Shown in pieces: positions 1-64,000 of a stretch of DNA of 64,000 nucleotides. This DNA is from Pseudomonadota bacterium. Its GTDB lineage: Bacteria > Desulfobacterota > Binatia > Binatales > Binataceae. A program made the translations under genes and the position numbers. Location: the NCBI GenBank assembly GCA_021324455.1, contig JAJPJA010000017.1, positions 27,273-91,272 of the forward strand. Direction: 5' to 3'. Each line of letters begins with the position of its first letter. Within the stretch, counting starts at the first letter, position 1. Below the pieces are notes generated by a model. That model was not told where the DNA came from and did not search any database. It saw nothing but the letters and a program-made list of their open reading frames with translations.

Positions 1-532
1 CCTCGATGCCGAGTTCCCCGAGCACCAGCAGGCGCGGCACAAATCCGATGTCGGCCACCGAAAACTCGCCGGCCAGGAAATGCTGGCCTTGCAGTTCGCG
101 GTTGAGGTAGTCCAGCACCCGCTCGATAGTCTGGCGCAGGCGCTGCACCCGGTTCTGGTCGCGCTCGCCCTCCGCTTTGACCATCTCCGCCATCAGCTGC
201 CCCACCTGGGGCGTGAAAGAAGCGTCGGCGAAATCCTCCAGCAGACGCGCACGCGCGCGCAGCGAACTGAACTCGATCCGCGGCAGCACAGGAGGGTCGG
301 GGTACTCGTCGTCAAGATATTCGTTAATTACGGTGGAATCATAGACCACCGTATCTTCGTCAACGAGGACAGGGACGCGTCCGTAAGGATTAAGCCGCAG
401 GAACTCCGGCCGGCGATGCTCCCCCCGGGTGATATCGATCGGCGCCAGTTCGTAGCTGAGACTTTTTTCGGCCAGCACAATCCTAACCTTCTGGCCGAAC
501 GGGCAAGGAAGAAAGTCGTAGAGTTTAATCAT
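1..532 (-). CDS. Glutathione S-transferase family protein (SspA-like), 3' end runs off the window
   Basis: Not in the ORF track. Manual translation from ATG at 532: MIKLYDFLPCPFGQKVRIVLAEK...LNPYGRVPVLVD...DSTVINEYLDDEYPDPP...FLAGEFSVADI, matching GST N- and C-domain motifs. Confidence 0.88.
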   Translation of the reverse strand, partial: MIKLYDFLPCPFGQKVRIVLAEKSLSYELAPIDITRGEHRRPEFLRLNPYGRVPVLVDEDTVVYDSTVINEYLDDEYPDPPVLPRIEFSSLRARARLLEDFADASFTPQVGQLMAEMVKAEGERDQNRVQRLRQTIERVLDYLNRELQGQHFLAGEFSVADIGFVPRLLVLGELGIE

Positions 533-545
533 GTTGGCGGCCGCC

Positions 546-998
546 TTACTCAGCCGCTACTTTAACTTTGAGGCTGGCTTCGACTTCGCTATCGATCCGC
601 ACCGAAACCACGAAATCGCCCAATTCCTTGATTGGCTCCGCCAGTTGAATGCGCCGCCGTTCGATGCTGACACCCTGCGCACCCAGCGCCCGCTCAATAT
701 CGATATTGGTGACTGACCCGAAAAGTTTGCCCGCCTCACCGGCGCGCGCGGAAATTTCGATTGAAAGCTGCTCGATCCGATCCTTCAGCTTCAGCGCGTC
801 GGCCCGTTTGGCCTCCCGGCGCATCAGGGCCAGACGTTTTTCGTGTTCGAAAGCGCGCAGATTTTTGGGATTGGCTTCAACCGCCAGATTGCGCGGCAGC
901 AGGAAGTTTCGGGCGTAGCCGGGACGCACTTTGACCACGTCCCCCGGCCGGCCCAGGTTGGGCACGTCATCGCGCAAAATCACTTGCATCATCGCCAT
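546..998 (-). CDS. rplI: 50S ribosomal protein L9
   Basis: MQVILRDDVPNLGRPGDVVKVRPGYARNFLLP and GKLFGSVT signatures; operon context. Confidence 0.98.
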   Translation of the reverse strand: MAMMQVILRDDVPNLGRPGDVVKVRPGYARNFLLPRNLAVEANPKNLRAFEHEKRLALMRREAKRADALKLKDRIEQLSIEISARAGEAGKLFGSVTNIDIERALGAQGVSIERRRIQLAEPIKELGDFVVSVRIDSEVEASLKVKVAAE

Positions 999-1012
999 TC
1001 CACAATCTCCGT

Positions 1013-1972
1013 TTAAAAGAAGTCGTCAATGCTGCCAGCTTCCTGGCTGGGCGGCTTGAGCCGGCGGAAGTCGATCCACATGTCGAACACCCCCGCCAGA
1101 CAGACCAGGGCCGCAAGCATCGGCTGCAGCAGCGCGATTAGATAGATCGTACCGCGCACGACCCGCGGCATCGCGAGCATCTGCAGGTAGTACGCGACGA
1201 TCGCCAGACCCTGGCAAAAATATACGGCAGCGACCAGCACGAATCCGTTGAGCGCCGCGATTCGCGCCGTCTCCTGCGGGATAAACATTCCAAAACCGGT
1301 GGCCAGCAGCGCCCAGATCAGCCATTCCGGCGTGCGCCACGTGGGCAAGCCGCCGAAGAGCTGGTACCCGAGCCGCTCCTTTCCCAGCCATCGCGAAATC
1401 AGTCCCAAATTGATCAGGACCATCAAACCCGCCAGCATCGCACCCAAAGCCGGCGCCAGCTGCGTCGTGATGTCCAGCACGCGCGCGATGATCTGCCTGC
1501 TCTCGCTCTCGCTAACCCCAAGCCTGGCGTACAGGTCGGCCGAATGGCTCAGGGCGGCGGCGACCGATTCGCGCAAATGCCGCATCAGGACGGCGGGCGA
1601 ACCGGCCCACAACAACAGCGCCGCCGTAGCCATCGCCACCACCGCCGCGGCTGCGGCCACGACAATCTGCTCGAAGCGCCACCGCCGCCGCACCGTCAGC
1701 GCGATCAGAACCGTCGCGATGCCCAGCGTCAGCGCGAAGGCCAGCGCCTGAATTGGACCGGCGATCCCTCCGATAATCGCCAGCGTCAGCGCGAGGGCGG
1801 CAGCTATCGTCCGGTACACCGATGGACGCCCCAGGGCGGTGATCAGAATCGGCGCCGGCGCGCACAGCAGCAGCGGGGCGCCGAGGACCGGAATCACCCC
1901 GCCGGCAAGAAACAAAGCCGCCGCCGTAAGAGCGCTCCGGGCCAGTTCCAATGCCGCCTTAAACCTCACCAT
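1013..1972 (-). CDS. DUF2232/YybS family membrane protein
   Basis: Multi-TM protein with YFCQGLAI and GVFDMWIDFRR motifs, lying between rpsR and rplI. Start trimmed to ATG 1972. Confidence 0.88.
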   Translation of the reverse strand: MVRFKAALELARSALTAAALFLAGGVIPVLGAPLLLCAPAPILITALGRPSVYRTIAAALALTLAIIGGIAGPIQALAFALTLGIATVLIALTVRRRWRFEQIVVAAAAAVVAMATAALLLWAGSPAVLMRHLRESVAAALSHSADLYARLGVSESESRQIIARVLDITTQLAPALGAMLAGLMVLINLGLISRWLGKERLGYQLFGGLPTWRTPEWLIWALLATGFGMFIPQETARIAALNGFVLVAAVYFCQGLAIVAYYLQMLAMPRVVRGTIYLIALLQPMLAALVCLAGVFDMWIDFRRLKPPSQEAGSIDDFF

Positions 1973-1983
1973 CGGGCCTCTTT

Positions 1984-2331
1984 TCAGACCCCCAGGGTGG
2001 AGAACGGCAGCAGGGCCAGGATGCGGGCCCGCTTGATGGCGACCGTGAGGGCGCGTTGATGCCGCGCGCAATTGCCGGTGACCCGGCTGGGCACGATCTT
2101 GCCGCCCTCGGTAACGAAGGTGCCCAACGTGCGCACGTCCTTGTAGTCCACCTTCAGGGTTTTATCGGCGCAAAAGCGGCATACCTTGCGTCGTCCGCCC
2201 GGACGCCGGCGCATCCCGCCGCGCTCCCCGGAACGTCCTTCCATCCCGCCGCGCTCGCCCTCGGACCGGGGACGTGGACGCGGCGGCGCAGTGCGCTGGC
2301 CGGATTCCTCAGGATTTTCGTTCTCTGCCAT
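1984..2331 (-). CDS. rpsR: 30S ribosomal protein S18 (Zn-binding form)
   Basis: RRKVCRFC...DYKD...[27 protein letters not shown]. Confidence 0.98.
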
Positions 2332-2333
2332 GG

Positions 2334-2681
2334 TTAAACCTTCGCGGGGAAGGGCTTTCCCCTGTCAATTAAGCCTGATACCAAATCAGCCCCGATCGAG
2401 GCCGCCGACGCAACCGCATGGGCCATCACCTCGATGCGCGGCGAGGCCATCGCACGGCGCACAGCGCGCAGCGTACCGGTAGCTCTGATTTTCTGACCGG
2501 CAGCCAGATCGCGCGCCAACTCCCGCGCCGCCTCGTCGACCAACACCACGTCGAGCAACAGCGGATCGGGATCCACGCCGCAGTCCACCACCAGCCGCGG
2601 CACGGGTCTCCCGCTGGGCGTAACGCTCAGTATCGGCGGCCTGGCCAGGCGGCCATTAAGCTCGATTCTGGTCTGCCCCAT
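2334..2681 (-). CDS. PriB/SSB-like OB-fold ssDNA-binding protein
   Basis: [17 protein letters not shown]...[12 protein letters not shown]-fold pattern; sits between rpsF and rpsR; no acidic SSB tail. Confidence 0.7.
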
Positions 2682-3174
2682 CTCCGGATTCCGTCGGCTG
2701 CGCGGCATCGCCCTCGGGACTGGCCACCGCTTCCTGCGCGGGCCTGGTTTCGGGGGCAGGCGCAGGTTCGGCGGATCCCGCCTCCTGCTCGGCGGAGTGC
2801 GGTTCGGGCGCTGCCGCCGCGGCGCGCGCCTCGGCCAGACGGCGCCGGCGCGCCTCGACCTCGCTGCGCAGCTTGGCGGCGTCGGCGTCTTCCTCGACCA
2901 TCACCGACAGATGACGCAGGGATTCGTCCATCAGCTTGAGATTTCGTTCGACCTCGTTCATGACCGCGCCGGGGGCGACATAATCGAGGCGGACGTAATA
3001 TCCGCGCCGCTCGCGCCGGATGCGGTAGGCCAACTCGCGGATACCCCACTCGTCGGTTTCGATCAGGTCGCCGCCGCCGTTGGCGACGATATCCTCAACG
3101 CGCTTTAGCGATTGTTTGATCTGATTTTCCCCGAGATCGGGGCGTAAGATGAAGATCGTCTCGTAACGACGCAC
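2656..3174 (-). CDS. rpsF: 30S ribosomal protein S6 with long Ala/Glu-rich C-terminal extension
   Basis: MRRYETIFILRPDL...WGIRELAYRI...GYY; GTG start with AAGGAGG SD. Confidence 0.97.
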   Translation of the reverse strand: MRRYETIFILRPDLGENQIKQSLKRVEDIVANGGGDLIETDEWGIRELAYRIRRERRGYYVRLDYVAPGAVMNEVERNLKLMDESLRHLSVMVEEDADAAKLRSEVEARRRRLAEARAAAAAPEPHSAEQEAGSAEPAPAPETRPAQEAVASPEGDAAQPTESGDGADQNRA

Positions 3175-3178
3175 AAAT

Positions 3179-3226
3179 CCTCCTTTTGGATCGACTACGA
3201 GCCCCCAAACAAGGGAGCAAGGAGTT
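3179..3226 (-). promoter_or_regulatory. Putative S6:S18 ribosomal-protein leader (rpsF 5' UTR autoregulatory RNA)
   Basis: Minus strand reads AACTCCTT-GCTCCC-TTGTTT-GGGGGC-TCGTAGTCGATCCAA-AAGGAGG. CTCCTT can pair with the SD (AAGGAG) and encloses an inner hairpin. Confidence 0.7.
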
Positions 3227-3526
3227 TAACCGAGCCACAGTAACACGCTGGCAGACGGCTCTCAAGTTAGCCCCCGCCTGGGAGATATTTTATATCGTGC
3301 GCCGATGCGAATCTGCATCGCGGCGGCAAACGATGTGGCGGTTGGCCGATGAGAATTCAGGTACAATCCGCTAACCTCCCCTGCCCTTTCCCATGGGACA
3401 GGGTTAAATGCCTGATACGGTTGCGGCAGCATCCTGATTGTTGCCATCTTGATTTTCGCCGCCTGGCCGTCAGATTCCGGGAGCGGGCTTGAACCGGCCT
3501 GGCGCATCGAACAAAGGAAGGGTTGC

Positions 3527-4720
3527 ATGGATTTCAGTTTCACCGAAGAGGAAGAACGGTTTCGCGAGCGGGTGCGCGCCTTTCTGCGGGCCAACCTGCC
3601 CGAGCGTCTGCGTGAGGAGGGCGGGCGGCAACCGGGAGAAATCCCGCGCCGGAAGTTCCTGCGCGAATGGCAAAAGAAGCTGCATGAAAACGGCTTTGTG
3701 GGGATGTCGTGGCCCAGGGAATATGGCGGTCAGGGTGCGACCCAGGTCGAGCAGGCGATTTTCAATGAAGAGATGGCCCGCTTCCGCGCGCCCTCGCCGC
3801 TCAATCCGGTCGGCATGAACCTGGTCGGACCGACCCTGATGGCCCACGGCACCGAAGCGCAAAAGGCCCGCTTCATACCGAAAATCCTGCCCGCCGAGGA
3901 AATCTGGTGCCAGCTGTTCTCCGAGCCAAATGCCGGCTCTGATCTGGCGTCGCTGCGCACAAGGGCGGAATTGCGCGGCGACGAGTTCATCGTCAACGGA
4001 CAGAAAGTGTGGAGTTCGTTTGCCCATTACGCCGACTGGGGTATCCTGCTCGCGCGCACCGATCCCGAAGCTCCCAAGCATCGCGGCATCAGCTATCTGC
4101 TGGTGGATATGAAAACGCCCGGCGTGAACCCCAGGCCGCTGCGCCAGATTTCGGGCAGCGCGGAATTCTGCGAAGTGTTTTTAGACAACGTTCGTATCCC
4201 GCGCGAGAATTTGGTTGGCCAGCTCAACGATGGATGGCGGGTGGCGACCACCACGCTGACCAATGAACGCGGCACCACCACGCTGGCGGTGATGATTCGT
4301 TTTCAGCGCACCTTTGACGAATTGGTCGAACTGGCGCGGACCTCGCTGCGGTCGGGAAGGCCGGCGGTCGAGGATCCCATCGTGCGCAGCCGCCTGGCCC
4401 AGCTTTACATCGATTTGCAGGAAATGAAGTACACCTCGTATCGCGCGTTCTCGAAAATTGTCAGAGGGGGAACGCCGGGCAACGAGGGCTCGATTCTCAA
4501 ACTGCACTGGTCGGAATTCAATCAGCGGATGCAGGACTTCGCGATGGAACTCCAGGGTCCCGCCTCCCAACTGTTCCGCGCCTCGCCTTACGCGGTGCGC
4601 GACGGGCTGTGGCAGTACACGTTCCTGTGGTCGCGTTCGGACACGATTTACGCCGGTACCTCCGAGATTCAGCGCAACATTATCGCCCAGCGCGTACTGG
4701 GCCTGCCGAAAACGGTTTGA
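3527..4720 (+). CDS. Acyl-CoA dehydrogenase
   Basis: WCQLFSEPNAGSDLASL, NGQKVWSS, IYAGTSEIQRNII. Confidence 0.95.
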   Translation: MDFSFTEEEERFRERVRAFLRANLPERLREEGGRQPGEIPRRKFLREWQKKLHENGFVGMSWPREYGGQGATQVEQAIFNEEMARFRAPSPLNPVGMNLVGPTLMAHGTEAQKARFIPKILPAEEIWCQLFSEPNAGSDLASLRTRAELRGDEFIVNGQKVWSSFAHYADWGILLARTDPEAPKHRGISYLLVDMKTPGVNPRPLRQISGSAEFCEVFLDNVRIPRENLVGQLNDGWRVATTTLTNERGTTTLAVMIRFQRTFDELVELARTSLRSGRPAVEDPIVRSRLAQLYIDLQEMKYTSYRAFSKIVRGGTPGNEGSILKLHWSEFNQRMQDFAMELQGPASQLFRASPYAVRDGLWQYTFLWSRSDTIYAGTSEIQRNIIAQRVLGLPKTV

Positions 4721-4836
4721 TTACAGAGCCAGGCAACCGCAACGATTCGGCCCGCGGCGCGCCGGCGCACCAACAGCCGCGCCGGCGGCCTTCCGCAGAC
4801 GCGGCCTGAGGCAGAACCGCTGGAATCCGGGAATTG

Positions 4837-5619
4837 CTACTCGATGGCACGCGGCGCCGGACCCATTTCAGCCCAGTCAGAAGGGTCGTGGCTGACCCAT
4901 ACGCGCATCCCCTGCAAGTCGCGCATTGCCTTCAGCCTGCGGATCGACGCCACCGCCTGCTGGGGGTCGGTATCGACCGACATCGTATGCTCGCTATCGA
5001 GCGCGTCGCGCATATGCACCGCGTCGCCCGCCAGCACGATATTCTGATGCGGCAGGCGCACGACCATCGAAGTGCTGCCCGGCGTATGCCCGGGAGTGTG
5101 CAGCAGGGTCAGGCTGCCGTCGCCGAACATGTCGAACTCGCCCTCCAGTTCCATCCACTGGTAGTTGCGCGTCGGCAGCAGGTCGTCGATCAGGAAGATA
5201 TTGCGCCGGTCCGGGGCGGGCCAATATGCATAGCTGAGCTCGCCCTTCATGGTCAGCAGCTTGGCATGCGGGAACATGAACAGGCCGCCGGTGTGATCCA
5301 TGTGCATATGCGACATGACCACCCACTTCACGTCGGTCAGCTTGTAGCCCAGCGCCTTGATCTGGTTATCGACGGTCAGATCCCTGCTGAAGCGGACCAT
5401 GTTGCGGAACATCTCGCCCCAGTAGGCGGCCACGTCCTCGGCGACTTTGGGATGGCTGCCGGTGTCGTAGAGCACCAGGCCCCTGGGATGCTCGATCAGG
5501 AAGGACGGCACCGGGACTTCGACGATCTCGTCGCTGCCGCCGACCATCAGGGCTGAGCGCGGGACGACAAAAACCGCGCCCGGCAGCGCCCACATTCTTC
5601 TCGCTTTGCCTTCTGCCAT
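4837..5619 (-). CDS. N-acyl-homoserine lactonase family metallo-beta-lactamase-fold hydrolase
   Basis: HMHMDH motif, TPGHTPGS, LAGDA, SHD. Confidence 0.88.
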   Translation of the reverse strand: MAEGKARRMWALPGAVFVVPRSALMVGGSDEIVEVPVPSFLIEHPRGLVLYDTGSHPKVAEDVAAYWGEMFRNMVRFSRDLTVDNQIKALGYKLTDVKWVVMSHMHMDHTGGLFMFPHAKLLTMKGELSYAYWPAPDRRNIFLIDDLLPTRNYQWMELEGEFDMFGDGSLTLLHTPGHTPGSTSMVVRLPHQNIVLAGDAVHMRDALDSEHTMSVDTDPQQAVASIRRLKAMRDLQGMRVWVSHDPSDWAEMGPAPRAIE

Positions 5620-5688
5620 GGTCCACCTCGCAGGTTGCTGTGGTGGCATATAACACAGGCCGATGCCGTCCAAAAGCGCGGCGGCGCT

Positions 5689-6141
5689 TTATGCGGGTTT
5701 GCGGCGCATCATGGCAGCGCGGCGGGCGCGCACTACTATCTCACCGCGCTGGTTTTTGCCGCGATGCTCGAACAGGGCGATACCCCATTGCGGGCGCGAC
5801 CTGGAGTCCCTCAATTCCACCACTTCGCTCTCGGCATAGACGGTATCGCCGATAAACACCGGCCGCGGAAATTCGACCTTCTCAAAACCCAGGTTGCCGA
5901 CGGTGGTCCCCAGCGTCAGGTCAGCGACCGACAGCCCCACCACCAGACCCAGGGTGAAGATGCTGTTGACCAGGCGCTGACCGAATTCCGCTGTTTTGGA
6001 AAACTCGGCGTCCAGATGCAGCGGCTGCAGGTTCATAGTCAAAGCCGTAAACAACAGATTGTCGGTTTCGGTGACGGTGCGGCCCGGCTGATGCTGCACA
6101 ACCAGGCCGACCGAGAGTTCCTCGAAATATTTCCCAGCCAT
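5689..6141 (-). CDS. MaoC family dehydratase
   Basis: [30 protein letters not shown]. Confidence 0.93.
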
Positions 6142-6386
6142 CGTTCCTCATCCTGTTGGTCCGCGGTTTGGGTTTGCGCAGCGACTGAGTATAGCTGTCG
6201 ACCCTTTGGACTCCAGTCGCGTGCAATCCATGTTCACTGCCGCGTGTAAAAATTCCGCGGCGCGGGGCCCAACGGGTCTGGTCGTCCGCGCGCGCCGCTG
6301 TGCACACAAAACACATTTGATGAGATTGGGATAGGTCTTGCGGCAAAAGAGAGATGACGCCGTCATTCTCCAACGCATGCGGCAGC

Positions 6387-6401
6387 GGCATGAAACTTGA
6401 A
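6387..6401 (+). promoter_or_regulatory. Possible degenerate sigma54 promoter upstream of the ferritin-like gene
   Basis: GGCATG-AAAC-TTGAA: the -24 box is good, but -12 is GA rather than GC. Confidence 0.3.
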
Positions 6402-6450
6402 CCATTAGCCGCGAATTCACCCGCAATTTTTTTGAGCGAGGTTTACCAAC

Positions 6451-7140
6451 ATGGCAGCACCCAAATCAAGGACCGCCTCTTCACGTTCCCGTCCCCGGTC
6501 CGCCAGCACCAGCCATCCTGACAAAAGCGGCAGCAGAAGGCATTCCAGGGCTGCTTCCGATGGCACTGCGGCGCGCAGCCGCAATGGCGCCGCACGCCAG
6601 ACCGAACAGCTTAATCATACGAAGATGATCGAATTCCTGTCCGGGATGCTGGCGGTCGAGAAAGGCGGTGTGACGCTCTACGAGAAGGCGCTTAACGACC
6701 TCATGGACGAAGACCTGCGCGAACAGCTCGACGAGTTCCTCGAGCAGACCCGCCGCCACGTCGAACTGTGCGAGGAGATGCTCGAGCGGGCCGGCGGGTC
6801 CGCCGCCGAATCCACTCCCACCGCCGAGGCCGCGGAAGCCAAAGCCAGCGGATTGATGTCGGTCGAGGTTCCCCGGGAGATGACCGATTTCAACAATATC
6901 CAGAACCTGGTGCTGGCCGAAACGGTCGATAACTGGAACTGGGATCGGCTCAGCGAAATGTCGAAGATGGTCAAGGATCGCGAGCTGCGTTCCGCGATCG
7001 GCCGCGCCGTCAGAGAGGTTGCCCGCCAGGAGCGCAGACATGTGGACTGGAATACCCGGACGCTGGCCGAAATCGCGCGCCAGATGCTGACCAGCCATGA
7101 AGCCAAGTCCGACGGAGAGGAGATGCGGGAGGAGGCGTAA
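6451..7140 (+). CDS. Ferritin-like protein with basic Ser/Arg-rich N-terminal tail
   Basis: VEKGGVTLYE..., QTRRH, LAETVD, QERRH four-helix-bundle pattern; GAGG SD. Confidence 0.8.
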   Translation: MAAPKSRTASSRSRPRSASTSHPDKSGSRRHSRAASDGTAARSRNGAARQTEQLNHTKMIEFLSGMLAVEKGGVTLYEKALNDLMDEDLREQLDEFLEQTRRHVELCEEMLERAGGSAAESTPTAEAAEAKASGLMSVEVPREMTDFNNIQNLVLAETVDNWNWDRLSEMSKMVKDRELRSAIGRAVREVARQERRHVDWNTRTLAEIARQMLTSHEAKSDGEEMREEA

Positions 7141-7229
7141 ACTGAAGTAAAATTGGTCTGACTGGTAAAAATTATAGGAGTCGTCGTAGAGCGAGGCGGG
7201 TTTCCGGCCGGGGCGCGGCCGATGATTGA

Positions 7230-7245
7230 TGGTCTGAAAGTTGCT
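7230..7245 (+). promoter_or_regulatory. Putative sigma54 promoter upstream of the DUF1328 gene
   Basis: TGGTCTGAAAGTTGCT has exact GG-N10-GC spacing and a TTGCT -12 box. Confidence 0.55.
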
Positions 7246-7338
7246 CCTCAATCAACCCGGTTGCGTTGCCAGGATCGACTGGCTGGCCTCGCCGAGTTCC
7301 AACAGCAGCCGAATCTCGCCTACCAGGAGGTTTTAAAC

Positions 7339-7512
7339 ATGCTGTATTGGGCAGCCGTTTTTCTGGTTATCTCGATTGTCGCCGCCCTGCTTGGATTTAC
7401 TGGAATCGCCGGAGCGGCTGCGGCAATCGCGAAAATCCTGTTCGGTATTTTTCTGGTCCTGTTCCTGCTTTTCCTGGTCATCGGATGGGCCGGAACCCGC
7501 GCCATCACCTGA
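7339..7512 (+). CDS. DUF1328/UPF0391 small membrane protein
   Basis: [35 protein letters not shown] signature; AGGAGG SD. Confidence 0.93.
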
Positions 7513-7658
7513 GCGGGTAATGAAAAAGCGCGGGTCCGGCGGAGAAAGCCGCTTACGCACATTAACGGGAGCAGGGCGCAACCACCCAGCTCCCGTTTTT
7601 CGTCTGAAACATGCGCGGTAAAAGGCGGCAGGCTTGAAAACCGGACGATGCGGGCGGC

Positions 7659-8672
7659 TCAGCTTCCGGCTTTCAATTCGCGGCGTGCCAGTTCCAAATC
7701 CGAGTCGACCATCATCGCGACCAGTTCCTCGAATCCGACCTTGGGACGCCACTTCAACGCGGTGCGCGCCTTGGTCGCGTCGCCCTGCAGGACGTCAACC
7801 TCGGCCGGCCGCATCAGACGGGGATCGAATTCGACATGTTTGCGCCAGTCGATCTGCAGGCGGTCGAAAGTCAATTCCAGGAATTCGCGTACCGAATGAC
7901 TCTCACCGGTGGCGATTACGAAATCCTCGGGCTCGTGATGTTGCAGGATGAGCCACATCGCTTCGACATAATCGCCGGCGAAACCCCAGTCGCGTTTGGC
8001 GTCAAGGTTTCCCAGCGCCAGCTTGTCCTGCAGGCCGACCTTGATGCGGGTGGCGCTGCGGGTGATTTTGCGGGTGACGAAATTCTCGCCCCGGCGCGGC
8101 GATTCGTGGTTGAACAGGATGCCGTTGGCGGCAAACAGGCCGTATGCTTCGCGGTAATTGCGCGTCTGCCAATGCGCATACACCTTGGCGCAGGCGTAGG
8201 GACTGCGCGGATGAAACGGCGTGGTCTCGCGCTGCGGAACCTCGGCCGCCTTGCCGAACATCTCCGAGGATCCGGCCTGATACAAACGCACCTGCCGTCC
8301 GGAGCTGCGGCTGTGATCGCGCACCGCCTCCAACAGGCGCAGCGCCCCCAGGCCTACCACGTCAGCCGTGTATTCGGGCTGATCGAATGAGATGCGGACG
8401 TGAGACTGCGCGGCCAGATTGTAAACTTCGTCCGGCGCCACCAGCTCGATAACCCGCCGCAGCCCGGTGCCATCGCCCAGGTCGCCATAATGCAGTTGCA
8501 GTCCGGGATGACCGGGATCGAAGCCCTGGCGCAGATGGTCGATACGCCCGGTGGCGAAACTGGACGTGCGCCGCACCATGCCGTGGACCTTGTAACCCCT
8601 GGCCAAAAGAAATTCCGCCAGATAGGAGCCGTCCTGCCCGGTGACCCCGGTGATCAGCGCGGTCTTACTCAT
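7659..8672 (-). CDS. gmd: GDP-mannose 4,6-dehydratase
   Basis: [43 protein letters not shown]. Confidence 0.97.
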
Positions 8673-8732
8673 ATGGATGGACTATTAAACCCGCCCGGCG
8701 GCGTCCGTACAAGGGCGCTCGGCAGCCGGTAT

Positions 8733-11246
8733 CTAGCCGCCAAATGGGCCGTTTGGAGCCCCGTACGCGTTGTTGAGCAGGATGTTGGAGCCGAAGGGGT
8801 TGCGGCCGATCGATCCAAGCCCGCCCAGCGTCAACTGCACGAAAACCTGCACCTCGCTGGGATTGATCGAATCGTTCACGCCGACATCGAGAATCCAGCA
8901 GTTGCATTTGGACTTAAGCCGCACTCCGTATTCGCTGTAGAGCAGCTTGCCGTCGGCGATATCGTAAGCCGGCTCATAATACAGCCCCAGCCGATCGAAA
9001 AATTCGTAGTAGGCGCGCCCGCTGATCTGCTGGACCGCGGTGCGGCCGCCCACGAATGAGTAATTGAGCTGGAAGTACGGACCGCCGGTATAGGCGCGTC
9101 CCAGCCGCTGCTGCTGGATTGTGGGCGGCTGCACCCACGGCGGCCGAAACGCGACGAACACGGTCTCGCCCGCGAACTGCCGCGTATTGGGATTGAAATC
9201 GGTGTAGCTGCCGAGCGACGCGTAGGCGGTGGGATACACGATCGCGTTGGCCGAAATGTCCGAAAAGCGGGCACCCGAGGGCGTGAGCGCGTGCGAGGTG
9301 TCATACTCGTGCAACAGACTGAACTCGGCCAGCTCCATCACGTGTCCGTTGCCGGACTGGAAACTGGCCGGTTCCTGAGTGTTGCCGGTGTTATCCCCGC
9401 TGGAGTCGGAATTGCCGGTGTTGACGTCGGTAGGATTGCCGAACTTGCCGTAAAGACGCGAGACCACGCCCCAGGTAAACAGGCTGCGCGGTTCCACCCG
9501 GTCGGTCTCGTCGAAAATCGGCAGTTGGGACTGGTCGACCACGGGCACGTAGTTATAGGAAACCAGCGGCTCGATGGTGTGTTTAAGCTTGAGCAGGGAG
9601 CGCCACTTGAGGTCATATACGCGCTCCAAACGGCTGCCGATCGAAAAGCTGCCGTCAATCAACTCGCGATGCATCAGGCCGCCCGGCGCCAGGCTCGGAC
9701 TCTCGCTCAACTGGTTGTTGTAGTTGAGCACCTGCCCGATCTGAGGATCGAAAGTGCCGATCGGAATCACGTTGATGTTGTGGCCTGAAACGTCGTATAC
9801 GGTTTCCTCGGCGCCCACCGTTCCCCAGGCGTAAAGATAGTCCTTCAAGCGCCATGGAACGGTGAGCCGCGGATGCAGGTCAAAGCGCATGCCGTCGATG
9901 CCGTTCTCTCTGAGGTAATCGACGCCCTGAAAATCGTAGTCCACAAAGGCGGAACCGATGCCCAAATTCTGCCGTCCGCTCCACAGCAGTTCGGGCATTT
10001 TCTGCAGCGCGAATTGCTGCGCCTGGATGTAGTCCTGGATCCACATGCCGTCGAGCAGCAGATAGGAGTTCTCAAAACTCTGCTGCAGTCCGAAATCCGA
10101 ATTGCCGGTGCGCAGCAAGCCGAAAACGTTGGGGCCGTATCCGCGCGAGAGCGTATAAATATCCATATCCCGCAGGTAAACGCTGTCGCTGGTCATGATC
10201 CCGTCGGCATACGCGACCAGGTCGGGGGTGATATGTTCGCGCAAAAGACCAATCAGCCCGTAGCGGTTAATCGGGATACTGGTGTCAGCGATCTGGTTGT
10301 CGACCACCTCGTTGTTGGAACTGCTGCGGATGCTCTCATTGAAAAATCCGCCGGTCACCCGCACATAATCGTCCACCCCGTTCTGCAGCCGGTACTCGGC
10401 CATCCCGCCAATCCGCGCCGAAGTCTCGACGTCGAAGGCCACGGTGGCGTCCTGGCTGCGGTCGATGTCGATGTAGTAGGGCTGAAAGTACTGCAATCCG
10501 CGCAGCCGCGACTGCCCAATCAGCGGACTCAGCAACCCGCTCTGACGATCGGTGTTGGCGGGAAACACCGCGTAAGGCAGGTCCATCACGGTATGCCCCA
10601 GAATCTGCACCTGCGCGTCTCTCACCACGCCCCTGCCGCCCAGCGCGGCGTCGATTTCGCGTCCCGCGATACTCCATGACGGCGTGCCCGATTCGCATCC
10701 GCAGGTGGTGAAGTATCCGTCAATAACGCGGTAATGCTGGCCCAGATACTTGGTAATCTTGCGGCCCGCCAGATAGTATTCGCTGCGCTTGACGGTTACT
10801 TTGGCGTTTTCGAGCTGGCCGGTTTCGTCCTGCACGTTGACCTCGGCGCGGGAGGCGGTCACGTCGACGTCGGGGTCGGAGAGATTGACGTTGCCGTGCG
10901 CCCCCAAAATCTGATTGCGCCGGTTGAAATGCATCTCGTCCGCCTGCAGCAGCGTCGGTCCCTGGCGCAGGCGGGCGCTGCCGCGCGCGATGAAGGTATC
11001 GGTTTTGGAATCGTAAATGAATTCGTTGCCGCTCAGATCGATCTTGCCGCTATGGCTTGAGCGGAATCCGGTCAGCCCCTGCAGGTCCTGCCCATAGCTC
11101 GCCCCCGCCGCCGCCAGGGTCAACCACAGGGCGTACAGCAGCGATGGTCTAAGCAGCTTCAGGGAACAACCTTGTGCGGCCCTGTGCCGCCAGGAAATGG
11201 GGATAGACCTCACCCACCAGGTAAACGGAACCGGTAACCAGCACAA
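8733..11246 (-). CDS. lptD: LPS-assembly protein LptD (start uncertain, probably about 11160-11215)
   Basis: Signal-like N-terminus, OstA beta-jellyroll region, FTTC motif, RQSGLLSP..G, KHTIEP, terminal CNCW...LGGLG. Confidence 0.85.
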   Translation of the reverse strand: MCWLPVPFTWWVRSIPISWRHRAAQGCSLKLLRPSLLYALWLTLAAAGASYGQDLQGLTGFRSSHSGKIDLSGNEFIYDSKTDTFIARGSARLRQGPTLLQADEMHFNRRNQILGAHGNVNLSDPDVDVTASRAEVNVQDETGQLENAKVTVKRSEYYLAGRKITKYLGQHYRVIDGYFTTCGCESGTPSWSIAGREIDAALGGRGVVRDAQVQILGHTVMDLPYAVFPANTDRQSGLLSPLIGQSRLRGLQYFQPYYIDIDRSQDATVAFDVETSARIGGMAEYRLQNGVDDYVRVTGGFFNESIRSSSNNEVVDNQIADTSIPINRYGLIGLLREHITPDLVAYADGIMTSDSVYLRDMDIYTLSRGYGPNVFGLLRTGNSDFGLQQSFENSYLLLDGMWIQDYIQAQQFALQKMPELLWSGRQNLGIGSAFVDYDFQGVDYLRENGIDGMRFDLHPRLTVPWRLKDYLYAWGTVGAEETVYDVSGHNINVIPIGTFDPQIGQVLNYNNQLSESPSLAPGGLMHRELIDGSFSIGSRLERVYDLKWRSLLKLKHTIEPLVSYNYVPVVDQSQLPIFDETDRVEPRSLFTWGVVSRLYGKFGNPTDVNTGNSDSSGDNTGNTQEPASFQSGNGHVMELAEFSLLHEYDTSHALTPSGARFSDISANAIVYPTAYASLGSYTDFNPNTRQFAGETVFVAFRPPWVQPPTIQQQRLGRAYTGGPYFQLNYSFVGGRTAVQQISGRAYYEFFDRLGLYYEPAYDIADGKLLYSEYGVRLKSKCNCWILDVGVNDSINPSEVQVFVQLTLGGLGSIGRNPFGSNILLNNAYGAPNGPFGG

Positions 11247-12456
11247 AGTCCTCCTCGCACGCCTCCGCCATCACCCGAGCGACGGCTTCGGACGGTTCGC
11301 GGATCACCCGGACCGGCGCAAAAGCAGCGAAATGCTCGACCAGACGTTCCGGATCCAGCGGACGTTTGGGCTTGACCCGGGTCAGGGTCACGTCGCGTAC
11401 CCGGGGCCCCAGCAGTTGCGCCATCCGCGGCCAGTTCTTGTCGGACAGACAACCGAAAATCAGCCGCGCACGCGCCTGCGGACCCAACTCCGACGCGATC
11501 GTGTCCAGCAGAGCCTCGACGCTCAGCTCATTATGCGCACAATCCAGCACCACCAGGGGCCGGCGCTGGACGACGTCGAAACGGCCCGGCCAATAGACTT
11601 CGCGCAAGCCGCGGCGGATTGAATCCTCTCCGATCCGCCATCCCATCGACCGCAACGCCTCGATCGCGGCCAGCGCTATCGCGGCATTCTCATGCTGAAA
11701 GCGCCCCGCCACGCCCAATTCCACCGCTCCCATATTGATCCCAAGCCCATGGTAGTCAAGCCGATGCTCGGGGGAATGTGAACAATAGGTGAAGTCGCGC
11801 TCGATCAACATCGCCGGACTGCGGCGCTGGCTGGCGATATCGACCAGGGTCGCGCGTGCTTCCGGGTCGCGCGCGCCAATCACGACCGGGGCGCCGGGCT
11901 TGATGATGCCGCCTTTTTCCGCCGCTATCGACCGTAGTGTGTAGCCCAAATACTCCATGTGGTCGAATCCGATCGGCGTAATCACGCTCAGCAGCGGGCG
12001 CACCACGTTGGTCGAATCCAGCCGCCCGCCCAGCCCGGTCTCGACCACCGCGATATCGATCCCGGTTTCGGCGAAATACAGGAACATCAGGGCCACGGTG
12101 AATTCAAAGAAGGTCAGCGCCAGCCCAGCGCGTTCATATATGCCGCGCAGACGTTCGATATATTCGAGCATCTGCGCCGGCGCCATCTCGGCGCCGGCGA
12201 TGCGGGTGCGTTCGGTCAGATGCACCAGGTGGGGCTTGGTGTACAGCCCGGTGCGGTAACCGGCGGCGCGCAGACAACTGTCGAGCATCGCGGCCACCGA
12301 CCCCTTGCCCTTGGTGCCGGCGATATGAACCACCTTAAGCCGCAGATGCGGATTGCCGATCCGCTCCAACGCCTGGTCCATCCGCTCCAGCTTGTAGATC
12401 TCGCCGCGCGCTTCGAGTGAATAAAGCCAGTCCAAAGTCTGCTGCAGCCGTTCCAT
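11149..12456 (-). CDS. folC: Dihydrofolate synthase/folylpolyglutamate synthase
   Basis: HIAGTKGKGS, ETGLGGRLDSTN, WPGR, LDCAHN, TGSVYLVG; follows accD. Confidence 0.96.
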   Translation of the reverse strand: MERLQQTLDWLYSLEARGEIYKLERMDQALERIGNPHLRLKVVHIAGTKGKGSVAAMLDSCLRAAGYRTGLYTKPHLVHLTERTRIAGAEMAPAQMLEYIERLRGIYERAGLALTFFEFTVALMFLYFAETGIDIAVVETGLGGRLDSTNVVRPLLSVITPIGFDHMEYLGYTLRSIAAEKGGIIKPGAPVVIGARDPEARATLVDIASQRRSPAMLIERDFTYCSHSPEHRLDYHGLGINMGAVELGVAGRFQHENAAIALAAIEALRSMGWRIGEDSIRRGLREVYWPGRFDVVQRRPLVVLDCAHNELSVEALLDTIASELGPQARARLIFGCLSDKNWPRMAQLLGPRVRDVTLTRVKPKRPLDPERLVEHFAAFAPVRVIREPSEAVARVMAEACEEDFVLVTGSVYLVGEVYPHFLAAQGRTRLFPEAA

Positions 12457-12541
12457 TCGGCTGCCTATTGTAGCCGTGACCGACGCCGGTTCAAAGCACA
12501 AGAGCTTACCGCTATGCACTGAAGTTGCCGCGGCGCCGCCA

Positions 12542-13372
12542 TCAGCGCCGCGGGCGCAGGATGCTCAGGAGATGAGCCAGTGTCTGGCGCATCTGATGGC
12601 GCGGCACGATGGCGTCGAGCATCCCGTGCGCGAGCAGGAATTCGGCTTTCTGAAAATCCTCGGGTAAACGCTGATTGATGGTCTGTTCGATTACGCGGCG
12701 GCCGGCAAAGCCAATCAGGGCGCCGGGTTCGGCCAGATTCAGATCCCCCAGCATCGCGAACGACGCCGCCACCCCGCCGGTGGTCGGGTCGCAGCAAACC
12801 GATATATAAGGCACGCGCGCGTCGCGCAGCCGCGCGATCGCCGACGACACCTTCGCCATCTGCATCAGCGACAGCGCTCCTTCCTGCATCCGCGCCCCGC
12901 CCGACGCGCTGAACACCACCGCCGCAACCCGCCTGGCGCGGGCATGGACGAACAGCCGCGCCATCTTCTCGCCCACCACGATTCCCATGCTGCCGCCCAT
13001 GAAGTTGAAGTCCATCACGCCCAGCGCAACCGGGCGTCCTTCGATCCGGCAGGTGCCGATCACGGCGGCGTCGCCGCGGCCGCTGGCGCCGCGCGCCTGC
13101 ATCAGCCGTTCCGGATAGGCTTTGGAATCGCGGAATTCAAGCGGGTCGCCGCCGGCCAGACCCGGGTACAGTTCGCGCCACGAACCGCGGTCGGCGGTGA
13201 TCGCCAGGCGCTGCTCGACGGTCAGCCGATGATGATAGCCGCATTTCAGACAGACGTTGAGATTGCGCTCGACTTCCTTGCGAAACGCGATCTCGCGGCA
13301 TCCGGGACACTTGACCCACAAATCCTCGGGCGGCGAGGGCTGCGGCGCTTCTGTGCGTGGCATCGTCGGCAT
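12542..13372 (-). CDS. accD: Acetyl-CoA carboxylase carboxyltransferase beta subunit
   Basis: LWVKCPGC..C..C zinc finger, FMGGSMG, SGGARMQEG, GFAGRRVIEQT. Confidence 0.97.
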   Translation of the reverse strand: MPTMPRTEAPQPSPPEDLWVKCPGCREIAFRKEVERNLNVCLKCGYHHRLTVEQRLAITADRGSWRELYPGLAGGDPLEFRDSKAYPERLMQARGASGRGDAAVIGTCRIEGRPVALGVMDFNFMGGSMGIVVGEKMARLFVHARARRVAAVVFSASGGARMQEGALSLMQMAKVSSAIARLRDARVPYISVCCDPTTGGVAASFAMLGDLNLAEPGALIGFAGRRVIEQTINQRLPEDFQKAEFLLAHGMLDAIVPRHQMRQTLAHLLSILRPRR

Positions 13373-13487
13373 CAGGGAATACTGTGCAGGAAAGCGAAGT
13401 TTTGTTTCAAGCCGTATGTCCGGCCTCAAAGCAACTGCCGGATGCGCTTGACGCCGCCGGCATCGGCGCCGGTACCCGCCCCAAGCT

Positions 13488-13946
13488 CTAAGCTGGGGGC
13501 GGGTTGAGATGCCACAGGACGTGCAGGCAGTAGCTCTTGATGCGCCATCCCTGCGCCGTGCGGATCAGATCGTGGGTATAGAATCCGCCCATGTCGTAAA
13601 TCGGGTCGCCCGGCTTCCAGCCGTGGACGAAATGGCGCGCCTGCATATACACCACGCATTTGGCCCGATCGCCGGCAACCTCGATTTTCGGATTGGTGAG
13701 CACGTGCTGGGTCACCGCGAATTTGGAAATGCGGCGGATGATGATGCTGGCCCATTTGTCGGCGCTGAGCGTGGCCGGCTTGCTGGCGCCAAAGCTCCCG
13801 CCGACCCCGTCAACCGTGATTTCATCGGCCCAGATCGAGCGAAACAGCTTTTCGTCCTTTTGGTCGACGCCGGTGGCGTAGTTGTATACCACCTCGGCGA
13901 TTTCGGCCCGGTCCAGCAGCAGCTGCAGCTTTTCCTGGTCGGTCAT
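13488..13946 (-). CDS. SnoaL/NTF2-like family protein
   Basis: LLDRAEIAE..Y..GVD, TQHVLTN, GFYTHDLIRT..GWRI; GGAGG SD. Confidence 0.88.
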   Translation of the reverse strand: MTDQEKLQLLLDRAEIAEVVYNYATGVDQKDEKLFRSIWADEITVDGVGGSFGASKPATLSADKWASIIIRRISKFAVTQHVLTNPKIEVAGDRAKCVVYMQARHFVHGWKPGDPIYDMGGFYTHDLIRTAQGWRIKSYCLHVLWHLNPPPA

Positions 13947-14324
13947 TCGCGTTTTCCTCCAGATGCTTGCGGTCTGTCAGCTTGGCAACATGGAGCAGTG
14001 TGCGCTTATATTATGGTTTGGGGTCAATCGCAACCTGACTGCGCGGTGGTTGAGGCGGGTTGGAGGGACTCGTTCGGGGCCGCAGACAGACTCTTGAGAG
14101 CTTATCTTATTGAAACTTTCGGTGGCGCTGTTAAGCTGCGGCCAGCGTGCCATGGTTCTGGTGTTAATGTCATTTGACGACCGTAATACGTGCAACGGCT
14201 GCCTGCGGGTCCCAAATTTGCCGGATTCGATGAACCTGTTCTCATCTGTTAAAATTTAGTACGATTTTAATGGAATGGCGTCCTCAATTGACAAATCAGG
14301 CCGATTTTCTATTCGGATGTTCAG

Positions 14325-15113
14325 ATGAACAAAAACCCCGCCGCGACGGATAAGGTGGTCAGATCGGTGCTCGCGAAAGCTGGAGTGCTGGGCGCGCGCG
14401 AACTCGCCGCCTGGAAGCGTCCTCAGGACGATATCCGCAGACTGAGCCAGCGCGACTACGCCGCCAGTTTGCGGCGTCATCTGAGTTCCGCCCGGGTGGA
14501 CGCGCTGGTGCGCCGGGCACGCGAGGTGTGGCCGCATTTCAACCGCGCCGTGCTGGGACCGCCCTCACAGGAGTTCTTTGCCAGCGCCGCCGACGCTTTG
14601 CAGCTGCATATCAAGGCGGCGCGCTATCGAAGCCTGGCGTTGTATGGATTTTATGTCGATCGGGCGGGTACGATGCTGACCAAGCCGTTGATTTTCGTCA
14701 ACAGCGCGCATCATGCGCTGGCGATCGGAACGGCCTTTTGCCACGAAGTGGGTCATCATTTCTCCGCCGAAGTGACCAAACCGAAGTCCGCCAGGATCAG
14801 GTTCTATTTCGACGCCGCCTACAGCGCCCATCTGCGCGACGAAGGCGAGCTGTTTGCCGACGTGGTGGTGTCGTTGGCGGGTTATCCGAAAACGGCGGCG
14901 GGGCGGATTTTTACCAAACCCGAGCGCCGGAAAATCGCGCAAAAGGGCGGCCTCGATGAAGCCCTGATCCAGCGCATCCGGGACCATCTGGGCGGCTCCT
15001 ACGGATTCGATTTCTCGGCCGCGCTCTCACCGCGTCAAAATCTGCAGTACCTGGCCGGGATGCTTCATTACGCCAAGCTGCGTTCGGCGCTGCTGGAGGA
15101 ATTCGACGTCTGA
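14325..15113 (+). CDS. Hypothetical protein with HExxH Zn-metallopeptidase motif (IrrE/ImmA-like)
   Basis: GFY...IFVNS...AFCHEVGHH...ELFAD motif order. Confidence 0.6.
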   Translation: MNKNPAATDKVVRSVLAKAGVLGARELAAWKRPQDDIRRLSQRDYAASLRRHLSSARVDALVRRAREVWPHFNRAVLGPPSQEFFASAADALQLHIKAARYRSLALYGFYVDRAGTMLTKPLIFVNSAHHALAIGTAFCHEVGHHFSAEVTKPKSARIRFYFDAAYSAHLRDEGELFADVVVSLAGYPKTAAGRIFTKPERRKIAQKGGLDEALIQRIRDHLGGSYGFDFSAALSPRQNLQYLAGMLHYAKLRSALLEEFDV

Positions 15114-15135
15114 CCGGTTGCCGCACCCGATATCC

Positions 15136-15960
15136 CTAAGCTTTGGTCCCGACTGCGGTAAAGCACAAAAGGCATCCGAAAAACCGTCCCGCGTTCTGAC
15201 GCCGCTTCAAATCGGCAAACCACCGCCGGGCATCTTTAGCGCTGATCACGCCCCGCTGGACCGCCGCTTTCGCGGTGGCGTCCAGCCGCAGCAGCTTGGT
15301 CGCGTTGGTCAGGTCATAGGAGACCAGCGGCGTGGGAATAATCAGCACGTCGCGCAGGCCCCTGGTCTTGAGCAGACCCAGAAGGGAGCGGCCGATCCAG
15401 GACGATTGGATGCTGTCGGCCAGAGTCAGAACAATACTTCGGGTAGTGGCGCGATCCTCCGCGTCGATTATCAGGGTCGAATGGTCGGGTTCGAACAGCA
15501 CCACTCGGCCGCCCCGTTTGACTACCCGCACCATCTCCGCAATCGCCCGCGGCGGGTCGGCAAGATGCTGCAGAACTCGTTCTGACCAGCAGGCGGCGAA
15601 GCTGTTGTCGGGGAGGTCGAGTTGATGAGCGTCGCCGACGGCGAATCGGATCGATCGCCCGAATTTCCGCGAGCGTTTGCGCGCCTGCGCGATCATCGCC
15701 GCGCTGGAATCGATACCCACCACCTTTCCGCGCGGCGTGACGTACGGCACCAACTCGCGCGAATCCTCTCCCAGACCGCAGCCGAGGTCCAACACCGTGT
15801 CGCCCGGATGCAGGTTGAGCAGGTCGTAACGGGCCCGGCTTAGATCTCTTAAGCGTGCTGCCGTATGTTCCAGGTAACTGACATACTGCGACGCTTCGCC
15901 GATCGCGTCGAGATTGCTGAAGCCGCCGGGATCGAAAGTGGATCGCGAAGTCTTAGGCAT
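15136..15960 (-). CDS. Class I SAM-dependent methyltransferase
   Basis: VLDLGCGLG, GIDSS, GDAHQL, ERVLQH, VVKRGG. Confidence 0.92.
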   Translation of the reverse strand: MPKTSRSTFDPGGFSNLDAIGEASQYVSYLEHTAARLRDLSRARYDLLNLHPGDTVLDLGCGLGEDSRELVPYVTPRGKVVGIDSSAAMIAQARKRSRKFGRSIRFAVGDAHQLDLPDNSFAACWSERVLQHLADPPRAIAEMVRVVKRGGRVVLFEPDHSTLIIDAEDRATTRSIVLTLADSIQSSWIGRSLLGLLKTRGLRDVLIIPTPLVSYDLTNATKLLRLDATAKAAVQRGVISAKDARRWFADLKRRQNAGRFFGCLLCFTAVGTKA

Positions 15961-16293
15961 GGGCGATGTTCTTCATGTTCCTCAAGTTTACACAATTTGT
16001 GCTTATGCTGTCCATGAGGCGCAACTACGAGTTTTTTTGCGGCAACCGCCCGCGGCTCGGCGGCCCCGTATAGTCTATCGATGCGGGCGCGGATGCGAAG
16101 CCATAGGAAAAAAGCGTCCGCAGGCGCGCAAGCTTCAGTCTGCCGTGCGCGCCTTGAAGAAGATTGGGCCGACCTGGTTTTTGCGTTCAGGCTGTTGGGC
16201 CAGTAAGACAAACAAAAGTGGACGCCGCCGCACGGAATTATAACATGTCGTCCAGCGGCGCCGTACTTGAGCTACCGGCCCGGGGGGATGGTT

Positions 16294-17313
16294 TCAGGAT
16301 TTGGCGTGTGGCGTGCCCAGGTAGGGAAACTCCTTGAGCGTGTCGGTATGCGGTTTGAGACCGTCCGGCGGGATGGCGCCTTTGGAGATAAACTCCAGCC
16401 GATGCGCCACCACATGATCGGTGAAGGTGCGTCCGTTGGGAAATCCGGCCGGTTTGGACGGATTGTAGCGCATCACATCGGGCAGCAGCCGATCCGCGTC
16501 GATCGCCGCGATCGCTTCCTCGCGGGTGTAGTTGCCCGTGTGTCCCAGCACGTGAACGAATTGATCCAGGAAGCGTTCGCGGTCGTATATCGGCTCGCAC
16601 GCATTGTAGGCTTCCTTGGTTTCGTCGGTATTGAAGAAGCTGGCCACGGTCGGATTGCCGTCGCGGTCGACATGGACCAGTTGACCGTTGCGGCGCACGG
16701 AGCAGCGGCCCCAGATACTGACTTCGGGTTTTGCGCCCAGCGTGCCGGTCGGCATTTCCAGGACCATCGCGAAGACGTTCTCGTTGGCCAGGCGGTCCTT
16801 GCCGGTCCACGGCGATTTGCCGCCCAGACGGGGTTTTTCCGTGAAATTCCTCCCGCCCTGCGCGTCGAACAGTTGCAGGATACCGTCGAAGTCGACGAAA
16901 AACGCGTCGCTGCGAAGCCCGGCGAAAAATGTATATGGACCCGCTTTGACGATGTTCGGTTTGGCCCCGAAAGAGCATTCGGCGTCGCTGATTATCTTCT
17001 CTCCCACCGCTTCGGGAGAACGCGCCTCGGCTCCCACGGCTAGGTACACGCTGCCGGTCTGCCGCCCGCCCTGCGATTTGGCAAACACGAAGCTGATTGC
17101 CACATCAGTAAGCAGGTCGCCGTCGTTGTCGATATTGATCCGGTAGATGGCATCGGGATGGAAGTCCGCGGCTTCGGCAAATGTGTTGCAGTTGAGAATC
17201 AGTACGGTCCGATTCGGGTCGGCCGGCGCCTGAAAGGCGTAGAGGTCGGTGAGGTCGAGTCGTTGATCTCCGGCCGGGGGGCCAAGCTTAAGTCCGGTGA
17301 AGTGATTTGACAT
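16294..17313 (-). CDS. DUF4331 family protein
   Basis: MSNH...DLTDLYAF, FFAGLRSDAFFVD, DRDGNP, FPNGRTFTD, FPYLGTP. Confidence 0.85.
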   Translation of the reverse strand: MSNHFTGLKLGPPAGDQRLDLTDLYAFQAPADPNRTVLILNCNTFAEAADFHPDAIYRINIDNDGDLLTDVAISFVFAKSQGGRQTGSVYLAVGAEARSPEAVGEKIISDAECSFGAKPNIVKAGPYTFFAGLRSDAFFVDFDGILQLFDAQGGRNFTEKPRLGGKSPWTGKDRLANENVFAMVLEMPTGTLGAKPEVSIWGRCSVRRNGQLVHVDRDGNPTVASFFNTDETKEAYNACEPIYDRERFLDQFVHVLGHTGNYTREEAIAAIDADRLLPDVMRYNPSKPAGFPNGRTFTDHVVAHRLEFISKGAIPPDGLKPHTDTLKEFPYLGTPHAKS

Positions 17314-17469
17314 CCTATTCCTCCCCCAAGCCGAATCTGGCTGTCTATATCATTATTTCAACTGAATGTAGGCTAAACGGCGAAAGCTTTCAAGCTTCAA
17401 TCTGAATCCTCGCGCCGCTGACTATCCGCCCAAAGCACGCCAGAGTCGGTTTTGGATCATGCGATGCGC

Positions 17470-18261
17470 TCAGCTTCGCCGGAATCGCGGCGGACGCTTT
17501 TCGCTCAACGCCCGCAGCGCCTCCTTGAAGTCCTCCGAGCGGCTCATCCGGCGCGTGGTGGCCTCGTTTTCGGCCAGCGCCTGCCTCAGATCGATAACCT
17601 GATGCCGGTAGAACAGATGCTTGGCTTGCGCCACACCCAACGGGGAGCAGTTGTCGGCGATATCGCGCGCTATCGCCTGCGCCGCCGCCACCAGCTGATG
17701 GTCGGGTACCACGCGGTTGACCAGCTTGAGTTCCAGGGCTTCGCGGGCGCCGACCATGCGTCCGCTGAGGCCCATCTCCAATGCCGGGGCGAAGCCGATC
17801 ATGCGCGGCAGCAGCCATGACGCGCCCAGCTCCGGCGCCAGACCGCGGCGGACGAAAATCATCGACATCTTTGCGCTTTCCGCCGCGACCCGGATGTCGA
17901 AGTACAACGCCATTGAGAAGCCGATTCCGACGCAATGGCCGTTAAGCGCGCCGATCACCGGCTTGTTCAGCTCGGTCAGGTAAACGAACATGGCCTGGCG
18001 CTCTTCCGGCATCCCGGCCCACGCTTCTTTGCCGCCCTTGCTGATGGTCTTCAGGTCGTCGGCGTCAAGCCCGGCGCAGAACGATTTGCCGGCCCCCGTA
18101 ACAACTATGGCGCCGATCGAGTCGTCGGCTTCGGCGTCAGCGATGGCAGCGCGCATCTCGCGATGCATGGTCCAGGTAAAGGCGTTGAGACGCGCGGGCC
18201 GATTAAGCGTTATGGTGGCGGCACCGCCGCTCTTTTCATAAATGATCTGGCTGAAATCCAT
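17470..18261 (-). CDS. Enoyl-CoA hydratase/isomerase family protein
   Basis: ITLNRPARLNA, FCAGLD, KPVIGALNG, EKRPPRF. Confidence 0.95.
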   Translation of the reverse strand: MDFSQIIYEKSGGAATITLNRPARLNAFTWTMHREMRAAIADAEADDSIGAIVVTGAGKSFCAGLDADDLKTISKGGKEAWAGMPEERQAMFVYLTELNKPVIGALNGHCVGIGFSMALYFDIRVAAESAKMSMIFVRRGLAPELGASWLLPRMIGFAPALEMGLSGRMVGAREALELKLVNRVVPDHQLVAAAQAIARDIADNCSPLGVAQAKHLFYRHQVIDLRQALAENEATTRRMSRSEDFKEALRALSEKRPPRFRRS

Positions 18262-18366
18262 GGCGACACTCCGGGACGATCCGTGCGATCATAGCGGCCG
18301 CGCGAACACCGAGTCCAAACGCGCGGGTCTGGAGCGGCCGCAGTTCATCGGCTAGCATTCGGACCG

Positions 18367-19521
18367 ATGCGTCCACAAATCCCGCCGCGCTCCGAATGCG
18401 ACGCCGTAATCGTCGGCGGCGGTCCCGCCGGACTCGCCGCCGCGATTGCCGCCCGGATGCGCGGGCTCAAGGTCGTCGTGGCCGACGCCGCGCGCATCCC
18501 GGTGCACAAGGCGTGCGGCGAAGGGCTGATGCCCGACGGCGTCCAGGCCCTGCGCCAACTGGGCGTTGTGTTGGGCGCCGGCGAGTTCCGCCCGTTTGTC
18601 GGTATCCGCTTCGTGGACGGCGGCGTATCCGCGCAGGGACGATTCGCATCGGCAGCCGGTGCCGGAGTGCGGCGCGCGGTGTTGCATCGCCGGCTTGTCC
18701 GGCGCGCGGCTGAAGTGGGCGTGGAGATTCATTGGGGATGTCCGGTTAAGTCCTTCAGCGGCGGCTGCCTCCGAATCGGCGATCGGACGCTGCGCCCGCG
18801 CTGGCTGGTCGGCGCCGACGGACTTCATTCCCGCGTCCGCCGCTGGGCCGGACTGGAGCGCGGATGGAGCGCGCAGCCGCGTATCGGAACGCGAATACAT
18901 TATCGCGTCGAGCCCTGGACCGATCTGGTCGAAGTCCACTGGCGTCAACACTGCCAGGCCTACGTCACTCCGGTTGCGGCGGACGAGATATGCGTTGCGC
19001 TGATGACCAATCGCGACGCTCCCGAGCGCATCGAAGACCTCAGCGCGCTGTTTCCCACGCTTGCGGCCCGCCTGCGCGGCGCCCAACCCTCCGATTCAGT
19101 CAGGGGCGCCGCTTCACTGACGCGCAAGCTGCGTGCGGTGGCGAGCGGACGCGTGGTTTTGATCGGCGACGCCGCGGGCTCGGTTGACGCGATTACCGGG
19201 CAGGGCCTTTCGATGGCGCTGCGGCAGGCGCTGGTGTTGGGTGAGGCGCTGGCGCGCGGCGACCTGGCTCCCTATGCCGCGGCGCATCGGCGGATCACCC
19301 GGACGCCGCGCATGATGGCGCGGATGCTGCTGATTCTGGACGGCCGGCCGCATCTGCGTCACGCGGCTTTGCGCGCTCTGGCGGCGCGGCCCGCGTTGTT
19401 CTCGCGATTGCTGGCGGCCCATGTCGGCGCGATAAATCCGCCGGTCATGATCCGCGATCTCGCCGGTTTGACCGCCAGAACCCTGGTCATGGGTGCCGCC
19501 GCCCGCGTGGCCTGTTTGTAG
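18367..19521 (+). CDS. FAD-dependent monooxygenase/oxidoreductase
   Basis: GGGPAG, KACGEGLMP, GADG, GDAAGSVDAITGQG. Confidence 0.9.
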   Translation: MRPQIPPRSECDAVIVGGGPAGLAAAIAARMRGLKVVVADAARIPVHKACGEGLMPDGVQALRQLGVVLGAGEFRPFVGIRFVDGGVSAQGRFASAAGAGVRRAVLHRRLVRRAAEVGVEIHWGCPVKSFSGGCLRIGDRTLRPRWLVGADGLHSRVRRWAGLERGWSAQPRIGTRIHYRVEPWTDLVEVHWRQHCQAYVTPVAADEICVALMTNRDAPERIEDLSALFPTLAARLRGAQPSDSVRGAASLTRKLRAVASGRVVLIGDAAGSVDAITGQGLSMALRQALVLGEALARGDLAPYAAAHRRITRTPRMMARMLLILDGRPHLRHAALRALAARPALFSRLLAAHVGAINPPVMIRDLAGLTARTLVMGAAARVACL

Positions 19522-19525
19522 CCCG

Positions 19526-20116
19526 ATGCGCCGGCTTGATGCGGCTGTGGCTCTCCTGATCGTCGCCAGCCTGGGCGCGGCGGCCGCGCCGGTCAGGCAA
19601 GAGGCGATTATCGATCTCGATCCCGCCAACACCACGATTAATTTCACCCTCAAAGGCTTTCCGCATACGACCACGGGTTCGTTCCGGCTCAAACGGGGCG
19701 AGATTCGGGTCGATCCGGAAAGCGGGCGCGCCGGCGGCAGTATCGTGGTGGACGCGAACAGCGGCGCCACCGGAATCGGCATGCGCGACAGCGAGATGAA
19801 AGACCGCATCCTCGAAGCGCGCAGCTACCCCGAAATCGTTTTCACGCCGCGCAAGGTCAGCGGCACTCCGCTGGCGCGCGGCGTGTTCGTCATGACCGTC
19901 AGCGGAACCATGACGGTGCACGGAGCGGCGCACGAACTCACCATGGAAGTTTCGATCGATCGGCGCGGCGACGATTTCAGCGCCGCCGCGCGGCTGAACA
20001 TTCCCTACGTGGCCTGGGGAATGAAAAATCCCAGCGTGCTGTTTCTGACCGTATCCGACGCCGTTTTGGTGGACGTAAGCAGCACTGGACACGTGATTTG
20101 GAAAATTGTCAGATAG
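19526..20116 (+). CDS. YceI family polyisoprenoid-binding protein
   Basis: Signal peptide, LDPANTTINF, TGIGMRD, YPEIVF, GTMTVHG. Confidence 0.88.
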   Translation: MRRLDAAVALLIVASLGAAAAPVRQEAIIDLDPANTTINFTLKGFPHTTTGSFRLKRGEIRVDPESGRAGGSIVVDANSGATGIGMRDSEMKDRILEARSYPEIVFTPRKVSGTPLARGVFVMTVSGTMTVHGAAHELTMEVSIDRRGDDFSAAARLNIPYVAWGMKNPSVLFLTVSDAVLVDVSSTGHVIWKIVR

Positions 20117-20120
20117 GGCG

Positions 20121-20903
20121 ATGCCGGAACTCAAGGACAAAGTCGCCATCATCACCGGCGGCGGCCAGGGAATTGGCAAGCAGATTGCCCTCGCCCTCGC
20201 CGATCAGGGCGCCCGGCTGACCCTGACCCAACGTTCCGTCGGTCCGCTGGAGGCTACCTGCGCCGGGATCAAGGCAACTGGCGGCGAAGCGATAGCCATC
20301 AGCGGCGACATTTCCAGCGAAGCGGATTGCCGCAAAATCGCCGATCAAACTCTCGCCCGCTATGGACGTATCGACATCCTGGTCAACAGCGCCGGTCTGT
20401 TCGGGGTTACCAAGCTCACCACCGACATGACGCTGGCCGAATGGAACGAAGTGATCGACAGCAATCTGACCGGCACCTGGCTGATGACCCGTGCGGTGCT
20501 GCCGGTGATGGCGCGGCAGCAGTCGGGCAACATCATCAATATCGGATCGACGGCGGGACGGCGCGGCTATACGCTGCGCGCGCATTACTCGGCCGCGAAG
20601 TGGGCCATCATCGGACTGACCCAGACCTGGGCCGTGGAATGGGGCAAATCGGGCATCCGGGTGAACTGCGTATGCCCGGGTGCGGTGCAGGGCGAGCGCA
20701 TCGAACGCGCGATCAAGGCGCGGATGGAAACTTTGGGTATCACCTATGAGCGCGCCAGACAGGGACTGACGGCGGGCAGTCCGATGGGCCGGATGGTGAG
20801 TGAAGAAGAAGTCGCGCGCGTGGTGGTGTTCCTGGCCAGCGACCGCTCCGCCGGGATGACCGGCCAGTCAATCAACGTCGACCTCGGCGCCGTGATGAAT
20901 TAG
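20121..20903 (+). CDS. Short-chain dehydrogenase/reductase
   Basis: TGGGQGIG, NSAG, YSAAK, TGQSINVD. Confidence 0.95.
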   Translation: MPELKDKVAIITGGGQGIGKQIALALADQGARLTLTQRSVGPLEATCAGIKATGGEAIAISGDISSEADCRKIADQTLARYGRIDILVNSAGLFGVTKLTTDMTLAEWNEVIDSNLTGTWLMTRAVLPVMARQQSGNIINIGSTAGRRGYTLRAHYSAAKWAIIGLTQTWAVEWGKSGIRVNCVCPGAVQGERIERAIKARMETLGITYERARQGLTAGSPMGRMVSEEEVARVVVFLASDRSAGMTGQSINVDLGAVMN

Positions 20904-21853
20904 CGGCGCATCGGTTGCCCGTCAGCGGCATATCCCGATGATCTTCTCCTAAGGCGCGGCTGCATCGCCAGCTTGCGCGCCGCCGCGATTTGGTGCAGGA
21001 AGGTCATGTCCTTGCCCGGGTAAGCATAATCCGGATTGACCGCGTATATGGGGTCGGCCATCGCCCGGCTCAGCGCGATGAAGCGGACGCCGGCGGCTTG
21101 ATAACGCGAGATATTTGCCCCCATCTCCGCAGCTTCGAACGCGCCCATGTGCAAAAGCAGGATGTGGCGGATATCCCTTCCAAACAGCTCGCGCGAGAGC
21201 TGCACCGACTGCTTAAGATGCCATAGAGCCGAATCGGCGGCCCGTTTTGTAACCTGATCCAAACCGGCGCGGTCGCCGCGGGCAAGACATCGGGTGTAGG
21301 CGTCGTTCCAGGCCCAGTCGTGATAATCGACTGTGACCTCGGCGATTCTATATCCGTTGTCGAACAGATATTTTCGCACCGCGTTGCGTTTGGCGATGGT
21401 ATTACCCTCGGAGAGATACGGGTACCTGAAGACCCGCCTGATGCCGAGAGAATCGCCCGTCAGGTCCATGGAAGAGAGCACCCGGTCCATGCGCGCGATA
21501 TCGGCGGCATAAGTCGACTCTTGAACCTGGTCAAGAAAGAGATGGCTGAAGGTATGATTGCCGATCGGAAATCCGGCATTTGCCCACTCTTTCAGCACGC
21601 TTGCCTGCGCCGGGTCGGTCTCGAGTTGAACGCCGTTGGCGAATCCATAAGCCGGGATGTGCATAGTTCGAAGAATCCGAATCATATCGCGGGCGATACC
21701 GAGCCGGGTTTGGCCGGCCGGAAGAGCGCCCATCCCGGGGAGGTCATCAACTGTCAGAGCGACCTCAATCTCGTGCGGTTGATCGGCAACCGCGTGACCT
21801 GAGCCGGCTCCTGGGGCTGCGAACAGGATGATAACCAGCCAAAACACTTTCAT
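20900..21853 (-). CDS. Secreted polysaccharide deacetylase (CE4/NodB)
   Basis: Signal peptide from ATG 21853; TVDDLP, HTFSH, RYPY, ILLLH motifs. Confidence 0.9.
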   Translation of the reverse strand: MKVFWLVIILFAAPGAGSGHAVADQPHEIEVALTVDDLPGMGALPAGQTRLGIARDMIRILRTMHIPAYGFANGVQLETDPAQASVLKEWANAGFPIGNHTFSHLFLDQVQESTYAADIARMDRVLSSMDLTGDSLGIRRVFRYPYLSEGNTIAKRNAVRKYLFDNGYRIAEVTVDYHDWAWNDAYTRCLARGDRAGLDQVTKRAADSALWHLKQSVQLSRELFGRDIRHILLLHMGAFEAAEMGANISRYQAAGVRFIALSRAMADPIYAVNPDYAYPGKDMTFLHQIAAARKLAMQPRLRRRSSGYAADGQPMRR

Positions 21854-22105
21854 AAAGCACTGGGGTGCAAGATTTGCGTAAAATCCAGTCTTGTAGCGAG
21901 GTTTGCGGGCAAGGGCGGCGGCTTGTGGAAATTTTCGCATATTCCTTTTTCGAACATCGGATTTTAGCAAATTCATTGCAAAATCTCCGATTTTTTGGGT
22001 ATAGTTCCGTTGGCCTTGAGCTACTCGCGTACACTGGCGTGCGTATCGAGGCCATAACTGGCTGGAAGCCCGGCTGTGTGCTGGATTGATCCTCAGAAAC
22101 GGCTG

Positions 22106-23287
22106 ATGCCGTCAAGCGCACTGCGTGCCGGCAGCGCGAGCAACCGGCGCCCAACGTTGTCAAGTCGCGGCCCGATCCGGCTTCGAGGGGGCCGCGTCAT
22201 ATCCTTAAGCTTCACGGTTGCCGTCCTGCTCATGGGTTTTGCCGGCGCCGCTTTATGCCAGGTGATCGGCATCCAGCAGTCTTCGGTTACCGGCTGCGCC
22301 CAGAACCCCGCCGCAAGTTCCGACACTGCGGCGGCGCAGTCGAATCAATCCGCATCCGACGTCGACGGCGGTACCGGACCGGGCGCCCGAGATTACAAAG
22401 ACGGAGCCGCCAACTTGAATCCGGTCAGCCATCCCACCTCTCAATACCAGTACGACTACTATCGCGATTCCAGCGACAATCAGGTCTCAACCGTAACCTC
22501 GCTCTCCAATGTCACGGTGGGGAAGACGACCTTTACGCTGCGCCGGGAATCGGTCACGGCGCACGGACCCCAGGGCGATGAGGCATCGGAAGCCACCGTT
22601 GTGTCCGGTTATGAAAAGCCCTGGAAATGGCTGCTGGTGGGCGGCGGTATCGGCGTGATTCGCACCGAAGACGGCTCCAGCAGCCTGGCCGGCTCGCTCA
22701 CCTCCACCCTCGATCTGCGCAATATGTCGATTACGATTGGCGCCGCGCGCGGCCTGCTGGAGGCCAATGCCCAGACCATCAGCAATCACATTATGCAGAC
22801 CGATCTCAGCTTCAGCATGTGGGACGGTCTCGGCGATCATCTGGGCACGGACGTGGAGTTCCATCATCGAATGTTCAGCGACGGCAACAGCGAGAACGAC
22901 TTGTCGATCGCTCCCGAGTATTCGATCAAAGTATTGAAGACTAAACTGGCTGTGGGCTGGACGCTGGAATACGCGGATTTCGCGCAGCCGACAAAGCTTG
23001 GCTATTATGCCCCGCAAGGATTGTTGTCCAACCAGCCCGCGGTAACCTGGAAATTCGACCGCGGCGGGTTTTACGGGATGGTCAAGGTAGGGCTGATGCG
23101 GACGTTCTGGCTGTATCAATCGCAATGGATGCCGTCATTTTCGGGCAGCGCGGCGGCCGCCTTCGGCCGGCGTCTGAGCGAGCGCACGGCGGCGGAATGG
23201 TACCTGACGGCGGGCCGCGATTCGCTCGGAATGCCCGCCGCCTGGAGTTCGATGAACACCGGCCTCAAGCTCAATTACAACTTCTAG
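22106..23287 (+). CDS. Putative outer-membrane beta-barrel protein
   Basis: Signal-like hydrophobic segment, alternating amphipathic strands, GYYAP motif, C-terminal LKLNYNF beta-signal; start uncertain. Confidence 0.65.
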   Translation: MPSSALRAGSASNRRPTLSSRGPIRLRGGRVISLSFTVAVLLMGFAGAALCQVIGIQQSSVTGCAQNPAASSDTAAAQSNQSASDVDGGTGPGARDYKDGAANLNPVSHPTSQYQYDYYRDSSDNQVSTVTSLSNVTVGKTTFTLRRESVTAHGPQGDEASEATVVSGYEKPWKWLLVGGGIGVIRTEDGSSSLAGSLTSTLDLRNMSITIGAARGLLEANAQTISNHIMQTDLSFSMWDGLGDHLGTDVEFHHRMFSDGNSENDLSIAPEYSIKVLKTKLAVGWTLEYADFAQPTKLGYYAPQGLLSNQPAVTWKFDRGGFYGMVKVGLMRTFWLYQSQWMPSFSGSAAAAFGRRLSERTAAEWYLTAGRDSLGMPAAWSSMNTGLKLNYNF

Positions 23288-23508
23288 TTGGCCGGTAGAC
23301 GTGTATTCATAGTTTTTTTCGCCCTTTTTGTTGTCCCGAGGGAGTCGGGCGTGCACGACGGCGAGGGAACGACGCGGATCGTTTGGCTGAAACGGCGCAT
23401 GAAGACCAATCGCTTCGCGCTTTATCCCTGCGCGCCTTGGCCGGCGTTCGGGATCAGGGCAAAGTAGCCGCAACGATAAAAGTTCAACATTACAGGCATT
23501 GGGCCGCA

Positions 23509-24891
23509 TCACTTCAGGCAACAGGCGCCATCATTGCCGATTCGAACAAGATCGCGCGGTTTCGGCGCGTCTATTCTGAGGTCCCGGACCAACCGCCGGG
23601 CGATCATGCGGTCCGATCTGGCGGAATAATGGTAATCGGGCAGGCGATAACCCGGCTCGGACGCGTCGAACATACCGGTCAGGTCCAGATAGGAGACGTT
23701 GCGCCTTTGCAGGTATGGAATCAATTGACGCGAAATGCGCGCTTCCCATCCGGTAACGGGAGCCAGAACCACATAGAATCGGCGCACCTTCAGTTTAATC
23801 CCGATCTGTCTTCGGATTTCGGCCAATACCGCCGCCGTTAAGTCGAAGTCACCGGGGCGGATCTCCCGTGGAAAGGTTAATCCGAAATACTGTGCCACGT
23901 TGGATTGCGTAACCAGATAGTAGAACAGCGTCAGAAAAGGCCTGGCGTGAACGAAATCGCCGCGTCGGATTAGGCGCCCATTGGCGTTGAGTTGGTAGCA
24001 CGAGAAATGCATGCCCCAGCCGGCGGATACCGGGCTTGCGCCGCGGACACGATCGATGAGGGTGGGGAGAAAGATGAAGACGGCAATGCCGCTCGGTTCG
24101 GTTATTTCTACGGGCAGGTCTCGCCACCTGATTAGGTCAAGCGCTTGCGCCGGACCGTATCCGCTGACGGCATAATTATACGGGCGATAATCAGGCGCCA
24201 TCAGGCCAACCTGGTACGGTATGGTTTCGGTCTGGTTCACTCCCTCTCCAAACGTGTTGGAGTCACCGAAGAACAGCAGGAATCTGCCGCGGTCTTCGGC
24301 GTTGGGTACGCGAGTTTCGCGCCGGCCGAAAGCATCGATCAGGTATGTGGCTGAAATAATTGGGCGGTCGCCGAGCCGTTTCACATGTACGGCCTCGTCA
24401 TTGGGCGCCAGGGCGTAACCCACCGGCGATTTGATTTTATACGAAGGCTGATCAAGCGGGCGCGGCTCCCCGGTTATTTGGTCCGGTAAAAGGCGGCCGA
24501 AGGCGAATTCCGTGATTAACCAGATCACCAGAAAAAGTATCAGGTTGGCCCGCAGCATCGGGGGCAGAACCGCGATTGCCAGTTCGAACAATCCCAGACC
24601 GAGCGGAACCGCAATAAGTATGTAGAAATAGAACCGATCGTATAACAGACTATCCAGATTAATATAAACGGCGCCCAAACTTAGTATTGCAAGAAAAAAA
24701 ATCGCCGCCTGGTCCGCCGCCATGATCAAAAGTACCCTGCGAAAACGGACGGAAACCGGGACTTCCGGCGCGGACCCCATGCGCCAGGCTGACCACGCCA
24801 GCGCGCCGCCAATTACGGCTGTAATTGACGCCTGCCACAAAAACTGCCTTAACAACAAGGCGATCGCCGCCGCCAACGATGACAGGGCCAC
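23509..24891 (-). CDS. Membrane-anchored SGNH/GDSL hydrolase-fold protein
   Basis: About 5 N-terminal TMs, FFGDSNTFG, NYAVSGYG, PDYH. Confidence 0.75.
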   Translation of the reverse strand: MALSSLAAAIALLLRQFLWQASITAVIGGALAWSAWRMGSAPEVPVSVRFRRVLLIMAADQAAIFFLAILSLGAVYINLDSLLYDRFYFYILIAVPLGLGLFELAIAVLPPMLRANLILFLVIWLITEFAFGRLLPDQITGEPRPLDQPSYKIKSPVGYALAPNDEAVHVKRLGDRPIISATYLIDAFGRRETRVPNAEDRGRFLLFFGDSNTFGEGVNQTETIPYQVGLMAPDYRPYNYAVSGYGPAQALDLIRWRDLPVEITEPSGIAVFIFLPTLIDRVRGASPVSAGWGMHFSCYQLNANGRLIRRGDFVHARPFLTLFYYLVTQSNVAQYFGLTFPREIRPGDFDLTAAVLAEIRRQIGIKLKVRRFYVVLAPVTGWEARISRQLIPYLQRRNVSYLDLTGMFDASEPGYRLPDYHYSARSDRMIARRLVRDLRIDAPKPRDLVRIGNDGACCLK

Positions 24892-25055
24892 TATCGCCGC
24901 CGCGTCCCATCCAAGCGCACCGATAGTCGCTTCAGGGCGGATGATCGAGCCGCGGGGCGCCGTGCTTGTGCCGGCTGCATTCTTCGCTTCTGCTGCCGTA
25001 GTTCGACCCTTTTACCGCCGAGCGATCCGCCGGGTACGGATCCCGCGACTTGCTT

Positions 25056-27299
25056 TTAGAAAATCGGCGAAGCCGGCAGGGGTTGATTCAATTCCTCCAC
25101 CCGAAGATCTGGCGTGCGGGAGATGGACGGGTCGCGCCCGGAGGAGGCGGAAAGACCAGTCCGCCAGCCGCAGTCTTCGGCCGCTTCGCGCAAGCCGACC
25201 AGGCATCCGACGGCGTACGCCAGCAATGCTCCGTTGGTGAAAGCAAACGCCGCGTGCAGGTAAAGACCTGAAAACAGATCGATAACGCCGCGCCCAATAC
25301 AGTAAGTCAAAATCGCAAATTCCGCCATGACATAAAATCGCGGCGCTGCGGTTCGTCCTTCCACCTTCGGCGTCCGTCCGAAAGCACTGCGGCGTCCGGT
25401 GCAGGCCTGATGCAGGGACTTGAAAACCCCGCCCAAATTCACCGGTATCAGCAAAAGGTTCAGCGCGTATACGCGCGGCAGGTCGTACCACGAATAGCCG
25501 CTGGCGACCAGATCGCGCCCGTAAAGCGCGAAATACGGTATCGCGGTCAGCGGCAGCCACCATCCCCGCATGCTGCGATCGAACGGATGCAGTATGAGGA
25601 TCAGCATCCCCAGGCTCACGCCGAACAGCGACGTCAGGTAATGCAGGCGCAGAAATCCCTCGGCCAGCTTTTGCACGCGTCCGCCGCCTTCCATCAAATA
25701 GCGAAGCAGCTTGGGCAAAATCAGCAGACCGCCGTTGGCCCAGCGGCGGCGCTGGATTATCAGCGCGCCGAAGTCGGGCGGAGTGGCGCTGTACGCCAGC
25801 CGCTCCGGGTAATTGTACAGCAGCCAGCCGCGCAGAATCAGGTCGATGCTCGATTCCGTATCCTCGATCACGGTGCGGTCCTGGATATACTTCGCGACCG
25901 GTCTGCCGTCCTCGTCTTCGACCACCCGGATATCGTCGAGCGCGGCGCGGCGCAGCAGCGCGTTGGCCCCTACCCAGTAGGTTGCGCGCAGCCAGGTATA
26001 GCCCTGATGCATGATGTGCTGCACGTCGGTGGTGGCGCCCGCCACCCGCTCGAGCATCCGCGGGGTTCCCGGCACGGCGCTGTACGGCGTCTGCACCACG
26101 GCGACGCGGCGGTTGCCCGGGCGCTCCATCACATTTATCAGCCGCAGGGCGTAGTCGCTGAGCAGCAGGCTGTCGGCGTCCAGGGTGATGAGATAATCGG
26201 CGGCCGGAAAGCTGAGCTCCGCTTGCTCTGCGTTGCAGCGCTCAAGGTGAACCCCGTCGGCCCGCGCGCTGGTGCGGAAATGTCCGCCCATCAGCTCGAT
26301 ATAGCTGTTGAGATTCATCGCCTTGTTGGACGCGCGCGACAGATTGGCAAACTGTTTGCGCTCGAAGCTGGAAATCTCAACCGCGAACAAAGCTGCCAGG
26401 CGCCGGTACTCGCGATCGATCTGGGCGGACGACAGCGGCGCCGCGCCCGCCCGCCCATGGCGCAGCAGGCTGGCGGCGCGCTCTCGATGCGCCCGTGCGG
26501 GAGCGGAGATAATCCACTCCAGGAAGAAATCGTCGGTATGGTCGCGCGGATCCAAATCCGAGGCGAGATCCTCAATCGATTGCGCGGCCCTGAGGTAGAG
26601 CCGGGCGAGGGTTTTCGCTTCGCGCGCCGCATCGATAACCCCGCGGCGCCGCCGTTCTGCGTATGCATGCGCCGCCCAGGCAAGCTGACGTGCCGGCGCG
26701 CGCAAAAGCTCCGCAATTTTGCCCGGCAGCGCACGCATCCGCGCCAACTGCTCCGCGTCGGCGCCGCTGGCCGGATGGGGCGGGTCGTCGATCAGCAGCA
26801 CCACGCGCCGCGCCGGATACTCCATCAACGCTGCCGAAATCAGCGTCTGACGAACCACCCGTTCCTCTTCCTTGTAAGAGGGCACGAGCAGCGCGACCGC
26901 CGGCGGTTGCTCGCGGTCGTAAATCGATTCGATTTCGGCGCGCGCGGCCGCTTTATGGCTGGCTTGACGCTTCCAATGGCCCAAACGCGAGAAATGGTAA
27001 ACCAGATTGCCGTAAATGATGAAGTAGACGATCAGGATGAAGCAAATCTGCTCCAAGATTGGGCCCAGATGGCCGGCGCGCAGGCGTTCGGCCAGCACCG
27101 ACTGAACATCCAGCGACAGCATCAGATAGGCGCCGAACGTCGCTATCAGTCCGACCAGCGTGTAGGCAACCTCGCGGTGGGCCCCGCTCCGGGCGCCGTC
27201 TGTTTGTGTGTTTGGGGAAAGATTTTGTGCCGTTATGCGCCGGCTTGGCGGATTTTCGTCTTCACCCGAATCCGCGGGCATGCTCTGGGAGGAATTCAT
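25056..27299 (-). CDS. Processive GT2 glycosyltransferase (cellulose synthase-like), no PilZ domain
   Basis: LIDD, KAMNLN, DADS, QTP, VIED, QRRRW, FGRTPK; TMs at both ends. Confidence 0.9.
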   Translation of the reverse strand: MNSSQSMPADSGEDENPPSRRITAQNLSPNTQTDGARSGAHREVAYTLVGLIATFGAYLMLSLDVQSVLAERLRAGHLGPILEQICFILIVYFIIYGNLVYHFSRLGHWKRQASHKAAARAEIESIYDREQPPAVALLVPSYKEEERVVRQTLISAALMEYPARRVVLLIDDPPHPASGADAEQLARMRALPGKIAELLRAPARQLAWAAHAYAERRRRGVIDAAREAKTLARLYLRAAQSIEDLASDLDPRDHTDDFFLEWIISAPARAHRERAASLLRHGRAGAAPLSSAQIDREYRRLAALFAVEISSFERKQFANLSRASNKAMNLNSYIELMGGHFRTSARADGVHLERCNAEQAELSFPAADYLITLDADSLLLSDYALRLINVMERPGNRRVAVVQTPYSAVPGTPRMLERVAGATTDVQHIMHQGYTWLRATYWVGANALLRRAALDDIRVVEDEDGRPVAKYIQDRTVIEDTESSIDLILRGWLLYNYPERLAYSATPPDFGALIIQRRRWANGGLLILPKLLRYLMEGGGRVQKLAEGFLRLHYLTSLFGVSLGMLILILHPFDRSMRGWWLPLTAIPYFALYGRDLVASGYSWYDLPRVYALNLLLIPVNLGGVFKSLHQACTGRRSAFGRTPKVEGRTAAPRFYVMAEFAILTYCIGRGVIDLFSGLYLHAAFAFTNGALLAYAVGCLVGLREAAEDCGWRTGLSASSGRDPSISRTPDLRVEELNQPLPASPIF

Positions 27300-27570
27300 C
27301 GAAATATTTAAGCCGTGTCCAGTTGAGCCTTTCCCAGCCGTTTAAAAATCAGCACGGAGCGATTTAATACCTTGAATCGGTCGAATAACTTTTCCAAAAA
27401 AAGAAAAACCTTGCAGATAGTAGTGAAACCGATAGGATAAGGCAAGGACATCACAGATGTTCGAAAGATTGGCAATTTAAGGCTGACAGATAACGCCAAC
27501 GCGCACAGGCGTCGCCGCCTTCGAGCAAACTCACGCCGATCCAAGCTGAGAGATGGCGATTAGTGCTGGA

Positions 27571-29331
27571 TCAGTCGATCTTGCGCTTTCCGTAGTACGG
27601 CAGCATGGTGCCTTCGGACGGCTTTGGCTCCGTCGTAGCCGGCTTTTTGCCTGCAAACGCGCTGTACATCGCCAGCGTCCCCGGCTCGATAACCTCGGCG
27701 TCCGTGATCACGTTCAGGCACGCCACCCGGCCGCATCCCAGCGCCCGCTTCATTGCCGGGGCGATATCGGTGGCGCGCTCGACCAACTCGCCATAAGCGC
27801 CAAGCCCGGCCGCCGCCCGCTCATAGTTAACCATGCCCAATTCGGTCGCGACGTGCCGGCCCTTGCCCCAGGCCAGTTCCTGCCCATGCTTCGACATGCC
27901 CCACTGACGGTCATTGTTGATCACGACCGTGATGGGGAGATTATGTTTGACCGCGGTGTGGAACTCGGAGAAGTTGAGCCCCGCCGATCCGTCGCCCAAA
28001 ATACAGAACACCTGGCGATGTGGATGCGCCACCTTGGCTGCCAGTGCGAACGGCAGCCCCGTCCCCAGACATCCGAGGTAGCCGTGAGTCATAAAGCTGC
28101 CCGGCACACGCGCCTTCCACGCATTGCCCATCCACGCCGCGGTCTCGCCGCCGTCAGCCACCACGATCGCGTCGGGGTCGAGCGCCTGCGCGATTTCGCG
28201 CGTCAGCCGCACCGGATGGATCGGGCCGTCGTGGTTCTTGAGCGCGTCGTCCCAGCGATGGAACTGCGCGGTGCGAATCGCCGTCAGCCGCTCGATCCAT
28301 TCCTGATGCGGATCGAACCTGTTGTCGCCCACAGCCGCTATTGCCTGACGCAGGAATTCGCCGCAATCCGACACGATGCCTAATTCGATATTGCGCGCGC
28401 GGCCAATCTCTTCGGGTTCGATATCGACCTGGATGACGCGCGCGTCGGGCGGGATAACGCTGTTGCGGCCGCCGGTAAAAAGCCCGATCCGTGTGCCCAA
28501 CAGGATCACCAGGTCGGCGCTGGGCGCCTGCCGGCGTTGATGCCCAGAGGGATGAATCGCGCCGAAGCCGCCGAAGCATAGCGGATGGTCTTCGGGGATC
28601 GATCCGCGCGCCTTGTGATTGGCCATCACCGGCGTATGCGTCAGCTCGGCGAATTGCGTCAGTTCTTTGGCCGCCTGCGCGAACCATACGCCGCCGCCGG
28701 CCAGAATCGCGGGACGCGCCGCCTCCTTCAGCCATTGCAGCGCCTGCGCCAGCGCCTCGCGGCTGGGTCCGGCCGGTGCTTTGGGCCGGTAATGCTCGGG
28801 AAAGCGGACGTTATCTTCTTCGACCCTGGCGAACAGCACGTCGATCGGGATTTCGAGAAACACCGGACCGGGTCGCCCCGAGACCGCATGCCGAAACGCC
28901 ATCGCCGCGAACTCCGCGATGCGCGCCGGCTGCGTCACCGAATAGGCCCACTTCGTAATCGGCCGCATCAGCCCCATCTGATCGATTCCGCCCTGCAGCG
29001 GCAGCAATTCGTCGTCGAGCAGCGGGCTGCGGCCCCCAATCAGGAGCATCGGGATACAATCCATGTACGCGTTGGCGACGCCGGTCACCGCGTCGGTCAC
29101 GCCAGGCCCCGCCGTGACCATCGCGACACCGGGGCGTCCGGTCGTGCGCGCCCATCCGTCGGCCATATGCGCCGCCGCCTGCTCGTGGCGGGTGTCGATT
29201 ACGCGCAGGTCATGCTTGAGGCAGGCGTCGAAGACGGCATCCAGATGCCCGCCGTGCAGCGTGAAAATCTGGCTTACGCCTTCGCGTTCGAGCGCCCGTA
29301 CCAGCATCTCACCGCCATGTATTTTTGCCAT
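27571..29331 (-). CDS. ThDP-dependent enzyme, benzaldehyde lyase/2-hydroxyacyl-CoA lyase-like
   Basis: LHGGH, DTRHEQAA, HGYLGCLG, GDGS...NND ThDP motif, C-terminal PYY. Confidence 0.85.
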   Translation of the reverse strand: MAKIHGGEMLVRALEREGVSQIFTLHGGHLDAVFDACLKHDLRVIDTRHEQAAAHMADGWARTTGRPGVAMVTAGPGVTDAVTGVANAYMDCIPMLLIGGRSPLLDDELLPLQGGIDQMGLMRPITKWAYSVTQPARIAEFAAMAFRHAVSGRPGPVFLEIPIDVLFARVEEDNVRFPEHYRPKAPAGPSREALAQALQWLKEAARPAILAGGGVWFAQAAKELTQFAELTHTPVMANHKARGSIPEDHPLCFGGFGAIHPSGHQRRQAPSADLVILLGTRIGLFTGGRNSVIPPDARVIQVDIEPEEIGRARNIELGIVSDCGEFLRQAIAAVGDNRFDPHQEWIERLTAIRTAQFHRWDDALKNHDGPIHPVRLTREIAQALDPDAIVVADGGETAAWMGNAWKARVPGSFMTHGYLGCLGTGLPFALAAKVAHPHRQVFCILGDGSAGLNFSEFHTAVKHNLPITVVINNDRQWGMSKHGQELAWGKGRHVATELGMVNYERAAAGLGAYGELVERATDIAPAMKRALGCGRVACLNVITDAEVIEPGTLAMYSAFAGKKPATTEPKPSEGTMLPYYGKRKID

Positions 29332-29377
29332 CGGCCCGGCTCCCGCACTCAGGTAATCAACATCCAAATGAACCGGC

Positions 29378-30211
29378 TCAACCGCTGACGCGGTCGAACT
29401 CGGCATGCCATGATTCTTTGATCCAGACGTCGCCGTCGCAGTCGATCGTATGCGCGTTGATACATCGCTGCTCGGTGGACGCTTCCACCAGCATCTTGTC
29501 GCCGTCGAGATGAGTACAGTGAAAATCGGTGCGGGACGTGATGATTCCGGTGGGACCGGGGAATACACCCAGAATTTTCATGTGCAGCGGTGTGCTGCTT
29601 TTGGTCCGCAGCACGACGAAATTGTCGCCCGAGAACAGCACGTCGGTGTGCCCGTTCTCCACCCCGACGTTGGACACCACCCAGTCCGACACCACCGGAT
29701 ACTCCGCGGTGGTGGAAAACGTCACGTTGCCGTTCGGACCCGCGTTGTGGAAACACAGCATATAAGTGGAAGGGGATATTCCCTTTACGACCGGACCGCG
29801 GCCGAAAGTCCAGCTTTCGGGCTGAGTTACGGTGGCCTGCCAGCAGCCCTCGAAATTTTTCGGGAACAGCGATTTCGGTCCGCTGGGCGTCGGGCTCGCC
29901 GAGGACGCGGACGGAATTTCCAAGGCGTTGGATCCCGCAGGAATCGCGGCCAGCATCGTCGCCGACGCCGCGGGCGTCATCCGCAACTCCCTGTTGCTGC
30001 GCCATCGCGAGGACAACTGCGCGCCCAGGGTGCCTGAGGGATGCCGGTGCGGATGGTGCAAATGGCGGCCCTGGCGCACCATGAAGCCGAGCGTCGGCTC
30101 GGCGGTGGGCGCGGCCGGGTTGAAAGAAATGGGGATCCCTCCTCTGCGATAAGCCGCATAACCCAGGGCCGCTATGGCCGCAAAAACCAGCAGGAGCCGC
30201 AGATGCGCCAT
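29378..30211 (-). CDS. Hypothetical membrane-anchored or secreted beta-rich protein
   Basis: N-terminal hydrophobic segment, low-complexity linker, then a Cys-containing beta-strand domain starting FEGCWQ. Confidence 0.6.
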   Translation of the reverse strand: MAHLRLLLVFAAIAALGYAAYRRGGIPISFNPAAPTAEPTLGFMVRQGRHLHHPHRHPSGTLGAQLSSRWRSNRELRMTPAASATMLAAIPAGSNALEIPSASSASPTPSGPKSLFPKNFEGCWQATVTQPESWTFGRGPVVKGISPSTYMLCFHNAGPNGNVTFSTTAEYPVVSDWVVSNVGVENGHTDVLFSGDNFVVLRTKSSTPLHMKILGVFPGPTGIITSRTDFHCTHLDGDKMLVEASTEQRCINAHTIDCDGDVWIKESWHAEFDRVSG

Positions 30212-30356
30212 AAAGGTCGCTTAGCATGAGATGGCCCGCAAGCTCCAGAATCGCCGTCCGGGCGCAAGCCCAGCCGGTGCAATCAGCTTGACAGACGGGG
30301 ACATCGCATGCTTTGGCCTATCCGTGCCATTTTTCAGCCTCAGGTCCTTGCGGCGA

Positions 30357-32777
30357 ATGCTTCAGCTTGCGGCCCTTGGTGGACTCGTTACGATCGGCAG
30401 CGCCGCGCTCGCCGCCGAAGGTTTGGGCGGATTCGTCGGGCATCTGGAGGCGATGCAGCCGCGGGTGCGGCAGGGTGTCAGCGATCCGCGCGCCGCCAGC
30501 GAGGCGATCAACGAGCTGGACGCCGACGAGGGTACTTTTGCCCACTACACCACGGTTCCCAACGCCAGCCGCGCCGAGTTGCTGGAAGCGTACGGCCTGC
30601 TCGAGCGGATGCTCGGTCTGATGTACGACACCTATCACAGGCAACATGACCAATGCCTGATCGCAATCGGCAACGGCAACATGAACTGCGATTACAACCT
30701 GCTCGAGCAGCTTGAGCTGAGGGCGCTGTATCCGCTGTCATGGCTGCGATTTCACGGTTCCATCCTGTTCAATTCGCCGCAAGTGCGCAGGCGGATGCTC
30801 AAACAGGCCGCGGCCGGGTTTACCCAGAGCGCGCTGGTGATTATCTCGCCCGAACTGATTCGCGAAAACCTGCTGGGCCGCGGCTACTGCGAGCGCGACC
30901 TGGGCCAGTTCGACCGTTCCCACTACGCCAAAGCGATCGCCGATTTCAGGGAAGTGATGAAGGCCGGCGCCGGCACGGCACAGTATCGCGCCGCTCAGCA
31001 GGGACTTGCCACCACCTACGCCGCGATGGGCGAGGTCGGCAAAGCGGCCGCGCTCAGCGCGCGTTTGGCACAAACCACCACCGGCGCCCAGATGCAGGGG
31101 GCGCAGATGTTCCGCTTACAGGAACTGCTTCAGGCCGAGGCCGAGTCCGCCGACCCCGCGCGCCGCGCCCAGTTGCATCGCGAGATCGTGGAACTGCTGC
31201 GCGGCTATTACGGCAATGGCAAGCAATGGCCGATGGCGCTGGCCGCTGTGGTACATGACGCGGCCAATCCCGAGGCTGAATTCGGCGCCGCCCAAGATCC
31301 GTTCGAGTCGTATCTGCTGGCCGAAGTGCTGGCCTCGACGCATCATCAGATGGCGGCGGCGAAATATTATCTGGCCGCCGCCCGCAGCGGTCAGTATCCC
31401 CAGGGTTACAAGTACGCGATCGACATCTATTACGGGCAGGGCCGTCTGGATCTAGTCGATCAGCCGCTGGAAGAGCTGGCCAGGCAGCGCCGCAATCCGA
31501 ATGCGCAGTGGGCCGCGTATATGCGCTTCAAAATCGCGCGCACCCGCTGGGAGCGCTCAGGCATGCGCGACGCCCATCTCAACGCCGCATGGATTGCGCG
31601 GGCGCATGACTACCTGGATCGTTACCCGCGCGGCAAATATGCCTACGAACCGCGGTTCCGGCTGGCGGAATTGCTGCAGGATCAGGGCAAATACGCCGAC
31701 GCCGCCGCGCAGTACGACCAGGTAAGCGGCGATCCCTTCTATACTTTCGCCGCCGGGTTCAAGGCCGCCGAATGCCGCTACCTGGAGTTGGCCGCGTTGG
31801 CCAACAAGGCCGCCAAACCCGGCCCGAAAACCGCCCAGCTCAGGGGCGCCCTGACGGCCAAGGCTATCGCCGGACTTCAGCAGACCGTGGCCGTCGGGCC
31901 GGAAATCGAAAAGCGCACGTCCGCCGAGCGTCAGTTCGTACATACCGCCCGCGCACGCGCGACCTACATGCTGGCCACGATGCTGGAGGCGCAGCCGTCT
32001 AAGGACTACGCGCGCATCGCCAACCTGCTCGACGGCTTTGAGAGCGCCTATCCGCAGATGGCGGCCAATTTCGACGACGTCACGCGCTGGCGCCTGGAAG
32101 CGTTGGAGCGCAGCGGCCAATACACGCAGGCGCAGGCGGAAATCGCGCGCCTGCTTGCCCCCGGCCGCCGCCCCGCACCCGCCAACGATTACATCAAGGC
32201 TTTGGGCCTCGACTTATGGAAGCAGGCCAGGCTCAGAGCGGATCGGGGCGACCAGGCCGGCGCGCTGGCCGACGCGCGGCTGACCGCGCAGCTCTATCAA
32301 TATTTCGAGCAGCAGGTGGCGGCCGGAAAAATGAATCCGAAAAGCCTCACCGGCACGCTTTCAATTTTGGGTCAGGCGTATGTGATGATGGACGACAGCG
32401 AGCGCGCCCGCGCCATCTTCGAGCAGGTGGTAAAGGCCGCGCCCTCCTCGCCCGACGCCAACGCGGGACTGGCGCGGCTGGCGCAGGCGCGCCGGGACTA
32501 CCGTCAGGCCTCCGACCTCTGGACCCGGGTGGAAGCCGAAGCCGCCGAATCTGACGATCTTTGGTACGAAGCGCGCTATAACCTTGCGGTGATTTACGCC
32601 GCCGACGGCAACCTCAAGGCCGCCTGCGGCAAGCTGGCGCAGACCCGCAGCGAACATCCGAGCCTGGGCAGCCCGCGGATGAAGACGCGATGGGACGGGC
32701 TGCAGCGCAAGCTGTGTCTGCCGCAGTCAGTGATTGGCGGGAACGGCGCGCCGGGGAAGGAAACGGCCGCGCGTTGA
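30357..32777 (+). CDS. Large exported TPR/alpha-solenoid protein
   Basis: Signal peptide from ATG 30357 (ORF opens at 30231); TPR-like repeats such as YLDRYPRGKY..EPRFRLAELL..QGKY..AA and EARYNLA. Confidence 0.8.
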   Translation: MLQLAALGGLVTIGSAALAAEGLGGFVGHLEAMQPRVRQGVSDPRAASEAINELDADEGTFAHYTTVPNASRAELLEAYGLLERMLGLMYDTYHRQHDQCLIAIGNGNMNCDYNLLEQLELRALYPLSWLRFHGSILFNSPQVRRRMLKQAAAGFTQSALVIISPELIRENLLGRGYCERDLGQFDRSHYAKAIADFREVMKAGAGTAQYRAAQQGLATTYAAMGEVGKAAALSARLAQTTTGAQMQGAQMFRLQELLQAEAESADPARRAQLHREIVELLRGYYGNGKQWPMALAAVVHDAANPEAEFGAAQDPFESYLLAEVLASTHHQMAAAKYYLAAARSGQYPQGYKYAIDIYYGQGRLDLVDQPLEELARQRRNPNAQWAAYMRFKIARTRWERSGMRDAHLNAAWIARAHDYLDRYPRGKYAYEPRFRLAELLQDQGKYADAAAQYDQVSGDPFYTFAAGFKAAECRYLELAALANKAAKPGPKTAQLRGALTAKAIAGLQQTVAVGPEIEKRTSAERQFVHTARARATYMLATMLEAQPSKDYARIANLLDGFESAYPQMAANFDDVTRWRLEALERSGQYTQAQAEIARLLAPGRRPAPANDYIKALGLDLWKQARLRADRGDQAGALADARLTAQLYQYFEQQVAAGKMNPKSLTGTLSILGQAYVMMDDSERARAIFEQVVKAAPSSPDANAGLARLAQARRDYRQASDLWTRVEAEAAESDDLWYEARYNLAVIYAADGNLKAACGKLAQTRSEHPSLGSPRMKTRWDGLQRKLCLPQSVIGGNGAPGKETAAR

Positions 32778-32868
32778 GATAGCCTCAAGCCGCCCCAAAT
32801 TGGGCGGCGGGATACAATTCGGATTGCGGGCGCCGGCGCGCCCGCATCGGCAAGGAGAGTCGGCAGCA

Positions 32869-33510
32869 ATGCAACAGCAGTTCGGCATCATCGCGATGAT
32901 TCAGCAGGGGTACTACGCCACCTACCCGCTGATCGCCATCTCGATCATCTGTATCGCGGTCATTTTGGAACGCCTGTGGGCGTTGGGCGGACTGCGCGTA
33001 CGCACCACCCGCACGGCGGCGCAGTTGGTGGATCCGCTGCGCCGGGGCAACTTCGACGAGGCGCTCAAGAAGACCGAAAGCCGCAAGCGCCCGTTCGAGC
33101 GGGTTTTCTACGCGCTGATTTCCGCCGCGCGCAGCAACGACCGCGAAAAACTGATGGAGATCGACGAGGAGCAGCGCTTCGAGGAACTGCTCGAACTCAA
33201 GCGCTACGTCTGGGTGCTGGCGACTTCGGGCGCCTCCGCACCGTTCATCGGCCTGTTCGGCACCGTGGTCGGAATTCTGACCGCGTTCCAGTCGATGGCG
33301 GTGATGGGGACGGGCGGTTTCTCGGTAGTCGCGGCGGGCATTTCCGAAGCGCTGATCTCGACCGCGCTGGGACTGGCGGTCGCGATCATCGCGGTGATCT
33401 TTTACAACTATTTCTCCGTGCGCATCGACAATCTCAACGCCGTGATGCACGTCAGTTCCAATCATCTGATCAACGCGGCGTTGGAAGGGCGGCAGACCAG
33501 TGGCGGTTAG
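32869..33510 (+). CDS. MotA/TolQ/ExbB proton-channel protein
   Basis: SAPFIGLFGTVVGI, AGISEALISTALGL; AAGGAG SD. Confidence 0.95.
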   Translation: MQQQFGIIAMIQQGYYATYPLIAISIICIAVILERLWALGGLRVRTTRTAAQLVDPLRRGNFDEALKKTESRKRPFERVFYALISAARSNDREKLMEIDEEQRFEELLELKRYVWVLATSGASAPFIGLFGTVVGILTAFQSMAVMGTGGFSVVAAGISEALISTALGLAVAIIAVIFYNYFSVRIDNLNAVMHVSSNHLINAALEGRQTSGG

Positions 33511-33934
33511 CGGTCCGTCTTCGGGCGGCGGCGTTTTCTGGCAGATCAATATCACCCCGCTGACCGATATCTTTTTGGTGTTGCTGATCATCTTTATGAT
33601 CACCGCGTCGATCTCGGTGGAGTCGGCGGCGCACGTCGGCCTGCCGCTGGCGGAAAACACCTCGCCGGAAAAACGCGGCGTGGTCGTGACCTACACCGCC
33701 GAGCATGAAATCTTCGTCAACTCCAAGGATATTCCCGCGTCCGAACTACAAGGGGCCCTGCGCGACGCGCTGGCGCGGATCGATCCCAAAGTCGTAATCT
33801 TTCAGGGCGATCGCAAGGTCCTGCTGGGCGACATGGTGAAGATCCTCAAGGTGGCCAAGGCCGCCGGCGCCGACCAGATCGCGATCGCGGCCAAGCGGGC
33901 CTCAGTGGACGAGATCGAACGCTCGCTGCGCTGA
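33500..33934 (+). CDS. ExbD/TolR family protein (copy 1)
   Basis: INITPLTDIFLVLLIIFM with the conserved TM Asp; IFQGD. Confidence 0.95.
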   Translation: MAVSGPSSGGGVFWQINITPLTDIFLVLLIIFMITASISVESAAHVGLPLAENTSPEKRGVVVTYTAEHEIFVNSKDIPASELQGALRDALARIDPKVVIFQGDRKVLLGDMVKILKVAKAAGADQIAIAAKRASVDEIERSLR

Positions 33935-33967
33935 GGCGGCGGCACAATCGAAACAGGGAAGACCGCG

Positions 33968-34423
33968 ATGGCAATTCCCAGCGGCAACGACAACGGCCTG
34001 TTCGGCGAAATCAACATTACGCCGCTGACCGACATCTTCCTCGTCCTGCTCATCATCTTCATGGTCGGCGCGGCGGTGGCGATCGAATCGGCGGCGCACG
34101 TGGGCCTGCCGCAGGCCAAGGCGGCGCCGGTCAGCCAGCCGCCGCAGGAGGTGATTGTGGAACTGACGGCCGAGCGCCGCATCCTGGTCGACCAGCACGA
34201 AATCGGCCTCAATGATTTGGAACCGGTGCTGCGCAAGGCGATGGAAAAATCGCACGACAAGGTCGTCATCTTCAAAGGCGACCCGAAGATTATTTTGGGC
34301 GATATGGTGATAATCCTGGACATCGCCAAGCGCGCCGGAGCGCAGCAACTGGGCGTCGCGGTCGCACAGGCGGAGGAGGCCGGTGCGGCGGCCGATGTGC
34401 CCGTATCGGCGCCGGCGCCATAA
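33968..34423 (+). CDS. ExbD/TolR family protein (copy 2)
   Basis: EINITPLTDIFLVLLIIFM; IFKGD. Confidence 0.95.
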   Translation: MAIPSGNDNGLFGEINITPLTDIFLVLLIIFMVGAAVAIESAAHVGLPQAKAAPVSQPPQEVIVELTAERRILVDQHEIGLNDLEPVLRKAMEKSHDKVVIFKGDPKIILGDMVIILDIAKRAGAQQLGVAVAQAEEAGAAADVPVSAPAP

Positions 34424-34478
34424 TACGCAGCGGCACTGTTGTCCCGAAAGTCGGAAATAGCGGTGACAGGCGGAAATT

Positions 34479-35717
34479 ATGCTGGTGAGCAGACTTCATA
34501 ATCTACCCGCGAGCGTGCTGGTTGCGTTGGCGGTTTCGATCGTCGCGCTCGCGGTGATTTTGGGCCTGGTTTTTCGCGCGCTGCGCCGTCCGGTCGCTTT
34601 CGAACGCGGACGCGACGCCTGGCGCAGCTTCAAGGAAGGACTCATCTTTGTGGCCGGGCCGTTCCCGATTTCGATCGCGATTCACGTCGCCGTGCTGCTG
34701 TTCCTGATTCATGAAGTCCGGCAGGTGGCGGCGCCCAAATACATCAACATACATCTGGAATCGGGCGGCGGCGGCAGCGGCGGGGCGGCGCCCGACGTCA
34801 AGCTGCCGCCGATGCCCGACGTCGCCACCCCGGACACCGCTCTGACCGGCCTTTCCTTCCAGGTGCCGAAAATCGCACCCGCGAGAACTACCACGACCAC
34901 CTATACGAACGAATACGTGCGCGCCGTCAATCGCGGTGAGTACGGAACCGGATTTGGCGGCGGCTTCGGCGGCGGCTACGGCACCGGATACGGACGCGGC
35001 ATCGGCAGCGGCTTCGGCGGCTTTATCGGCGAGCTGCGCAAAAAAGGGCTCGACGTCGTGCTGGTGATCGACGGCACCGGCTCGATGGAATTCGTGATGG
35101 ACGAAGTCAAAGCCAAGATGGAGCAACTGGTGCTGGCGATTCATCGGCTGGTGCCGGTGGCGCGCATCGGGATCGTCCAGTTCGGCGGACGCGGCGAATC
35201 GGTCCAGATTCAACCGTTCACCACCTCCTCGGAGCAGCTCGAGACTTTCCTGTCGCACATCAAGGCGCAGAACGGCAGCTATGACTGGCGCGAAGATACG
35301 CTGACCGCGGTCAGGACCGCGGTCGATCAGATGCAATGGCGGCCCGACGCCAAGAAGGTCATCGTGCTGGTCGGCGATACGCCGCCGTGGGACGAAGACG
35401 TCGCTCCCATCATGAACCTGATCACCAAATTCCGCGGCGAGAACGGCACCTTCAACACGGTCGATGTTACGGTGGAAGAGCACGAGCTGTTCGAACGCGT
35501 GGTGCTCAACGCCAGGACCGCGTCGCCGCTGCCGGATTTTTACCTGCTGACGCAGCACGCCTACCAGGAGATGGCGAAAGTCGGGGGCGGCGAATGGCGC
35601 AGCCTGACCAAGGACAGCGCCATCAACCAGCAGGTGGTGATGCTGGCGTTCGGCCGCCAATGGCAATCGCAAATCGCCGCTTTCCAGACCGACGTTGCCA
35701 GCACCGCGGGACACTAG
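34479..35717 (+). CDS. Inner-membrane-anchored VWA-domain protein with TonB/TolA-like S-x3-H TM helix
   Basis: Two TMs (the second contains SIAIH), Pro/Thr/Gly-rich linker, VWA domain with LDVVLVIDGTGSM ... VLVGDTPP. Confidence 0.85.
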   Translation: MLVSRLHNLPASVLVALAVSIVALAVILGLVFRALRRPVAFERGRDAWRSFKEGLIFVAGPFPISIAIHVAVLLFLIHEVRQVAAPKYINIHLESGGGGSGGAAPDVKLPPMPDVATPDTALTGLSFQVPKIAPARTTTTTYTNEYVRAVNRGEYGTGFGGGFGGGYGTGYGRGIGSGFGGFIGELRKKGLDVVLVIDGTGSMEFVMDEVKAKMEQLVLAIHRLVPVARIGIVQFGGRGESVQIQPFTTSSEQLETFLSHIKAQNGSYDWREDTLTAVRTAVDQMQWRPDAKKVIVLVGDTPPWDEDVAPIMNLITKFRGENGTFNTVDVTVEEHELFERVVLNARTASPLPDFYLLTQHAYQEMAKVGGGEWRSLTKDSAINQQVVMLAFGRQWQSQIAAFQTDVASTAGH

Positions 35718-35829
35718 AAATCCCCGACGGCGAAACTCCTTGGCCACCCTTGAGAGCGGATTTTATTTTCGTCGCGGATGACGGATAGGGGGCCGCAAGC
35801 TCCGAGCCGAAGGGCGCTTTTCGAACATC

Positions 35830-36615
35830 TCACCATTGCTCTTCGCGCAGCTGCGCGAACGGGCGAGCGGCGCTGTAGAAGGTCAGCGAGACCAGGATTC
35901 CCAGCGGGATGAACATCGCCGGCAGTTCGAACTTCAAGCCCGCCATCGCTCCGCAGTACGCACCCGCCAAATAGCAGACGAACAACGATCCGGTCAGCGC
36001 CATGTGCAGGACGTCGCGCTGGTGGGGGGCGGTCCGCGCGACCTTGCGCCATCGCGATCGGAATCGGCCGCGCGTCCGCCGTCTGACCCAGAAGATGAAA
36101 CTGGCGGCGGCTTCGCCGAATTTCACCAGCGAGCCGGTCACGAAAGTGGTATAAACGTTAAGGCCGCCGATTTTCCGCACGGTCACGTTCTGCAGGCCCA
36201 TCGAAACCGTCAACAGCGCCACCATCAGGTAGTATTTACCCGCGGGCTGCGGCGGAACCGCCGGCGCGAAATTGATACCCGACGCGGCGGCGATAAATCC
36301 GCCGATCAGGATCGATTCAAGCAGCAAAGTTGAAGCAACCGGCCAGCGAAACCTGCGCACCTGCGCCTCGAACAGTATCGCGCCGATAATCAGTCCGCCG
36401 ACGAAAGTGAGTATCGGCCAGGCGTGGCGCAGAAATCCGTACCAGTGAAGATCGGCCATATGACGCGCCGCCGCCACCGTGTTGCCGCTCATGTGCGCCA
36501 CGTACACGCCGTATATAAAGATGTACCCGAATACGTCGATATAGCCGGCGACGGCGGTCAGCAGCAGCGCGACTGGCGTTTTCTGCAGCGCCCCGAAGGG
36601 ACCGCGCCGCCGCAT
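35830..36615 (-). CDS. YoaK/DUF1275 family membrane protein
   Basis: AGYIDVFG, AHMSGNT, MGLQN, TTFVTG. Confidence 0.9.
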   Translation of the reverse strand: MRRRGPFGALQKTPVALLLTAVAGYIDVFGYIFIYGVYVAHMSGNTVAAARHMADLHWYGFLRHAWPILTFVGGLIIGAILFEAQVRRFRWPVASTLLLESILIGGFIAAASGINFAPAVPPQPAGKYYLMVALLTVSMGLQNVTVRKIGGLNVYTTFVTGSLVKFGEAAASFIFWVRRRTRGRFRSRWRKVARTAPHQRDVLHMALTGSLFVCYLAGAYCGAMAGLKFELPAMFIPLGILVSLTFYSAARPFAQLREEQW

Positions 36616-36635
36616 CGAATCGCCCTGGAGGCGGC

Positions 36636-37427
36636 CTAGCGCCGCCGTCCGCGCAGCCATCGATACCACGAATCCAGACCGGCGCCGGTCCTGACCGACG
36701 TCTGCAGCAGCCCGGCCCCCGGATTGACCCTGCGCGCGTATTGGATGCAGAGCGGGAGATCGAACTCCAGATGCGGCAGCAGGTCCGACTTGCTCAGAAC
36801 GATCGCGTCGGCGGCGCGGAACATGTGCGGATACTTGAGCGGCTTGTCCTCGCCCTCGGTCACCGACATGATCACGACGCGCGCGCCTTCACCCAAATCG
36901 AACAGCGCGGGGCACACCAGGTTGCCGACGTTTTCAATCATCAGCACCGAGCGCCGGGGCGGATCCAGTTCATGCAGCGCGCGATCGAGCATCGCGGCGT
37001 CCAGATGGCATCCGGAGCCGGTGTTGATCTGAACCACGCGCGATCCGGTTTTGCGGATACGCTCGGCGTCGCGCAGCGTTGCCTGGTCGCCTTCGATGAC
37101 GGAAATTTCCAGCTCTCCGCGAAGATCGGCGATGGTGCGCTCCAGCAGCGCGGTCTTGCCCGCGCCCGGCGCGCTCATCAGGTTTACGGCCAGAATCTCG
37201 CGCCCCTCAAACCAGCCCCGGTTGCGCTCTGCAATCAGGTTGTTGCGGGCGAGGATATCCTGCTCCAGTTTGACTACGCGGCGCTCTCCGTCCTGGTGCG
37301 GATGGCGATGCGCGTGATCGTGATCGTCATGGCCATGGGAGCGGGACGAGCCGTGATCCGGCGCGCGATCGGCGGGATTGGTCACCACTGTTTCGGCTTT
37401 TTGGGAGCATCCGCAAGTGCTACACAT
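36636..37427 (-). CDS. hypB: Hydrogenase nickel incorporation GTPase HypB
   Basis: MCSTCGC, His-rich stretch, PGAGKT, GCHLDA, ENVGNLVCPA, EDKPLKYP. Confidence 0.97.
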   Translation of the reverse strand: MCSTCGCSQKAETVVTNPADRAPDHGSSRSHGHDDHDHAHRHPHQDGERRVVKLEQDILARNNLIAERNRGWFEGREILAVNLMSAPGAGKTALLERTIADLRGELEISVIEGDQATLRDAERIRKTGSRVVQINTGSGCHLDAAMLDRALHELDPPRRSVLMIENVGNLVCPALFDLGEGARVVIMSVTEGEDKPLKYPHMFRAADAIVLSKSDLLPHLEFDLPLCIQYARRVNPGAGLLQTSVRTGAGLDSWYRWLRGRRR

Positions 37428-37755
37428 CGGCGATCTCCACCTCGCGAATTTTGAGTTCCTGTCCGGCGACAAGTTCGAGGTCCGCGCTGCCGCATCCGCA
37501 CCGCGCGAGCAAATCGTCAACGTTGAAGCGAGCCCCGCAGCGGCGGCATCGCGCGCGCCCGGGCGTTTCAATCACCTCGAGCCGGGCCCCTTCCAGCGCG
37601 GTGCCGGCGGCGCAGATGTCGAAGCAAAAACGCACCGAGTCGCAGACCACGCCCGAAAGGCGTCCGATTTCAAGCGCCACGCGCGTCACCCTGGCGCCGC
37701 CGATGCGCTCGCCGATCTGATTGACCACGCTTTGCGTTATCGCCAGTTCATGCAT
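37420..37755 (-). CDS. hypA: Hydrogenase maturation nickel metallochaperone HypA
   Basis: MHELAI N-terminus, CRRC...CGCGS. Confidence 0.96.
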   Translation of the reverse strand: MHELAITQSVVNQIGERIGGARVTRVALEIGRLSGVVCDSVRFCFDICAAGTALEGARLEVIETPGRARCRRCGARFNVDDLLARCGCGSADLELVAGQELKIREVEIADV

Positions 37756-37800
37756 TCTCAATCCAATCAGATCGCCTCATCGCGCATTGACAAAAGGGCC

Positions 37801-40134
37801 CTAACGGTCCGTGCTGTCGCGGGCGGCGGCGATTGCGGCCTGGCCGAACGCGATACCGCCGTCATTGGCCGGCACCCGGCGATGCGTCAATACGCGGAAA
37901 CCCAGACTTTCCAAACTTTGATGGACGCGCTCCAGCAGCCAGAGGTTCTGAAACACGCCTCCGCTGAGCGCGACCAGGTCGAGGCCATGCTGTTGGCGTA
38001 TGAAGCCGCAAACCTTGACGATGGTGTCGGCCATGCCGTTGTGAAAGCGCGCGGCGACGATCTCGCGCGGTGTGCCGGCGCGCAGGTCGTCGGCGGCGGC
38101 GCGGACCAAATCCGCGCCGCAGATTCGCATCGCGCCGCAACCGTTGACGCGGGCCGGATACGATCCGCGTTCGGCGGCGTCCGCCATCTGTTCCAGCTCC
38201 ACCGCCGCCTGTCCTTCGTAATTGACCCGATCGCGCAGGCCCACGATTGCGGCGGCGGCGTCGAACAGGCGTCCGGCGCTGGAAGTGAGCGGCGAGTTCA
38301 CCCCGGCGCGCATCGCGGCGGCCACCGCATCCCATCGGCTGCGGTTGCGCCGGAACACGTCCAGATCGGCGGGCGCTTCATCGGCGTAAGCCGCGGCCAG
38401 ATAAGCCAGCGCCATCCGCCACGGCTCCTTGATGGCGGCGGCGCCCCCCGGCATGGGCACCGGCTCGAAACATCCGGCGCGGCGGAAGGAGCATAAATCG
38501 GCGATGAGAAACTCGCCGCCCCACATGGTCGCGTCGGCGCCGTAGCCGAGACCGTCAAACGCGGCGCCGATTGCCGGACCGTATTCGCCGTTGTCGGCCA
38601 GACACGCGGCGATGTGCGCATGATGATGCTGCACCGCCATCAGTTCGATCCCGCGCAGCCCCAGCGCGTACCTGGTTGACAGATATTCGGGATGGAGATC
38701 GTGGACCGCGATTTTCGGATCGATCTCGAACAGCCGGCGGAAGTGCTCAATCCCTTCAATGAACGAGAGCAGGCTGGGATAGTTTTCAAGGTCGCCGATG
38801 TGAGACGAGAGAAAGGCGCTGGAGCCGCGTACGAGGCAGAAGGTGCTCTTCAACTCGGCGCCGCAGCTCAGCAGCGGACGGCGCGCCGGGAGCGGCAATT
38901 TCAGCGGCGCCGGAGCGTAGCCGCGCGATCGCCGGACCGTCACCTCGCGTCCGCCCGCCGCGCGCACCACGGAATCGTCGGTGCGGATATGAATCGGACG
39001 ATCGTGGGTTAGAAACCAGTCCGCGATACTCCCCAGCCGCTCCATCGCATCGCCGTCGCGATACGCGATCGGCTCCTCGGAGACATTGCCGCTGGTCAGC
39101 ACGATGGGCTCGCCGATCGCCTCGCATAGCAGGTGATGCAGCGGTGTGTAAGGCAGCATCAATCCGACGAACCGGTTGCCGGGCGCCACGGCGGAAGCCA
39201 GCGGCGCCTGCGGATTGCGCCGGAGCAGTACGATCGGACGCCGCGCGCTCAGCAGCAGCCGCTCCTCGGCTTCATCAATCAGGGCCAGAACCCGCGCCTG
39301 ATCGAGGTTCGACACCATCAGGGCGAAGGGCTTGTCTTCGCGATGCTTGCGCGCGCGCAGCTTGGCCACCGCCGATTCATTGGCCGCCGCGGCCGCCAGA
39401 TGGTAGCCGCCCAATCCTTTGACGGCGACGATCTCGCCGCACGCCAGCAGCCGCGCCGCGGCTTCGATCGGGTCTGCGGTTTTTTTCGTCCCCGCGCCCC
39501 GCTCGTCGATCGCAAGAGAGCGAGGAGATGCGACCAGCCGCAGCCGCGGGCCGCAATCCGGACAACAGATCGGCTGCGCATGAAAGCGGCGATCGGCGGG
39601 ATCGTGATATTCCCTGGCACACAGCGCGCACATCGCAAATCCGGCCATCGTGGTGCATTGCCGGTCGTAGGGAATATCGCGGACGATGGTAAAGCGCGGA
39701 CCGCAGTTGGTGCAGTTGGTGAATGGATAGCGATAGCGCCGGTTGGTCGGATCGAAGATCTCGCGCAGGCAATCGCCGCAGGCCGCCACGTCGGGCGCGA
39801 TCAAGGTCCGATGCGGCCCATTGGAACGGCTGCCCGCGATGATGAATCCAGTGTCGCCGCGCGGTGGTATTACGGTGGCTGACGCGCGCTCGACGCACGC
39901 CACAATGGGCGCGTCGCTGCGCAGACGGGTCTGGAACTCGGCCAGCGCCGGCGCCGCTCCTTCCACTTCGATGATCACGCCCTGCTCGTCGTTGGCGACG
40001 TAGCCCGCCAGACCAAGCCGGACGGCCAGAGCATAGATGAAGGGCCGAAACCCGACCCCTTGCACGGTCCCTTCGACCCGAATCAGGTTGCGGATCGGGA
40101 CTGTTTCGCGTTCATTTGGAGCATCCTGAATCAT
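37801..40134 (-). CDS. hypF: Carbamoyltransferase HypF
   Basis: GTVQGVGFRPF, CTNCGPRF, RRFHAQP, HDLHP, QHHHAH, PANDGG. Confidence 0.97.
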   Translation of the reverse strand: MIQDAPNERETVPIRNLIRVEGTVQGVGFRPFIYALAVRLGLAGYVANDEQGVIIEVEGAAPALAEFQTRLRSDAPIVACVERASATVIPPRGDTGFIIAGSRSNGPHRTLIAPDVAACGDCLREIFDPTNRRYRYPFTNCTNCGPRFTIVRDIPYDRQCTTMAGFAMCALCAREYHDPADRRFHAQPICCPDCGPRLRLVASPRSLAIDERGAGTKKTADPIEAAARLLACGEIVAVKGLGGYHLAAAAANESAVAKLRARKHREDKPFALMVSNLDQARVLALIDEAEERLLLSARRPIVLLRRNPQAPLASAVAPGNRFVGLMLPYTPLHHLLCEAIGEPIVLTSGNVSEEPIAYRDGDAMERLGSIADWFLTHDRPIHIRTDDSVVRAAGGREVTVRRSRGYAPAPLKLPLPARRPLLSCGAELKSTFCLVRGSSAFLSSHIGDLENYPSLLSFIEGIEHFRRLFEIDPKIAVHDLHPEYLSTRYALGLRGIELMAVQHHHAHIAACLADNGEYGPAIGAAFDGLGYGADATMWGGEFLIADLCSFRRAGCFEPVPMPGGAAAIKEPWRMALAYLAAAYADEAPADLDVFRRNRSRWDAVAAAMRAGVNSPLTSSAGRLFDAAAAIVGLRDRVNYEGQAAVELEQMADAAERGSYPARVNGCGAMRICGADLVRAAADDLRAGTPREIVAARFHNGMADTIVKVCGFIRQQHGLDLVALSGGVFQNLWLLERVHQSLESLGFRVLTHRRVPANDGGIAFGQAAIAAARDSTDR

Positions 40135-40322
40135 CGGGGTGCGGATACGCTCAGAGCAATCCTCTCCCAGCGTGCAAAGGCCCGCCTACATGGCTAACAC
40201 ATGCGGGTGGGATAGGTAAGAATTTTCTTCGGGGCGGCTGTTGCGGGCGGCGATCCCAACTCTTGACAATCAGCGCCATTGCGCTGAAACAAAGGTATCG
40301 AAGCACAGCCGGAGGCGTCGCG

Positions 40323-41483
40323 ATGATACCCAGGCACATCGTTTCCGCGGACTCACACGTGGTCGAACCGGCCGATTTGTGGACCAGCCGGGTTGATAAG
40401 CAGTTCAGAGACCGGGCCCCGCAGGTCAAACCCGACCCCGAGAAGGACGGGCTTCCCACTCTTTATATAAATGGACTGCGGATGATGGCCATTTCCGCTT
40501 TCGGCGCGGCTGGAAGAAGCGGCGAGGAACTCAAGGAATTCGAGCAAAGCGCGGGCTACGAAGAGGTTCATCCGGGCGCCTACGATCCGACCCAGCGCAT
40601 CCGGGCGCAGGAAGAGGACGGCGTCGAGGCGGAGGTGCTTTACACCAGTCTGGGGATGCCCCTGTTCGGGTTGAAGGACGTCGAGCTGCAGCGCCAATGT
40701 TTCCGCGCGTACAACGACTGGCTGGCGGAGTATTGCTCGCACAGTCCCAGGCGCCTGATCGGAACCGCGCTGATCTCTTTGGCCGACATCCCCGAGGCGG
40801 TCAAGGAACTGCAGCGCACGCGCAAGGCAGGCCTTCGCGGCGCGCAGATTTGGGGTTCGACCCCGGTCCAATATCCCACCTACGACAACCCGGCTTACGA
40901 TCCGTTCTGGCAGGCGGCCTGCGACCTTGACGTCCCGCTCTCGCTGCATATCGGCACCGGAGGATCGCACAGCCCGGCGATGACGATGATCAAGGGGCTG
41001 GCGAAGCTGGATGAGCACTCGCCCGGTCTGGGACGGGTGACTGCCTATGTTTATCTTGCCGCCGACATCCAGCAGTCGCTGTACGTGCTGTCGGCGACCG
41101 GCGTGCTCGAGCGTTTTCCGCGGCTGAAGATCGTATCGGCGGAGAACGACACCGGCTGGATGCCGCATTTCCTGTACCGGCTCGACCACGCGTGGAACAA
41201 ATATCACGCGCTGGGTTCGCCCCGGCGGCTGTCGATGCCGCCGGCGGATTTTATCCGGCGCCAGGTATGGGCGACTTTCCAGGACGATCCGATCGGTCCC
41301 GCCACTTACCAATTCTACGGCGAGGACAAGTACATGTGGGCCTCGGATTTTCCGCATGGAGACTGCACCTGGCCCAACTCGAAGAAGGTCATCGAGCAGG
41401 ACTTCTCCGGCGTACCGCAGGAGGTCACCGCAAAAATCGTATGCGGCAACGCGGTAAAGCTGTATGGGCTGGAGTTGAATTAA
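40323..41483 (+). CDS. Amidohydrolase_2 family protein
   Basis: SADSHVVEP, RAYNDW, LSLH, MWASDFPH; GGAGG SD. Confidence 0.92.
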   Translation: MIPRHIVSADSHVVEPADLWTSRVDKQFRDRAPQVKPDPEKDGLPTLYINGLRMMAISAFGAAGRSGEELKEFEQSAGYEEVHPGAYDPTQRIRAQEEDGVEAEVLYTSLGMPLFGLKDVELQRQCFRAYNDWLAEYCSHSPRRLIGTALISLADIPEAVKELQRTRKAGLRGAQIWGSTPVQYPTYDNPAYDPFWQAACDLDVPLSLHIGTGGSHSPAMTMIKGLAKLDEHSPGLGRVTAYVYLAADIQQSLYVLSATGVLERFPRLKIVSAENDTGWMPHFLYRLDHAWNKYHALGSPRRLSMPPADFIRRQVWATFQDDPIGPATYQFYGEDKYMWASDFPHGDCTWPNSKKVIEQDFSGVPQEVTAKIVCGNAVKLYGLELN

Positions 41484-41500
41484 GCGCGCGCTGACCCGGA

Positions 41501-42871
41501 TCAGTTAGCTTCAGGCTCGCCCAGTTTGCGATACAGAGTCTTGCGGTCGATTCCCAGCACCGCGGCCGCTTCGCTCTTGTTGCCGCCCACCGAGGCCAGG
41601 ACGGCGCGGGCGTATTCGCGTTCGAGCTGATCGATGGTCAGGCGGCGGTTGACTGCGTCTTCGACCATCACGGTCTGCACCTCCCCACCCGCCACCTTGG
41701 CCGGCAGGTCGGCGCGCGTGATGCGGTCGTTGCGGCACAGAATGACGGCGCGCGAGATGGCGTTCTGCAGTTCGCGGATATTGCCGGGCCACTGGTAATG
41801 AGTCAGGCAGGCCACCGCGTCGGGGTCGATCTCGGGAATCGAGCGGCCGGCCTCGGCGCTGGCGCGGGCCAGAAAATGCCGGACCAGCGGCATGATGTCC
41901 TCGGTTCTCTCGCGCAGCGGCGGCAACACCAGGGTAACCGTGGCCAGGCGGTAATATAGATCGAGGCGGAATTTCCCCGCGCTGATTGACTCTTCCAAAT
42001 CGGAGTTGGTCGCCGAAACGATCCTGACATCGACCGGGCTCTCTTCGGTTGCGCCCACCGGCCGCACCCGCTTGTCTTCTATCACCCGCAGCAGCTTGGC
42101 CTGCAGCAACAACGGCATCTCGCCGACCTCGTCCAGAAACAGGGTGCCGCCGCGGGCGGCTTGGAACAGACCGGTCTTGCTCTGGCGCGCGTCGGTGAAC
42201 GCACCCTTGACATGGCCGAACAGTTCGCTTTCGAGCAGATTGTCGGGAATGGCGGCGCAGTTGACCGGAATGAACGGCCCCTGCTGACGGCGGCTGCGGA
42301 AATGCAGGGCGCGCGCGATCAATTCCTTGCCGGTGCCGCTTTCGCCGGCGAGCAGCACGCTGGCGGCGCTATCGGCAATCTGCCCGACGATTTCCAGCAC
42401 CTCGCTCATCTTGCGGCTGGCCGCGACGATGTTCTCCAAACCATAGCTGTGGGCCAGTTCGCCGCGCAGCCGTTTGATCTCCTGGCGCAGCTTGCGGTCT
42501 TCCAGCGCGCGCGACACCACCAGCAGCAGCTCGTCGTTGGAAAACGGCTTGGTTATATAGTCGAAGGCGCCCAGCTTCATTGACTCGACCGCGGTCTGAA
42601 TCGATCCGAATGCGGTGATGATGACCACCGGCAGGTTAGGCTGCAGACGCTTGAGCTCGGCGTGCAGCTGATGTCCGCTCATGCCGATCATACGCAAATC
42701 GGAAATCACCAGATCGGGATGCTCGCGGCGCACCAGATTGAGAGCCTCGCTGCCGGAATTGGCGGACAGCGCCCGATAGCCCGCCGAACCCAGAATTTCC
42801 GCCAAAAAGTTGGCCATTTCGCGGTCGTCGTCAACGACCACGATCGTGCTGCGTTCGTCGTCCATGTTCAT
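41501..42871 (-). CDS. Sigma54-dependent response regulator (NtrC/ZraR-like)
   Basis: REC domain, GESGTGKE, GAFTDA, FLDE, WPGNIREL, Fis-type HTH. Confidence 0.97.
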   Translation of the reverse strand: MNMDDERSTIVVVDDDREMANFLAEILGSAGYRALSANSGSEALNLVRREHPDLVISDLRMIGMSGHQLHAELKRLQPNLPVVIITAFGSIQTAVESMKLGAFDYITKPFSNDELLLVVSRALEDRKLRQEIKRLRGELAHSYGLENIVAASRKMSEVLEIVGQIADSAASVLLAGESGTGKELIARALHFRSRRQQGPFIPVNCAAIPDNLLESELFGHVKGAFTDARQSKTGLFQAARGGTLFLDEVGEMPLLLQAKLLRVIEDKRVRPVGATEESPVDVRIVSATNSDLEESISAGKFRLDLYYRLATVTLVLPPLRERTEDIMPLVRHFLARASAEAGRSIPEIDPDAVACLTHYQWPGNIRELQNAISRAVILCRNDRITRADLPAKVAGGEVQTVMVEDAVNRRLTIDQLEREYARAVLASVGGNKSEAAAVLGIDRKTLYRKLGEPEAN

Positions 42872-44340
42872 ACACTGGCGGCCAGCTCGGCTTCGCGCCG
42901 ATGTGACATCGGCAGCGAGACCACAAAGCGCGCGCCCCGTTTACCCTGCTCCAGCGTGATCTCGCCGTCGTGGTCGCGTATGATCGACTGGCTTACCGCC
43001 AGACCCATCCCGGTTCCCTTACCCGGATCCTTGGTCGTGAAGAACGGGTCGAAGACCCGATCTTTGAATTCTTCATCAACGCCGGGGCCGTCGTCTTCGA
43101 ACGACAACCGCACTTCCTGGCGTCCGCCGGCAAACCTGCTCTGCGCGTTGACGCTCAGAACGCCGCCGCTGTGCGCCATCGCGTCCATCGCGTTCATGCC
43201 CAGATTGACGAAGACCTGCTGAAGCTGATCGGCGTCGCAATCGACCAGCAGCGGCAGGGGTCCGAGTTCGCTGACCAGTCGGATGTTGCGATGCTCGGCT
43301 TCGGTTTCCAGCAGATGCAGCGTGCGCTGCACGATCGGGCGGACGTCGCAGGTGATGCTGATCGGTTCGCGCCGGCGGCCAAAATCGAGCAACTGTCTCA
43401 CGATGCGCGTGATGCGGTCGATCTGGTTGATGATTATTTCCAGGCCCTGGGTGAGTTTGCGCTCCTCGCGGTCGCCGCGCAGGAGATGCTCGGCGCGTCC
43501 GCGGATGACGCCCAGCGGGGTGCCGATCTCATGGGCCAATCCGGAGGCGAGGGTGCCGATGGTGGCCAGTTTGTCGGAATGGCGCAGGCGGCGCTCCAGT
43601 TCGATCTTGCGTTCGCTTTCGTCCAGCAGCCGCCGGCGGGCCAGGCTCAATTGGCGCGCCAGCCGCCGGAATTCCTCCGTGATCAGAGTCACTTCGTCGC
43701 CGATCATCTCGCGTTCGGAGTCGTCGCCGCTGGAAAGGCTGCTGACGCGCCGCGACAATTCGGCCAGCGGACGCGAGACGTATTTGCGTGAGACCAGCGG
43801 AATCAGAATCGCCGTCAGCAGTACCACCACCGTGCCCGACGCAATCGCCGAGACCGTCCTCTGATAGAGGTCGCGCTCGACTTCGGTCCAATCCTGCGCG
43901 ACCAGAAGGTATCCAAAGGAGGGATCGTTGCCCAGCGCGGCAATGCGGCAAAACCAGAATCGTCCGGCGGCGTTTTGCGTGAACTCGCTGCTGCCGCCGG
44001 CTTTTACCTCTCCCACCACCTCGCTGGGCGGCGGCGGTTTGATCGGAAAATCGGGCAGCGAATACCATAGCTTGCCCGACCCATCCAAAATGGCGACCGC
44101 CATTCCCTGGTCCGCGATGGTTCGCAGTACGGCCCGGATATCACTCCATTCGGCCCGCTCTATATCAAGTTGGATGGCCTTGTTGAGGGCCGTTTCGGTG
44201 GCGCGGGTCTCGCGCTTCAGGTCCTGCTGAAAGATGTGGGTCGAGGTTCTGACCCGGTTATAGGTATAAATCGCGACTACCGGAGTCAGCGCGGCCAGCA
44301 TCCCCACGGCCAGTCGTGTCCCGACCTTCATTTCCGGCAT
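42868..44340 (-). CDS. Membrane sensor histidine kinase
   Basis: Two TMs, HAMP-like region, AHEIGTPL, NAMDA, DDGPG, FFTTK, GTGMGL. Confidence 0.95.
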   Translation of the reverse strand: MPEMKVGTRLAVGMLAALTPVVAIYTYNRVRTSTHIFQQDLKRETRATETALNKAIQLDIERAEWSDIRAVLRTIADQGMAVAILDGSGKLWYSLPDFPIKPPPPSEVVGEVKAGGSSEFTQNAAGRFWFCRIAALGNDPSFGYLLVAQDWTEVERDLYQRTVSAIASGTVVVLLTAILIPLVSRKYVSRPLAELSRRVSSLSSGDDSEREMIGDEVTLITEEFRRLARQLSLARRRLLDESERKIELERRLRHSDKLATIGTLASGLAHEIGTPLGVIRGRAEHLLRGDREERKLTQGLEIIINQIDRITRIVRQLLDFGRRREPISITCDVRPIVQRTLHLLETEAEHRNIRLVSELGPLPLLVDCDADQLQQVFVNLGMNAMDAMAHSGGVLSVNAQSRFAGGRQEVRLSFEDDGPGVDEEFKDRVFDPFFTTKDPGKGTGMGLAVSQSIIRDHDGEITLEQGKRGARFVVSLPMSHRREAELAASV

Positions 44341-44409
44341 TCTAGCCCTAAAGTGGAACCAATGGGATACTGCTGCGGGTTTCAAAAAAGCTGCTCCAAT
44401 TGGTGACCT

Positions 44410-44425
44410 AGCCAACTACATGCCA
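44410..44425 (-). promoter_or_regulatory. Putative sigma54 promoter for the HK-RR operon
   Basis: Minus strand TGGCATGTAGTTGGCT with GG-N10-GC spacing. Confidence 0.55.
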
Positions 44426-44484
44426 GCCCATCTAACAGGAGGAATCATCCTGCTACACAAATGGCGGTCACCAGATGGACTGCG

Positions 44485-44524
44485 GTGGCGCAAGCGACCA
44501 CACCCAGGTGGGGCAAAATTCCGC
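44485..44524. promoter_or_regulatory. Tandem putative enhancer (UAS) sites for the sigma54 activator
   Basis: GTGG-N9-CCAC (44485-44501) and GTGG-N9-CCGC (44508-44524), 23 bp apart. Confidence 0.45.
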
Positions 44525-44588
44525 TCCGGCCCGAGCCATTTGTACTCACCATCGGCGTCCACGGCGTTTCCGGCGAATTTTTAATTGC

Positions 44589-44604
44589 TGGCCTACCCCT
44601 TGCT
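44589..44604 (+). promoter_or_regulatory. Putative sigma54 promoter for the efflux operon
   Basis: TGGCCTACCCCTTGCT, close to consensus TGGCAC-N5-TTGCW. Confidence 0.7.
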
Positions 44605-44620
44605 TGGGTAAGGCCGTGAC

Positions 44621-45973
44621 GTGGAAGGGAAAGTCTCAGACTGGTGGCGGAACCGAATGCCGCAATGGCGCGCCGGCTTCGGTGAAAAAAACCTCAGCGC
44701 GCCGCAACTGTCGTGGATCGCGGCGCTCGCTCTGCTGCTGATTGTGCCGCGCAACAGCGCGAACGCGGCTGCCCTCCAAAAGCCGGCGCATCACGCCGCG
44801 GTGACGCTGCGGCATGCGCTGGAACTGGCGCGGCGTTACAACCCCGACTTGTCAGTGGTGCGCCGGGAGCTGACCGTTGCCAAAGGCGAGCTGCAAAAAG
44901 CCAGCTATCTGACTCCGTTCAATATGGAACTGGCAGCGGAGGCCGGTTACAGGACGCGCAGCACACGTTCGAATTCACAGGATTGGCGCGTCGGGTTCAT
45001 TCAGGAATTCGAAATTTTCGGACAGCGCGGCTTGCGCAAAAAAGCGGCCCGAATCGGACTCGACGCCAGCCTGGCGCAATTAAGCGACCAAACCCGCCTG
45101 CTCGACGGCGCGGTCAGGATGACCTTTTACGAGACGATGCGCGCGCGCCAGGAGGTCGAACTCCTGAGCGAACTGGCCAGGCTCGACTTCAACCTGCTGA
45201 CGGCCGCGCGTACGCGTCTGGATGCCGGCGAGATCAACCAGGTGGAATACAACTCGGCTCAAATCCGCTACGGACAGAGCCATCGGGCCCTAATCCAGGG
45301 CGCTGAACGCTACCGGCTCCTGCGCTCCAGCCTCGGCCGCCTGCTGGGCGGCAAGGCCGGAAACGAACCCGAGCCCGCGGACGAGATCAAAGTGCAGCCG
45401 GTGCAGATCGAGATCGAAACCCTGATTGAAGGCGCCCGCCGCAGCCGCCCCGATCTGCGGGCGCGTCAACTTGACGTGGCCCGGTTCGATACCGAAATTG
45501 CCCTGAACCAGCGGCTCAACCTGCCCAATCCGGCGATCGGTATGTTTCTGGGCCATGAGAACAACACCGAGCGTTTCATCGGCCCGATGGTTGGCTTTGC
45601 AGTCCCGCTGTTCAACCGGCGAGTGGGCGAGGCGACGATTCTCGCCGGCCGCCGCGCCCAGGCCCAGGATCAACTGCATGCCGCCGAACTCGACGTCGAG
45701 CAGCAGGTGCGCGACGCCTACAACCGTTACATGACGGCGCGTCAGACCCTGAGGGTTTACGAGGATGAGGTGGTTGTACCGGCGCGCCAGAGTTTCGGTC
45801 TGCTCGAAGCCGCCTTTACCGAAGGCAAGATCGATTTGCTCCGGCTCTCGATTGCCGAACGCGAGGCGTTCGAAGCGCGGATGGCGTATGTCGGCGCCTG
45901 GTTCGAGCTGTTGGCGGCGCAGGTCGCAATTGAGTTGGCCACCGGGACCCCGCTTGAGACGACTTCACGATGA
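44621..45973 (+). CDS. TolC/CzcC-like outer membrane efflux protein (start may be ATG 44657)
   Basis: VTLRHALELARRYNPDL, PLFNR..G, GKIDLL; first gene of an RND operon. Confidence 0.9.
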   Translation: MEGKVSDWWRNRMPQWRAGFGEKNLSAPQLSWIAALALLLIVPRNSANAAALQKPAHHAAVTLRHALELARRYNPDLSVVRRELTVAKGELQKASYLTPFNMELAAEAGYRTRSTRSNSQDWRVGFIQEFEIFGQRGLRKKAARIGLDASLAQLSDQTRLLDGAVRMTFYETMRARQEVELLSELARLDFNLLTAARTRLDAGEINQVEYNSAQIRYGQSHRALIQGAERYRLLRSSLGRLLGGKAGNEPEPADEIKVQPVQIEIETLIEGARRSRPDLRARQLDVARFDTEIALNQRLNLPNPAIGMFLGHENNTERFIGPMVGFAVPLFNRRVGEATILAGRRAQAQDQLHAAELDVEQQVRDAYNRYMTARQTLRVYEDEVVVPARQSFGLLEAAFTEGKIDLLRLSIAEREAFEARMAYVGAWFELLAAQVAIELATGTPLETTSR

Positions 45974-47112
45974 CAGTGCGGACAGTATTACTGGTTTCTT
46001 TTCTGGCCGCCGCGCCGATCACTCCGCTTTGCACGCTCGCGGCCAACGCCCCATCGGCGCCGCTCACGCTCAAGCTGAGCGCAGAGGCCGAAACCGAGCA
46101 TCAGATCAAAGTCGTTGCGGTCGGCAGAAAGCGCCTGGGCGATCTCATTTCGGCTACGGCAACCATCGATCCCGACCCGCGCGAGGTGGCCCGCGTCACC
46201 CCGCGAATCCGCGCCCGCGTGGTGCGTCTGATTGCCGATCCGGGCCAGCGGGTCAGACCCGGGGAGCCGCTCGCGATCCTGAGCAGCATCGAATTGGGAC
46301 AGGCCAAAACGGAATTTCTCAAAGCGCGCGCGCTCAACGATATCGCGCATCAGCATCTGACGCGCGAGGAGAGCCTGTACCAACGTAAAATCGCTTCAAT
46401 GAAGGACGTGCTGGAGGCGCGCGCCGCCTACGACACCGCCTTCGCCCAGTATCAGGCCGCGCGCGAGACCCTGAGCCTGCTGATTGCTCCCGCTGAACTG
46501 GCGCGCGTCAGTTGGTCGAACGGCAGCCGTTCCCTGTCCGACTTCGCGCTGACCTCTCCGATTGCGGGCACTTTGGTCAAACGCGATCTGCTCGTCGGCC
46601 AAATCGTCAACGGCGACGCCGAAGTGATGACCATTATGAACCTCGATCACGTCTGGGTACTGGCCAACATCTTTGAGCATGACGTGGCCGGGCTCTCCGC
46701 CGGCGCGACCGCGCGGGTCAAGGTCGAAGCGTGGCCCGAGCAGAGTTTCGAAGGCGTGGTCTCCTACCTCTCGGACACGGTCGATCCGGTCACGCGCACG
46801 GTGCAGGCGCGAATCGACGTACCCAATCCCGCGCATCGGCTGAAGCCGGGGATGTTCGCGCATGTGGAGATCCAGACCGCGCGCGGGGGACGCGAAGTGC
46901 TGACCGCGCCGGCCTCGGCGATATACGACCTCAACGGGTCCAAAGCCGTGTTCGTCCGCATCGCTCCCCACAGCTTCTCCGTGCGTCCGGTCACGCTTGG
47001 CGCGCAAGGTGATGGCGAAGTGGAAATTCAGTCGGGTCTGAAACCGGGCGAGCAGGTGGTCACCCGCGGCGGCCTGGTGCTCAAGGCGCTGATCGTCAAT
47101 ACGGGCGGCTGA
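45970..47112 (+). CDS. RND periplasmic adaptor (CzcB/CusB-like)
   Basis: GQRVRPGEPL, SPIAG, VDPVTRT, LKPGMF, GLKPGEQVV. Confidence 0.93.
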   Translation: MTVRTVLLVSFLAAAPITPLCTLAANAPSAPLTLKLSAEAETEHQIKVVAVGRKRLGDLISATATIDPDPREVARVTPRIRARVVRLIADPGQRVRPGEPLAILSSIELGQAKTEFLKARALNDIAHQHLTREESLYQRKIASMKDVLEARAAYDTAFAQYQAARETLSLLIAPAELARVSWSNGSRSLSDFALTSPIAGTLVKRDLLVGQIVNGDAEVMTIMNLDHVWVLANIFEHDVAGLSAGATARVKVEAWPEQSFEGVVSYLSDTVDPVTRTVQARIDVPNPAHRLKPGMFAHVEIQTARGGREVLTAPASAIYDLNGSKAVFVRIAPHSFSVRPVTLGAQGDGEVEIQSGLKPGEQVVTRGGLVLKALIVNTGG

Positions 47113-47113
47113 G

Positions 47114-50100
47114 ATGGCGAAGCGCATATTCGAAGCCGCGCTCGAAAACCGCCTGCTCACCATCATCTTTGTGGTGGTGCTGGCCGGATTGGGTATCCGC
47201 GCGATGATGCGGCTGCCCATCGACGCCGTGCCCGACGTTACCCCCAACGTCGTGCAGGTGGTTACCGACGCGCCCGGATTGGGGCCCGCCGAGGTGGAGA
47301 AGTTCATCACGTTTCCGGTGGAAATTGCGATGCGGGGGATGCCGGGAATCAGTGAAATCCGCTCACTGTCGCGCTTCGGTCTTTCTTCGGTCTGGATCTA
47401 CTTCGAAGAAAAATACGACATTTACTTTGCCCGCCGCCTGGTGATGGAGCGTCTGCCCGCCGCGCGTGAGCTGATTCCCAAAGGCTACGGATCGCCCGAG
47501 ATGACGCCGGTCTCCACCGCCTTGGGCGAGATCTATCAGTTCGAGCTGATCGACCGCCGGCGCTCCCTGATGGAGCTGCGATCGATCCTGGACTGGCAGA
47601 TCGCGCCGCGGCTTAAAGCCGTTCCCGGCGTCGTCGAGGTCAACAGCTTCGGCGGCGAGTTAAAGACCTTCGAAGTGCAGCTGGAGCCCGACGCCTTGGT
47701 CAAGTACGGCATCGGCCTCAACGACCTGTTCCGCGCGCTGGAGCGCAACAACGCCAGCACCGGCGGCGGATATATCGTTCACGCCGGCGAGCAGGAAGTA
47801 ATCCGCGGCACCGGTCTGATCGGCAATCTGGACGACGTCGCCAACGTGGTGGTGGGCAATCGCAACGGTGTGCCGATCTACGTGCGCAATTTGGGCAAGG
47901 TGGCGTTCGCCCCGCGCCTTCGCCAGGGCGCGGTTACGCATGACGGCAAAGGCGAGACCGTGGTCGGCGTGGTGATGATGCTGATTGGGGAGAACTCGCG
48001 CGCGGTGGTCGATCGGGTCAAGGATAAAATCGCCGAGATCCAGCCGACCCTGCCCGCCGGCGTCAGAATCGTGCCATTTTACGACCGCGCCGATCTCATC
48101 CGCCGTACGATCCACACCGTGACTCACAATTTGATCGAAGGCGCCGTTTTGGTGGTGCTGGTGCTGTTTGTGTTTTTGGGCGACATCCGCGCCAGCCTGA
48201 TCGTCGGCTCCGTGATTCCGTTGTCGATGCTGGTGGCGTTCATCGGCATGGCCTGGGCAGGGGTGTCGGGCAACCTGATGAGTCTGGGCGCGATCGACTT
48301 CGGTCTGATCGTGGACGGGTCAGTGGTGATGATCGAAAACATCTTCCGCCGGCTGGGTCAAAGCGACCCGCAAAGCGGTTCGGTGAGCCATCGCATCTTC
48401 GACGCCGGCCGCGAAGTGCTGCGCCCGATCGTCTTCGCCATCGGTATCATCATTATTGTCTATCTTCCGATTCTGACGTTTGAGAACGTCGAAGGAAAAA
48501 TGTTCCGGCCGATGGCGCTGACGGTGGTCTTCGCCCTGGCCGGTTCGCTGCTGTGCGCGCTGACCTACGTGCCGGTAATGGCGTCGCTGCTGCTGCGCCA
48601 TCCCGCGCATCACGAGCCCTGGCTCGCGCGTCAATTCGATCGCGCCCATGCATGGCTCAGCGCACAGGCGTGGTCGCGGCCCAGGCTGACGCTGGCGGGG
48701 TCGGCCATCGTGCTGGCAGGCAGTCTCGCGCTGGCGCCGCTGCTGGGCACCGAATTCATCCCCACGCTGGATGAAGGCACCATCAACCTCGACGTCCTGC
48801 GCGTTCCCAGCATCTCGCTGGAGGGCGCCATCAGAGACGCCAGGCGGGCGGAGAAGGCGATGCTTGAACTGCCCGAGGTGAACCGGGTGGTGTCGCGCAT
48901 CGGAAGGCCGGAACTGGCGACCGACACGTCGGGGCCGGACGAAAGCGACGTCTATGTCTTCCTCAAGCCGCGCGAGCAATGGCGGATGCCGGATCGCGAG
49001 CAATTGATTCACGAGATGGAGCACAAACTGGCCCAACGGGTCCCGGAAACCCGCTACGGTTTTTCCCAGCCGATCGAAAACCGCGTCAACGACATGATTG
49101 CCGGTATCAAGGCCGACGTCGCCGTCCACATCTATGGCGACGACTTCGACCGGATGATGGCTTATGGGCAGCGGCTGCTGAAACTGCTCACTTCGCTTCC
49201 CGGCGCCGCCGACCCCAAAATGGCGCCGCGCGCCGGCCTGCCCTCGCTCAACATTGCCGTCGACCGCGAGGCCGTCGCCCGCTACGGCATCAACGCCGCG
49301 GACGTGCTCGATACGATTGAAACCATGGGCGGGAAAATCGTCGGCCAGGTGGTCGAGGGCGACGCGCGCTATCTGCTGCAGGTGCGTTTCGCCGAGAACG
49401 CGCGCAGCAGGCTCGAGCGCCTGGACGACATCAAGGTGGCCGCGCCCGACGGCAAGCTGATCCCGCTGGCCCAACTGGCTCATTTCACCCTGGAGGAGGG
49501 GCCGGTGTCGATCTGGCGCGAGAACCTCGTCCGGCGCGTGACGGCCGCGGTGAACGTGCGCGGCACCGATCTCGGCAGCTTTGTCTCCGCTGCCAAACGG
49601 GCCGTCGCCGATCAGCTTCAACTGCCCCACGGATGGTGGCTGGAATGGGGCGGGCAGTACGAGAACCTCAAGCGCGCGTCGAACCGCCTGATGGTGCTGG
49701 TTCCCGTATCGCTGCTGCTCATTGTAGTACTGCTGTACAATACGTTTATCTCGATGCGTTTGGCGCTGCTGATCTTCAGCAACGTTCTGCTCGGCGCCAG
49801 CGGCGGTATCCTGGCGCTGATCGTGCGCGGACTGCCCTTCTCAATCACCGCCGGCGTCGGATTCATCACCCTGTTCGGCGTATCCGTGCTGAACGGCGTG
49901 GTGCTGGTTTCGGAAATCAACCGTTTGCGCGAGATGGGAGCCGGCGCCGACGAGGCTATCGAGCAGGCGTCGCGCGGCCGCTTGCGGCCGATCCTGATGG
50001 CGTCGATGGTGGCGTTGTTCGGATTTATCCCGATGGCGATCTCGCAGGCGGCGGGCGCGGAGGTTCAACGGCCGCTGGCCACGGTGGTGATCGGCGGCCT

Positions 50101-50215
50101 GCTGACGTCAACGCCGTTTACGCTTTACGTCCTGCCGCTGATTTACAAGTGGCTGGCCCCGGATAACGGCAACGGTGCGGCGCGCGTGCCCAGCGCGCCG
50201 CCGCATCAGGCCTGA
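47114..50215 (+). CDS. Heavy-metal efflux RND transporter (CzcA/CusA family)
   Basis: LPIDAVPD, NLMSLGAIDFGLIVDG, EGKMFRPMA, GAEVQRPLATVVIGG. Confidence 0.96.
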   Translation: MAKRIFEAALENRLLTIIFVVVLAGLGIRAMMRLPIDAVPDVTPNVVQVVTDAPGLGPAEVEKFITFPVEIAMRGMPGISEIRSLSRFGLSSVWIYFEEKYDIYFARRLVMERLPAARELIPKGYGSPEMTPVSTALGEIYQFELIDRRRSLMELRSILDWQIAPRLKAVPGVVEVNSFGGELKTFEVQLEPDALVKYGIGLNDLFRALERNNASTGGGYIVHAGEQEVIRGTGLIGNLDDVANVVVGNRNGVPIYVRNLGKVAFAPRLRQGAVTHDGKGETVVGVVMMLIGENSRAVVDRVKDKIAEIQPTLPAGVRIVPFYDRADLIRRTIHTVTHNLIEGAVLVVLVLFVFLGDIRASLIVGSVIPLSMLVAFIGMAWAGVSGNLMSLGAIDFGLIVDGSVVMIENIFRRLGQSDPQSGSVSHRIFDAGREVLRPIVFAIGIIIIVYLPILTFENVEGKMFRPMALTVVFALAGSLLCALTYVPVMASLLLRHPAHHEPWLARQFDRAHAWLSAQAWSRPRLTLAGSAIVLAGSLALAPLLGTEFIPTLDEGTINLDVLRVPSISLEGAIRDARRAEKAMLELPEVNRVVSRIGRPELATDTSGPDESDVYVFLKPREQWRMPDREQLIHEMEHKLAQRVPETRYGFSQPIENRVNDMIAGIKADVAVHIYGDDFDRMMAYGQRLLKLLTSLPGAADPKMAPRAGLPSLNIAVDREAVARYGINAADVLDTIETMGGKIVGQVVEGDARYLLQVRFAENARSRLERLDDIKVAAPDGKLIPLAQLAHFTLEEGPVSIWRENLVRRVTAAVNVRGTDLGSFVSAAKRAVADQLQLPHGWWLEWGGQYENLKRASNRLMVLVPVSLLLIVVLLYNTFISMRLALLIFSNVLLGASGGILALIVRGLPFSITAGVGFITLFGVSVLNGVVLVSEINRLREMGAGADEAIEQASRGRLRPILMASMVALFGFIPMAISQAAGAEVQRPLATVVIGGLLTSTPFTLYVLPLIYKWLAPDNGNGAARVPSAPPHQA

Positions 50216-50221
50216 GCCGGC

Positions 50222-50509
50222 CTATTGAGTATTGGCCGTATTCGCCGCCTGGGCCGCGCTTGCGGCCGGGGCGCTGGCCGCGACATCGGCGGCGGCGGTC
50301 GAAGCCTGCCGCGGATTGCCGAACCAGACCACGAATCCGACCAGCAGTGCGGCGATACTGAGCAGGATAACGCACGAGCCGCACCATCCCCGGGTTTCAT
50401 GGCAGGCGGCGCTGTGTCCGCATTGAGCGCACCAGGCTTTGAATCGCATCACTGTCCACGAGCAGGGGCTTCCGCGCCGCCCGCATTTTGTGCACGGTAG
50501 AAACAACAA
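50222..50509 (-). CDS. Small Cys-rich membrane protein (hypothetical)
   Basis: GAGGA SD before a TTG start; CTKC, CAQC, CGSC; one TM; Ala-rich tail; fills the intergenic gap. Confidence 0.5.
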   Translation of the reverse strand: MLFLPCTKCGRRGSPCSWTVMRFKAWCAQCGHSAACHETRGWCGSCVILLSIAALLVGFVVWFGNPRQASTAAADVAASAPAASAAQAANTANTQ

Positions 50510-50685
50510 AGCAGTCCTCTCCCAACAGGGTTTTGCGCTACGCCATCCAGAAACGCCCGGCGCGGCATGGCGGAAATGATTGTCGAAAGTTTGAGCGGCG
50601 GGCGCAAGTCCGAAACGTAAACGTTATCCCCAGCTCTGCCGCGGTTGTTAACTATGTGTCAGAATCGGCGCTGCGGGTTTACTTC

Positions 50686-51354
50686 ATGGCAGTGGCTCGG
50701 GTCAGGACCGAAACCGGGGAGCCGGCGTATGCGGCCGGCGCGCTGCGCCATCTCAAGCGCGCCGACCCGGTGATGGCGCAGCTCATCGGTCGAATCGGAC
50801 CGTGTCGGATGCGCATCCGGCGGCGGCGTTTTGAGGCGTTGGCGCGCGCGATTATTTTTCAGCAATTGGCCGGCAGCGCCGCCGCCGCCATTTACGCGCG
50901 CTTCGTCAAACTGTTTCCCGGACGGAGTTTTCCCACACCCGCGCAGGTGCTTGCGCTGCCCGATGAGCGGATGCGGTCGGCGGGGCTGTCGCGTCAGAAG
51001 GCGGCATACCTGCGCGACCTGGCCGGACATGTCGCGGATAAATCGATCAACTTCCGCAAATTCGCCGCGCTGTCCGACGATGAGATCGTCGCGGAGCTGA
51101 TCCGGGTCAAAGGTATCGGGCGCTGGACGGCGGAGATGTTTCTGATGTTCAACCTGGGCCGCCCCGACGTGCTGGCGTTGGACGATTTGGGCCTGCGCAG
51201 CGCCGCGAAGCAGGCTTACGGCTTGTCGGCTTTGCCTACCAGGCGCGAATTGGAAGTTTTGGGCGAGCCGTGGCGCCCCTACCGCTCAGCCGCGTCATGG
51301 TACCTGTGGCAAAGCACGCGCGTCGTGCTGCCAACGAACCGCGGCGGCACCTGA
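50686..51354 (+). CDS. alkA: DNA-3-methyladenine glycosylase II (AlkA family, HhH-GPD)
   Basis: IIFQQLAG, GLSRQK, VKGIGRWTAEM, DDLG, WRPYRS. Confidence 0.9.
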   Translation: MAVARVRTETGEPAYAAGALRHLKRADPVMAQLIGRIGPCRMRIRRRRFEALARAIIFQQLAGSAAAAIYARFVKLFPGRSFPTPAQVLALPDERMRSAGLSRQKAAYLRDLAGHVADKSINFRKFAALSDDEIVAELIRVKGIGRWTAEMFLMFNLGRPDVLALDDLGLRSAAKQAYGLSALPTRRELEVLGEPWRPYRSAASWYLWQSTRVVLPTNRGGT

Positions 51355-51387
51355 AGATTCGCAACCGACGCGAGGGGCCAAAGCTGT

Positions 51388-52554
51388 TCAAAAACTGACG
51401 CCAAGCCCGGCTTCCGGCCCGTAACTGGACCAGCGAATGAAGTTGCCGTCTTCCGAAGAATCTTCGTCCTGCCTGTAGTAATAAACGAAAACCCCCGCCA
51501 TCAGCCGCAGCCGCCCCAGATATCGGGGATTGCTGTAGAACATCCGCGCATGCGCTTCCAAACCGCTTTGTGAAGCCCAAACCGTACCGCCTTCGTCGCG
51601 CAAAGAGTTCCAGCGGTTGATCCAGTTGCCTTCGATCGACCCCTGGAAGATGAAATTCCCGTTCAAGCGGCGGTATGCTTCCAGGCCGATGGTCGGGACA
51701 GGCATTTCCTGGTGATAGAAGTCTTCCTTGGTCTCTTCGCCATGCGAGGTCGGAGTGACCCGCGCGTGGCCGCCGTTAAGCACGAAGTTGATGTAGGTAA
51801 ACTCGATGCCGAGGCGGGCGCGCAGGTCCCATCCCCGCAGCGGCGATGGCCAGTTCGTCTCATATCCCTCGTACCAGGGTACCAGCCTCCGTTCATAATA
51901 GAGGCCTGCGGAATACCAATCGTTGCCAGTGCTCAGAGTCTGATTTGGAGCGATGGTAGAACCGTTGAAGTTGACTGGATAGCTGAAAAAATGCGAGCCG
52001 CCGTTATCGAAGTACCTGAAGCGCAAGTGCAGCGCGCTGAGCCCGCTGAGCCAATACCTCAAATCCAGGCTAGGCATCTGCTGGTTATGCAGCCCAAGCG
52101 CATTGAAGTGCAGACCGGTGCCCTGGAGGCTGAATTCACGCACCCTGACTATACTGCCTGGGCCGGTAAAACCGGACAGATTCTCGATCTGCAGGTCAAT
52201 CTGACCGGCCTGGGGATCGATCGGGTCAAAAGGTCCAACAGGCGGCGGCCGGGCCGGCGTCAATAAGCCGCGATTGTAAAGAAGGTACCCCGCCGCTCCG
52301 CCCGCCAGCGCTCCAAGCATGAATCCAGCTCCAAGCCAGGGCACAGCGCCCCACCTTCCACCGCCCGCACCTTGTGCAAAAGCCGCCCAAGCGGCGGTAT
52401 AGGCGCCCGCGGCCGCACCAATCAAGGCGCTATCGGCGGCGGCTTGAGTGTGCGGATGGAGTGTAAATTGCGCGCCGCATGGCCGGGAACTTAGCAGACA
52501 AATCAGCAATACTGCGATCGGAATTGTGCCCCAATTCCGGCGGCTCTCCCCCAT
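51388..52554 (-). CDS. Hypothetical outer-membrane beta-barrel-like protein
   Basis: Signal peptide, Gly-zipper-like segment, aromatic-rich amphipathic strands, C-terminal GLGVSF. Confidence 0.6.
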   Translation of the reverse strand: MGESRRNWGTIPIAVLLICLLSSRPCGAQFTLHPHTQAAADSALIGAAAGAYTAAWAAFAQGAGGGRWGAVPWLGAGFMLGALAGGAAGYLLYNRGLLTPARPPPVGPFDPIDPQAGQIDLQIENLSGFTGPGSIVRVREFSLQGTGLHFNALGLHNQQMPSLDLRYWLSGLSALHLRFRYFDNGGSHFFSYPVNFNGSTIAPNQTLSTGNDWYSAGLYYERRLVPWYEGYETNWPSPLRGWDLRARLGIEFTYINFVLNGGHARVTPTSHGEETKEDFYHQEMPVPTIGLEAYRRLNGNFIFQGSIEGNWINRWNSLRDEGGTVWASQSGLEAHARMFYSNPRYLGRLRLMAGVFVYYYRQDEDSSEDGNFIRWSSYGPEAGLGVSF

Positions 52555-52618
52555 TTCCGCCTTCCCCCTCAGGCGCTTCGCACCCGCAAAACCCGCCGAC
52601 ACTCCAAAGGCACCATCG

Positions 52619-53509
52619 CTACCAGGCATAGGCGACGCCGATTCCCATCGCCAAGGGCATTTTCGCCCGGGCGTGTGAGGGCAAAGCAGGCGCTCCGACC
52701 GGAAAGATGCGCCATCGCTTGGTCTCCACCGCATGGTTGTCGTGCAGCCTCAGGAGAAGTTCGGTAATAGCCCATCCCAAAAGGCCGCCGGCGACAACGT
52801 CCGAAAACCAGTTCTGGTCGGAACCCATTCGAGTGAAGCCCTCGGTCAGAACCAGCGAATAGAGCGGAACTGCCACGTACCACTTGTTATCGAAATACTC
52901 ACTCGCCCCGGTTGCCATCGCGGAGGTTATTACCATGTCCTCGGACGAGAAGGAGCCGGCATTAAAGGCTCCCACCTTGCGAAAGAACGCTGTATGGCTG
53001 CTGCTTTGAAACGGACGCAGACGACCGAACGCCGCTTCCAGACCCAGATTGGCCAGTACGCCGAATCCGGCTCCCATCATTGCCGTCAGTGCATAGTCGC
53101 GGGCACGTTGATCCCGCCAGTAAAGTCCGGAAACATACTGAAGACTCACACCTGAGATCAGACAGGTGTAACTGAGGTTTTCCATTACATCGTGCGCGCC
53201 GCGAGACATATGGCGAAGGCTGGTTCTCATCGTCTGGTCAAGTGCAAACGAGCCTGCCCACAGCGCACCGGCCGCGCCGACCGCCAGGTAAAACCTCGGA
53301 GATCGAAGCGGACCGCCGGGAGCGGCAAAATGCAATGGCGCGGTCGCTATATCGTCGAAGTCGAGCTGGGTGTTGTTGCTCAGGTATTTGAAGTCATCGG
53401 CCAGGTCAGCGCCGGCGGCCGCTATGCCCGGGGGATACGCCTGTACCGTCGCGGCCGCCGCCAGTAGCATCAATCCAACAAACAATGCTACGAGCCATCC
53501 GGCAATCAT
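52619..53509 (-). CDS. PAP2-superfamily membrane protein with degenerate catalytic motifs
   Basis: GRLRP, SFSSED (usually PSGH), TRM..DQNWFSDVVAG (usually SR....H...D). Confidence 0.75.
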   Translation of the reverse strand: MIAGWLVALFVGLMLLAAAATVQAYPPGIAAAGADLADDFKYLSNNTQLDFDDIATAPLHFAAPGGPLRSPRFYLAVGAAGALWAGSFALDQTMRTSLRHMSRGAHDVMENLSYTCLISGVSLQYVSGLYWRDQRARDYALTAMMGAGFGVLANLGLEAAFGRLRPFQSSSHTAFFRKVGAFNAGSFSSEDMVITSAMATGASEYFDNKWYVAVPLYSLVLTEGFTRMGSDQNWFSDVVAGGLLGWAITELLLRLHDNHAVETKRWRIFPVGAPALPSHARAKMPLAMGIGVAYAW

Positions 53510-53886
53510 GGCAGTCTCTGACCCGGCCGCGCCGGGAGCCGGATAAGTCCCGGGTCGCCGGAACTACTCCCGGTCGAACGCGACCCGGCGTCAATTCAGG
53601 GCCTCAAGTTGTGGGGCGTGGAATGTGGTTGGGACGGACGAGGACGACGTGCCACGCCCGCATACGCAAGCCAAGCCTACTCCTCGATTGCGAAAATGCA
53701 ATCCTGCGGCCTGACCCGAAGGTGCGCCGCCGCAGGCATCGCGCCGGGCCGCTTCGCGATCAACATCCAAGCCGGCTCGCAGTACTGCCGCATCCAACTG
53801 TGGGTCGTGCCGGCCGCGTCAATTGCGACGCGGTTTCAAAGCTTCCCGGCCGAACTCGGCATCGTCAGGCTGTAAATGTGATTTCG

Positions 53887-54741
53887 TCAGGTAAACATCG
53901 CGGCCAGGCCTTTGGGTTTTACCAGCTTGCCCGCGGGTTTCATCTCCTGCGCCATCTTGTCCAGCGTCTGGGTGAACGCCGCCATCTCGGCCGCCTGACG
54001 CGATTGGAACAGCTCCAACTCGCGGGCGCGGCGGCGCTCGAATTCATCGCGCTCGCGCTTGCGCCGTCCGTAGAACCCTTCGAAGTGCTTGCGCACCGCC
54101 TCGTAGATGGTTTTGTTGGGCACGAAAGAGGCCGAGCATGAGGGGCAGTAGAAAACCATCCCGACCCGGAAATGACGATACGGCAGCGTGTAATTGGCGC
54201 TGCAGACGTGGCATACGATGGGCACTTCCCAGGTTGCCGGGTCGAATTCGGCGGCATCCGCCGCCGATACCGGAGCCGGAGCGGGTTTGGGCGCCGCCGC
54301 AGGAGCCGCTGCTTTGGGCGCCGGTGCCGCGGCTGCGGGAGCGGGGGCCGGCGCCGCGGCGCCGTTGGGAGCGGCGGCTCCATTGCCCGCGGCGGCCGGG
54401 GCCGCGCCCTCTTTGCGGAAGCGCGAAGGCGCGTCGGCGGCGAAGCTCTGTTCGGGATGCAACGCGCGGGCGCGCTCGAGCAGCACCTGTTCGCTCTCGA
54501 TATTGTTCGGGTCGGTTACGCAGCAGTCCACCGGGCAGACCGCCGCGCACGCCTCATGGTCATAGAAGCCGACGCATTCCGTGCATTTGGAGGGCACGAT
54601 ATAAAAGATGTCCTGGGCCAGCGCGGGCGAGGCCGCGCCGTTAAGCTCCCAATCCACGCCGCCGGCATAAATCGCGGTGTTGGGACATTCGGGTTCGCAG
54701 GCCCCGCAATTGATGCAATCGCTGGTGATTATCGTCGCCAT
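53887..54741 (-). CDS. YfhL-like 2x[4Fe-4S] ferredoxin fused to Ala/Pro linker, C4 Zn-ribbon and helical tail
   Basis: CINCGACEPECP, CTECVGFYDHEACAAVCP, then CHVC...CPSC. Confidence 0.85.
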   Translation of the reverse strand: MATIITSDCINCGACEPECPNTAIYAGGVDWELNGAASPALAQDIFYIVPSKCTECVGFYDHEACAAVCPVDCCVTDPNNIESEQVLLERARALHPEQSFAADAPSRFRKEGAAPAAAGNGAAAPNGAAAPAPAPAAAAPAPKAAAPAAAPKPAPAPVSAADAAEFDPATWEVPIVCHVCSANYTLPYRHFRVGMVFYCPSCSASFVPNKTIYEAVRKHFEGFYGRRKRERDEFERRRARELELFQSRQAAEMAAFTQTLDKMAQEMKPAGKLVKPKGLAAMFT

Positions 54742-54904
54742 CTATTTCGAATCTCCGCAAACGGGGGACGCTATGATTCAATCTAGCAATCGGGCGGACC
54801 GCCAATCAAACCGCTATTCCGGCCGCGGCCAAGGCTCGCTTTAATCATGCCTTGGGTTATGCTGATGACGGAATCGGGAGAGACCTGCTAAAGGAACAAA
54901 TTCG

Positions 54905-56080
54905 ATGGACCTCAATCTGACTCCGGAGGAGGAAGCTTATCGCGAGCAGGTGCGGGCCTGGCTCGCCAACAACCGTCCCGTCGCGCTGCATCAGCGCGGC
55001 GTGGTCGACGGCAAGACCTGGGTAGAGCGGGCCAAAGACTGGCAACGCCGGCTGTACGAGGGTGGATTGCTGGCGCTGTCGTGGCCCCGGGAATACGGCG
55101 GCCAGGCGCTGGATCCGATGCGTCAGGCGATCGTCAGCGAAGAGCTGGCGCGCGCCAACGTCGGCGGCGTCGTGGGCGGCAATGCGATCGGGATGCTCGG
55201 GCCTACCCTCATCACCTGGGGCACCGAGGAGCAGAAGCGCCGCTACCTGCCCAAAATTCTCACCGGCGAGGAAATCTGGTGCCAGGGCTATTCGGAGCCC
55301 GGCGCGGGTTCCGATTTGGCCTCGCTGCGCACCCGCGCCGAACTGCAGGGCGACGAATTCGTCGTCAACGGGCAGAAGGTATGGACCTCGGGCGCGCATA
55401 TCGCCGACATGATGTTCGGCCTGGTCCGGACCAATCCCGACGCTCCCAAGCATAAGGGCATCTCCTATCTGCTGATCGACATGAAAAGCCCCGGTATCAC
55501 CGTGCGGCCGCTGGTGCAGATGAACGGCGAAGCGGATTTCTGCGAGGTCTTCTTCGATAACGTCCGCGTGCCGCGCGCCAACCTGGTCGGCGAGCTCAAC
55601 GAAGGCTGGAAGGTGGCCAACACCACGATGGTGCATGAGCGCAACTGGCTGGGCGCCAGTCCGCAGCGCCTGTTCGACAAGCTGATGGAACGCGCCCGCC
55701 AACAGCGCCGCCGCGGCGTGCCGATGACCTCCGACCCGCTCTTCCGTCATCGCCTGGTTGACATGCAGATCGACGTTGAGGCGATGCGTCTGCATGCGCT
55801 GCGTCTGCTCTCCAACGCGATCCACAAACGCCAGGGCGGGGTCGAGAATATGGTCGCCAAGCTGGTCGGCACCGAGCTGCACCATCGAATGGCCTTGACG
55901 GCGATGGACATGCTGGGCGATTACGGTACGCTGGCGCGGGGCGAGCAGAGCGCGCTGGACCGGGGCGTATGGTCGGCGACCTGGTTCGGATCGATCGCGC
56001 GGATGTTCGGCGGCGGCACGTCTGAGATACAAAAAAACGTAATCGCCGAACGCGGCCTCGGCATGCCCAAAAGCCGCTGA
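54905..56080 (+). CDS. Acyl-CoA dehydrogenase (catalytic-type subunit)
   Basis: WCQGYSEPGAGSDLASL, NGQKVWTS, GGTSEIQKNVI. Confidence 0.95.
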   Translation: MDLNLTPEEEAYREQVRAWLANNRPVALHQRGVVDGKTWVERAKDWQRRLYEGGLLALSWPREYGGQALDPMRQAIVSEELARANVGGVVGGNAIGMLGPTLITWGTEEQKRRYLPKILTGEEIWCQGYSEPGAGSDLASLRTRAELQGDEFVVNGQKVWTSGAHIADMMFGLVRTNPDAPKHKGISYLLIDMKSPGITVRPLVQMNGEADFCEVFFDNVRVPRANLVGELNEGWKVANTTMVHERNWLGASPQRLFDKLMERARQQRRRGVPMTSDPLFRHRLVDMQIDVEAMRLHALRLLSNAIHKRQGGVENMVAKLVGTELHHRMALTAMDMLGDYGTLARGEQSALDRGVWSATWFGSIARMFGGGTSEIQKNVIAERGLGMPKSR

Positions 56081-56151
56081 CGTTTGCGCCGGCCTCAAAT
56101 TGAGCATTGGACGGCTGATGACCGTATCGATTCGTGAAAGCTTCTAAATCG

Positions 56152-56190
56152 CCTCTCCTCCGAGTGCGGACAGGGAGAGGATCAGGGTGA
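56152..56190 (+). repeat. REP-like palindromic element
   Basis: CCTCTCC...GGAGAGG hairpin followed by ATCAGGGTGA; only one clear copy in the window. Confidence 0.35.
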
Positions 56191-56195
56191 CCGTG

Positions 56196-57317
56196 ATGGA
56201 CTTCGGACTTACCGACGAGCAAGAGCAACTGAAATCAGGCGCGCGAGACTTTCTGGCCAACGAATGCTCCAGCGCGGTGGTGCGCAAGGTGATGGCGGAG
56301 GAGAGCGGCCTGGCGCCCGAGCTGTACAAAAAGATCGCCGAACTGGGCTGGACCGGTATGATCATTCCCGAGGAATTCGGCGGGTTGGGGCTCGGGATGC
56401 TCGATCTCGCCGTTTTGCTCGAGGAATGCGGCTACGCGGCGATGCCGGGACCGTTTGCGTTCTCGGCCGGAATCGCGGCCAGCGCCTTGAAGCTGGGCGG
56501 ATCGCCCCAGCAATGCCAGCGATGGCTCCCCGGCCTCGCCGCCGGCAGCGTGACCGGCACCGTCGCGATGGTCGAAGAGAGCGACAGCCTTGACCCCGCC
56601 GATATAACGCTGAGCGCCGCGCGCGACGGCAGCGGCTTTGTCCTCAACGGGGTCAAACTGTTCGTGCCCTACGCTCACGCCGCGGACTTCATGGTGGTTG
56701 CGGCGCGCATCAATCCCGGTCCCGACGGGCTCGATTTCTTCCTCGTGGAAGGCGGCGCCAGCGGTGTGACCTCCCGCATCATGCGCAACGTGGACCAGAC
56801 CCGCCGCATCTGCGAGGTCAAATTTGACGGCGTCAAGCTGGCGCAGGACGCCCGCCTCCCCAACCGCGCCGAGCTGCTCGACCGCCTGATCGACGCCGGC
56901 GCGGTGATAATGGCGGCCGACTGCCTGGGCGGGTCGGAACGGGCGCTGGAGATGGCGGTGGAATACTCCAAGGTGCGCGAGCAGTTCGGACGCCCGATCG
57001 GATCGTTCCAGGCCCTGCAGCATCTGGCGGCCGAGCTGATCGCCGCAATCGAGCCGGCCCGTTCCCTGTTGTGGTACGCCGCCTATGCTCAGGATGCCGG
57101 TCTGGAAGACGCCTCGCGCGCGGCTTCGATGGCCAAGGCGCGGCTTTCAGCCGTTTACAGCCGCACGGCGGATCAATCGGTGCTGATGCATGGCGGAATC
57201 GGGTTCACTTGGGAGCATGACATCCATCTGTGGTTCAAGCGGGCGCGCTTCGACGATCCTTTTTTCGGCGACCCGGTGTTCCATCGCGAACGCGTCGCGG
57301 TGCTGAGCGGCTACTGA
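56196..57317 (+). CDS. Acyl-CoA dehydrogenase (partner subunit of a probable heteromeric ACAD)
   Basis: REQFGRPIGSFQALQH, HGGIGFTWEHD; lacks the GTSEIQ segment. Confidence 0.92.
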   Translation: MDFGLTDEQEQLKSGARDFLANECSSAVVRKVMAEESGLAPELYKKIAELGWTGMIIPEEFGGLGLGMLDLAVLLEECGYAAMPGPFAFSAGIAASALKLGGSPQQCQRWLPGLAAGSVTGTVAMVEESDSLDPADITLSAARDGSGFVLNGVKLFVPYAHAADFMVVAARINPGPDGLDFFLVEGGASGVTSRIMRNVDQTRRICEVKFDGVKLAQDARLPNRAELLDRLIDAGAVIMAADCLGGSERALEMAVEYSKVREQFGRPIGSFQALQHLAAELIAAIEPARSLLWYAAYAQDAGLEDASRAASMAKARLSAVYSRTADQSVLMHGGIGFTWEHDIHLWFKRARFDDPFFGDPVFHRERVAVLSGY

Positions 57318-57404
57318 GAGGATTGCGCGGGGTCTCGACTGAACGATCGTTCCGGTGTAATCAGGCAGTTCAGCTACCGTAATTTTCACCCGAGGTGAAC
57401 CGCC

Positions 57405-58577
57405 ATGAGCGACAACGGCGAGAGGCTTTACCGGACCAGATATAAGGGGGTCATCGACGCCGACGGACACGTGCTCGAAGATGCCACCCTGTGGGAGCGT
57501 TATTGCGAGGAGAAGTACCGGCCCTGCGCGGTGCGGCTGGGCGTTGACGATCGGGGCTACGAACGCCTGGAAGTAAACGGCAAGCCGTCGAAGTTCATCC
57601 ATCACGGCGTGCTCGGTATCCTCGGGGCGATGGGGATGCTGTCGCGCGAGAACTGGAAATGGGACTTCCACCGCAAATGGGGCGAGGTCGCCGCCTGGGG
57701 TGCGGTCAACGCCAAAGAACGCGTCAAGCGGCTGGAAGCGGAGAACCTGGCCGGCGCGATCATCTACCCGACCATCGGTCTGGGATGGGAATGCGAATGC
57801 CTGGACGCGGAGGTGGCGCAGGCGATGTGCCGCGCGTACAACCGATGGATCGTCGATTGGTGCTCGGAGAGCGGCGGCAAGCTGATCCCGGTCGCGCATC
57901 TGTCGCTGATGGACCCCGAAGCTTCGGCGCGCGAGATGGAACGCGCGGTCAAGGACGGATGCAAAGGGGCGTGGGTGGGCTCATTCTGCCATTCGCGCAA
58001 GCCCCATGGGCATCCCGACCACGACCCGCTGTTCGCCAAGGCGCAGGAACTCGACATCCCGCTGGGAATACATCCCACGGTATCGCCGTTGTGGGCGCAT
58101 TCGGGACTGTACGACCGTCAATACACGGGGCATCAGCGCTTTTTCGATAACGTGGTGGGCACCGACGCGGCGCGCCAGGTGCTGACCAGCCTCATCCAAT
58201 ACAGCACGTTCGACAAATTCCCCAATCTTAAGATCGTGATTCTGGAATCGGGTGCGGGATGGGTCAGCTATCTGCTCGATCGCTGGGACGACGTGTGGAA
58301 GAGCCATTTCGGCCATACCATGGCGGTCAAACTTAAACCCAGCGAGTATTTCCGGCGCAACATCTATATCTCGGCCGACCCCGATGAGCATGCGCTGCCC
58401 GCGATGATCCAGTTGTGCGGCGAGGACCGCTTTTTCTGGGCCTCGGATTTTCCGCATCCCGACCATATCGGCGACTATCTCGAAGAGCTGGACGAGATTG
58501 CGGCCCGGCTCAAACCGCCGGCGCGCAAAAAACTGCTGGGCGAGAATGTCAGACAGGCTTATCACCTCAACCTATGA
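57405..58577 (+). CDS. Amidohydrolase_2 family protein
   Basis: IDADGHVLE, RAYNRW, GIHP, WASDFPHPD. Confidence 0.92.
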   Translation: MSDNGERLYRTRYKGVIDADGHVLEDATLWERYCEEKYRPCAVRLGVDDRGYERLEVNGKPSKFIHHGVLGILGAMGMLSRENWKWDFHRKWGEVAAWGAVNAKERVKRLEAENLAGAIIYPTIGLGWECECLDAEVAQAMCRAYNRWIVDWCSESGGKLIPVAHLSLMDPEASAREMERAVKDGCKGAWVGSFCHSRKPHGHPDHDPLFAKAQELDIPLGIHPTVSPLWAHSGLYDRQYTGHQRFFDNVVGTDAARQVLTSLIQYSTFDKFPNLKIVILESGAGWVSYLLDRWDDVWKSHFGHTMAVKLKPSEYFRRNIYISADPDEHALPAMIQLCGEDRFFWASDFPHPDHIGDYLEELDEIAARLKPPARKKLLGENVRQAYHLNL

Positions 58578-58606
58578 GCGCATCCCCCGGCGTCCGGGGA
58601 GGTCGG

Positions 58607-59728
58607 ATGATTAACATCGATAAGTTCATCTCCGCCGACGGGCATCTGGCCGAGCCGCCGGATTTGTGGCTCACGCGGATGGACCGGCGGTTTCGCGACC
58701 GCGCCCCGCGGTTCGCGCCGGTCAACGGCAAGATGGCGTTTGTGGTCGACGGCCGCCCGGTTATCGGCGCGATGAAGGACTTGCTCCGCGCCATCTTCGA
58801 CAAGCACAAAGAACGGCTCGATTTGGGCCCGGGCGGGCGGCATGAGAAAGTGCGTCCCGGCGCGCTCGACCCGCACATGAGGCTGCTCGACCAGGACATG
58901 GATTCAATCGCGGCGGAAGTGGTCTATCCCAACATGGGGCTGCATCTGTTCGGTCCGGTCGACGCCGAATTGCAGCGCGCGGCGATGCGCGCGTACAACC
59001 GCTATTGCGCCGAGTTCTGCGCCGCCGAACCCAAACGGCTGCTCGGCGCCGGAATGCTGTGTCTGCGCGGTCCCATCCAATGGGCGATCGAGGACGCCTG
59101 GGAATGCGCCCGCATGGGACTGCATTCGGCGCTGATCACGGCCGGCATAATGAAGCGCTCCTACTTCGGGTCCGAATACCATCCGCTGTGGGACGCGCTG
59201 GAAGATTTGGGGCTGAAGGTGGCGCTGCATGTCGGCGCGCGTGAGGACGGCTTGCCGCTTGACCGCCGCGAGTTCGGACTGGGCGATTTCTGGATCATCA
59301 ATCAGAAGATTGTCGTGATGGAGCATGCGCTGACAGTGCTGATCGCGGCTGGAATTCCACAGCGCCATCCGCGCATCAAGTTCGTTCTCGCCGAAGCCGG
59401 TATCGGATGGATTGCGGCCACGCTGCGCTTGATGGACCATTTCTGGGAAGACAACCGCAAATGGATTGAGCCGCGGCTGCCTGAACCGCCGTCGTTCTAC
59501 TTCAAGCGCAACTTCTGGGCGACGTTCGAAGACGATCGCGCCGGCGTCCTGACGCGCCATCTGATGGGTGTTGACCGCTTGATGTGGGGGTCGGACTATC
59601 CGCATTCCGAGGGCACGTTTCCGTATTCGCGCCGCCAGATCGAGCATGACTTCGCCGGCATCCCGGAAGATGAAACCCGGATGCTGGTAAGGGGCAACGC
59701 CGCGGCGCTCTACGGAATCGAAATCTGA
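58607..59728 (+). CDS. Amidohydrolase_2 family protein
   Basis: SADGHLAEP, RAYN, ALHVG, MWGSDYPHSE; GGAGG SD. Confidence 0.92.
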   Translation: MINIDKFISADGHLAEPPDLWLTRMDRRFRDRAPRFAPVNGKMAFVVDGRPVIGAMKDLLRAIFDKHKERLDLGPGGRHEKVRPGALDPHMRLLDQDMDSIAAEVVYPNMGLHLFGPVDAELQRAAMRAYNRYCAEFCAAEPKRLLGAGMLCLRGPIQWAIEDAWECARMGLHSALITAGIMKRSYFGSEYHPLWDALEDLGLKVALHVGAREDGLPLDRREFGLGDFWIINQKIVVMEHALTVLIAAGIPQRHPRIKFVLAEAGIGWIAATLRLMDHFWEDNRKWIEPRLPEPPSFYFKRNFWATFEDDRAGVLTRHLMGVDRLMWGSDYPHSEGTFPYSRRQIEHDFAGIPEDETRMLVRGNAAALYGIEI

Positions 59729-59736
59729 AGACTCGC

Positions 59737-60378
59737 TTATCGGTGCAGCATCTCCTGGATGTGCGCGGCGCGGACCTGCGCCAGGCTTGCCATACAGGCG
59801 CGGTAGATGTTGTTGCCTGCGCCGTTGGTGGCGGCGATGCTGCGCCATTGGCATTCCGCCTGGCGATATAACACGAACGCCGACTGCGCGGCCTCGAAGC
59901 TTCGCAGCGCTCCAATTTTGGCGCTGCCGACCTTGTCCAGCGCGCGCATCTCGTCCATCATGCGGCCGGCCGCCCCCGCCATCGCCTGTTTGGCCCGCGA
60001 GTCTTCCTCCTGCAGGCATTGATCGAGCCGGTCAGCCGCCGGCGACTCCTTGCGGCAGCGTTCGAGCAACTTTTCGATCAAGTCTCCGGTCCGGTCTTCG
60101 ACGGGCGCGATCACCCGCGGCGCCTGGTCGGTGAGGTCCTCCAAATGCGGTCTGAACCACATGTAGCTCAGCAGACGCCATCCGGTCAGGACGAAAACCG
60201 CGAGCAGAATAACGTCGTCAACCATCAGGACGACTTTCTTTGCGTGTCCGTTGGGAATCAGATAAGCGATGAGCCGGCCGGTCACTCCGAACAGGAATAT
60301 CGCCGCAATCACGGCGGTTGCGTGATGCACCAGAAGCCGGATCGCATCGAAATGGATCCAGTCGTTGAGTTCGCCCAC
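59737..60378 (-). CDS. Two-TM protein with C-terminal LprI/DUF1311-like domain
   Basis: C..C..AQSAFVLYRQAEC..C..LAQVRA pattern. Confidence 0.65.
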   Translation of the reverse strand: MGELNDWIHFDAIRLLVHHATAVIAAIFLFGVTGRLIAYLIPNGHAKKVVLMVDDVILLAVFVLTGWRLLSYMWFRPHLEDLTDQAPRVIAPVEDRTGDLIEKLLERCRKESPAADRLDQCLQEEDSRAKQAMAGAAGRMMDEMRALDKVGSAKIGALRSFEAAQSAFVLYRQAECQWRSIAATNGAGNNIYRACMASLAQVRAAHIQEMLHR

Positions 60379-60506
60379 TATCCTTCTCCCCGTACCCGCT
60401 CGCGCAATGTGGGGGCGCCAGCCATGCGCGCATCGCTATCCGACGCGGGATTGTAATGGCTCGCGCGCTCCGCTCCAATGCCCCGGCCGAAGCGGCGGAT
60501 GGCAAT

Positions 60507-61541
60507 CTATTGCGGATCGGTTGCGGGCAGTGCCGGAAGCTTGATCGCGCCGCTGACGATACCCTGTTCGGCCAGTTCGACGCGCCGTTTTGCGGCGTCC
60601 GGAATCCGGTCCGCCAGTTGAGGATTGAACACCACCTTCACCATCCCGTCCTTCATACCGAACGTCAGCATTCCGGGCCGGAAGGTGCCGGCTTTGACCT
60701 CAGCGGCGATTTTCAGATAGGCGTCGGGAACGTCGACCACAGCGCTGGCGAGCGTGGCGCGCGTGGCCACCACGTTCTGATTGCGGTAGGCGCCGAAGAC
60801 GTACACCTTGCGCTCCTGGGCCGCCTGCAGCACCCCCAGACCGGCGGCGTCGGCGTTATGGATCAGGAAATCCGCGCCGCGGCTGATCTGGGCCAAAGCC
60901 GCTTCTTTGGCCGCCCCGACGTCTTCGAAACTGCCGGTGTACGCGATCAGCACGCGGCCCGCGGGCCGCGCCGCGCTGAACCCCATCCGGAAGCCTTCGA
61001 AGGTCAATTTGATGGCGGGCAGTTCGATTCCGCCCACCGCCCCCGCGATGCCGGTTTTGGACATGACGCCGGCCAGAACCCCCTCGGTGTAAGTCGCTTC
61101 TTCCAGCGCGAAGGAGACCGAGGCGACGTTGGCCGAAGATCGATTTCCGGAGCTGACGACGATGATTGTATGGGGAAAGTCGCGGCCGGCCTGGATCGCG
61201 GCGTCGGTGTATTCGAAGCCATTGGCAAAGATCAGGTTGAAGCCGCGTGAACCGAAATCGCGCAACGCATCTTCGAAATCGGCCGGCGACGCCGTTTGTA
61301 CCATCGCGGTCTGCGCGTTCAGCCGCGATTTGATCAGTTGCAGACCTTCGAATGCCGACGCGTTCCAACCCGCGTCACTCACCGGCCCGGGCGTGAGCAG
61401 CGCGACGCGAAATGCTCCAGAAGCGGTGCGCGCCGGTTTAGGCGCGCATCCCGCCAATAAGATGGCGGCTAGCGCTACAATATGGTGAAAGCCGCCCGCG
61501 ACCCGCAGCCGCGGGCCGGGGTGGCGGCGCGCACGGGCCAA
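60507..61541 (-). CDS. BMP family ABC-type substrate-binding lipoprotein
   Basis: LAGC lipobox, GPVSDAGWN, GFEY, GSFED, GAD, AGLGVLQAA. Confidence 0.9.
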   Translation of the reverse strand: MARARRHPGPRLRVAGGFHHIVALAAILLAGCAPKPARTASGAFRVALLTPGPVSDAGWNASAFEGLQLIKSRLNAQTAMVQTASPADFEDALRDFGSRGFNLIFANGFEYTDAAIQAGRDFPHTIIVVSSGNRSSANVASVSFALEEATYTEGVLAGVMSKTGIAGAVGGIELPAIKLTFEGFRMGFSAARPAGRVLIAYTGSFEDVGAAKEAALAQISRGADFLIHNADAAGLGVLQAAQERKVYVFGAYRNQNVVATRATLASAVVDVPDAYLKIAAEVKAGTFRPGMLTFGMKDGMVKVVFNPQLADRIPDAAKRRVELAEQGIVSGAIKLPALPATDPQ

Positions 61542-61631
61542 AGTTCGACTGAAGGCGGGCTTTTGGATGAATCCGCGGATGCTCAGTTGCTCGGCTTTCC
61601 CGTAATCGCGGGCGCACCACCGGAGCAGCGG

Positions 61632-62252
61632 TCACGCCCTCATCAGCATTTCTTCATCCGCGGCCAGCGTGGCGTAGACTTCGCGGTCGATCGCGCGATA
61701 GCGCTCCAGCGCCTGTTCGGCGCGCTCCGGTTTGCCCTGCTGACGGGCAACCTCGCGCATCTGCCGCTCGATCCAGGACAGATGCCAGCTCTCGTCCTCG
61801 GTCACCGCTTTGAGCACCTGCAGGGTCTCAGGGTCAACGTTGGGCAGCTGCGCGTGCTGCATGTAGCGCGAGCGCGCCCGCTCTTCGACCACCACCGTGA
61901 GCGCGAGCAGATCGATCAGGTCCTTGGGTACTCCGGTGCGCAGGCCCAGGCGGCGCTGATAGCCGTCATCCATCATATAGGGTGCGGCTCCGAGGTCGGC
62001 GATACGTTTGGTCCACAGCCATGCATGGCGGGTTTCGTCGGCCAGATGGCGCGACATTTTGAGTTGGGCTTCGGCGTCTTTCAGATGATGCAGGAGGTTG
62101 AACAGCAAGCGGGCGCCGCGCAGTTCAGCGTCGCGATAAAAGCTGAAGATCATGACCTGCTTGTCGGTCGCCGACATCTGGCTTATATCGATATTGTCTT
62201 GTGGCATTTCAGGCATCTCTCGAATCCTCCCCATCCCATTCCCGCGATCCAT
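61632..62252 (-). CDS. Ferritin-like di-iron carboxylate protein (start may be 62216)
   Basis: E..., DETRH, EERA..Y, DESWH paired ExxH motifs. Confidence 0.82.
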   Translation of the reverse strand: MDRGNGMGRIREMPEMPQDNIDISQMSATDKQVMIFSFYRDAELRGARLLFNLLHHLKDAEAQLKMSRHLADETRHAWLWTKRIADLGAAPYMMDDGYQRRLGLRTGVPKDLIDLLALTVVVEERARSRYMQHAQLPNVDPETLQVLKAVTEDESWHLSWIERQMREVARQQGKPERAEQALERYRAIDREVYATLAADEEMLMRA

Positions 62253-62455
62253 CTGACCCAGATTACAGCAACGGGAGCTGCCCCGCGATATCCGGGTAGG
62301 CTTCCGCCGCAGGAGGGAATCCCAGCAATCCCGCCTTTAGTTATGCGATTCAAAAAGGTGGGTCAAGGACGAAACGGCGGAGGTCGGACGCCTGGTTAAT
62401 TGATAACCAACAGTCTGCAAGGTAAAACAACTGATCCAGAGGGGGAAAAAAGGGG

Positions 62456-63592
62456 ATGACCGCTGGTTCGGACGCCTGCTGGATTGCGCTGACGCGCGTG
62501 CGCGGGGTCGGCGCCCGCGTGGCGCATCTGTTGTTGGACAAGTTCGGCGACGCGCCGAGCATTTTTGCACAACGCGAAGAGGATCTGGTCGCGGCCGGAG
62601 TTTATCGGCCAACTGCGAAAAATATCGTCCAGTTCGCAAATTTCGAAGAGCTGGAAAAGGAATTATGCGAACTCGCCCGCATCGGCGGTACGCTGGTGCG
62701 CTGGACCGACGAGAATTACCCCGCCAACCTGCGCCATATTCCAGATCCGCCGCCCTGCTTTTACGTCCGCGGCGCGCTGCCCGCCGGCGAGAATGGATGC
62801 GTGGCGATTGTCGGCGCGCGCGCCGCCAGCGAAGCGGGGCTGCGGATGGCGCAGCGGCTCGCGATGGAACTGGCGCTGAAACGGATCACCGTGGTCAGCG
62901 GTCTGGCGCGCGGTATCGACGCCCAGGCGCATCGCGGCGCTTTGGAAGGAAATGGCCGGACGATTGCCGTGATGGGCTGCGGCATTGATATAATCTATCC
63001 GTCTGAGCATCGTAAACTGGCGGAAACGATGCTCGCGCAGGGCGGCGCCATTGTCGGCGAATTGCCGCTGGGCGCGGCACCGGTTGCGGAAAATTTCCCC
63101 GTCCGCAATCGATTGATTTCGGGCCTCTGCCTCGGCGTGGTGGTGGTTGAGGCGGCTGAAAAGAGCGGTTCGTTAATTACGGCACGGATGGCGCTGGAGC
63201 AGGACCGGCAGGTGTTCGCGGTCCCCGGTAGTCCACTTACCGGCAAGACCCGCGGCAGCAATCGATTGATCAAGGAAGGGGCCAAATTGGTTGATTGTGT
63301 GGAAGATGTGCTTGAGGAGCTCGCTCCGCAGTTGCTCAACGCGTCGCAGCGTCCCGCCGCGGCGCCCGCATCGAAGGTTGCACGCGAACCGGTACTGAAG
63401 AGGGACGGCAGGGAGGACCAATTCCAGTCCGTGATCAGGCATCTCAGCCCATCGGAACGGGTCCATATCGATTCGATTGTGGAAAGTTCGGGCTTGAATG
63501 CGCAGACTGTGCTCGGCGTCTTACTGGAATTGGAGTTGGCAGGCACCGTGACGCAACATCCGGGCAAGCTTTTTTCTCTGGCACAAATCTAG
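62456..63592 (+). CDS. dprA: DNA-processing protein DprA/Smf
   Basis: VAIVGAR, VVSGLARGID, FPVRNRLISG, SGSLITA, C-terminal winged helix. Confidence 0.97.
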   Translation: MTAGSDACWIALTRVRGVGARVAHLLLDKFGDAPSIFAQREEDLVAAGVYRPTAKNIVQFANFEELEKELCELARIGGTLVRWTDENYPANLRHIPDPPPCFYVRGALPAGENGCVAIVGARAASEAGLRMAQRLAMELALKRITVVSGLARGIDAQAHRGALEGNGRTIAVMGCGIDIIYPSEHRKLAETMLAQGGAIVGELPLGAAPVAENFPVRNRLISGLCLGVVVVEAAEKSGSLITARMALEQDRQVFAVPGSPLTGKTRGSNRLIKEGAKLVDCVEDVLEELAPQLLNASQRPAAAPASKVAREPVLKRDGREDQFQSVIRHLSPSERVHIDSIVESSGLNAQTVLGVLLELELAGTVTQHPGKLFSLAQI

Positions 63593-63672
63593 CTCCGTAG
63601 CCAGGTTCAGCTATGGAGGTGGCCAGTGCCGCCGCCCGATAGACGACGGACGACAGCAGGATTGCAAGAGAA

Positions 63673-64000
63673 GTGGCAAAAAATCTTTTAATCGTCGAAT
63701 CACCGGCTAAGGCGAAAACCATCAAGCGTTATCTGGGAGCGGGCTTCCAGGTCGCCCCCTCGGTGGGTCACGTGATGGACCTGCCCAAAAGCAAGCTCGG
63801 GGTGGATTTGGAGCATGATTTCCTGCCCGAATACGAGATCATCAAGGGCAAGAACAAGGTTATAGACGCAATCAAAAAGGCCGCCAAACAAAGCGAAAAC
63901 GTCTATCTCGCCACCGACCCCGACCGCGAAGGCGAGGCCATTGCCTGGCATATTGCCGAGCAGATTGGCGCCAAACGACCCAACCTTCATCGTGTGCTGT
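63673..64000 (+). CDS. topA: DNA topoisomerase I, 5' part
   Basis: Not in the ORF track. GTG at 63673: AKNLLIVESPAKAKTI...SVGHVMDLP...YLATDPDREGEAIAWH. Confidence 0.97.
   Translation, partial: MAKNLLIVESPAKAKTIKRYLGAGFQVAPSVGHVMDLPKSKLGVDLEHDFLPEYEIIKGKNKVIDAIKKAAKQSENVYLATDPDREGEAIAWHIAEQIGAKRPNLHRVL

Follow-up and report, generated by a model that had tools for sequence, protein, structure and literature searches.

Organization of the gene cluster

The DNA examined here (the window) is a 64,000-nucleotide stretch from the genome of a soil bacterium of the family Binataceae (Binatia). Based on its open reading frames and on Pfam searches, positions 30357 to 35717 carry five co-directional genes on the + strand that are closely packed and encode a TPR protein, an ExbB/TolQ homolog, two ExbD/TolR homologs, and a VWA protein. 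This agrees with an original prediction, made from the sequence alone, that a co-directional cluster of these five genes is present. The genes, and three features within the last of them, are as follows.

30357 to 32777, + strand: exported TPR/alpha-solenoid protein, 806 amino acids (open reading frame, public gene call P0270, Pfam TPR_19)
32869 to 33510, + strand: ExbB/TolQ-type motor subunit, 213 amino acids from the first ATG (Pfam MotA_ExbB)
33500 to 33934, + strand: ExbD/TolR paralog 1, 144 amino acids, GTG start (Pfam ExbD)
33968 to 34423, + strand: ExbD/TolR paralog 2, 151 amino acids (Pfam ExbD)
34479 to 35717, + strand: predicted VWA-tipped, TonB-like transducer, 412 amino acids (open reading frame, Pfam VWA_2 and VWA, AF2 model)
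34671 to 34685, + strand: putative motor-binding motif S65-x3-H69 in TM helix 2 (residues 61-83) of the VWA protein (alignments to TonB/TolA)
34728 to 35000, + strand: disordered, Gly-rich periplasmic linker, residues 84-174 (AF2 pLDDT)
35013 to 35708, + strand: VWA domain, residues 179-410 (AF2 pLDDT mostly >90)

From 5' to 3', the first two genes are 91 nt apart, the next pair overlaps by 11 nt, and the last two intervals measure 33 and 55 nt. Both flanks are occupied by unrelated genes on the opposite strand: a TPP enzyme gene (27571-29568) on one side, and a DUF1275 gene (35830-36669) followed by CobW/HypB-like and HypF genes on the other.

The open reading frame of the TPR protein opens at 30231, whereas the public gene call begins at 30357, where the N-terminus (30357-30416) was judged by eye to resemble a signal peptide. 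The protein matches TPR_19 (1.8e-7; 31.8 bits versus a cut-off of 25), and residues 23-790 are all-alpha in the AF2 model (pLDDT 84). Its Cys pairs, comprising C100, C111, C757, and C787, do not vary across 26 orthologs.

A predicted motor with intact key residues, separate from the Ton and Tol-Pal loci of the same genome

The ExbB open reading frame opens at 32734, with its first ATG at 32869, and the protein matches MotA_ExbB (1.2e-30; 106 bits versus a cut-off of 22.9). Both ExbD paralogs, which are 54% identical to each other, match the ExbD family (5.9e-23 for ExbD1 and 8.6e-23 for ExbD2). When aligned with E. coli ExbB and TolQ, residues P126, T133, E161, and T166 of the window's ExbB are unchanged (numbered from a query that begins upstream of the ATG and is one codon longer). 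Likewise, the pore Asp residues of ExbD1 (D23, codon 33566-33568) and ExbD2 (D22, codon 34031-34033) are invariant relative to E. coli ExbD and TolR. The expectation of an intact ExbB/TolQ with two ExbD/TolR subunits is thus borne out by the Pfam matches and by the retention of key motor residues. As in TonB-ExbB-ExbD and TolA-TolQ-TolR, the motor belongs to the 5:2-type family and has conserved pore residues.

The ExbB scores 114 bits against the NCBIfam tolQ model and 85 bits against exbB, both below the equivalog cut-offs, and ExbD also falls below its cut-offs. In a phylogenetic tree, the window's ExbB lies inside a Binatia clade of VWA-linked ExbBs (support 99/97), apart from the two TonB_C-linked ExbBs of its own genome. 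The tree does not unite the VWA-linked ExbBs of different phyla in a single resolved clade, and therefore it does not demonstrate a single origin for the system.

A profile search gave no match to TonB_C, TolB, or Plug on the contig that carries the cluster. The original prediction that the window lacks tonB, tol genes, and a TonB-dependent receptor therefore holds; all matches in this genome (three TonB_C, one TolB_N, and two Plug) are on other contigs (C95, C99, C141, and C15). Unlike in Ton and Tol systems, the TonB-dependent receptor, TolB, and Pal are all absent nearby. Because Tol-Pal and Ton each have a locus elsewhere in this genome (on C99 and C141, respectively), the window's motor is left without a TonB_C partner of its own, but an orphan TonB_C gene on C95 could in principle use it. 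In all five other genomes checked, a TonB_C match was likewise absent within ~69 kb of the cluster.

The VWA protein has features expected of a force transducer

The last protein of the cluster matches VWA_2 (4e-11) and VWA (5.8e-11). In an alignment with E. coli TonB, its residues S65, H69, and L76 fall opposite S16, H20, and L27, respectively, and the first two also match TolA. The three residues serve as the first three SHLS positions, whereas the fourth is V80 rather than Ser, which counts against a transducer function. S65 and H69 do not vary in an alignment of 43 rows (A1), although the rows were selected for the presence of the S-x3-H motif. The motif also occurs within the first 150 residues of 54 of the 62 listed representatives that are 330-480 amino acids long. 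A TonB/TolA motif in a hydrophobic segment was found in 84 of 86 motor-adjacent VWA open reading frames (80 of 81, by our own arithmetic, when five loci that were fetched twice are removed) compared to 15 of 29 VWA matches located away from motors.

TM helix 2 is followed by a region that the AF2 model treats as disordered (pLDDT <50 at residues 84-103 and 118-174). At the start of this linker is a strand-like Y-I-N-I-H-L stretch, and an alternating hydrophobic pattern occupies the same columns of alignment A1. Judging by this pattern, the stretch is possibly a “motor box”, but no such beta-strand is predicted in the AF2 monomer. This negative result, the richness of the linker in Gly rather than Pro, and an additional N-terminal TM helix (residues 11-36) that is absent from TonB and from relatives outside the Binataceae all count against the transducer model. 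The topology of the protein, moreover, is assigned solely from the positive charge of a loop. Beyond the linker, the VWA domain carries the metal-site motif D198-x-T200-x-S202 (35070-35084), of which, in alignment A1, D198 never varies and T200 and S202 reach 90% conservation or more.

The suggestion in the original prediction that the VWA protein is the transducer gains from these in silico features: S-x3-H-x6-L in a TM helix, a disordered linker, and a C-terminal VWA domain with D-x-T-x-S. Such features are those expected of a transducer, and the proposal is supported at the level of sequence and predicted fold. TonB and TolA similarly have an S-x3-H-x6-L TM helix and a flexible region that spans the periplasm. 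Furthermore, some related genomes (L091, L099, L100, and L102) carry extra orphan and tandem transducer paralogs, comparable to the multiple TonBs of Ton systems. What differs is the tip, where Pfam recognizes a VWA domain and no TonB_C or TolA C-terminal domain. Capture of the target would therefore depend on a metal site and not on the addition of a beta-strand.

In Bat operons, too, VWA proteins of the membrane are paired with TPR proteins. As an alternative, the VWA protein may take part in a membrane-anchored periplasmic VWA/TPR assembly like that of BatA, BatB, and BatC and be only an operon-mate of the motor, which would use a canonical TonB encoded elsewhere. The top Foldseek matches of the VWA domain are BatB (3ibs_A, 1.8e-10), the Bacteroides fragilis aerotolerance-related membrane protein 4jdu, and integrin I-domains, so that a BatB structure is the best match, and a membrane anchor is a further likeness. 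The orphan TonB_C gene on C95 is available as a partner. However, nearly every VWA gene next to a motor encodes S-x3-H, and the motif is much less frequent among other VWA matches. The protein also lacks the BatA N-terminal domain, since its Pfam matches are to VWA-type families only, and no MoxR or DUF58 gene is found among the neighbors. The sub-threshold tolQ and exbB scores and the separate Binatia clade of the ExbB likewise argue against a motor that serves TonB. ExbBD genes are not known from Bat operons. Overall, we consider a Bat-like role improbable.

The gene association recurs across phyla

Homologous loci were compared by gene order (B, ExbB; D, ExbD; V, VWA; T, TPR). The order is B-D(-D)-V-T in 28 of 32 gammaproteobacterial loci, BDDVT in all four alphaproteobacterial loci, and BDVT in 8 of the 14 loci that represent Binatia families other than the Binataceae. 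The window's order, TBDDV, appears in 9 of 25 Planctomycetota loci. Within the Binataceae, 10 of 17 loci read BDDV and three read TBDDV. Most Binatia versions have a single ExbD. The gene adjacency is not due to chance, because the same four families recur jointly in Gammaproteobacteria, Alphaproteobacteria, Planctomycetota, and Binatia. Conservation of the VWA gene beside exbB and exbD, on which the original prediction depended, is therefore seen across phyla. Conservation of the full five-gene order is only partial: it extends to the Planctomycetota loci noted above, but besides the window it is kept in only three of the 17 fetched Binataceae loci, and the TPR gene is unlinked in 10 others.

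The VWA family is present in 89 of 121 sampled Binatia genomes (E<=1e-15). Among 41 Binataceae genomes, 30 have both TPR and VWA, eight have neither, three have TPR alone (each with a completeness of 86% or less), and none has VWA alone; these family tallies contain related, non-independent genomes and one unpublished genome (G328). The co-occurrence persists in spite of the lack of linkage between TPR and VWA in most genera, and this joint presence and absence is a new observation. By linkage and co-occurrence, the TPR protein is a constant fourth partner, consistent with its original assignment to the system.

Possible targets and functions

The gammaproteobacterial loci suggest a specific target. 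In 26 of 32, ExbB-ExbD-ExbD-VWA-TPR are contiguous and on the same strand with DUF1302, DUF1329, BNR, and RND genes, typically in the order MMPL-DUF1329-BNR-DUF1302-B-D-D-V-T-DUF1329, and 30 of 32 have at least one module gene inside the fetched +-7 kb. The order DUF1302-VWA-TPR, uninterrupted by motor genes, is found in three gammaproteobacterial loci. This contiguity is reported here for the first time and makes an outer-membrane target a candidate: the VWA and TPR proteins might energize the DUF1302/DUF1329/BNR propeller/RND-MMPL module. DUF1302 is an 18-strand outer-membrane barrel and DUF1329 a LolA-like protein, and mutant fitness connects the module with growth on Tween 20 and fatty esters, or with export of an envelope component. 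The four module genes are cofit in mutant fitness data (10.1101/072470), Tween 20 and ester phenotypes are described (10.1101/2020.07.04.188060), and a DUF1302-DUF1329 complex is predicted (PMC13499233). However, the accounts of the module in Pseudomonas and Shewanella in the first two of these sources mention no adjacent motor.

In the Binatia, the cluster is adjoined by DUF1329 or MMPL genes at three loci (L112, L115, and L116), and in one Binataceae genome (G314) a VWA paralog 49% identical to that of the window lies 2.4 kb upstream of BNR-MMPL-DUF1302-DUF1329, but an opposite-strand Kelch gene stands between them. DUF1329 occurs in all 30 VWA-positive family genomes, and the only three genomes without it also lack VWA and TPR, yet G317, G335, and G339 have 17-24 DUF1329 matches and neither VWA nor TPR. 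DUF1302 tracks VWA weakly (21 of 30 VWA-positive versus 5 of 11 VWA-negative genomes). The window's genome has 43 DUF1329 matches, one DUF1302, and six MMPL, and under this reading its motor would act for a very numerous group of DUF1329 paralogs. However, DUF1302, DUF1329, BNR, and MMPL genes are absent from the window and from the neighborhood of the cluster, and none was detected beside Planctomycetota or alphaproteobacterial clusters with HMMs built from gammaproteobacterial sequences. We therefore propose this target only tentatively and regard it as rather unlikely.

AglRQS consists of a TolQ-like subunit and two TolR-like ones. The window's motor has the same composition, and by analogy the cluster might encode an Agl/Glt-like motor for surface motility or adhesion, as the original prediction had suggested. 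The gliding adhesin CglB is itself a VWA protein (PMC9946355), and a gliding role has been proposed for VWA transducers (PMC12204202, section 8). However, CglB is described as an outer-membrane lipoprotein (PMC9946355), whereas the TM helices of the window's protein are predicted to anchor its VWA domain to the inner membrane. Only one ExbD, not two, is present in most of the Binatia versions, the window cluster is surrounded by metabolic and hydrogenase-maturation genes, and the gammaproteobacterial neighbors are of transport type. No Glt context was noticed around the cluster, and nothing in these data points to Agl-like gliding, which we consider very improbable.

Relation to a published class and proposed mechanism

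Genes for “vWA force transducers” downstream of TPR-tolQ-tolR-tolR were described from genomes in 2025 (Mol Biol Evol, section 8; PMC12204202). That work reached the same transducer model independently, and its AF3 models of relatives place the TM His in contact with the motor; it states that a deletion phenotype is not on record for the class. The claim of a new machine in the original prediction is therefore superseded by prior publication of the identical architecture and inference. The window cluster is a new member of this class from the Binatia, a group that the main text of the paper does not name (“binat” occurs zero times in the main text).

Compared to the transducers described there, the window's protein has the same S/H/L TM helix, ~100-residue disordered linker, and C-terminal vWA fold. 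The gene partners are also shared, and their order is the one published for the PVC group; where Planctomycetota loci have this order, they carry homologs of the window's VWA protein (E 1e-10 to 3e-27). It differs from those transducers, however, by an additional TM helix at its N-terminus and by a linker that is rich in Gly instead of Pro. Most of the Binatia systems carry just one ExbD, in the order B-D-V-T, and the window's genome encodes ordinary Ton and Tol-Pal systems, whereas the published survey began from species without TolA/TonB. A second vWA family in the same paper is also membrane tethered and encoded next to a TolQ-like gene, but it has an ExbD-like transpore helix with Asp and lies beside tolQ only; the window has two ExbD genes and a VWA TM helix with S-x3-H and no Asp.

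Considering the observed domain content, motifs, fold, conserved linkage, and co-occurrence, the cluster likely codes for a third motor of the Ton/Tol type in this genome, self-contained and driven by the proton motive force, with the VWA protein in place of TonB/TolA. We infer that ExbB would form a pentameric stator ring around a proton-conducting axle made from both ExbD paralogs, probably as a heterodimer. The 412-residue VWA protein would fill the TonB/TolA role, with TM helix 2 (S65, H69, and L76) docked on the outside of the ExbB ring and the disordered Gly-rich linker of ~95 residues crossing the periplasm. Its C-terminal VWA domain would grip a target through a metal-ion site, where TonB_C relies on beta-strand addition, and motor rotation would transmit a pull to it. 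The exported TPR solenoid would belong to this machinery too, either serving in the periplasm as a scaffold or being the ligand itself.

A five-gene motor cluster with a VWA protein

Open reading frames (ORFs) and Pfam matches bore out the five-gene observation of the original prediction at window positions 30357-35717. The genes lie on the same strand with short gaps, and Pfam supports the motor subunits and VWA domain clearly and the TPR protein modestly.

Cluster genes and neighboring features (window coordinates)
25056-27299, minus strand: family-2 glycosyltransferase, 747 aa (Pfam)
29378-30211, minus strand: divergently transcribed ORF of 277 aa; its start resembles a signal peptide, and Pfam gives no match
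30357-32777, plus strand: TPR protein gene; the ORF opens at 30231 and the public 806-aa gene call begins at 30357
32869-33510, plus strand: ExbB/TolQ gene (Pfam MotA_ExbB)
33500-33934, plus strand: ExbD1 gene, with an 11-nt overlap with the ExbB gene
33968-34423, plus strand: ExbD2 gene (Pfam ExbD)
34479-35717, plus strand: VWA protein gene, 412 aa (Pfam VWA and VWA_2)
36636-40134, minus strand: CobW/HypB-like GTPase and HypF, hydrogenase maturation (Pfam)
41501-44415, minus strand: sigma-54 response regulator and histidine kinase (Pfam)

Genes on both flanks run on the opposite strand and, by Pfam assignment, are unrelated to the cluster. A TPP enzyme and an exported protein with no assigned family lie upstream, and DUF1275, the CobW/HypB-like gene, and HypF lie downstream. 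The 277-aa gene was dropped as a component of the system because it is kept in only one same-genus genome. The 10 DNA sequencing records containing the cluster are soil or mine metagenomes, and none of the records listed for the cluster is of the RNA type.

The VWA protein belongs to a published class of predicted force transducers

A class of vWA force transducers is described in the main text of [quoted passage not shown] (2025; PMC12204202), which reports these proteins from Proteobacteria, Planctomycetes, Verrucomicrobia, Bacteroidetes, and Rhodothermaeota. According to that text, the conserved His contacts the motor in AF3 models of relatives; function is left open, and no deletion phenotype is reported. 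The VWA protein of the window was modeled with AF2 from a 43-row alignment (mean pLDDT of 78). The model has helices at residues 11-36, 45-59, and 61-83 and disorder at 84-103 and 118-174. The VWA domain spans 179-410, with pLDDT mostly >90. A Gly-rich segment (84-178) joins the transmembrane (TM) helix to the VWA domain and corresponds to the ~100-residue domain II of the class.

Helix 61-83 carries the sequence P-I-S65-I-A-I-H69-V-A-V-L-L-F-L76. In an alignment of this region with three relatives and the N-terminal parts of E. coli TonB and TolA, the Ser and His do not vary; S65 and H69 occupy the columns of TonB S16 and H20, L76 that of TonB L27, and the fourth position of the SHLS motif is V80. 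The Ser and His are likewise invariant in the 43-row VWA-protein alignment, whose rows were selected for this motif. TM helices 11-36 and 61-83 contain no Asp. Arg and Lys abound in the loop joining helices 1 and 2, a pattern consistent with an N-out, loop-in, and C-out topology, which would orient helix 2 as in TonB. Directly after the helix, Y-I-N-I-H-L has an alternating hydrophobic, strand-like pattern common to the aligned relatives. By position and pattern it is a candidate for the "motor box" in the main text of PMC12204202, but the monomer AF2 model has no strand there.

Within the VWA domain, the D198-x-T200-x-S202 motif is well preserved (D198 invariant, T200 and S202 at least 90% conserved over 43 rows). 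The best solved Foldseek matches of the domain are BatB (3ibs_A, 1.8e-10), an aerotolerance-related membrane protein of Bacteroides fragilis (4jdu), and integrin I-domains. A Bat operon (BatA/BatB) was nevertheless rejected: Pfam matches are of the VWA type only, and neither MoxR nor DUF58 occurs among the 10 neighbors scanned. Membership in the TonB/TolA family was ruled out because the 412-aa protein has no match to TonB_C or the TolA C-terminal domain (Pfam, E<=0.01). A second vWA family in the main text of PMC12204202, the TPH type, has an ExbD-like TM Asp and no exbD or tolR gene. The window protein does not belong to it, since it carries S-x3-H, lacks a TM Asp, and is encoded beside ExbD genes. 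The VWA adhesin of the Agl-Glt system is an outer-membrane lipoprotein, whereas the window protein has TM helices instead of a lipobox.

The SHLS helix with its His, the ~100-residue domain II, and the C-terminal vWA fold are all present, and tolQ-like, tolR-like, and TPR genes lie alongside, as described for the class in the main text of PMC12204202. The cluster is therefore a member of the SHLS-type vWA class. The proposal that the VWA protein is the transducer was sound as a reading of predicted architecture (a TM S-x3-H, a disordered linker, and a VWA fold). The suggestion that the machine is new did not survive, as PMC12204202 already puts forward the same hypothesis. Its main text does not name Binatia ("binat" has 0 occurrences), and "vWA" has 0 occurrences in the available text of a 2026 review of Ton and Tol motors (PMC12905483). 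We consider it probable that the cluster encodes a working motor-transducer system of this class.

The cluster is a third motor in its genome

The ExbB is a member of Pfam MotA_ExbB, and E. coli ExbB and TolQ share its conserved Pro, Thr, and Glu in an alignment. The two ExbDs are 54% identical to each other, and each has a pore Asp that aligns with that of E. coli ExbD and TolR. All three subunits score under every NCBIfam equivalog cut-off (tolQ, exbB, tolR, and exbD). For ExbB, the scores are 114.2 against a cut-off of 221 for tolQ (TIGR02796) and 85.1 against 206.2 for exbB (TIGR02797).

The assembly that contains the window as C131:27273-91272 (5.28 Mb, 161 contigs, 93.6% complete) has four MotA_ExbB matches, each on a different contig. 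Contig C99 carries a Tol-Pal locus (TolQ, ExbD/TolR, a TolA-like protein matching TonB_C, and TolB_N), and C141 carries a Ton locus (ExbB, ExbD, TonB_C, and a Plug-domain receptor). The match on C137 is weak and MotA-like, and that on C131, the contig of the window, is the ExbB of the cluster. A profile search of the genome placed no TonB_C, TolB_N, or Plug match on C131, which upholds the earlier observation that tonB, tol, and TonB-dependent receptor genes are lacking in the window. The cluster is thus a third motor, one that lacks its own canonical transducer, and the presence of normal Ton and Tol-Pal loci in the same genome makes the VWA system an addition rather than a replacement. The same check in five other cluster-carrying genomes gave no TonB_C match within ~69 kb of the cluster in any of the five.

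An IQ-TREE phylogeny of 56 ExbB rows, in which long branches were flagged, places the VWA-linked ExbBs of Binatia in one clade (support of 99/97) apart from E. coli ExbB, E. coli TolQ, and the TolQ on C99. Binataceae sequences, including that of the window, form a subclade (100/100). Planctomycetota ExbBs linked to VWA genes, and their counterparts in Gammaproteobacteria and Alphaproteobacteria, fall into other clades; with long branches flagged, this tree resolves no single clade of VWA-linked ExbBs across phyla. Some Binatia families have a second, divergent ExbB-ExbD pair after the TPR gene (B-D-V-T-B-D; loci L039 and L113) or within 3-6 kb (L111 and L114), and second ExbBs of this type form their own clade (100/99). 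L113 also has a gene for a TonB-dependent receptor, 1.7 kb upstream of its first ExbB.

VWA and motor genes adjoin across phyla

Gene order was surveyed in three sets of loci. The first comprises 78 loci from public species genomes, found with a profile of non-Binatia VWA members. Its search pattern excludes the D-G-T variant of the window itself, and Binataceae orthologues were therefore gathered by a separate genome search. The second and third sets comprise 30 loci at Binatia VWA matches and 11 loci at TPR orthologues. Genes were mapped on stop-to-stop ORFs (E<=1e-5) using HMMs iterated from the window proteins; these are home-made and may miss divergent genes.

Gene orders at VWA loci (B, ExbB; D, ExbD; V, VWA; T, TPR; twice-fetched loci removed)
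Gammaproteobacteria, 32 loci: B-D(-D)-V-T in 28
Alphaproteobacteria, 4 loci: BDDVT in 4/4
Planctomycetota with motor, of 25 loci: 9 TBDDV (the window order), 1 TBDV, 1 TBV, 1 BDDV
Planctomycetota without a motor gene in the cluster, 13/25 loci: 10 V, 2 VT, 1 VVV; many differ in architecture
Other Binatia families, 14 loci: 8 BDVT (one ExbD), 2 VBT, and 1 each of BDVTBD, BVTT, BVT, and VBDDT
Binataceae, 17 loci: 10 BDDV, 3 TBDDV (G340, G322, and G320), 2 tandem VV, 2 lone V

The VWA gene adjoins exbB or exbD in loci from Gammaproteobacteria, Alphaproteobacteria, Planctomycetota, and Binatia, as anticipated. The full TPR-exbB-exbD-exbD-VWA order was recovered in 9 of 25 Planctomycetota loci and in only 3 of 17 from Binataceae. 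The S-x3-H motif is present in 84 of 86 motor-adjacent VWA ORFs versus 15 of 29 VWA matches away from a motor; the two motor-adjacent ORFs that lack it represent a single gene, fetched twice, in which Ala replaces Ser. Two candidates were discarded. An apparent VWA-TPR fusion in Myxococcota (L033) has its two matches in different frames, and component 20, an apparent conserved "family" near Binataceae clusters, consists of Arg/His/Asp-rich antisense-frame ORFs.

A HMMER pass with the VWA protein family over 1.84 billion representatives gave 1975 matches at E<=1e-3 and 58 at E<=1e-30. Among the best 150 of the 1975, 62 measure 330-480 aa, and 54 of these 62 have S-x3-H within the first 150 residues, 51 of them in a hydrophobic segment (read by eye from printed context). 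A strict hydropathy filter keeps 41 of the 62, and the same type of filter misses the VWA protein of the window. Matches at E<=1e-15 occur in 89 of 121 sampled Binatia genomes, a tally that includes the unpublished genome G282, and near homologues of the VWA and TPR proteins carry the source names Candidatus Binataceae or Binatus.

Longer relatives were also observed. In seven of ten scanned with Pfam, an FHA domain at the N-terminus precedes the membrane segment and the VWA domain; FHA-bearing relatives measure 560-730 aa (e.g., P0188, P0209, P0218, P0239, P0251, and P0264). A hydrophobic S-x3-H occurs in 26 of 36 long relatives, and the FHA-VWA proteins may be phospho-regulated transducers. 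Four Binataceae loci (L091, L099, L100, and L102 in G298, G239, G266, and G314) hold extra S-x3-H VWA paralogues, lone or in tandem; the surrounding ~8 kb is free of motor genes, an arrangement that recalls multiple TonBs sharing one ExbBD. Outside the window, the same genome encodes a 554-aa ORF (C95:55402-57063, minus strand) with a signal peptide, VWA domain, C-terminal TM, and FHA-like tail, as read by eye. It has the same subfamily signature (D-x-T-x-S, GGGGD) and the reverse topology of the transducer.

The TPR protein travels with the proposed transducer

The AF2 model of the TPR protein is an all-alpha solenoid (residues 23-790, pLDDT of 84), and by eye residues 1-20 resemble a signal peptide. 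All 26 orthologues aligned keep C100, C111, C757, and C787, which fits a periplasmic location. Foldseek returned generic TPR scaffolds alone, with TM-scores of ~0.2.

Full-length TPR orthologues of 43-57% identity occur in Binataceae, and in most genera they are on a separate contig or >200 kb from the BDDV cluster. Of 41 Binataceae genomes, 30 have both TPR and VWA proteins, 8 have neither, 3 have TPR alone, and 0 have VWA alone; the three TPR-alone genomes are all <=86% complete. Related genomes in this tally are not independent, and the unpublished genome G328 is among those counted. Together with the linkage seen in other phyla, the co-occurrence in Binataceae indicates, at the level of gene distribution, that the TPR protein is a real component of the system. 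When TPR protein residues 23-788 and VWA domain residues 182-411 were modeled as a complex, the score was 0.01 and the mark 0.32, a result that speaks neither way on binding.

A DUF1302/DUF1329 module as the candidate target

In Gammaproteobacteria (L001-L031 and L048), B-D-D-V-T is embedded on one strand among MMPL/RND, DUF1329, BNR/Ycf48-like, and DUF1302 genes, typically in the order MMPL-DUF1329-BNR-DUF1302-B-D-D-V-T-DUF1329. Pfam confirmed the module families at L010. At least one module gene is contiguous with the cluster at 26 of 32 loci and at least one is present in the fetched flanks of 30 of 32; three loci have DUF1302-VWA-TPR with no motor genes between.

The available text of two reports describes the four-gene module as cofit in fitness screens, with its mechanism open (10.1101/072470, 10.1101/2020.07.04.188060), and that of a third describes DUF1302 as a predicted 18-strand barrel binding DUF1329 (PMC13499233). 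Our literature search found no link between the module and ExbBD or VWA proteins, with no DUF term in the 40 papers listed of 167 matching ones, and no joint mention of DUF1329 and ExbD. DUF1302 and ExbB appear together, each once, in the available text of a paper with the MetJ regulon in its title. The main text of PMC12204202 does not mention the module.

Inside Binatia, support for the module as target is thinner than in Gammaproteobacteria. DUF1329 or MMPL genes adjoin the cluster at three Binatia loci (L112, L115, and L116), and in G314 a VWA paralogue lies 2.4 kb from BNR-MMPL-DUF1302-DUF1329, with an opposite-strand Kelch gene between. DUF1329 (LolA-like) is greatly expanded in the genome containing the window, which has 43 matches, 0 of them in the window; examples are C11:16003-17091, five matches on C77, and C140:66191-67192. 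Its one DUF1302 match (C140:64502-65452) adjoins a DUF1329 gene. All three genus members have at least 36 DUF1329 matches versus 0-24 in other Binataceae, and three Binataceae genomes have 17-24 matches without VWA or TPR proteins. DUF1302 tracks VWA weakly (21 of 30 VWA-positive versus 5 of 11 VWA-negative Binataceae genomes).

The module is the best candidate for what the motor pulls on, a target hypothesis that we nevertheless regard as tentative and rather unlikely. The same low probability applies to the proposal that SHLS-type VWA transducers and their TPR partner are the missing energizer of this DUF1302/DUF1329/BNR/RND envelope module, which is widespread and matters in fitness screens.

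Implications

To our knowledge, Ton and Tol are the only well-understood routes of energy delivery to the Gram-negative outer membrane. A third type of transducer would widen the principle, as the motor-binding helix of TonB and TolA is kept and the tip is a metal-dependent adhesion domain. The window shows this vWA design in Binatia, an uncultured lineage from soil and mines, beside ordinary Ton and Tol-Pal systems. Relative to the main text of PMC12204202, two aspects are new: the TPR protein travels with the transducer though the genes are unlinked, and in marine Gammaproteobacteria the system sits within the DUF1302/DUF1329/BNR/RND module. Some of these marine lineages may be cultivable and so open to genetic testing. 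If the proposed role were true, the module would be a PMF-driven machine that moves hydrophobic substrates or lipids across the outer membrane, and its target would be gripped through a metal-ion bond, integrin-like and possibly strengthened by force. One motor would then serve some 40 DUF1329 paralogues in this Binataceae genome.
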